25,398 nucleotides of DNA from Escherichia phage CBA6. Below, piece by piece: positions 1 to 25,398 of the stretch. Each line of letters starts with the position of its first letter. Within the stretch, counting starts at the first letter, position 1. The notes under the pieces are model-generated. The model saw only the letters and a program-made list of their open reading frames with translations, was not told where the DNA came from and did not search any database. The position numbers were made by a program, and so were the translations under genes. Where the stretch lies: the sequence record KM389302.1. One strand, given 5' to 3'.

Positions 1-19
1 ACCGAACCCAGGGAGATGC

Positions 20-2152
20 TCAGTTCCAGATGGAGTGTCTCCCCACGACTAAACCACCAAATGGGAATACTTGTTGTGACTCAGTCGAAGACATTCTATT
101 TCTCATGTCTTGGGAAATACTGGTAGAAGTCAGATCACTGAACCATTCTTGTTTAACTGCCCAAGAATATAATACCAACGGCATAACGCAGTCGTCGTGA
201 CATCCATCATCTGCTTCATAACGCGCACCACGGAACACGAATGTGCTGAGTTCATCTATCGTGTCTTGATCTTCAATCACCAACATTTCTTTCTCAATAA
301 GCGCTTTCAGGTTAGCACAACCAATAGATCGCACTTTCCTGTTGGTGTTAATGCCTGGCTCTGGTTTACGACCACCAATCCGTTTCCCTGTCCCTTTGTT
401 ATCCGTCGACGTGAATATGATCTCTGGATACTCAATTTCTTGATACAAGATCGTGATAACCTGACCACCAACGTCGTTATTCGTCTCGACAAGGACAGGG
501 CATTCCCCGTATTCAGTACACATATCAGCTATCGTGTATGCATACATCATCGGAGGTATTGTATTGTTCCTGTACTTGGCCGCTATGACATGCGGGTATT
601 CCGTTATATCTAGAATTGTCAGAACCGAATAATCTCCTTCAACACCTTTCCCCGTATCTGCGATCCCGAAGTAGATGCGTTGCGGGTCATATTCCTTGTA
701 AATTTTGGTGAACTCATTAGGCTCTCGATATAACTTGGATGTCATTTTATCCAAGCATTTGGCTGGTATCAATGAACCTACAGAACCACGGAACTTGATT
801 CCAAATTCCTGGTCAAAACGGGCATCCCCCAGACGAGCGCGTTGTTTGGTTTCCCAATCAGGGTCTTTGGTGTACGCCGGAACCTTGTACCAAGGGACTT
901 CGGTAAGATGGAAATCGTTGTATTGTGGATGGCGCGGGTCTGCTTTGGTGACGATATCATAGAACAACCCTCGCTGGCCTTTCGGAGTACTGGTCAGAAT
1001 ACAACGTGAAGTATCGGCAGATGCGATCGCTGGGAATGTTGACTCCCAAAATTCAAAGTCATTTTCGATGAACGCGACTTCGTCCACGTACAAGAGAGAT
1101 ACAGAACGACCACGAATAGAGTCCGAAGACGTTGCATAAGCATATATCTTAGAGCCGTTCTCAAATTCTATCAGTGTAGAACCAAACTTCTCACAACCCT
1201 GCTGAAGGAAGAATGGGAGGTCCTGATACGCTTTCCTGATACGATCAAGAATTTCAATCGCTTGTTTCTCTTTGTTTGCCAGTACCGCGATTTCTTTGTC
1301 TGAGTGGAACATCGCATACCAAAGAAGAAACGCAGCCACGACCGTGGTATTATGGCTGAGGAACCCATTCGTGTAATAACGTTGATCGCTGGACTTGACT
1401 TGCAAGTCATACATGTGGTGGTACTCACCAGTCTCCCAGATCTCAGAGATGAATTCTATTCCCTCCTGGGTCATTATGGCATCTCCGGCCTCCATGTCTT
1501 TAGCAAATACTTCGCGCCCATATTCATTGAAGAACATGTGCTCATCTGCGACATGAATTGTGCGTCCGGTTTCAGTCCTGACCACGTATTCAGCGTATTC
1601 TTTCGTTTTATGAGCGGCAATAACCGGAACCCAGCCAGTGTCGGACTCAACAAAATATCGTTTCCCGAAACGGCTGTCTACAAACTTATTGTGGTTGCCA
1701 ATGGTATTCAGTGGCACAGCATGGTTCGGTCCTTCGAAGCGCTTGTGAAGCTCTTCTATGGTGAGATGCAACTCTTGTTGACTGACTGTATCATAGACAT
1801 AAACAAGAGTATCACCACGGACGCATTTACCGGACTGACGCGCCTGGACAACGGCATTGAAACGATAATCTTGAAAATCGTGAAATAATTGTTTCTGATA
1901 ATCATGCATATCGAAAAGGATAAAGCCTTTATCGATTGTCGTTATCTTGTAGTAATTGGCAGCGAAGTAATGTGCGTCCATTGAACATTCAACAAATTCG
2001 TCTTCTTGTTCATCTGTTAGCATCAACTCGACTCGTGGAGCGCGCACAGAAGGCTTGCGCATGAACGTCTGGTCCATACGCAATTTCACGTCGTCGATTT
2101 TAAACCCCGTTTTTATCGGAGCATATTCTATATCACGCTTCTGATACGCCAT
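20..2152 (-). CDS. terL: Terminase large subunit (T4 gp17-like ATPase/nuclease), interrupted in frame by a mini-intein
   Basis: 710-aa ORF. Walker A reads QARQSGK-[intein]-TTVVAAF, Walker B-like LLYVDEVAF, and LTSTPKGQRGLFYDIV resembles the T4 gp17 TTTPNG region. Start overlaps the end of the upstream small-subunit gene. Confidence 0.9.
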   Translation of the reverse strand: MAYQKRDIEYAPIKTGFKIDDVKLRMDQTFMRKPSVRAPRVELMLTDEQEDEFVECSMDAHYFAANYYKITTIDKGFILFDMHDYQKQLFHDFQDYRFNAVVQARQSGKCVRGDTLVYVYDTVSQQELHLTIEELHKRFEGPNHAVPLNTIGNHNKFVDSRFGKRYFVESDTGWVPVIAAHKTKEYAEYVVRTETGRTIHVADEHMFFNEYGREVFAKDMEAGDAIMTQEGIEFISEIWETGEYHHMYDLQVKSSDQRYYTNGFLSHNTTVVAAFLLWYAMFHSDKEIAVLANKEKQAIEILDRIRKAYQDLPFFLQQGCEKFGSTLIEFENGSKIYAYATSSDSIRGRSVSLLYVDEVAFIENDFEFWESTFPAIASADTSRCILTSTPKGQRGLFYDIVTKADPRHPQYNDFHLTEVPWYKVPAYTKDPDWETKQRARLGDARFDQEFGIKFRGSVGSLIPAKCLDKMTSKLYREPNEFTKIYKEYDPQRIYFGIADTGKGVEGDYSVLTILDITEYPHVIAAKYRNNTIPPMMYAYTIADMCTEYGECPVLVETNNDVGGQVITILYQEIEYPEIIFTSTDNKGTGKRIGGRKPEPGINTNRKVRSIGCANLKALIEKEMLVIEDQDTIDELSTFVFRGARYEADDGCHDDCVMPLVLYSWAVKQEWFSDLTSTSISQDMRNRMSSTESQQVFPFGGLVVGRHSIWN
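1349..1825 (-). other. Mini-intein (159 aa, Hint domain only) inserted in the terminase P-loop
   Basis: Insert begins with Cys straight after GK (codon tgc at 1823-1825 on the minus strand) and ends with His-Asn followed by Thr (codons checked at 1346-1354). C-terminal YDLQVKSSDQRYYTNGFLSHN matches intein blocks F/G. Removing it restores GKT. Too short to hold a homing endonuclease domain. Confidence 0.8.
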
Positions 2153-2813
2153 CGTCTTTTTCCTTCACGTCAACCGTTTCACCGTCGATAATTTCATCTT
2201 CGGTTTGTTGGGTGGCTTTTGCCTGAGCGCGTTCTTCAGCGCGGCGGCGTGCATCTTCGATCGTTTTCAATAAATCGCGCGAAGATCTCGCTTTCTTCCC
2301 AACAGATACTGTTGTGGTCCCGTCGGGTGAAGTGGTAACATCCACGGTTGTGTCATCAGTCGGCGGTTCTTTATCCCCTGTCACAGCTTTGATGGTTTTT
2401 TGGTTTTCCATCAGGTCTTTGTTCAGGCCGCGCATGAGTTCGCCCAATTCACGAAACACGGAAAACGCTCTTGGGGCTTCGGTAGATGCAGCTAATTTAG
2501 CAGCTTGCCCCATCATGAACATCGTGGCTTCCTGCATGGCGTATGTCGTATCGCGTATTCGCTTGTAATCTGTTGTGGCATCAGTATCCGCAAACTCCGG
2601 AACCTTAGATTCTTTGGACGCGATATCTTCCAATGATGGAGGTTCTGGAATCGGCTGATAACCTTCTGGGCGTTCACCAAACCACTCGCCCGTTTTTTCA
2701 TCGAAGTCAATACCTGGACGTGGAGAGACGGCTTCCATCGCCTCCTTACCAACTTCATCTCTGGCAGTCACCGCGTCTAGCGTCGCAAGTAACCTTTCTG
2801 ACATATTGCTCAT
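2133..2813 (-). CDS. Terminase small subunit (gp16-like)
   Basis: Sits immediately upstream of terL and overlaps its start by 20 nt. Acidic and charged composition. The listed ORF start at 2819 is TTG; ATG at 2813 has a GGAGG Shine-Dalgarno 7 nt upstream. Call is by position and size, not sequence motifs. Confidence 0.55.
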   Translation of the reverse strand: MSNMSERLLATLDAVTARDEVGKEAMEAVSPRPGIDFDEKTGEWFGERPEGYQPIPEPPSLEDIASKESKVPEFADTDATTDYKRIRDTTYAMQEATMFMMGQAAKLAASTEAPRAFSVFRELGELMRGLNKDLMENQKTIKAVTGDKEPPTDDTTVDVTTSPDGTTTVSVGKKARSSRDLLKTIEDARRRAEERAQAKATQQTEDEIIDGETVDVKEKDDGVSEA

Positions 2814-2815
2814 GA

Positions 2816-3514
2816 TCAATCCTCCGGATGATGTATGCCATCTTTGTCAACTCGGAACCACTCAGGCAGTTCCGACCATGGCGTGTTCAAATCATTAGAC
2901 ATTTCAATAATTATCTCTTTGATAACGTTCGGATCACCACCGCCAGAGCCATCATCGACCCAATAATCTTCGCCATAAATGTGTCCATGTAATTGAAAAT
3001 TAAAGGTACAATCTATATGGGGTGATTCAGCGGCATCCCCTTCCCAGTTATCGGAAATGGTATGGGATGTCAACATAATCTTCACGTTTTGATCTTGAGA
3101 TAACGTATCGTTGTCTTTTATCTGACAATCAATAGAAGGAGTGAACACAGAATAAATTTGTTCCAACACCTGTAGCATTTCGACCAGTTTCTTCGTTCTG
3201 ATGTTATATTCAAAATCTATAATGATCGGAATTCGTTGTTTGGACCGCGCAGTTGCAGTCGATATCTGATTATGATACGACTTGGTCACTTGTTTATTAA
3301 TTTCGAATTGACCGAAGGACATAGTCGCAAATGGCAGCATATTGGCTGGCACGTTCCTGTTGAGGTCATTGCGACGGCCAATAGCCATATGCAGCGGGAT
3401 TTCCATCAAGCCACGTTCGGTTTTGACTTTTAAATCTGACATGATAGCGTTGAAGACATGAATGTATTTCAACAACGATTCATGGTAGAAATATTTTTCA
3501 AATGGTCTGGCCAT
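2816..3514 (-). CDS. Tail sheath stabiliser / tail completion protein (gp15-like)
   Basis: 232-aa ORF in the T4 gp15 position (between neck gene and terminase). N-terminal FYHESLLKYIHVFNAIMSDLKVK loosely resembles the recalled T4 gp15 N-terminus. GGGGA Shine-Dalgarno; start overlaps the gp14-like stop. Confidence 0.55.
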   Translation of the reverse strand: MARPFEKYFYHESLLKYIHVFNAIMSDLKVKTERGLMEIPLHMAIGRRNDLNRNVPANMLPFATMSFGQFEINKQVTKSYHNQISTATARSKQRIPIIIDFEYNIRTKKLVEMLQVLEQIYSVFTPSIDCQIKDNDTLSQDQNVKIMLTSHTISDNWEGDAAESPHIDCTFNFQLHGHIYGEDYWVDDGSGGGDPNVIKEIIIEMSNDLNTPWSELPEWFRVDKDGIHHPED

Positions 3515-3516
3515 GA

Positions 3517-4158
3517 TTATTCCCCGAAGTCTATCTTCATTTTATTGGGCGAAAGATCTTTCTCTATTTCGTCCGCAAATTGGTTATCTGTCTGTAGACT
3601 GGCATCTTTATAGACACCATCGCCGTCTAGATCTTGTAAACGTTTATCGATGTCGTCAATTTCAGATACACCAGTATCAAAATCTTCATTACCATATTGG
3701 AACAACGTGCACGGTAAGGAATATGTGTACCATTTACCGAATTGCATAAATTCTTCGTCGTTATTCGGGTTATTCACTTTGAATATCTTGTTCGCCATTG
3801 GGAGGTATATCAAATCACCTTCTTGAGGCATCTGCTCAAGTCCTGGCCCATTACCAATCACTTCCGAAAAACGGCGACGAGCAATGGTGAACGTCACTTC
3901 ATCTTGTAATTGAATACCGCCAAACTTCTCCCACATTTGGGTGTTAAAGCCTTGGTAATCTTGCATGTATACTTCGATATCGAACGCCTGGTCGAATTTA
4001 TGTTCAGCCTCGTTTAAAATTGGGTATTTTTCAACGATGGAACGTGGAATATACTTGACGTCAATCCCACGTAGTTGTATCATCTCGACCACCAAGTCGT
4101 CAATTAATTTCTGAGTACCTTGGTGTGCTGTATAGTTGAAATATTTTGAAGTAGCCAT
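3517..4158 (-). CDS. Neck protein (gp14-like)
   Basis: 213-aa ORF in the expected position; GAGGG Shine-Dalgarno 8 nt upstream of the ATG. Called by gene order. Confidence 0.55.
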   Translation of the reverse strand: MATSKYFNYTAHQGTQKLIDDLVVEMIQLRGIDVKYIPRSIVEKYPILNEAEHKFDQAFDIEVYMQDYQGFNTQMWEKFGGIQLQDEVTFTIARRRFSEVIGNGPGLEQMPQEGDLIYLPMANKIFKVNNPNNDEEFMQFGKWYTYSLPCTLFQYGNEDFDTGVSEIDDIDKRLQDLDGDGVYKDASLQTDNQFADEIEKDLSPNKMKIDFGE

Positions 4159-4181
4159 GACTTTACCCTCAATTTTGAAGG

Positions 4182-4188
4182 TATTTAG
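4182..4188 (-). promoter_or_regulatory. Candidate late promoter element CTAAATA (variant of T4 TATAAATA) upstream of the gp14-like gene
   Basis: Minus strand reads tgaCTAAATAcc 23 nt upstream of the ATG at 4158. The same heptamer recurs upstream of five other late genes. Confidence 0.4.
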
Positions 4189-4219
4189 TCAATCATTAAT
4201 TCTTTTGAGGAATTGATAA

Positions 4220-4432
4220 ATGAAGGTTGAAGATATTAAAGAAACTCGTGACGGAAGGCGTGTGAGAATTATCTGTGTGGATGCTAAAGTCGCAAATAAT
4301 TCTTATAACATTGTGGGTCTTATTAAAGGCAAAGATGGGAATGATTTTATTGAATGGTGGGATGAAAAGAACGTGGTTGATGGTTATATTCTAGCAAATT
4401 CAAATCCTTCCGACCGTGACATCAAGTTATAA
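4220..4432 (+). CDS. Hypothetical 70-aa protein on the opposite strand, inserted between the neck genes
   Basis: GAGGA Shine-Dalgarno 9 nt upstream of the ATG at 4220. Stop is followed directly by the hairpin at 4438-4457. It is the only complete plus-strand gene in the module. Confidence 0.55.
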   Translation: MKVEDIKETRDGRRVRIICVDAKVANNSYNIVGLIKGKDGNDFIEWWDEKNVVDGYILANSNPSDRDIKL

Positions 4433-4437
4433 AAAGA

Positions 4438-4457
4438 AAGGCGGGTTATCCCGCCTT
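4438..4457. terminator. Bidirectional intrinsic terminator between convergent genes
   Basis: aaggcggg-ttat-cccgcctt, 8-bp GC-rich stem. On the minus strand it is followed by a U-rich tract (uucuuuuuau), directly after the gp13-like stop at 4461. Confidence 0.6.
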
Positions 4458-4460
4458 CTC

Positions 4461-5213
4461 TTATCCCATCATAAAATCGATAGGGTATTGCTGACCAGTA
4501 CGCAATTCTTCCTCCAACCGCTCTATCTCGGTCTCGGCCTCACTGAACATACTATCACCATCCAGTTCGATACCACCTGGGAGACGGATGCCTCTTGCCT
4601 TCTTAAGCACCTCTGCCCAACGGCGCTTAACCAATGCAGTCGCATACGCTTTCAACCACATGTCATTCCATGCTTCAGCGTTTTCTTCCGATTCGGGGTC
4701 GATATTCTGATAACAACGGAAAGCCAGAGTTTCATCAATGGTGGCAGCAAATTGCGGGTAAAGGCGTCGCTGGAACTTCTTGTACACAAAATTACGACGA
4801 ACATTCAAGACGCTTGTGATATCAGACAGGCGCTGTTGCATGGAAACGTAATCAATGAGACGAATAGACACAAGCGCCGCTTTTGGTACAAGCATGGCTT
4901 GGGCCATTTGCCATTGAGGAGTTGCCCAGTTTCCAATTGACTCAATAGGAGGTCCAGGGATAACTTCAATCACATCGTCAATATCTTCTGGGAATTCAAT
5001 ATAACCCTTGTCGATATCTTCTTGCTTAACTTGGTACAGGAAGAACGCATCTTGGCTACCGTCGCGATGATATTCCCAAAACTTCTGTAGAGCATCATCA
5101 ACAGCATCTTCTACTTGTGAACTGTCAAGGTTAATTTGGATGACCGGAGCGCCCAATTTACGCAAGACATAGTTCATAAAAGATTTCTTGTCGCGAATTT
5201 TATTGACGGCCAT
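4461..5213 (-). CDS. Neck protein (gp13-like)
   Basis: LRKLGAPVIQINL, WLKAYATALVKRRW and RLPGGIELDG...EIERLEEEL resemble recalled T4 gp13 segments. Chosen start is the ATG at 5213 with a GAGGGA Shine-Dalgarno; the longer listed ORF (from 5267) has no ribosome-binding site. Confidence 0.65.
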   Translation of the reverse strand: MAVNKIRDKKSFMNYVLRKLGAPVIQINLDSSQVEDAVDDALQKFWEYHRDGSQDAFFLYQVKQEDIDKGYIEFPEDIDDVIEVIPGPPIESIGNWATPQWQMAQAMLVPKAALVSIRLIDYVSMQQRLSDITSVLNVRRNFVYKKFQRRLYPQFAATIDETLAFRCYQNIDPESEENAEAWNDMWLKAYATALVKRRWAEVLKKARGIRLPGGIELDGDSMFSEAETEIERLEEELRTGQQYPIDFMMG

Positions 5214-5541
5214 TGTTATTCCCTCGTTGCTGCAAATCAGATACAGTAATCCGCAATGTGCGGACATCGTCTGATAGGCTGCTGCTATTGAGTTTTAACT
5301 CAGCCATATTTTGTTTGACATATGCGAGGTCTGTATTCATGATCGCCATGCGCTCACTCATGTCATTCACTTTTTGAAGGACCTGATCCATTTTATTAGA
5401 ATCTCGCTCCAATACATTCACGCGTGTTTCCATCCCACCCATAAACCAAAGGAACGACGCCGCCGAGACCAATGCAGAAGCCACGACAGCAGTCAAGATA
5501 CCACGGATATCAAGCCCAGATCTTTCAGCTTGCGTCGCCAT
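5200..5541 (-). CDS. Small protein with one N-terminal transmembrane helix and a coiled-coil C-terminal region
   Basis: 113 aa. Hydrophobic stretch ILTAVVASALVSAASFLWFMGG, then heptad-like charged sequence. Strong AGGAGG Shine-Dalgarno 5 nt upstream of the ATG. Overlaps the gp13-like start by 14 nt. Confidence 0.55.
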   Translation of the reverse strand: MATQAERSGLDIRGILTAVVASALVSAASFLWFMGGMETRVNVLERDSNKMDQVLQKVNDMSERMAIMNTDLAYVKQNMAELKLNSSSLSDDVRTLRITVSDLQQRGNNNGRQ

Positions 5542-5773
5542 TCTGACCTCCTTCGGGGATTTCTATCCCCAACTTTTCGGCCATCATTTTGATCGTCGCC
5601 TCCAGATTCGATATCTGGTTTGATTGTTCAACAATGGTGGCTTCACGGGTTTCGTTGCGTTGACGGGCTTGCAATGCAGCCATACCTGCAGCATGATCAG
5701 TACAAATGATCGCGCCTGGACAAGAACTGCTTCTCAACATGGATGCGTGCCCCTGTACTTTCATTCCACGCAT
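5525..5773 (-). CDS. Hypothetical small protein (82 aa from the internal ATG)
   Basis: The listed ORF start at 5812 is GTG with no Shine-Dalgarno. The ATG at 5773 (MRGMKVQ...) has GAGGA 6 nt upstream. Its end overlaps the next gene by 17 nt, suggesting translational coupling. Confidence 0.4.
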   Translation of the reverse strand: MRGMKVQGHASMLRSSSCPGAIICTDHAAGMAALQARQRNETREATIVEQSNQISNLEATIKMMAEKLGIEIPEGGQNGDAS

Positions 5774-5825
5774 ATCTTTATCCTCTATTGGTTTGGTGGG
5801 CTTTACGCCCACCTTTCAACATTAT

Positions 5826-8800
5826 TTATGCCAGAGCAATAAGACGGAAGTCTTTGAATGATGGAGGAGCAACGCGGTTCCCCCGTACAAGCGCTCGGAC
5901 TTTCAGGCCAACAAACGGGTTATTGCTCGCCACAGTCTTGTCGTATTCATATTCAAAGAATGTAGAACCGTCGTTGACCAGAGGCGACGTTGGAGTAACA
6001 TCTTCCCAAGCCACACTATCCATCTCCTGACCTGCTCTAAGAAGTTTCACCTGCACCTTCATAGAAGACTGAGATGGGAGCATTGCACCAAAGAACAACT
6101 TCACAGTCGAACATGGGTTATCAAATCCGATGTCTTTTGTAACATATTTGAAGACATCTTCAAATGGATCCACGCCGTATGAGTTGAAGATTACGCTCAG
6201 GTCATCGCCATCAATCATTGGAGCGGTGTACACGTTGTTTTCACTGCGCGTCATGGTGGCTCGGATCTGGAAATCCCCAACCTGACGATAGATCCCTTCA
6301 GTCGGCAACGCCACGTCAGTGTCAGTTTCAAATTCAGCCCAATCAGACATAGAATTGGAAGTAGCATCGCGATAGCGATATTCCAATTTCAGAATTGAAC
6401 CTTCCAGAGCTGAATTGGTGACACTGGCATAAAACATGTCAACCAGATAATTGCCCAAGAATGAAGCATTATCCCCGCCGATTTGCCCGTTGCTGTCTGC
6501 TGCTGAACCGACATCGATCTTGAATGAAGTATAGCTCGCATCTGTCACGGTAAATGTTTTGTTAAGTTGTTCAGGAGTAAATCCACAGCCACCTGTCAAT
6601 TCAGACAGAGTAACATTGTTCCCAGCAACCAAACCGTGACCAGGTGCAAACACGGTCACGACAGAAGACCCGCTCACACAGTTGAGAGTGTTCAATCCCA
6701 ACGGACGTTGTTTCGGTCCAAGTTTCGGATCAAATGTTACAACGTTCTGACCAGCAGCAAAGTTACAACGATAAACACGGAACTTCATATCTGCCATCTG
6801 GTTGGGAGACCATGTTGAACCGTTTGAAGAAGTGAAGAACACCCCTGTATACGGCTGCTTGGCGATATATTCGTTGGACAAAAGGTTTTTCTTGCCCATT
6901 TCCGCGATATATGCGTTGTAATCCTGAGTATTCGCCAACAAAACAATAGCAAACTCAGTCGATGCTTGCAAGTACACCGGATAATCGAAGGTGAACTTCG
7001 TTCCACCGGAAGAGTCTGTAGAGATCGTCACTTCAGACGGGTTCAAAGTTTTACGAGTTATGACGGTATGGGACGGTAATCCATTCTCCATCTCGCGAAT
7101 TTCCAGGGTGATCGGAACATCACGTGACTTGGTGGAGAAGAATACTTCCACGCCTTCGATATATTCACCACCGATCTTAGTTGCCACCATAAACGATTGG
7201 GCAATTGGATCACGCCATTGATCGACCACAACTTCAGAAGTGCTGGTTTCTGTGCTGGTGCTTGCGGTATAACCCAGAACACGAGTATTGACAAAGGTCT
7301 TTTGAATCCCTTGTTTCTTACCGAAAGACTTGTGAACAATTTCAGCATTAGTCAGCGTATCATCTGCAGATTTACTGTCAACAGGGCTATCCGTTAAGCG
7401 GAACACGTTGTCGCCTGTGTTGAATTTGATCGTATCATTCTGAGGAACGCGGAACACGCCTTTGACTGCGCCATTGGCATCAGTGGTGATTGGGTCACCA
7501 AAATTACCACCATTCGGCTTGCAATACAGATTCACATCACGACCTGAGAAGAATGCATACATGCGAGTGAAAGGTCGCAACCCAGAAGCGTCGAAAGAAA
7601 TATCAATTTCGCGCATGTATGGGATAACCTGCGTTTCCACAATCTGTTCGCCAGTCATGGTCGTGGTTGTTTTGTCCGTGTATGTGTATGTGGTGACATC
7701 ACGGGCAGAAACAGTCGTGCGATAGCGGTATCCCCACCACACACCACCAGCGCCATGCGGCTCCCAAACACGATCAGAAACAGAAACAGTACGCCACGTC
7801 CCGTACACCGAACCTTCTTGTACAGTACCACGAGTGTTGATCGTTTCATTGATAACACGCGGGGCGACATAGTAGTTTTCAAACCAGTAATCCGTGGTCG
7901 GGTTAATCTTCAAGAAACCTTCCCAGTTGAATACTGCATACGGGTTAACGTTGATCGTCGTCGTCGCGTATTCTTGGTTCACGGAGATTTCAGGCGTGTA
8001 GTTACAAACCACCATACCATCCATCACTTTGTTCCAGCCTACTGGAGTCATGTCAACGGCGTTCTGTTGAACAAACGGGCGCAAACGTCCATTTTCCGTA
8101 TCGATAGATCCCATCCAATCTTCAGACAGATCATCAATAAGACGGAAGTCTTTGAATGGATCGGCGGCGATACCGTTTTTGAATCGCGGATTACCCGTGA
8201 TTGGATCAAATACCTGTTGTGTCATCGCCGAAGATTCCAGCTGCGACAGAGAGGTGTAGTATTCAACGTTGGAAATACGCGTTTCCAGTTTACCGATATC
8301 ACGCATCGTATAACGACGGTTATCGATGGTGCGAATTTGTATATCATCGATATTCGGCGTGTATGGGGGAATCAACAGTTCATACAAACGCATGGAGTTT
8401 GCAGGTATTGCTGGGGACGCCAGGTTGTTGGAACTGATGCCACGGGCTACACCAAACACGCCATTATCTGCCAGATAAATCGCGTCGATACGAGGCAAAT
8501 AATACTCTGTGTCCAGGATGACAGCCGTATTCGGGCGAACCATATCAGTGTCGGATGTCCCGTTGGTAATTTTCGGACGGAAATCAAGGCTATCGGCCAA
8601 ACCATACACCGCCCCAGATGTAGAGGATGTATAATTCGGGATATCTTTGTAATCCATTGAAGTATACGAATCCGCTGAGAAGAAATCCCCCGAACTATGC
8701 GCGAAGTATTGATACACCACCGTATACGTCCCTGAAATGGCTCCAGCGGTGGATAACAGATTAGCCTTGTAATATCCCGCATCGCGTTGACCACCGTCGA

Positions 8801-10664
8801 GGATGAAGCTCGAAGTCACGTCCGCGCCAGTATCATTTTTGACAGATACCAATTTCCAGCCATCGTGATTTGCCAGAGGTCTACTGGTTTGGGAAGTAAA
8901 AGTCACAGACTCTGTGGTTTCAGTTATCGTCTTCGTTTTGATCGTGGCCGTAGTGCGGATCATCAGTGCCAGCAAATTGATTGACTGGTTAGCATTACCG
9001 CTACCCAGGGAAATCTGCAAAGCCGATCCCACCGGAGAACCAGTCAGTGACAAAGAGCCAGAGATATCAAATTGCGCTTCTGAACCATCGGATTTCGCAG
9101 AAGAATACAACGAAAATTCAGGAGAGAAACTATATCCCAGTGGGGCTGAAATAGAACCAGAACCGCTATTGTCCAGAGTGACTTTGTAAGTTCGGAGAAC
9201 GGTGTAGTTGATATCCACGGAACCTGTTGGCGCTAATGTTTTAACACCGAAGACCGGAAGAGAGAAGATCAGGTCTACCATAGAACTCTGGTTAAACTGG
9301 TTGGATTCCAGTTCAGCAGAGAACATGGTGATACCACTTTCTTCATAAGATACTTTGGTGATAGTGGACGCGTCCCCAGTCACAACCAAATCACGCATGT
9401 ACAGACGGAATTCAGTTGAATTGCGTTCAGCAGATATACACAACGCCGTGGCTTGAGCAGCTCCGGACGCGTTCAATAACTTGTATCGCACAGTGCGAGA
9501 TATTACTGGAACACCTTTGGAGTTCTTGGTGACCAGATAATTCCCTGTAGCGACTGCAACAGGCGTGTTATTCAGGACATCGGTATCCCGTGCCTTGTCA
9601 ACGATCACCAACTCTTCCCCGACGTTTTCGATACGACGACCGCGAACATAGGAAATACCTGGTTTCATTACAGACACGAATTTACTTTCGTCGCCGCCAT
9701 CAGCAGCATTGAATACACCACCATTGTTATTGACTTTCAAGTGTTCGCGGATGTCGATCTGATGCGTTGAAACGTTGTAATCGCCGTTGGTTTCATACGT
9801 CCGTTGAGCCAACGTGTCTTCCAGAATATTATAGGTGGACTGAGTCACCATAGACTGGATTTTACCATCACGAACTTTGGCCAGTTCAACAAAGTCTTCA
9901 ACCACAGCATCATAATCAAATCGAGATAAGACCAGATCTATTCGAAGACGATGAGCGCCTGGGGCTTTGGAATTAATCGTTCCCTGAGCATTTGAATAAA
10001 GGGATTCGTCTTCAGATTCAGTCACGATGGTTTCAGTGACTTTAAACCCGACGCGATGGGAAGAAGTGTTTGAAGTTTTATCGACGATGAGAGTCGCGTC
10101 ATCAACATCAAGGAACATTCCACGAATGAAGTAAACGCCCTTCGTCATACGAGCGACGATAGAACCAGTCACCGCAGCTGCGATACCATAACCAATACGA
10201 ATGAAGTTGTCATTGACGTCATAGGTTTGGAAATACAGATTGTCGTTGACGTGGAAGCCATCTGCATTACCCACTTCTGTCATTTCAAGGATGGCCAACA
10301 TCGTATCCGGAGCAGACAGATCACGTTCAAGAGATAGCACACGCGCTTTGGCGTTATTGTCTTTTCCCAGAACATAAAGTTCAGTAATCCCTTCCAGATC
10401 AGTGAACTCAGTGCCACCAGCCAGGGTGAATTTCATAGACACAGCGGCGTTGGTAATCGTCAGACCGCCAGGAATAACCATAGATCCATCTTTGAACAGA
10501 TGGTTTCCCAGCTTTTCAATCTGGTCTTGCAGAATAGTCTGCATCTGGTTCAGTTCACGTGTCTGAACCTTAATAGGCATCGGGCGAAAAAGAATCCGTG
10601 AAAACCGTTTTCCAGGATTCCAGTCGTCCCAATACGGGCGACGGTTTAGATTTGTAGATTGCAT
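5826..10664 (-). CDS. Very large virion structural protein (1612 aa), probably a tail fibre or baseplate component; function not assigned
   Basis: Uninterrupted 4.8-kb ORF in the late module. GGAG 9 nt upstream of the ATG, with CTAAATA and TATAAAT motifs further upstream. S/T/N/G-rich composition typical of fibrous phage proteins. No confident homologue recalled. Confidence 0.6.
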   Translation of the reverse strand: MQSTNLNRRPYWDDWNPGKRFSRILFRPMPIKVQTRELNQMQTILQDQIEKLGNHLFKDGSMVIPGGLTITNAAVSMKFTLAGGTEFTDLEGITELYVLGKDNNAKARVLSLERDLSAPDTMLAILEMTEVGNADGFHVNDNLYFQTYDVNDNFIRIGYGIAAAVTGSIVARMTKGVYFIRGMFLDVDDATLIVDKTSNTSSHRVGFKVTETIVTESEDESLYSNAQGTINSKAPGAHRLRIDLVLSRFDYDAVVEDFVELAKVRDGKIQSMVTQSTYNILEDTLAQRTYETNGDYNVSTHQIDIREHLKVNNNGGVFNAADGGDESKFVSVMKPGISYVRGRRIENVGEELVIVDKARDTDVLNNTPVAVATGNYLVTKNSKGVPVISRTVRYKLLNASGAAQATALCISAERNSTEFRLYMRDLVVTGDASTITKVSYEESGITMFSAELESNQFNQSSMVDLIFSLPVFGVKTLAPTGSVDINYTVLRTYKVTLDNSGSGSISAPLGYSFSPEFSLYSSAKSDGSEAQFDISGSLSLTGSPVGSALQISLGSGNANQSINLLALMIRTTATIKTKTITETTESVTFTSQTSRPLANHDGWKLVSVKNDTGADVTSSFILDGGQRDAGYYKANLLSTAGAISGTYTVVYQYFAHSSGDFFSADSYTSMDYKDIPNYTSSTSGAVYGLADSLDFRPKITNGTSDTDMVRPNTAVILDTEYYLPRIDAIYLADNGVFGVARGISSNNLASPAIPANSMRLYELLIPPYTPNIDDIQIRTIDNRRYTMRDIGKLETRISNVEYYTSLSQLESSAMTQQVFDPITGNPRFKNGIAADPFKDFRLIDDLSEDWMGSIDTENGRLRPFVQQNAVDMTPVGWNKVMDGMVVCNYTPEISVNQEYATTTINVNPYAVFNWEGFLKINPTTDYWFENYYVAPRVINETINTRGTVQEGSVYGTWRTVSVSDRVWEPHGAGGVWWGYRYRTTVSARDVTTYTYTDKTTTTMTGEQIVETQVIPYMREIDISFDASGLRPFTRMYAFFSGRDVNLYCKPNGGNFGDPITTDANGAVKGVFRVPQNDTIKFNTGDNVFRLTDSPVDSKSADDTLTNAEIVHKSFGKKQGIQKTFVNTRVLGYTASTSTETSTSEVVVDQWRDPIAQSFMVATKIGGEYIEGVEVFFSTKSRDVPITLEIREMENGLPSHTVITRKTLNPSEVTISTDSSGGTKFTFDYPVYLQASTEFAIVLLANTQDYNAYIAEMGKKNLLSNEYIAKQPYTGVFFTSSNGSTWSPNQMADMKFRVYRCNFAAGQNVVTFDPKLGPKQRPLGLNTLNCVSGSSVVTVFAPGHGLVAGNNVTLSELTGGCGFTPEQLNKTFTVTDASYTSFKIDVGSAADSNGQIGGDNASFLGNYLVDMFYASVTNSALEGSILKLEYRYRDATSNSMSDWAEFETDTDVALPTEGIYRQVGDFQIRATMTRSENNVYTAPMIDGDDLSVIFNSYGVDPFEDVFKYVTKDIGFDNPCSTVKLFFGAMLPSQSSMKVQVKLLRAGQEMDSVAWEDVTPTSPLVNDGSTFFEYEYDKTVASNNPFVGLKVRALVRGNRVAPPSFKDFRLIALA
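5837..5860. repeat. 24-nt exact direct repeat, copy 1 (caataagacggaagtctttgaatg), at the 3' end of the 1612-aa gene
   Basis: Identical 24-mer also at 8135-8158. Encodes the FKDFRLI motif at the protein C-terminus. Confidence 0.85.
8135..8158. repeat. 24-nt exact direct repeat, copy 2, internal to the 1612-aa gene
   Basis: Identical to 5837-5860. Encodes the internal DPFKDFRLID motif. Confidence 0.85.
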
Positions 10665-10696
10665 TTTGATGCTCCATCGAGTGCCATTTATAGAGA

Positions 10697-10703
10697 TATT
10701 TAG
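10697..10703 (-). promoter_or_regulatory. Candidate late promoter element CTAAATA (with adjacent TATAAAT) upstream of the 1612-aa gene
   Basis: Minus strand reads tataCTAAATAtctcTATAAATggcactcgatggagcatcaaaATG. Confidence 0.4.
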
Positions 10704-10725
10704 TATACAGCCAACAGACAGATAG

Positions 10726-10750
10726 AAATAAAAACCCCGCCGAAGCGGGG
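10726..10750 (-). terminator. Intrinsic terminator with a UUCG tetraloop, downstream of the 653-aa tailspike gene
   Basis: Minus-strand RNA folds as ccccgc-uucg-gcgggg followed by uuuuuauuu. Confidence 0.65.
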
Positions 10751-10757
10751 GATTTCA

Positions 10758-12719
10758 TCAACCGATTGTGAGATTAAATTCCATTTCTGTTACGACTGCA
10801 GATGGATTGTATAACGTAATTGTCCACGAAAAATCGTTAGTTTTCGAAATGACACAATATCTTCCTGTGCCTGGGGAACTAAAAGATGCCGCTAATTTAT
10901 TCATGCTTGTAAATGAATTTATCACCCAAACACCAGGAGATGTCTTCGTTACCGAACAATTAACTGCACTCGTCAGAGCACCAGAACCATTTACAATCAC
11001 TGATATTGGTTCGTCCAGAATTCTAACCACTCCGGAGTTTAATGAATATGAATTCATAACAGTTCCAATACGATTTCCCTGTAAATATGTGATGGCAGTA
11101 GAAGCCAGTCCCGTTCTATTCAACAATACATTTGTAACTCCCAAACCAGTACAACCCAATATTTGTGTGTCAGACACTAATCCAGACGTGGTGCTGGTTT
11201 GTTCACAAACCGCGTCCACAACATTACTACCGTTGTAACAATTGAAAGATACATTTATCAATTTATTTCGTCGTATTGATTTGCCTGCATTAGATTGTAT
11301 CTGTAATACACGGTTATATTGGCCAGGTGTATTAATCTGCACAAAACAATTTTGAATAACATTGTCATAACTATCAGTTAATGAAACGTTATGGTCAGAA
11401 ATACCGAAAGCAGATTTATAATCTCCATTATTGTTCATTTGAATAAAAACACCTTCAACGGTGTTATTGCTACAACCTTGTATTGCTATGACGTGGTCAT
11501 TCCCGTTAAATGCTCCTGCGGAAATAGAAACAAATTTACCACCAATGATTTTGCAGCCAGAACAACCTCTGGAAAATTTGATATTATTGTTGCCGCCAAC
11601 GACACCACCGACGTCGCCCAAATTAGCAGAACTCATTATTCCTTCACAATTTATGAATTGGAAATCTGTGGTTGGGAATCCAACACCATCTGCTGACGTC
11701 CCATGGAAATTAATCAATAACCCATTTTCCGCATAACCTTCAGATACATAGCCACCTTTACAACCCAGAACCTCCATATTCCCGCCAGCTTGAGAAACTC
11801 CAACGAATCTCGGATATGTGATTTCTGGGTACAATGCACCTATAATAACAAGGTTCCCGTGATTTGGTCCTTTAAAACCTGTATTTTCAAATACACATTT
11901 GTTAGACCTAACCCCAACACGCCGAGAATTATCAGTTGAACCATAAGATGTGTTCCCCAATCTTAATGGGGTTACTGTTGCTGTGGTTGTCGTGAAGACT
12001 ACACCCGAAACTTCAGTATAATTTCCTGTTAATTCGATAGCCCCTTTATTCGTGTCAAACGAATTCCCCAACAAATTGATTTTGTTTCCGTTGCCAATGA
12101 TGCGTTTACTGTCTAAATTGTTCACCACGTTGCTCGACAACCCAACATCTATATCTAAAATGATCGTATTATACACATTTAGAAGATCATTCAATATATT
12201 TGAAACGTCTTCGCCAGAAGAAACCCAATTAGATATGTATGTTTCTTTCTCGCCAATATTATTTTTTACAAAAATCCAAGCTGAACCAGAAATACCACCA
12301 GTATTTTCCAACTTTTGGGTAGAGGGAACAATTTTTGGAAGAGACCCACCCCAACGATAAAAACAATTATTATGGCGTATCATTTCATTCTTAGTACGGA
12401 TTGTAAACCCATCTGAAAACTCTTCCGTCATTTCGATAAATTCGCCGCGCAATACAGCCAGCGCACCCAAATCTACAGTGCCTCCGGAGTGCGTGAGGAT
12501 GCCGTCGACTAAACTAGTGACCGTTACAGCACCAATGTTAGAAGGAAGAGCATAGGCACGTTGGGTCACCTTATCGTAGATCACTTTATAACCAGACAAG
12601 GACTGCCCTGATTTCGCATAAACGACTTCCGACTTTTTACACCCAAATTTACGAGCAATACTGTCTTTGTTCGATTCTTTTGAAGTAGAACCTTTTGGTT
12701 GAGCAAATTGCGGATTCAT
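10758..12719 (-). CDS. Tailspike protein, putative polysaccharide depolymerase (653 aa)
   Basis: N-terminal module (ARKFGCKKSEVVYA...YKVIYDKVTQRAY...YRWGGSLPK) is shared with the other tailspikes. The rest is N/G/S/T-rich with short repeats typical of a parallel beta-helix. AGGAG Shine-Dalgarno. Confidence 0.7.
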   Translation of the reverse strand: MNPQFAQPKGSTSKESNKDSIARKFGCKKSEVVYAKSGQSLSGYKVIYDKVTQRAYALPSNIGAVTVTSLVDGILTHSGGTVDLGALAVLRGEFIEMTEEFSDGFTIRTKNEMIRHNNCFYRWGGSLPKIVPSTQKLENTGGISGSAWIFVKNNIGEKETYISNWVSSGEDVSNILNDLLNVYNTIILDIDVGLSSNVVNNLDSKRIIGNGNKINLLGNSFDTNKGAIELTGNYTEVSGVVFTTTTATVTPLRLGNTSYGSTDNSRRVGVRSNKCVFENTGFKGPNHGNLVIIGALYPEITYPRFVGVSQAGGNMEVLGCKGGYVSEGYAENGLLINFHGTSADGVGFPTTDFQFINCEGIMSSANLGDVGGVVGGNNNIKFSRGCSGCKIIGGKFVSISAGAFNGNDHVIAIQGCSNNTVEGVFIQMNNNGDYKSAFGISDHNVSLTDSYDNVIQNCFVQINTPGQYNRVLQIQSNAGKSIRRNKLINVSFNCYNGSNVVDAVCEQTSTTSGLVSDTQILGCTGLGVTNVLLNRTGLASTAITYLQGNRIGTVMNSYSLNSGVVRILDEPISVIVNGSGALTSAVNCSVTKTSPGVWVINSFTSMNKLAASFSSPGTGRYCVISKTNDFSWTITLYNPSAVVTEMEFNLTIG

Positions 12720-12750
12720 AATAAGAATCTCCTGTTTTTCTCTAGTAAAT

Positions 12751-12767
12751 ACCCTCCGAAGAGGGGT
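12751..12767 (-). terminator. Hairpin with a UUCG tetraloop between the 926-aa and 653-aa genes; possible attenuator or weak terminator
   Basis: Minus-strand RNA folds as accccuc-uucg-gagggu, followed by only a weak U tract. Confidence 0.35.
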
Positions 12768-12773
12768 ATATTT

Positions 12774-15554
12774 TTAAATAGAAGAATCCAATATACGGTA
12801 ACTAATTAACTTATTAGGGTCTACAGGATTAATCAGGTTGTAGTACCGTGAAGCTACATAATCATTCTCAGAAGAGAACATACCAACATACACTTTAGCA
12901 CCTACACCAGAACAGGCATCCCCACCAGCATTGCTATCCGAGAAGAATGTTAATGAAGAAGTTAATCCGAATATAGAATTAAATGGTACAGCTAAATAAG
13001 CGCCTCGGAATGACCGTCTGATTCTCTTACCCGTCTGAATATTAAGAATACTCCACCAGAAATATCCAGGTTTAGCACCAATAGCTATATGATATGGCAC
13101 ACCACTTTGTAGTTTAAGGTCGTTAGGTAAATCCCCAGATAAAATTTGGGTTGTACCATCGCCCCCCAATAGCAAAGCAATTGTTTGTTTTCCGGAAGCG
13201 TCTATAACTAATTGAAGATGAAGACTGTTGGATGTATCACTAAACCCTGAACCAATGGCCATGAAGTTAAATACTTCAGCTCCAGATATGGTAGGTACTA
13301 CAACAGCAGCCATGGTAATACCTTCTGGACCTGCTGTTCTTGAGTACAGTAATTTATCTTTGTTGGCTTGTGATAGTCTCAGACCATTTACTTGCCCTAC
13401 AGAAGATGGGACACTTACATAAACAGGTGTAGTGCTAACACCATCAAATGTAGGGGTCTCGTTCATGGTTTGCAAACCAGTCTTGGAATAATTAACCAAT
13501 CCGTTAATGCTCAGGTCGGAATTTGTGGGGTTGATAATATTGTTATCACCAATAAAGTTAATGCCCATATAACCAGTCTCAACCACACCATTAATGGTGA
13601 CGCTGCAATCATTAGACAGGAACTGAAAATTGCCCGCACTAGAGTTAGCACCTGAACCACTATTCGCGGCATAATTGAGTCCTACGAATCCGTTGATAAC
13701 TGCATCACTTTTGTTAAATACGATGTTGTAGAAAGTGTTGTTAGCGTTGATGCCGTTACGATTGGTGTTCAATCCGTTCATGGAAATTGAATATGAATCG
13801 CTAATCTCAATGCCATTCCCGCCACAATCTTGTACCTCAATACCATTAATAACCATATTCTGGCTATTATTAATAGTAATGCCTGGGAACTGTCCTACTG
13901 TACCATAAGGTTGCCAGTTAGCCCAAATGAATTTACCACCAATAATACGACCATTACCACAACCATCAAGAACCAGACATTGTTTACCGCAGGTATTAAC
14001 CTGGATATTTGTCCAAGTCCAATCAGTAGTAGCACAACGGACGCCCACCTGATTGATGTGGTTGACTAAAAGAGAATCTGTAGTAACACTAAAGTTACCA
14101 CTATCAATATTTAACCCATATTCATCAAAACCTGCTATATGGACCTTAGAAATACACAAGTCGCGTCTTGGGTCTGCGGTAGTGTGGAACGGATAATCAG
14201 CTGAGAGACCTGAAGGAGTTTCTATATAGATACCTGTTGTACCCGCAGTAAATGATGTGCCTTGTTGTGCACCTGTGCCATATACCCCAAAGGAGTCTAA
14301 TACAATAAGGGAGCATGTATCTTTTATGGTAATACAATTCCCAGTAGCAGAAGGCAACTGATGCAACCTGGAGTAATGTAATCCAGACCCATAAATAGAC
14401 GACGTATTATATTTTAACCGGATATTGCTAACGTAATGTACACCAGTTAATTGTGTGGCCTTACCACTGTCCACACAAGATTGTACTGGAATAGTATCAT
14501 CATTAGAACCGCCCAAAGCACCAAACATGAATGGGTTAACTCTATCAGCATTAACACGTAACCAGGCTGCGCCTCCAACAGTTTTGATCACAGTGCCGTT
14601 ATCATCAGTCTTTCCTGTACCATCAATTAACGCACGGAATACCCCTCCACCAAGAAGAGTACCCGCAGTGTGTTGCTTAAGAATAATGCGTTGTCCATCC
14701 ATAGTGGGTTCAGTATTCCTGAGATCAGCAACAGAATGGCATTCTCCGATATACTTGGCACCATCATTGCGCCCCAGAGTGTTTATCACATTAATAAATG
14801 AATCTTCTAAAGGCAACAAATCCACTACAACATTACCTGGATTATAAGTAAGTTGCCCATTACTAACAGAAGAAATCACTGAACCATCAGGGATAGTTGG
14901 TAAACCATAAATAATCTGCGCCGCTGAATCATAAACAACTTTCTTGTCGTCGAGTAAAGATATGGTATCAGTGCTGACAATGACTTCAGAGTCTTTTACG
15001 TTAGCCGAACGGGCAATTTCTTGGATACTGCGATCGAACGCCGGACTGATGTTCGGTTGTTTAACAGACATCTCCGCAACAACCCACACCCCTGCAGTCA
15101 GCGCAGTTTGTAAGGAAACTTTCCCAGTCGTACTGTTGTATGAATATTCTATATCAGGAGTTTTGTACTCACCACCGATATAAAGAGACTGGACACCATA
15201 AGAAGTAAAGTCAGGCGTGAATTCAGTTTCTCCACCCACGGCTTGAAATTTGTATATTCGAATACCTTTAGAAGTATCTTCTGGTGAAAGAATTTTATCG
15301 AATAAGCAATACACAACATCGCCTTTGGACAATGCGCGCCCGAGATTCAACGTATTCCCGTCTATCTCGAAGTTGTCTAACGGAACTTGCATGCCGCCGT
15401 TAATTGTGATAACACCAGTGACAGGATAGAAAGGTAGAGAAAAGAAAGTTTCTCCACCGACACTTGATTTATAAGTGAAAGGAATCTGGTGGGGAGCTGT
15501 GACTACGCCGCCGAATAATTCTTCTACATTTCTGGTCATTTGAAAATACCCCAT
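12774..15554 (-). CDS. Tailspike protein with a T7 gp17-like N-terminal anchor domain and beta-helix body (926 aa)
   Basis: N-terminus IPFTYKSSVGGETFFSLPFYPVTGVITINGGMQVPLDNFEIDGNTLNLG fits the pattern of podovirus tail-fibre N-terminal anchors. Central region has tandem NG-rich beta-helix coils. The start may instead be the second ATG at 15539 (MTRNVEE...). Confidence 0.7.
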   Translation of the reverse strand: MGYFQMTRNVEELFGGVVTAPHQIPFTYKSSVGGETFFSLPFYPVTGVITINGGMQVPLDNFEIDGNTLNLGRALSKGDVVYCLFDKILSPEDTSKGIRIYKFQAVGGETEFTPDFTSYGVQSLYIGGEYKTPDIEYSYNSTTGKVSLQTALTAGVWVVAEMSVKQPNISPAFDRSIQEIARSANVKDSEVIVSTDTISLLDDKKVVYDSAAQIIYGLPTIPDGSVISSVSNGQLTYNPGNVVVDLLPLEDSFINVINTLGRNDGAKYIGECHSVADLRNTEPTMDGQRIILKQHTAGTLLGGGVFRALIDGTGKTDDNGTVIKTVGGAAWLRVNADRVNPFMFGALGGSNDDTIPVQSCVDSGKATQLTGVHYVSNIRLKYNTSSIYGSGLHYSRLHQLPSATGNCITIKDTCSLIVLDSFGVYGTGAQQGTSFTAGTTGIYIETPSGLSADYPFHTTADPRRDLCISKVHIAGFDEYGLNIDSGNFSVTTDSLLVNHINQVGVRCATTDWTWTNIQVNTCGKQCLVLDGCGNGRIIGGKFIWANWQPYGTVGQFPGITINNSQNMVINGIEVQDCGGNGIEISDSYSISMNGLNTNRNGINANNTFYNIVFNKSDAVINGFVGLNYAANSGSGANSSAGNFQFLSNDCSVTINGVVETGYMGINFIGDNNIINPTNSDLSINGLVNYSKTGLQTMNETPTFDGVSTTPVYVSVPSSVGQVNGLRLSQANKDKLLYSRTAGPEGITMAAVVVPTISGAEVFNFMAIGSGFSDTSNSLHLQLVIDASGKQTIALLLGGDGTTQILSGDLPNDLKLQSGVPYHIAIGAKPGYFWWSILNIQTGKRIRRSFRGAYLAVPFNSIFGLTSSLTFFSDSNAGGDACSGVGAKVYVGMFSSENDYVASRYYNLINPVDPNKLISYRILDSSI

Positions 15555-15640
15555 AAAGGATTTGCCAATATGGGGTATTTAGTCTGAACTAATAAAATTT
15601 TATGAACAAAGGTATGATAAAAACCCCGCCGAAGCGGGGT
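15548..15640. repeat. About 90-bp intergenic cassette, copy A
   Basis: Near-identical to 17678-17770. Contains a palindrome (aaatacccca / tggggtattt), the CTAAATA motif, and the UUCG-loop terminator. Confidence 0.8.
15576..15582 (-). promoter_or_regulatory. Candidate late promoter element CTAAATA upstream of the 926-aa tailspike gene
   Basis: Minus strand reads cagaCTAAATAcccc, 21-36 nt upstream of the candidate ATGs. Confidence 0.4.
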
Positions 15641-15647
15641 TTTTATC
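15616..15647 (-). terminator. Intrinsic terminator with a UUCG tetraloop, downstream of the 675-aa tailspike gene
   Basis: Minus-strand RNA folds as ccccgc-uucg-gcgggg followed by uuuuauc. Confidence 0.65.
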
Positions 15648-17673
15648 AATCGGCCGTTTTGATTGGTGAATACAGCCCGCCTCCGCGATGAATCCATGCA
15701 TAAACGTTATCTGTAGTTGGGGTTATCGCCGAACTCCGATAGAACATAAAACCAACAGGAGCACCGCTATAGTTAGGCATGGCATTATGTTTGCCTTTCG
15801 CTTTGTCCCACCCGCAAAACGTTGGCATTGGCGTTGCATGATATGCTGACGCATACACGCCGCCTATAGCAATCGACTTACCAGAATTTGTAGTAATCAT
15901 AATACGAGATGCTTTTGTTCTATCAACAGGTGCTGAAATTTTGTATAATCTCCAGCCATTTCCCATGTCGTAGAACTTAGTAGGATCACCGTAAATAGAA
16001 CCCTGTCCATCTGCCGATTGAATGTAAATGGAGTTAGGCTCACCACGCACAAACAGGGCGGCTCGAACGAAACCTGTAGCTGAACGAAGGCAGTTGATAG
16101 CAAAGTATACTTGTTCCGATACGCTTTCGTACCCTACATATCTACCGCATCCTGAAGGCTCATTTGCATCGGTTCCAAAAACCAAACCAGAATTAAGCCC
16201 ATTGAAGTCTACAGGATATCCGTTATTGTTAATAACACTCCAGTCACCACTTTGGCAAAGGTTTGAACCGCTCATGGATATAAAGTCACCACCCTGCATT
16301 CCAGCAGTATGGTCACTGAACATCGCGTGGTTCATATAGTGCATTGAACTTGCCATCATGCCGAATTGGCAACGATAACCGACAATGGACCACGGACCGC
16401 GGATTTTACCGTTTCCGTTTACTTCGCCATATAGACCAATGACGGTGTTATGCTGCGCAGGTACAGACACGTTGTCTAGAACATACCCCGCCGAACCACT
16501 AGCGTCCAGACCGACGAATGTGTTCGCATTACCTTCAGTATTACCACCTTCTGGAACCCATGTATGAGAACCTTTAATAAGAACTGAACCCACACATTGG
16601 GTGTATACGTTTTGATTACAAGACCCGGAAGATATATCAATAATAATTTGCCCGCCACCGGATGTGGTTCCAGCACGAATACGCGTGAAGTTATTCCAGT
16701 AACTACCACCGCGCCAAGGAATTAAGCCTGTAGGCGTAGTTTCTATACCGCCTTTTAACGTGAAGTTTGCCGAGCAATCTATGTTAGATATGTTATGAAA
16801 TTGTGCACCTTGAACTAACATATTACGACAGCTAATACCCTGTATGTCCAAAGAACGCGCATGAAGTATTAAAAAATCCGCATCAGGGATAATACCAAGA
16901 CACTCCACATTACAACGAACAATAAATTGTGCGTAATAAGCGTGATAGCCGGACAAATTGGCTATTGAAGTTTTGTAAATTCCTTTTGGTATGAATAACT
17001 TTCTTCGGTTTTTACCATACTCAACGAGAGCATTATAATCACTGTTAATCGCATCCAGAGCGGCACAAATAGCTGCTGTGTCATCCGTGACCCCATCCCC
17101 TACGGCACCCCATCCTCGAATGTCACCTTCATCACGCCAGCGAGCCATCTGCAATTCTGGGTAAAGAGTGGCTCCACTTGGATTAGTAATCTGGCTTCTT
17201 AATGACGCATCACCAACACTAACCCATGCACCTAAATCAACGCCGCCTGAGTTATCGGGTGTAGAACCAGCGGCAACTACCTTTGGCAAAGAACCATCCC
17301 ATCGATATTTTTCATCATCGTGAACAAGAAGTTCATTTTTCACATTAATGGTATGGCCGAAATTAAAAGAACCAGGTAAAGTCACATATTCTTCGCGGCT
17401 TACTGCTAATTCCCCAAGGTCTACAGAACCAGCGGAATGAGTGAGGATAGCTCTTTCATCCAGACTAATTGCAGTTGTCCCTGAAACAATACCGGAAGGG
17501 AGAGAATAAGCCCGTTGGGTAGACTCATCATAAATTACTTTAAATCCACTGAGATCAATACCGACAGTGAAATAAACGACTTCGTCTTCTTTGACACCGA
17601 AATTTCGAGCGATAGATTGTTTGTTAACTTCTATGGAAGTAGAGCCGCGTGGTTGATTGAATTGAGAAATCAT
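15646..17673 (-). CDS. Tailspike protein, putative depolymerase of the pectate-lyase-like beta-helix type (675 aa)
   Basis: Shared N-terminal attachment module (ARNFGVKEDEVVYF...FKVIYDESTQRAY...YRWDGSLPK). GWGAVGDGVTDDTAAICAAL matches the hallmark N-terminal motif of pectate-lyase-superfamily beta-helix enzymes. Confidence 0.75.
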   Translation of the reverse strand: MISQFNQPRGSTSIEVNKQSIARNFGVKEDEVVYFTVGIDLSGFKVIYDESTQRAYSLPSGIVSGTTAISLDERAILTHSAGSVDLGELAVSREEYVTLPGSFNFGHTINVKNELLVHDDEKYRWDGSLPKVVAAGSTPDNSGGVDLGAWVSVGDASLRSQITNPSGATLYPELQMARWRDEGDIRGWGAVGDGVTDDTAAICAALDAINSDYNALVEYGKNRRKLFIPKGIYKTSIANLSGYHAYYAQFIVRCNVECLGIIPDADFLILHARSLDIQGISCRNMLVQGAQFHNISNIDCSANFTLKGGIETTPTGLIPWRGGSYWNNFTRIRAGTTSGGGQIIIDISSGSCNQNVYTQCVGSVLIKGSHTWVPEGGNTEGNANTFVGLDASGSAGYVLDNVSVPAQHNTVIGLYGEVNGNGKIRGPWSIVGYRCQFGMMASSMHYMNHAMFSDHTAGMQGGDFISMSGSNLCQSGDWSVINNNGYPVDFNGLNSGLVFGTDANEPSGCGRYVGYESVSEQVYFAINCLRSATGFVRAALFVRGEPNSIYIQSADGQGSIYGDPTKFYDMGNGWRLYKISAPVDRTKASRIMITTNSGKSIAIGGVYASAYHATPMPTFCGWDKAKGKHNAMPNYSGAPVGFMFYRSSAITPTTDNVYAWIHRGGGLYSPIKTAD

Positions 17674-17706
17674 GATAATGCCCCATAAAGGATGACCAAT
17701 ATGGGG

Positions 17707-17713
17707 TATTTAG
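17707..17713 (-). promoter_or_regulatory. Candidate late promoter element CTAAATA upstream of the 675-aa tailspike gene
   Basis: Minus strand reads cagaCTAAATAcccc, 33 nt upstream of the ATG at 17673. Confidence 0.4.
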
Positions 17714-17745
17714 TCTGAACTAATAAAATTTATGAACAAAGGTAT

Positions 17746-17770
17746 GATAAAAACCCCGCCGAAGCGGGGT
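17746..17770 (-). terminator. UUCG-tetraloop hairpin, third copy of the conserved terminator
   Basis: Same ccccgc-cgaa-gcgggg sequence as at 10735-10750 and 15624-15639. Confidence 0.55.
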
Positions 17771-17776
17771 TAATGA

Positions 17777-17929
17777 GAAGCGCATGAACAAGAATATCGC
17801 GCAGAAAAGTCAGGTAAGCGCATAAAGGAACTCGAAGCGGAGAACGCCAGACTACGGCAGCAACTGGACGCGGCGAACGCGCAACTGTATTTTATTCTGG
17901 AGAATCTTAAGACGCAGCAGGTGGATTAA
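17777..17929 (+). other. Start-less 51-codon open frame encoding a coiled-coil-like peptide; possible gene remnant or acquired fragment
   Basis: Frame reads EAHEQEYRAEKSGKRIKELEAENARLRQQLDAANAQLYFILENLKTQQVD and ends at TAA 17927-17929. There is no in-frame ATG/GTG/TTG after the upstream TGA. The segment looks GC-richer than flanking phage DNA and is followed by a strong terminator. Confidence 0.3.
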
Positions 17930-17933
17930 GGAA

Positions 17934-17964
17934 AAGGCCCCGTAAGGGGCCTTAGTTTTATTTT
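17934..17964. terminator. Strong bidirectional intrinsic terminator
   Basis: aaggcccc-gtaa-ggggcctt followed by agttttatttt on the plus strand. It also lies just downstream of the minus-strand core tailspike stop at 17958. Confidence 0.7.
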
Positions 17965-20900
17965 GTACTAACGAAATCAAATTCGTGAAGAGCCATTGAA
18001 CCTGATGATATTCTTGCATCTAGTAAGGTGCCATCAATGGAAATTAACTTTTTATTCGCAATTGTTCCTATAAGAACACCATTACTAAAAAACTGAACTA
18101 TACCAGGTCCTTTACCGTTGTATTTAGCGGTTAAAGCGCCCTTCATTGGAGCTGAAGGTAAAGCAATGACGGTCTCTACTCCAGCAACGGATATAACACC
18201 ACGTATATCACTCCCTGTATTAAATCTGAATCCGAAATAGTTTCCTGATTCGAAACTTCCGGAATGTAATAGTCCTCCTGGTATGTTTTGCATGCTCCAT
18301 GCGATACTAAAGGCGCGGTAGTTGTTTGTCTCAAACTCATACGTTAATCGATGTTTTCTTGTTACACGATACCGACAAGTTCCACCAGAACTTGCTGCTT
18401 GCATATATAACCCATCATCCTCGAAATAAGTAAATGTGTCCGCAGGCTGAACTGTTGTTTTAGTGAATTTATCATGGTCCTGGAAAAGTGTATGGTAATG
18501 CGTTATGTCGTGGCGAGCGAATGCGTTCACACCCATGATTGTTTTAGATGCTTGTTCTATAATAAAACCAGCCATAACGCCATCAGAATACATTTGCGCT
18601 TTTTGACCAATAACAGGATGAAAATCATTCGCGATAATAGCCCCACCAATCGGCAGCGCGACATATTCGGTTAGCACCCCAGATGCTGGTGGTAGATTAT
18701 CAAGTTGGGTGCTGTTATAGTTAATAATACCGCCGTGTTTTGTTACTAATCCTGCCTTATTTATCGCGTTTCCAAATTGCGGCGATTCAACGCTTATTGT
18801 ACTGTTGTAAGCCTCAATGCATTTATCGACGCCTACGCCGTTGAATGATGGTTGAAATACGCCACCGCTGGTGCAGCCATAAAATTCAATGGATGCGTTT
18901 TCGTCAGAATGCGTGCGCCCCTTGAAGTTAATCTGTTCAATAGATGGTGAATATGGGGTTCCGCCACAGTTGAACAGTTGAATAGAGTTAAGGCTAACTT
19001 TGCTTGGGTCTGCTGACCTGCTCCCAATTTTTATTCCGGCTTGCTGGCTTGAACTAGGAGGGAACAATGGCGTACACCCACGCTTACTGCGAACAACGAC
19101 ATCCTCAGGAGTACCGGTGTTGCCGTAATTATCTGCAATACTAATTACAATTCGCTGCCAGTAATTGTTTGGAATGGCATCAACGGCATCTTGTACAGTG
19201 GGGTAATCTTCCGGAACCATGAGTGTTACAGGCATCGTGTAAATACCTGGCACTGTTGACGAGTTAACACCAAATGGGTGAATGTAACCACGATACGGAT
19301 CATTACCTCCGATAGTATTGATAAACCCTTCGATGCGCACTTTTGATGTATCAGTGTACAGATATCCACACTCGCCAATATCTACGCGGAACTTCGCAGG
19401 GATAGTCAGATCTTCTGTAAATTTCACTGGAACATTGACAAAAACACGACCATTACCAGAAGCTATGGCGCGTTTGAAAGCCTGCGTGTAGTCTGGTGCC
19501 GCTGGGTCTCCTGGCTCAACAAATGCGCGAAGGTCATAAAGTCTTTCCTGCTGACCGCCAGGGATTAAAAAACCTTTATCTCCTGTTAATTCAGTTCTTA
19601 ATGATGCATCACCAACGCTAACCCATGCACCTAAACCAACGCCGCCAGTTGTTGTCGGAGTTGAGCCAGGAGCCACAGTTTTAGGAAGTGTCCCATCCCA
19701 ACGATACTTACCGTTCGTATGGGTGAGTAATTCATTTTTAACATTGATAACAGCACCAGAATCAAATGTCCCAGACAAGGTAACATATTCTTCACGAGAT
19801 ACAGCTAATGCGCCCAGATCAACACTACCAGCAGAATGCACAAGTACAGCCGAAGAACTAAGGCTGACTGCCGTGGTTCCAGTCGGTAGCTCTGGAATAA
19901 AATATGATCTCTGTGTTACTTTATCATAGATAACTTTATACCCGCTTAACACCGCACCAACACTAAAATAAACAACCTCTGTATCTTTAACATTGGTTAC
20001 ACGAGCCACTTCCCGCAAAGTATAATCAATTTGATTATAGATGTTTGGCGTTCCATTGATAATTACAACAACTTCATCCTCTGCATCCAGTTCTTGCGCA
20101 AGAGTGATTTTACTGGTTAATGGATCAAATGTGAACCCCAGATTTTTATACTGGCGACTTCCGTTTATATCAATGGCCGGAACATCATCGACAACGATGT
20201 CTAACGTGATTTCGGTTTCACCACCAATCGCAGAACCCCCATTATAGACCCAGGTAATCGTAGAAGAACTAGAACCACCGCCATTACCCAATTGAATAGG
20301 AGTATATTCAATCACCTGAAGTTCTGTGCTGGCTGGCAAAGAAGGACTGAAAGTGATCACATTCCCATCTAGTGAATATTTGGATTCCGCAAGACGTTTT
20401 CCGTCAGCATACACGTCCACGATTGTTGGTGGCGTATTGAGAGTGACAGCGCTTGTTTCAGACGCCAAAATTTGTGTAAAAATCTCACGACTGTAGACAC
20501 GGCCTTGGCCAAGGCCGACGCCGGATGTGACAACCCAACCTTGTTCAGGCCCAGACCAAGTGAAAGTCGCCGACACGTTATCGGTGGATATCGTCATATC
20601 TTCGGTGGAGCCGTAAAGGTTATTTCCCGCTGGAGATACAGTCAATGGGTAAGTGGCGAATTTTCCATAAGCATCACAAATAGTAACGGAATCCCCAACA
20701 CGTGTAGGGGGAGGGAGAACCACTGTAGATGCCCCTGTGGTGTTATTAATGAGATAGCCGCGACCTTCTAACAAATTGCTAGAGGGAGCGTGAGGGAGCG
20801 TTTCCCAGCGTATTCCACCGCCCCCCCAAAGACAACCAACCACCGTTTTCGTAATAACCTTCAAATTCATCGCTATCAGGATTGTAACGTACAGAAGATG

Positions 20901-21051
20901 GAAGACCTGCAACTTCAGTATCTTCAGGGAATGTCATTACGGCACCAGGGGAATGCTCAATAGTGCCGGAGTTGTTGAAGCCTTTTATGTTCGAAGACTC
21001 AGAAGTTTCTAAACCCAAAGGGAAAAGAGGCTGTGTTGGTTTGTTAGCCAT
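17958..21051 (-). CDS. Core tailspike with a T4 gp10-like N-terminal baseplate-attachment domain; reading frame broken at a G7 homopolymer (about 1030 aa if fused)
   Basis: The 90-aa ORF (20779-21051) has a native-looking N-terminus (...VRYNPDSDEFEGYYENGGWLSLGG). After a one-base frame change at the tract it continues into the 984-aa ORF (GGIRWETLP...GRGYLINNTTGASTVVLPP...). The nominal N-terminus of the 984-aa ORF has no ribosome-binding site. Downstream are T7 gp17-like modules, a complete copy of the shared tailspike attachment module, and a beta-helix body. Confidence 0.65.
20821..20827. repeat. G7 (plus-strand C7) homopolymer tract at the frame junction of the core tailspike gene
   Basis: Minus strand reads TTG GGG GGG CGG. 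Deleting one G gives the in-frame fusion ...GGWLSLGGGGIRWETLP... Confidence 0.9.
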
Positions 21052-21088
21052 TTGTAATACCCCTAAATGTATTCATGTCATCTAGGGG

Positions 21089-21095
21089 TATTTAG
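21089..21095 (-). promoter_or_regulatory. Candidate late promoter element CTAAATA upstream of the gp10-like core tailspike gene
   Basis: Minus strand reads aaaaCTAAATAcccctagatgacatgaatacatttaggggtattacaaATG, with a tacccct(a) / (t)aggggta palindrome. Confidence 0.4.
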
Positions 21096-21097
21096 TT

Positions 21098-22288
21098 TTA
21101 GAAATAAGCTGCAATAGAATAATCGACAGAACAAGCGGTTGTTGTATTTGCATTAACAACGGAAATTCTCAATTTGCCACCCACCACAGACCCTGTGAAC
21201 GTCACTGTACCGCTCGTACTTTTCTGAACCAACAACTCTGATTTGATCGTTCCGTCACGAGTTATGGTTACTCGATATGTGTCAACAACGTTACCTGTCC
21301 CCCATTGCGCAGTTACCAGTATTTGACAAAGGTTTACCAAATCAAAATCTGGAAGAGCCGTCGTTCCCGAAGCCGAAACCGTGTATGACGACAAATTCGT
21401 TTTGGTACGATAAACTGCGTTCCCTAAACTGTTATCAATTGTGGTCATTTTGGCATTATACGTTGATACATCGACCTTACCAGTCGTGAGAGAACTGATA
21501 CTGCCGTCCAAGGAAGTCATCTTCGTATTATATGTGCTGACCTCGACTTTATTACCCAGAGACGTGTTGATATTGGAGATACTCAAATCCAACGACGCCA
21601 TCTTAGTGTTGTAAGTTGAGGTGTTGACTTTCCCGTTCAACGACGTGTTGATGTTATTAATCTGGGACTCTAGACTCAGCATATCTGCGTCATACGCTGT
21701 CGTTGTCACATATCCATTAAATCGGTTGTCTGCAAACAACGCATCAAAAAATGCAGTCATTGTCCAATAACGCGCTCCAGAATCTGTCTGTACAGGAACT
21801 GAAGTCGGCAACGTTGGTCCGGTATACGCAGACAATCTGGTGAAATCCAAATTGAATTTGTAATATCCGGATGTCAACAACTCCCCAGCCAAACCAGAAC
21901 CAGGCGGGGTAGTGTCTTCACTGACGCCATGCTTTCTCAACATGCTCAGGTTAACACCATCTGTCGAGTTCGTTGGTTCATCTGTGATTGAAACGGATTT
22001 TCCAGCGGGGACTTGTATGCCCCCATTGGTCACCAACAAAGCATTGAAAGTCTTTTTGCCATTGATTGTTTGTTCACCACTATCTGTCCGAATAACTTTG
22101 TTGGCCAGAGTATCATTGATTGTGTCAACAGATCTTTTCAACTCATATGTCAGACGAGCAGATGGTGGAAACAACGGGTCGTTAACTTCAAAATCGTTAA
22201 TAACGTCATTTTTACTTACTTTGTCATCAACAGAACCCAATATCTGATCTATCTGCTGACCTGTATATTGACTCAGGAAATCGGCCAT
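21098..22288 (-). CDS. Fibrous protein with tandem ~24-residue repeats (fibritin- or tail-fibre-like)
   Basis: 396 aa. Repeats STYNTKMASLDLSISNINTSLGNKVEV / STYNTKMTSLDGSISSLTTGKVDV / STYNAKMTTIDNSLGNAVYRT (about nt 21390-21680). TINGKKTF...GGIQVP is a tail-fibre-like motif. AAGGAG Shine-Dalgarno. Confidence 0.6.
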   Translation of the reverse strand: MADFLSQYTGQQIDQILGSVDDKVSKNDVINDFEVNDPLFPPSARLTYELKRSVDTINDTLANKVIRTDSGEQTINGKKTFNALLVTNGGIQVPAGKSVSITDEPTNSTDGVNLSMLRKHGVSEDTTPPGSGLAGELLTSGYYKFNLDFTRLSAYTGPTLPTSVPVQTDSGARYWTMTAFFDALFADNRFNGYVTTTAYDADMLSLESQINNINTSLNGKVNTSTYNTKMASLDLSISNINTSLGNKVEVSTYNTKMTSLDGSISSLTTGKVDVSTYNAKMTTIDNSLGNAVYRTKTNLSSYTVSASGTTALPDFDLVNLCQILVTAQWGTGNVVDTYRVTITRDGTIKSELLVQKSTSGTVTFTGSVVGGKLRISVVNANTTTACSVDYSIAAYF

Positions 22289-22290
22289 TT

Positions 22291-23145
22291 TTAGCTCCTT
22301 GTGCTTTCTAGGAATACAGTAAATCCAGCAGGATGGAAATGCTGACGGAAGACGCGCTCAAACACACCTTCAAAATCAGATACGTCGCCTGGGACTCCTA
22401 TAACATAAGTGTATTCATCATAATAGTAATCATCACGCATCCCTGTCGTGCCGTCACATTCAAAATTTCCGTCCAGACCGCCTATGTCTTCTTTCGTAAA
22501 ATAGACGCTGACTGGACAACCGAAATATATCCAAAAGAACAATTCAATCGCTTTCTTTGTTCCACGTATTTTATAGATGTGTTTCAACAATTTCAGCCAA
22601 CGCGGATGATCCAGAGTTCTTCGTTTAGTTCCTTCGATATAAACAGAGAACGTATCGCCCGTGGCCGTCAATAAAGAATCCGAACCGACTGGGATAAAAT
22701 GTCCAAATTCTTGAAATGATTTATCGACAGTTCGTTGAAACCCAAAATCATTATACCAGTCGTCTATCTGCTTGTTCTTGTCTTCAATAGAAAGCAACGG
22801 CCTTCCATCAGCGTCTAGCAGCGTCTCGGCATCAAGAGCCATCATGTTCTCAAATGTTCTGACCAAAAATTTATCTGACAAATAATCTTTGGCTTCAGAG
22901 CCTGGCGTTTTGTCGGCCTTTAAATCTATGAGTTGTTTAACAGGAGAATCTTCACTCTCAGGATTCATCCAACTCGAAGTGTCTGCCAGATATGCCAAAA
23001 TTTCTTCTTGAGTGAAGCCCTGCTGCCGATACAGCCAATTAAAGAACGTGTCCATGAACTCGATGAACAGAGGAAAATCGTTTTGGTAAAACAACGGGGT
23101 TTCATACTTAACCCCATTGTGACCATTATTAAGATCTTTGGACAT
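22291..23145 (-). CDS. Hypothetical baseplate-associated protein (284 aa from the ATG at 23145)
   Basis: Located between the gp6-like and fibrous genes. GAGG Shine-Dalgarno 8 nt upstream of the ATG at 23145. Start overlaps the gp6-like end by 17 nt. Confidence 0.5.
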   Translation of the reverse strand: MSKDLNNGHNGVKYETPLFYQNDFPLFIEFMDTFFNWLYRQQGFTQEEILAYLADTSSWMNPESEDSPVKQLIDLKADKTPGSEAKDYLSDKFLVRTFENMMALDAETLLDADGRPLLSIEDKNKQIDDWYNDFGFQRTVDKSFQEFGHFIPVGSDSLLTATGDTFSVYIEGTKRRTLDHPRWLKLLKHIYKIRGTKKAIELFFWIYFGCPVSVYFTKEDIGGLDGNFECDGTTGMRDDYYYDEYTYVIGVPGDVSDFEGVFERVFRQHFHPAGFTVFLESTRS

Positions 23146-24910
23146 AGCGCACCTCTGGCGTAACAACCACATCACCGATTTTGAATACCTGGTTTTGTGA
23201 AGCCTGTATATTCTGATTCAGGCCATCTGGTAGCACAACGATCGTTACTCCTTCAGTATTATAGTTTGAAACCGTAATCTGCTGAAGATCTACGACGCCG
23301 TTGGCGTAATCCACAACACCAGTCTTTTGAACCAAAAATTCTTTAGTGGTGTCGTTGTTGTTCACTTTATACATGTTCAAATCGCCATTGTCATCGCGCA
23401 TATAATAAGTGAAATCAACTTCGGCCGGAAGCGGTTTAAACCCTGTTATTTTCACAGAACCAGGTTTAATGCTTCTCCCATAACTGAAAGTAAAGCTATC
23501 CAACACACCATAATCAGGTTTGAAATGACGTTTATAACCGACAGACGTGATATTTGAGTTAATGGAACGTTCCATTTTCGTAATTGCTTCCTGCAATATC
23601 TCTTTGTCGAATAACTGATCAAAACCACCGAGATTGTTTTCACCCCATTTGGTGATACTATTACCCACCACCACTTTCATTTGTTCTTCAACATAAACCG
23701 TTGAAGTCGGATCCCAAAATATAGTCGTGGCGACTTGGATATATGTGATCTCAGAATCTACCACTTTGGGGGTGATGGACCCAACGTTGTATTTGTCCAA
23801 CGCGGCAACGATATCAGCCTTCTCTGCGTCTGAAAGAGTCTCCCCAACAGATGGTATCACAGCGATATAAACGTAACCAGAATCCGGAGGGGAAAGCGTA
23901 TCACCCCCATATGATTTAGCACGGGCAACGTTAGAAAACAAGCGTTCAGTTAAAACACCGTAATCGGTTTCCGTAACGGCAGCGCCATCAGCCTGATAAG
24001 CCAAAGGTGCCAGACGCTTCGTATCTTCAATAGATTCCGGATCTCCCCCACCCGCACTGCGTTCGGAAACCAATTCTATATCAACCTGGTTAAACCCGCC
24101 TATCGAAGATGCGGAAGATAAACTAGTGATGTCATTACCTTCAGCGCCAGAAGTTTCTAAATACTGGAGGAAAATAACGTTGCCATCTTCTACTCGGCGA
24201 GACAGATAACCATCTCCGAACTCAAACACATACAGGCCATCTATCCCTAATTCCACAAAATAGAGATATGCATATTGATTCAGGTCGAACGGACTGTTGT
24301 ATCTCTGGTATGTCGTTGAAACATCAGAGGACTCTGATTCCTGTACCTGTACGACCAGATGATTGATATCAACATTTTCCGAAGGTATCGTATAAGTCGA
24401 AATCGCGCTTCCTTCAACATCATATGTCTTGTACAACCAGTTACCCTGAATCAGTTTCACGTTGTTGAACATGTAATAACCGTCTGTTGTCAACGTGGCG
24501 GACACGGGTTTTTCAACAGTAAAGTTGTAGGAACTCCCATCCTTCGCCCCAACGAACATCACACGGCGGTCCATAATGATCTCATTAGGAGCTGTACTGG
24601 CGTCATACGGCGTTACTTTGATGTTGGCATACATGTATGCCGCCCGATAGTTGTCGGGGGTATAAGAAAGAAAAGCAGCAGACAAACCAACATTAGAACG
24701 TTGATTTGCTGTTTTTAAATGGCCTTCACCATTAAGCATGTTCTGCATAAAGGCTATGGCGTTCGCATCAGATGCCAACAAACGAATAATAGCACTAAGA
24801 CCGGAACCTTCAAAGTCATAATCTTTAAAGGTGGGATCAGCTTTCATTCGCTGTTTGATAATGTACTCAAAGGCTCTGACGTCGAGTGAAGGAACTGTTT
24901 GCGTGGCCAT
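23129..24910 (-). CDS. Baseplate wedge protein (gp6-like)
   Basis: DYDFEGSGLSAIIRLL and GGGDPESIEDTKRLAP resemble recalled T4 gp6 motifs. The listed ORF start at 24961 is TTG; the ATG at 24910 has GGAG 7 nt upstream. Confidence 0.65.
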   Translation of the reverse strand: MATQTVPSLDVRAFEYIIKQRMKADPTFKDYDFEGSGLSAIIRLLASDANAIAFMQNMLNGEGHLKTANQRSNVGLSAAFLSYTPDNYRAAYMYANIKVTPYDASTAPNEIIMDRRVMFVGAKDGSSYNFTVEKPVSATLTTDGYYMFNNVKLIQGNWLYKTYDVEGSAISTYTIPSENVDINHLVVQVQESESSDVSTTYQRYNSPFDLNQYAYLYFVELGIDGLYVFEFGDGYLSRRVEDGNVIFLQYLETSGAEGNDITSLSSASSIGGFNQVDIELVSERSAGGGDPESIEDTKRLAPLAYQADGAAVTETDYGVLTERLFSNVARAKSYGGDTLSPPDSGYVYIAVIPSVGETLSDAEKADIVAALDKYNVGSITPKVVDSEITYIQVATTIFWDPTSTVYVEEQMKVVVGNSITKWGENNLGGFDQLFDKEILQEAITKMERSINSNITSVGYKRHFKPDYGVLDSFTFSYGRSIKPGSVKITGFKPLPAEVDFTYYMRDDNGDLNMYKVNNNDTTKEFLVQKTGVVDYANGVVDLQQITVSNYNTEGVTIVVLPDGLNQNIQASQNQVFKIGDVVVTPEVRYVQRS

Positions 24911-24950
24911 GATAATCTCCATCACCTGAGTTTGAATATGGTGTTGAAGA

Positions 24951-24957
24951 TATTTAG
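24951..24957 (-). promoter_or_regulatory. Candidate late promoter element CTAAATA upstream of the gp6-like gene
   Basis: Minus strand reads ctttggCTAAATAtcttc, about 40 nt upstream of the ATG at 24910. Confidence 0.35.
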
Positions 24958-25273
24958 CCAAAGGGAATCAAAACGCTCTCGCGCGTTAATTTATTCGAAT
25001 ATACTCGCGAGGGGGCTGACGCCCTCGCTCGTAACACCGCCTTGACAGGCAGTCCCATTCCGCAGCCATGGAGGCTGCTTCTCGTTGTTCGTTAACACTC
25101 ACAACTCGAAGGGCACCGCGTTAAGATACAGTTTCTTGATGTTGTAGAAAAGTAGTTTTTACCTATTAATAATCGCTGTCATTATTTTATTGGCCTTTCT
25201 TGGGGTTATATTCAATAAACATATTCCCAATATAATAGTGGGGACATTTAATTAATTTGACGAGGCTCAGGAA

Positions 25274-25398
25274 ATGCACATTAATACAGCAATAATGAAA
25301 CACATCATCCCTTTGTTAGCAAAATACGAAGGGGAACGTGCTACAAAAATTCCTTTCGGAACAATTACAGAAGAAGTGAAACGTCTGACTGGCAAAAA
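25274..25398 (+). CDS. Hypothetical protein, 5' fragment (runs off the window edge), divergent from the structural module
   Basis: ATG at 25274 preceded by gaggctcAGGAa. Open frame MHINTAIMKHIIPLLAKYEGERATKIPFGTITEEVKRLTGK continues to the window end. Confidence 0.4.
   Translation, partial: MHINTAIMKHIIPLLAKYEGERATKIPFGTITEEVKRLTGK

Follow-up and report, generated by a model that had tools for sequence, protein, structure and literature searches.

Among the described systems closest to the protein analysed here are beta-layer coiled coils and the baseplate protein gp9 of phage T4. Beta-layer coiled coils follow a length rule with two registers, in which 2 residues (nonad) or 6 residues (hexad) are inserted into a heptad/hendecad background; position beta1 prefers K or a hydrophobic residue, beta2 a small A or V, and the positions e-f-g follow (Hartmann et al. 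2016, PMC4786415). They have been described in homotrimers only, except for one pseudo-threefold SLH domain (PMC4786415). HylP1, a Streptococcus prophage tail-fibre hyaluronidase, contains an internal beta-layer (PDB 2C3F, ...QKADKETVYTKAE...), and OMP100 is a trimeric autotransporter with a beta-layer stalk; in both, helical heptad/hendecad segments are broken by K-[A/V]-[D/E] with nonad/hexad spacing (PMC4786415). T4 gp9 (PDB 1QEX/1S2E; PF07880 + PF23618) is a trimeric peripheral baseplate protein whose N-terminal domain binds gp7 and to whose C-terminal domain the long tail fibre attaches coaxially (PMC3004832). In the Ackermannviridae, a 2024 review regarded gp9-gp11 as lacking, and noted prong-like structures of unknown composition on the baseplates (PMC11721090).

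We compared these systems with a repeat-bearing protein encoded in the window, that is, the whole stretch of DNA analysed (25,398 nucleotides of Escherichia phage CBA6, KM389302.1). Its gene, taken from the ORF list, lies at 21098..22288 on the minus strand, as do all features given below, and the 396-aa product (42.4 kDa) matches phrog_3838, a PHROGs family without annotated function, over its full length (E 3.9e-218). The gene is present in at least 283 phage records of the ViI/Ackermannviridae type, labelled variously as hypothetical protein, structural protein, tail fibre, tail protein or baseplate wedge subunit. No function has been agreed for the protein, whose gene occupies the position of the tail-fibre connector gp9 in T4. 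The order in the window (gp6-like, wedge (PF23786), 396-aa gene, TSP4 to TSP1, VriC, gp13-, gp14- and gp15-like, TerS, TerL) is colinear with T4 6, 7, 8, 9, 10, 11, 12, wac and 13-17, which places the gene exactly between the wedge genes and TSP4 with its gp10-like XD domains, in the slot that T4 gives to gp9, after the wedge genes gp7 and gp8 and before gp10. The same position was found in a distant, repeat-less relative (L004), and the order is also conserved in a further genome (L005).

Published mass spectrometry places proteins of this kind in the virion. LIMEstone1 ORF161, whose gene is flanked by a tail spike and a gp7-like wedge gene, was detected at 42.69 kDa with 50.6% coverage and 11 peptides (PMC3296691). 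The masses of the 403-aa orthologues (42.7-43.1 kDa) match this value, and position and mass together point to ORF161 as the orthologue of the 396-aa protein. Sajous1 gp135, which adjoins TSP4 (gp136) and was represented by 74 spectra in virion preparations (PMC10892097), is probably another. The repeats described below most likely make up the shaft, rod-like and adjustable in length, of a small fibre built from three chains in this phage of the ViI/Kuttervirus group: a homotrimer in the Kuttervirus (Ackermannviridae) virion, its shaft clamped by beta-layers and acting as a spacer between conserved ends. We put the probability of this reading at about 0.62, and we infer from the comparisons that follow both the baseplate location of the fibre and its spacer role.

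The repeats are real. An ungapped BLOSUM62 self-alignment of the protein gave a best off-diagonal score of 150 at offset 27, compared with a mean of 31.3 (sd 5.2, max 53) in 500 whole-protein shuffles (z ~23); shuffling restricted to aa 190-300 (n=1000), which controls for local composition, still gave z ~19 (max 63). The tandem repeats announced by the sequence-only reading are thus present, and several of its details needed adjustment. The array comprises four units at aa 196-293 and spans 21410..21703, both ends being shifted some 20 nt rightwards from the interval 21390-21680 first proposed. The period is not a uniform ~24 residues, since the units measure 27, 27, 24 and ~20 aa. The count of three to four copies resolves into three clear copies of STYN(T/A)KM..(L/I)D and one divergent leading copy, TAYDADMLSLE. 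This divergent unit 1 (TTAYDADMLSLESQINNINTSLNGKVN; aa 196-222, 27 aa; 21623..21703) forms a helix at 196-220 in AF2 models, broken at V221-N222 of a K-V-N motif. Unit 2 (TSTYNTKMASLDLSISNINTSLGNKVE; aa 223-249, 27 aa; 21542..21622) forms a helix at 223-245, broken at N-K-V-E, and unit 3 (VSTYNTKMTSLDGSISSLTTGKVD; aa 250-273, 24 aa; 21470..21541) a helix at 250-269, broken at G-K-V-D. The degenerate end, unit 4 (VSTYNAKMTTIDNSLGNAVY; aa 274-293, ~20 aa; 21410..21469), is helical at 274-292 and runs into the C-terminal domain.

Tandem Repeats Finder detected no DNA-level tandem repeats in the gene. As nucleotide sequences the unit cores are only 0.37-0.59 identical, whereas amino-acid identity reaches 0.76; synonymous divergence of the units hides the repeats from DNA-level detection, and the array is old and is kept up at the protein level. 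A six-frame translation of the window contained no copy of the motif outside the 396-aa protein.

The repeat region was predicted to be helical, with one helix per unit (AF2 monomer models, in which pLDDT across the shaft is only 56-79 per ten-residue block), and its helices break at conserved K-V-[D/N/E] triplets. Hydrophobic residues occupy unit positions 4, 8, 11, 15, 18, 22 and 26, the core pattern of a coiled coil. Among 120 homologues, 75 of the 76 distinct units measure 20, 24, 27, 31, 34 or 41 aa, lengths that leave a remainder of 3 or 6 mod 7, for which the chance expectation is 2/7. The exception is one 35-aa family unit (in P0071); the rule is also violated by several units of proteins that are distant or unrelated. 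The homologue units share the boundary consensus [GN]-K(89%)-V(93%)-[DNE]-[TV]-[ST]-T-Y(96%)-N-x-K-M-x-x-L-D; the third triplet position is D, N or E in 82%, and a hydrophobic residue precedes the triplet at -3 or -4. The lengths can be written as sums, with 20, 27, 34 and 41 equal to 11 + 7n + 9, and 24 and 31 equal to 11 + 7n + 6. Each unit consists of one hendecad (Y-N-x-K-M-x-x-L-D-x-x, with Y, M and L in the core), n heptads and a short element with the conserved triplet, which takes the form of a nonad (a-b-c-KVD-e-f-g) or of a hexad (KVD-e-f-g).

In both length and sequence the family units agree with the rule for beta-layer coiled coils: insertions of 2 or 6 residues stand on a heptad/hendecad background, and the triplet offers K at beta1, a small V at beta2 and then e-f-g. 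In a parallel trimer, such insertions make the three chains cross as a beta-layer. Because the insertion sizes match the rule, the shaft is best pictured as four alpha-helical coiled-coil segments clamped by beta-layers, which in CBA6 would be ~14 nm long. The beta-layers of HylP1 and OMP100 are known, whereas those of the 396-aa protein are predicted from sequence rules. HylP1 shares the phage-fibre context, and its KADKETVYTK is resembled by the local motif KVExSTYNTK; however, the two proteins have no detectable homology, and HylP1 was absent from the PDB sequence matches of the 396-aa protein. We also considered a double beta-layer of the HylP1 type with hexad spacing, and rejected it: the Tyr of our units falls one residue out of register with the second beta-layer of HylP1. 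A single beta-layer per unit is the better fit to all observed unit lengths. A PHROG match to a "minor head protein" spans the coiled-coil region only and was dismissed as compositional.

The shafts of T4 short fibres (gp12) are beta-structured, and the likeness to a short-fibre shaft that had been suggested is not supported, the repeat region being predicted helical. The breaks in the shaft of T4 fibritin (Wac) are varied loops, whereas those of the 396-aa protein are a single conserved K-V-D motif; the two otherwise correspond in kind, as segmented coiled-coil fibres that are interrupted by short non-helical stretches and end in a domain that is not helical. To that extent a second suggested likeness, to a fibritin shaft, stands. 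It does not extend to homology, as hhalign against T4 Wac gave a probability of 1.6% with 13 residues aligned, Pfam searches found no Fibritin_C (foldon) match, the C-terminus being instead a ~100-aa eight-stranded beta-barrel, and in the window VriC and a 113-aa ORF fill the wac slot, which follows the gp10-12 equivalents and precedes gp13. We do not take the protein for a homologue of fibritin, the label given to ORF161 in LIMEstone1 ("Fibritin (T4 Wac)"; PMC3296691). That the protein is the equivalent of fibritin, forming a collar or whiskers at the neck, is very improbable. The shared architecture, the collar visible on micrographs of ViI-like phages (PMC3296691) and the failure to find another fibritin-like gene in the window all speak for it, but the hhalign, foldon and gene-slot results count against it, as does the resemblance of the N-terminus of the 396-aa protein to the anchors and necks of baseplate receptor-binding proteins.

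Shaft length differs among relatives. The shortest homologue (P0126, 278 aa) lacks the repeat and the longest, at 441 aa, has six units; between Ackermannviridae lineages both unit number (0 to 6) and unit length differ. The 27/27/24 pattern is common to 66 of the 70 clusters of length 396 in the homologue search. Within the Kuttervirus-like set, the only deviants are phage A221, which carries one extra unit through a perfect 81-bp x 2.2 tandem duplication, and one metagenomic sequence with a fused unit. Most repeat variation lies between genera, and the array is nearly fixed within Kuttervirus. The expectation that repeat number varies between isolates and sets fibre length is upheld in part, in that number varies among relatives and changes protein length, but variation between isolates is rare. 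Shaft length evolves in discrete steps: whole units are duplicated or lost, and changes of 3, 4 or 7 residues occur inside them.

At one end of this putative stiff spacer would stand an N-terminal helical anchor and a BppL-like neck, and at the other a C-terminal beta-barrel folded like T4 gp9. The N-terminal module, a putative baseplate anchor (aa 1-64; 22097..22288), contains AF2 helices at 2-5, 10-21, 26-33 and 42-64 and two isolated motifs that resemble the repeat (QYTGQQIDQILGSVDDKV and LTYELKRSVDTINDTLANKV), both with K-V at the end; it ranks among the two best-conserved parts of the protein (majority fraction 0.81). The neck (aa 65-128; 21905..22096), with the BppL_N-like motif VIRTDSGEQTINGKKTF, has low confidence in the AF2 monomer model and is probably an interlaced trimeric beta structure. 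Pfam BppL_N matched the 396-aa protein below its gathering threshold (E 1.7e-4 to 1.1e-3, 18.9-21.5 bits against 25.8), but the homologous module of one longer fibre-like protein (P0136) scored above it, at 31.4 bits. A search of the PDB with the family profile returned chains of TP901-1 BppL (ORF49; PF18338; E 0.024), in which aa 51-96 align to the N-terminal helix and the "(G)xQTIxGxKTF" neck after it; the match covers only ~45 residues, and the remainder of the 396-aa protein is unrelated to BppL. The first ~130 aa are common to the N-termini of longer fibre-like proteins (P0131, P0134, P0136 and P0139). The tail-fibre-like character ascribed to the N-terminus was borne out by this helix and neck and by the sharing of the module. 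Between neck and shaft lie a small beta domain and a connecting helix (aa 129-195; 21704..21904), with AF2 strands between 130 and 176 and a helix at 177-192. Between genera no other part varies as much, with 29-38% identity against 64-82% in the C-terminal domain.

The C-terminal domain (aa 294-396; 21101..21409) is an eight-stranded beta-barrel or sandwich with a gp9-like fold, for which gp9 proteins are the best fold matches, and it is the domain most conserved across phages of Salmonella, Escherichia, Dickeya, Klebsiella and Enterobacter. The protein has the same domain order as T4 gp9 (helical N-terminus, beta domain, C-terminal beta-barrel) and has the fold of a gp9 beta domain, a likeness at the level of fold only. 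Neither T4_gp9_10_N (PF07880) nor T4_gp9_10_C (PF23618) matched in Pfam, even at E <= 10 on separate domains. By hhalign, comparison with the T4 gp9 sequence alone gave no significant match, and the family scored a probability of 1.9% against a 42-sequence gp9 alignment (0.0-20.5% domain by domain, not significant). More generally, Pfam searches with the whole protein and its domains found no match above threshold, the C-terminal domain giving a weak match to DUF7154 (E 0.0094), and PDB sequence searches returned only chance matches with the single protein and only the short BppL match with the family profile. The 396-aa protein also differs from T4 gp9 in being 108 aa longer, with a coiled-coil shaft of ~100 aa before the last domain, and in having the BppL-like neck, which gp9 is without. 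By analogy, the BppL-like neck and the gp9-like domain suggest a trimer, and a peripheral baseplate position like that of gp9 would follow the same comparison. The absence of gp9-gp11 stated in the review cited above counts against the baseplate-fibre reading, and the long tail fibres that gp9 carries in T4 do not exist in Ackermannviridae.

The conservation of the C-terminal domain bears on what the fibre does. The protein might be an independent short side fibre or prong with a free end, acting alongside the tail spikes, in which the shaft sets the reach and the barrel contacts a conserved enterobacterial surface feature or nucleates trimer folding as a foldon does. We regard this as possible, if doubtful. 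The succession of anchor, neck, shaft and C-terminal knob is typical of such fibres, longer fibre-like proteins share the N-terminal module, many records call the protein a tail fibre or tail protein, and the prongs seen on Ackermannviridae baseplates would offer a place for it. However, receptor-binding tips usually vary with the host, and in this protein the tip is better conserved than any other domain across phages of five host genera. The review, moreover, ascribes the prongs, speculatively, to VriC (PMC11721090), and electron micrographs by the LIMEstone authors showed no tail fibres (PMC3296691).

A tip of this kind is easier to understand as a protein-protein interface than as a receptor site, as would be expected if the protein were a gp9-equivalent connector. 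The N-terminus would then plug into the gp7-like wedge, the C-terminal barrel would be a coaxial socket for the N-terminal anchor of TSP4, and the shaft would be a stalk holding the branched tail-spike "star" off the baseplate, its length setting the stand-off distance. Such a connector would have the same structure as the beta-layer-clamped spacer fibre and refines that reading only in function; we consider it unlikely. It accords with the T4 7-(8,9)-10 colinearity of the gene, with the gp9 fold matches of the barrel and with the binding of gp7 and the long fibre by the two ends of T4 gp9. What the TSP4 anchor domain binds on the baseplate has only been inferred in the literature (PMC8825819), and in L004 the repeat-less homologue is accompanied by a first receptor-binding protein whose anchor is still of the TSP4 type (41% identity over aa 1-86, E 1e-16) and whose distal part is different. 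Yet such co-occurrence is expected from shared ancestry anyway, the binding roles are assigned by analogy, and gp9 homology found no support in sequence comparison. Published models join the TSP4 anchor domain directly to the baseplate (PMC11721090, PMC8825819). Furthermore, a similar C-terminal pattern, recognised by eye only, ends two of the longer fibre-like proteins (P0131 and P0136), which fits a generic fibre-tip or folding domain. Slightly less likely again is the stronger proposal that here is the gp9 "missing" from Ackermannviridae, a connector that descends from gp9 and has been lengthened by a modular alpha/beta coiled-coil stalk, providing the socket for the TSP4 anchor and carrying the whole tail-spike complex, with repeat number tuning the stand-off.

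As a phage fibre, the 396-aa protein is of an ordinary kind, and the repeat is an ordinary fibre-shaft element. Its value lies in providing a clean natural example of the length rules of beta-layer coiled coils, and the array marks a length-adjustable spacer. The gp8/gp9 slot, the gp9-like C-terminal fold and the high conservation of that domain together turn the link from wedge to tail spike into a testable question. Phages carrying the family (ViI/Ackermannviridae) are used in biocontrol and host-range engineering; if the protein does connect wedge and TSP4, engineering of tail-spike sets must account for the stalk.

We further noted several features flanking the gene. A Shine-Dalgarno sequence, AAGGAG (22295..22300, minus strand), was read 6 nt upstream of the ATG, and the TAA stop of the upstream wedge gene (22291-22293) lies 2 nt before this ATG, which suggests translational coupling of the two genes. 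In the 46-nt spacer between the 396-aa gene and the TSP4 start, the minus strand can form an RNA hairpin with a perfect 14-bp stem and no U-tract (21056..21092; MFE -19.1 kcal/mol, z -4.7). The terminator scan did not call this hairpin; none of 200 shuffles folded equally well, and its membership in the unit of the 396-aa gene is uncertain. The TSP4 gene itself is split in this record. A 10-bp duplication was considered as the cause and ruled out by alignment with phage SJ2, which traced the split to a one-base homopolymer difference.

The 396-aa protein encoded on the minus strand at 21098-22288 contains four tandem units (aa 196-222, 223-249, 250-273 and 274-293) with periods of 27, 27, 24 and ~20 residues; three copies of STYNxKMxx(L/I)D are clear and the first copy is divergent. 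The best off-diagonal self-score was 150, compared with 31 ± 5 in shuffled sequences (z ~23), and z was still ~19 when shuffling was restricted to the local region. The tandem repeats proposed in the sequence-only reading are thus borne out by a significant periodicity, with the array spanning 21410-21703, shifted rightwards by ~20 nt relative to the earlier placement at 21390-21680. TRF detected no repeat in the DNA of this gene, since nucleotide identity among the units is only 37-59%, while their amino-acid identity reaches 76%. The repeats are old duplications, retained through protein-level selection.

Positions 4, 8, 11, 15, 18, 22 and 26 of the unit are hydrophobic. From this pattern, each unit can be read as opening with a hendecad (Y-N-T-K-M-x-x-L-D-x-x, with Y, M and L as the putative core), followed by one heptad with I and I/L as predicted core residues, then by a-b-c (L-G-N) in the 27-aa units and by nothing in the 24-aa unit, and as ending with K-V-[D/N/E] and three residues, x-S-T. 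Monomer AlphaFold2 models contain a single helix per unit (196-220, 223-245, 250-269 and 274-292), and the helix breaks coincide with the K-V-[DEN] triplets. Among 120 homologues, 75 of the 76 distinct units are 20, 24, 27, 31, 34 or 41 residues long, lengths that equal 11 + 7n + 9 or 11 + 7n + 6, and the boundary consensus is [GN]-K-V-[DNE]-[TV]-[ST]-T-Y-N-x-K-M-x-x-L-D. Beta-layers were described by Hartmann et al. in just two registers, a-b-c-beta3-e-f-g and e-f-g/c-beta3-e-f-g, where beta1 favours K or a hydrophobic residue and beta2 favours A or V (PMC4786415). Almost all examples are homotrimers and many are phage-derived, including the HylP1 prophage tail fibre (...QKADKETVYTKAE...) (PMC4786415). 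The units agree with these coiled coils in all of these sequence-level features, which points to a trimeric alpha/beta coiled-coil shaft with beta-layers, predicted to be ~14 nm long at roughly 3-4 nm per unit. The repeat therefore belongs to an already known kind of fibre shaft. Long fibre-like proteins unrelated to this one (P0130, P0135, P0141, P0143 and P0145) contain the same motif, a shaft module of wide distribution.

The suggestion that repeat number may vary between isolates holds between lineages, where homologues range from 278 to 441 aa with the length differences located in the shaft; between isolates such variation is rare. The 27/27/24 pattern is present in 66 of the 70 length-396 clusters and is near-fixed within Kuttervirus. 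Homologues of the Dickeya-phage type contain 24- and 34-aa units, those of the Klebsiella-phage type have four to six 24-aa units each, one homologue (P0126) lacks the repeat, and another (P0121) has only a short shaft stretch in which canonical units are absent. Two units are fused in one metagenomic sequence. In Escherichia phage A221 (ON862890.1, 3676-3854), the orthologue is longer by one 27-aa unit owing to a perfect 81-bp × 2.2 tandem duplication, which is either a very recent event or an assembly artefact; only 165 bp separate this gene from the record end.

Both ends of the protein are conserved, the C-terminal domain being 64-82% identical between genera. At the N-terminal end, aa 51-96 resemble BppL, the receptor-binding protein of lactococcal phage TP901-1, over its N-terminal helix and its neck (family profile, E 0.024); the Pfam BppL_N score falls just under threshold, and the homologous N-terminal module of P0136 scores above it. 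The first ~130 residues are also N-terminal in fibre-like proteins of 505-673 aa, a recurrence typical of a virion-attachment module. Two lone repeat-like motifs, QYTGQQIDQILGSVDDKV and LTYELKRSVDTINDTLANKV, both terminated by K-V, were observed within aa 1-64 (22097-22288), so, outside the array of tandem units, the helix-plus-K-V element seems to serve as a cap. The most variable part is a small beta domain at aa 129-176 (29-38% identity between genera), and evolution is fastest in the middle beta domain (aa 129-195, 21704-21904) rather than in the C-terminal tip. A variable middle with a conserved tip is unusual for a receptor-binding fibre.

The C-terminal ~100 residues are modelled with good confidence as an eight-stranded beta domain, whose top structural matches are gp9 proteins (T4 gp9 at rank 1 in Foldseek, E 2e-5). 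Sequence-level tests of the 396-aa protein against gp9 were negative, so we claim only fold resemblance and synteny, not homology. The XD1 domain of TSP4-N, from the tail spike TSP4, resembles the gp9 middle domain (PMC8825819), and TSP4-N is absent from the structural match lists; this absence and the eight modelled strands favour the C-terminal barrel as the matched gp9 domain.

The window is 98.8% identical in nucleotides to Salmonella phage vB-SalM-SJ2 and is matched by more than 200 Ackermannviridae genomes, Kuttervirus in the majority. All of its genes lie on the minus strand. In transcription order, a gp6-like wedge protein gene (23129-24961) is followed by that of a 284/294-aa Baseplate_wedge protein (22291-23175; Pfam PF23786, E 6e-154), the 396-aa ORF, four tail-spike genes from TSP4 to TSP1 (with the TSP1/Gp66 N-terminal domain), VriC (1612 aa), a 113-aa ORF, gp13-, gp14- and gp15-like neck/tail genes, and the small and large terminase subunits. 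The arrangement is colinear with that of T4 genes 6, 7, 8, 9, 10, 11, 12, wac, 13, 14, 15, 16 and 17. The 396-aa gene starts 2 nt past the wedge gene stop and has its own AAGGAG. The best PHROG of the wedge protein at 22291-23175, phrog_3465, is labelled head closure Hc2, in conflict with PF23786, which probably explains the Sajous1 proteome entry "gp134 Head closure" beside tail-fibre genes.

Genome records label the 396-aa protein inconsistently (hypothetical, structural, tail fibre, tail protein or baseplate wedge), and the PHROG family to which it belongs carries no functional assignment. The LIMEstone1 paper calls the orthologue, ORF161, fibritin (PMC3296691). This label is not supported: the protein has neither homology to Wac nor a foldon, and it is VriC, not this gene, that fills the wac slot of the colinear order. 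ORF161, located between a tail spike and a gp7-like wedge gene, is a virion protein of 42.69 kDa detected with 50.6% coverage (PMC3296691); 403-aa orthologues have masses of 42.7-43.1 kDa. Sajous1 gp135, which adjoins TSP4 (gp136), was represented by 74 spectra (PMC10892097). Position and mass mark both as probable orthologues of the 396-aa protein, orthologues of which are components of the virion.

T4 gp9 binds gp7 through its N-terminal domain, and its C-terminal domain is the coaxial docking site of the long fibre (PMC3004832). [quoted passage not shown] The TSP4 anchor domain, whose partner is only inferred in the literature (PMC8825819), may plug into this barrel as its socket, or the barrel may be a free tip. 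In a distantly related, Ackermannviridae-like food-metagenome contig of 156 kb (8893-16344), the wedge genes, a repeat-less homologue of the 396-aa protein, receptor-binding proteins and VriC occur in the same order as in the window. These receptor-binding proteins have Peptidase_S74 and Gp34_trimer domains and no tail-spike beta-helices, and the first of them keeps a TSP4-type N-terminal anchor (41% identity). A 2024 review regarded gp9-gp11 as absent in Ackermannviridae and prong composition as unknown (PMC11721090); the gp9 slot and gp9-like fold observed for the 396-aa protein are a modest, testable addition to this picture.

The 396-aa gene is separated from the TSP4 start by a 46-nt spacer that contains a perfect 14-bp hairpin (21056-21092, minus strand; -19.1 kcal/mol, z -4.7). 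This hairpin lacks a U-tract, and its 3′ arm stops 5-6 nt ahead of the TSP4 ATG; possible roles are stabilisation of the mRNA or modulation of TSP4 translation. The TSP4-like gene itself is split into a 90-aa and a 984-aa ORF (20779-21051 and 17958-20912, minus strand), which match the same tail-spike PHROGs over residues 1-92 and from ~residue 75 onward, respectively. The window has a C7 run at 20815-20821, one C more than the C6 of SJ2; the extra base stems either from a frameshift mutation or from an error in sequencing the homopolymer. In the 710-aa large terminase (20-2152, minus strand), aa 125-228, upstream of Terminase_6N, gave a weak, sub-threshold Intein_splicing match (27.2 bits; cut-off 35.8) and may be an intein or a remnant insertion.
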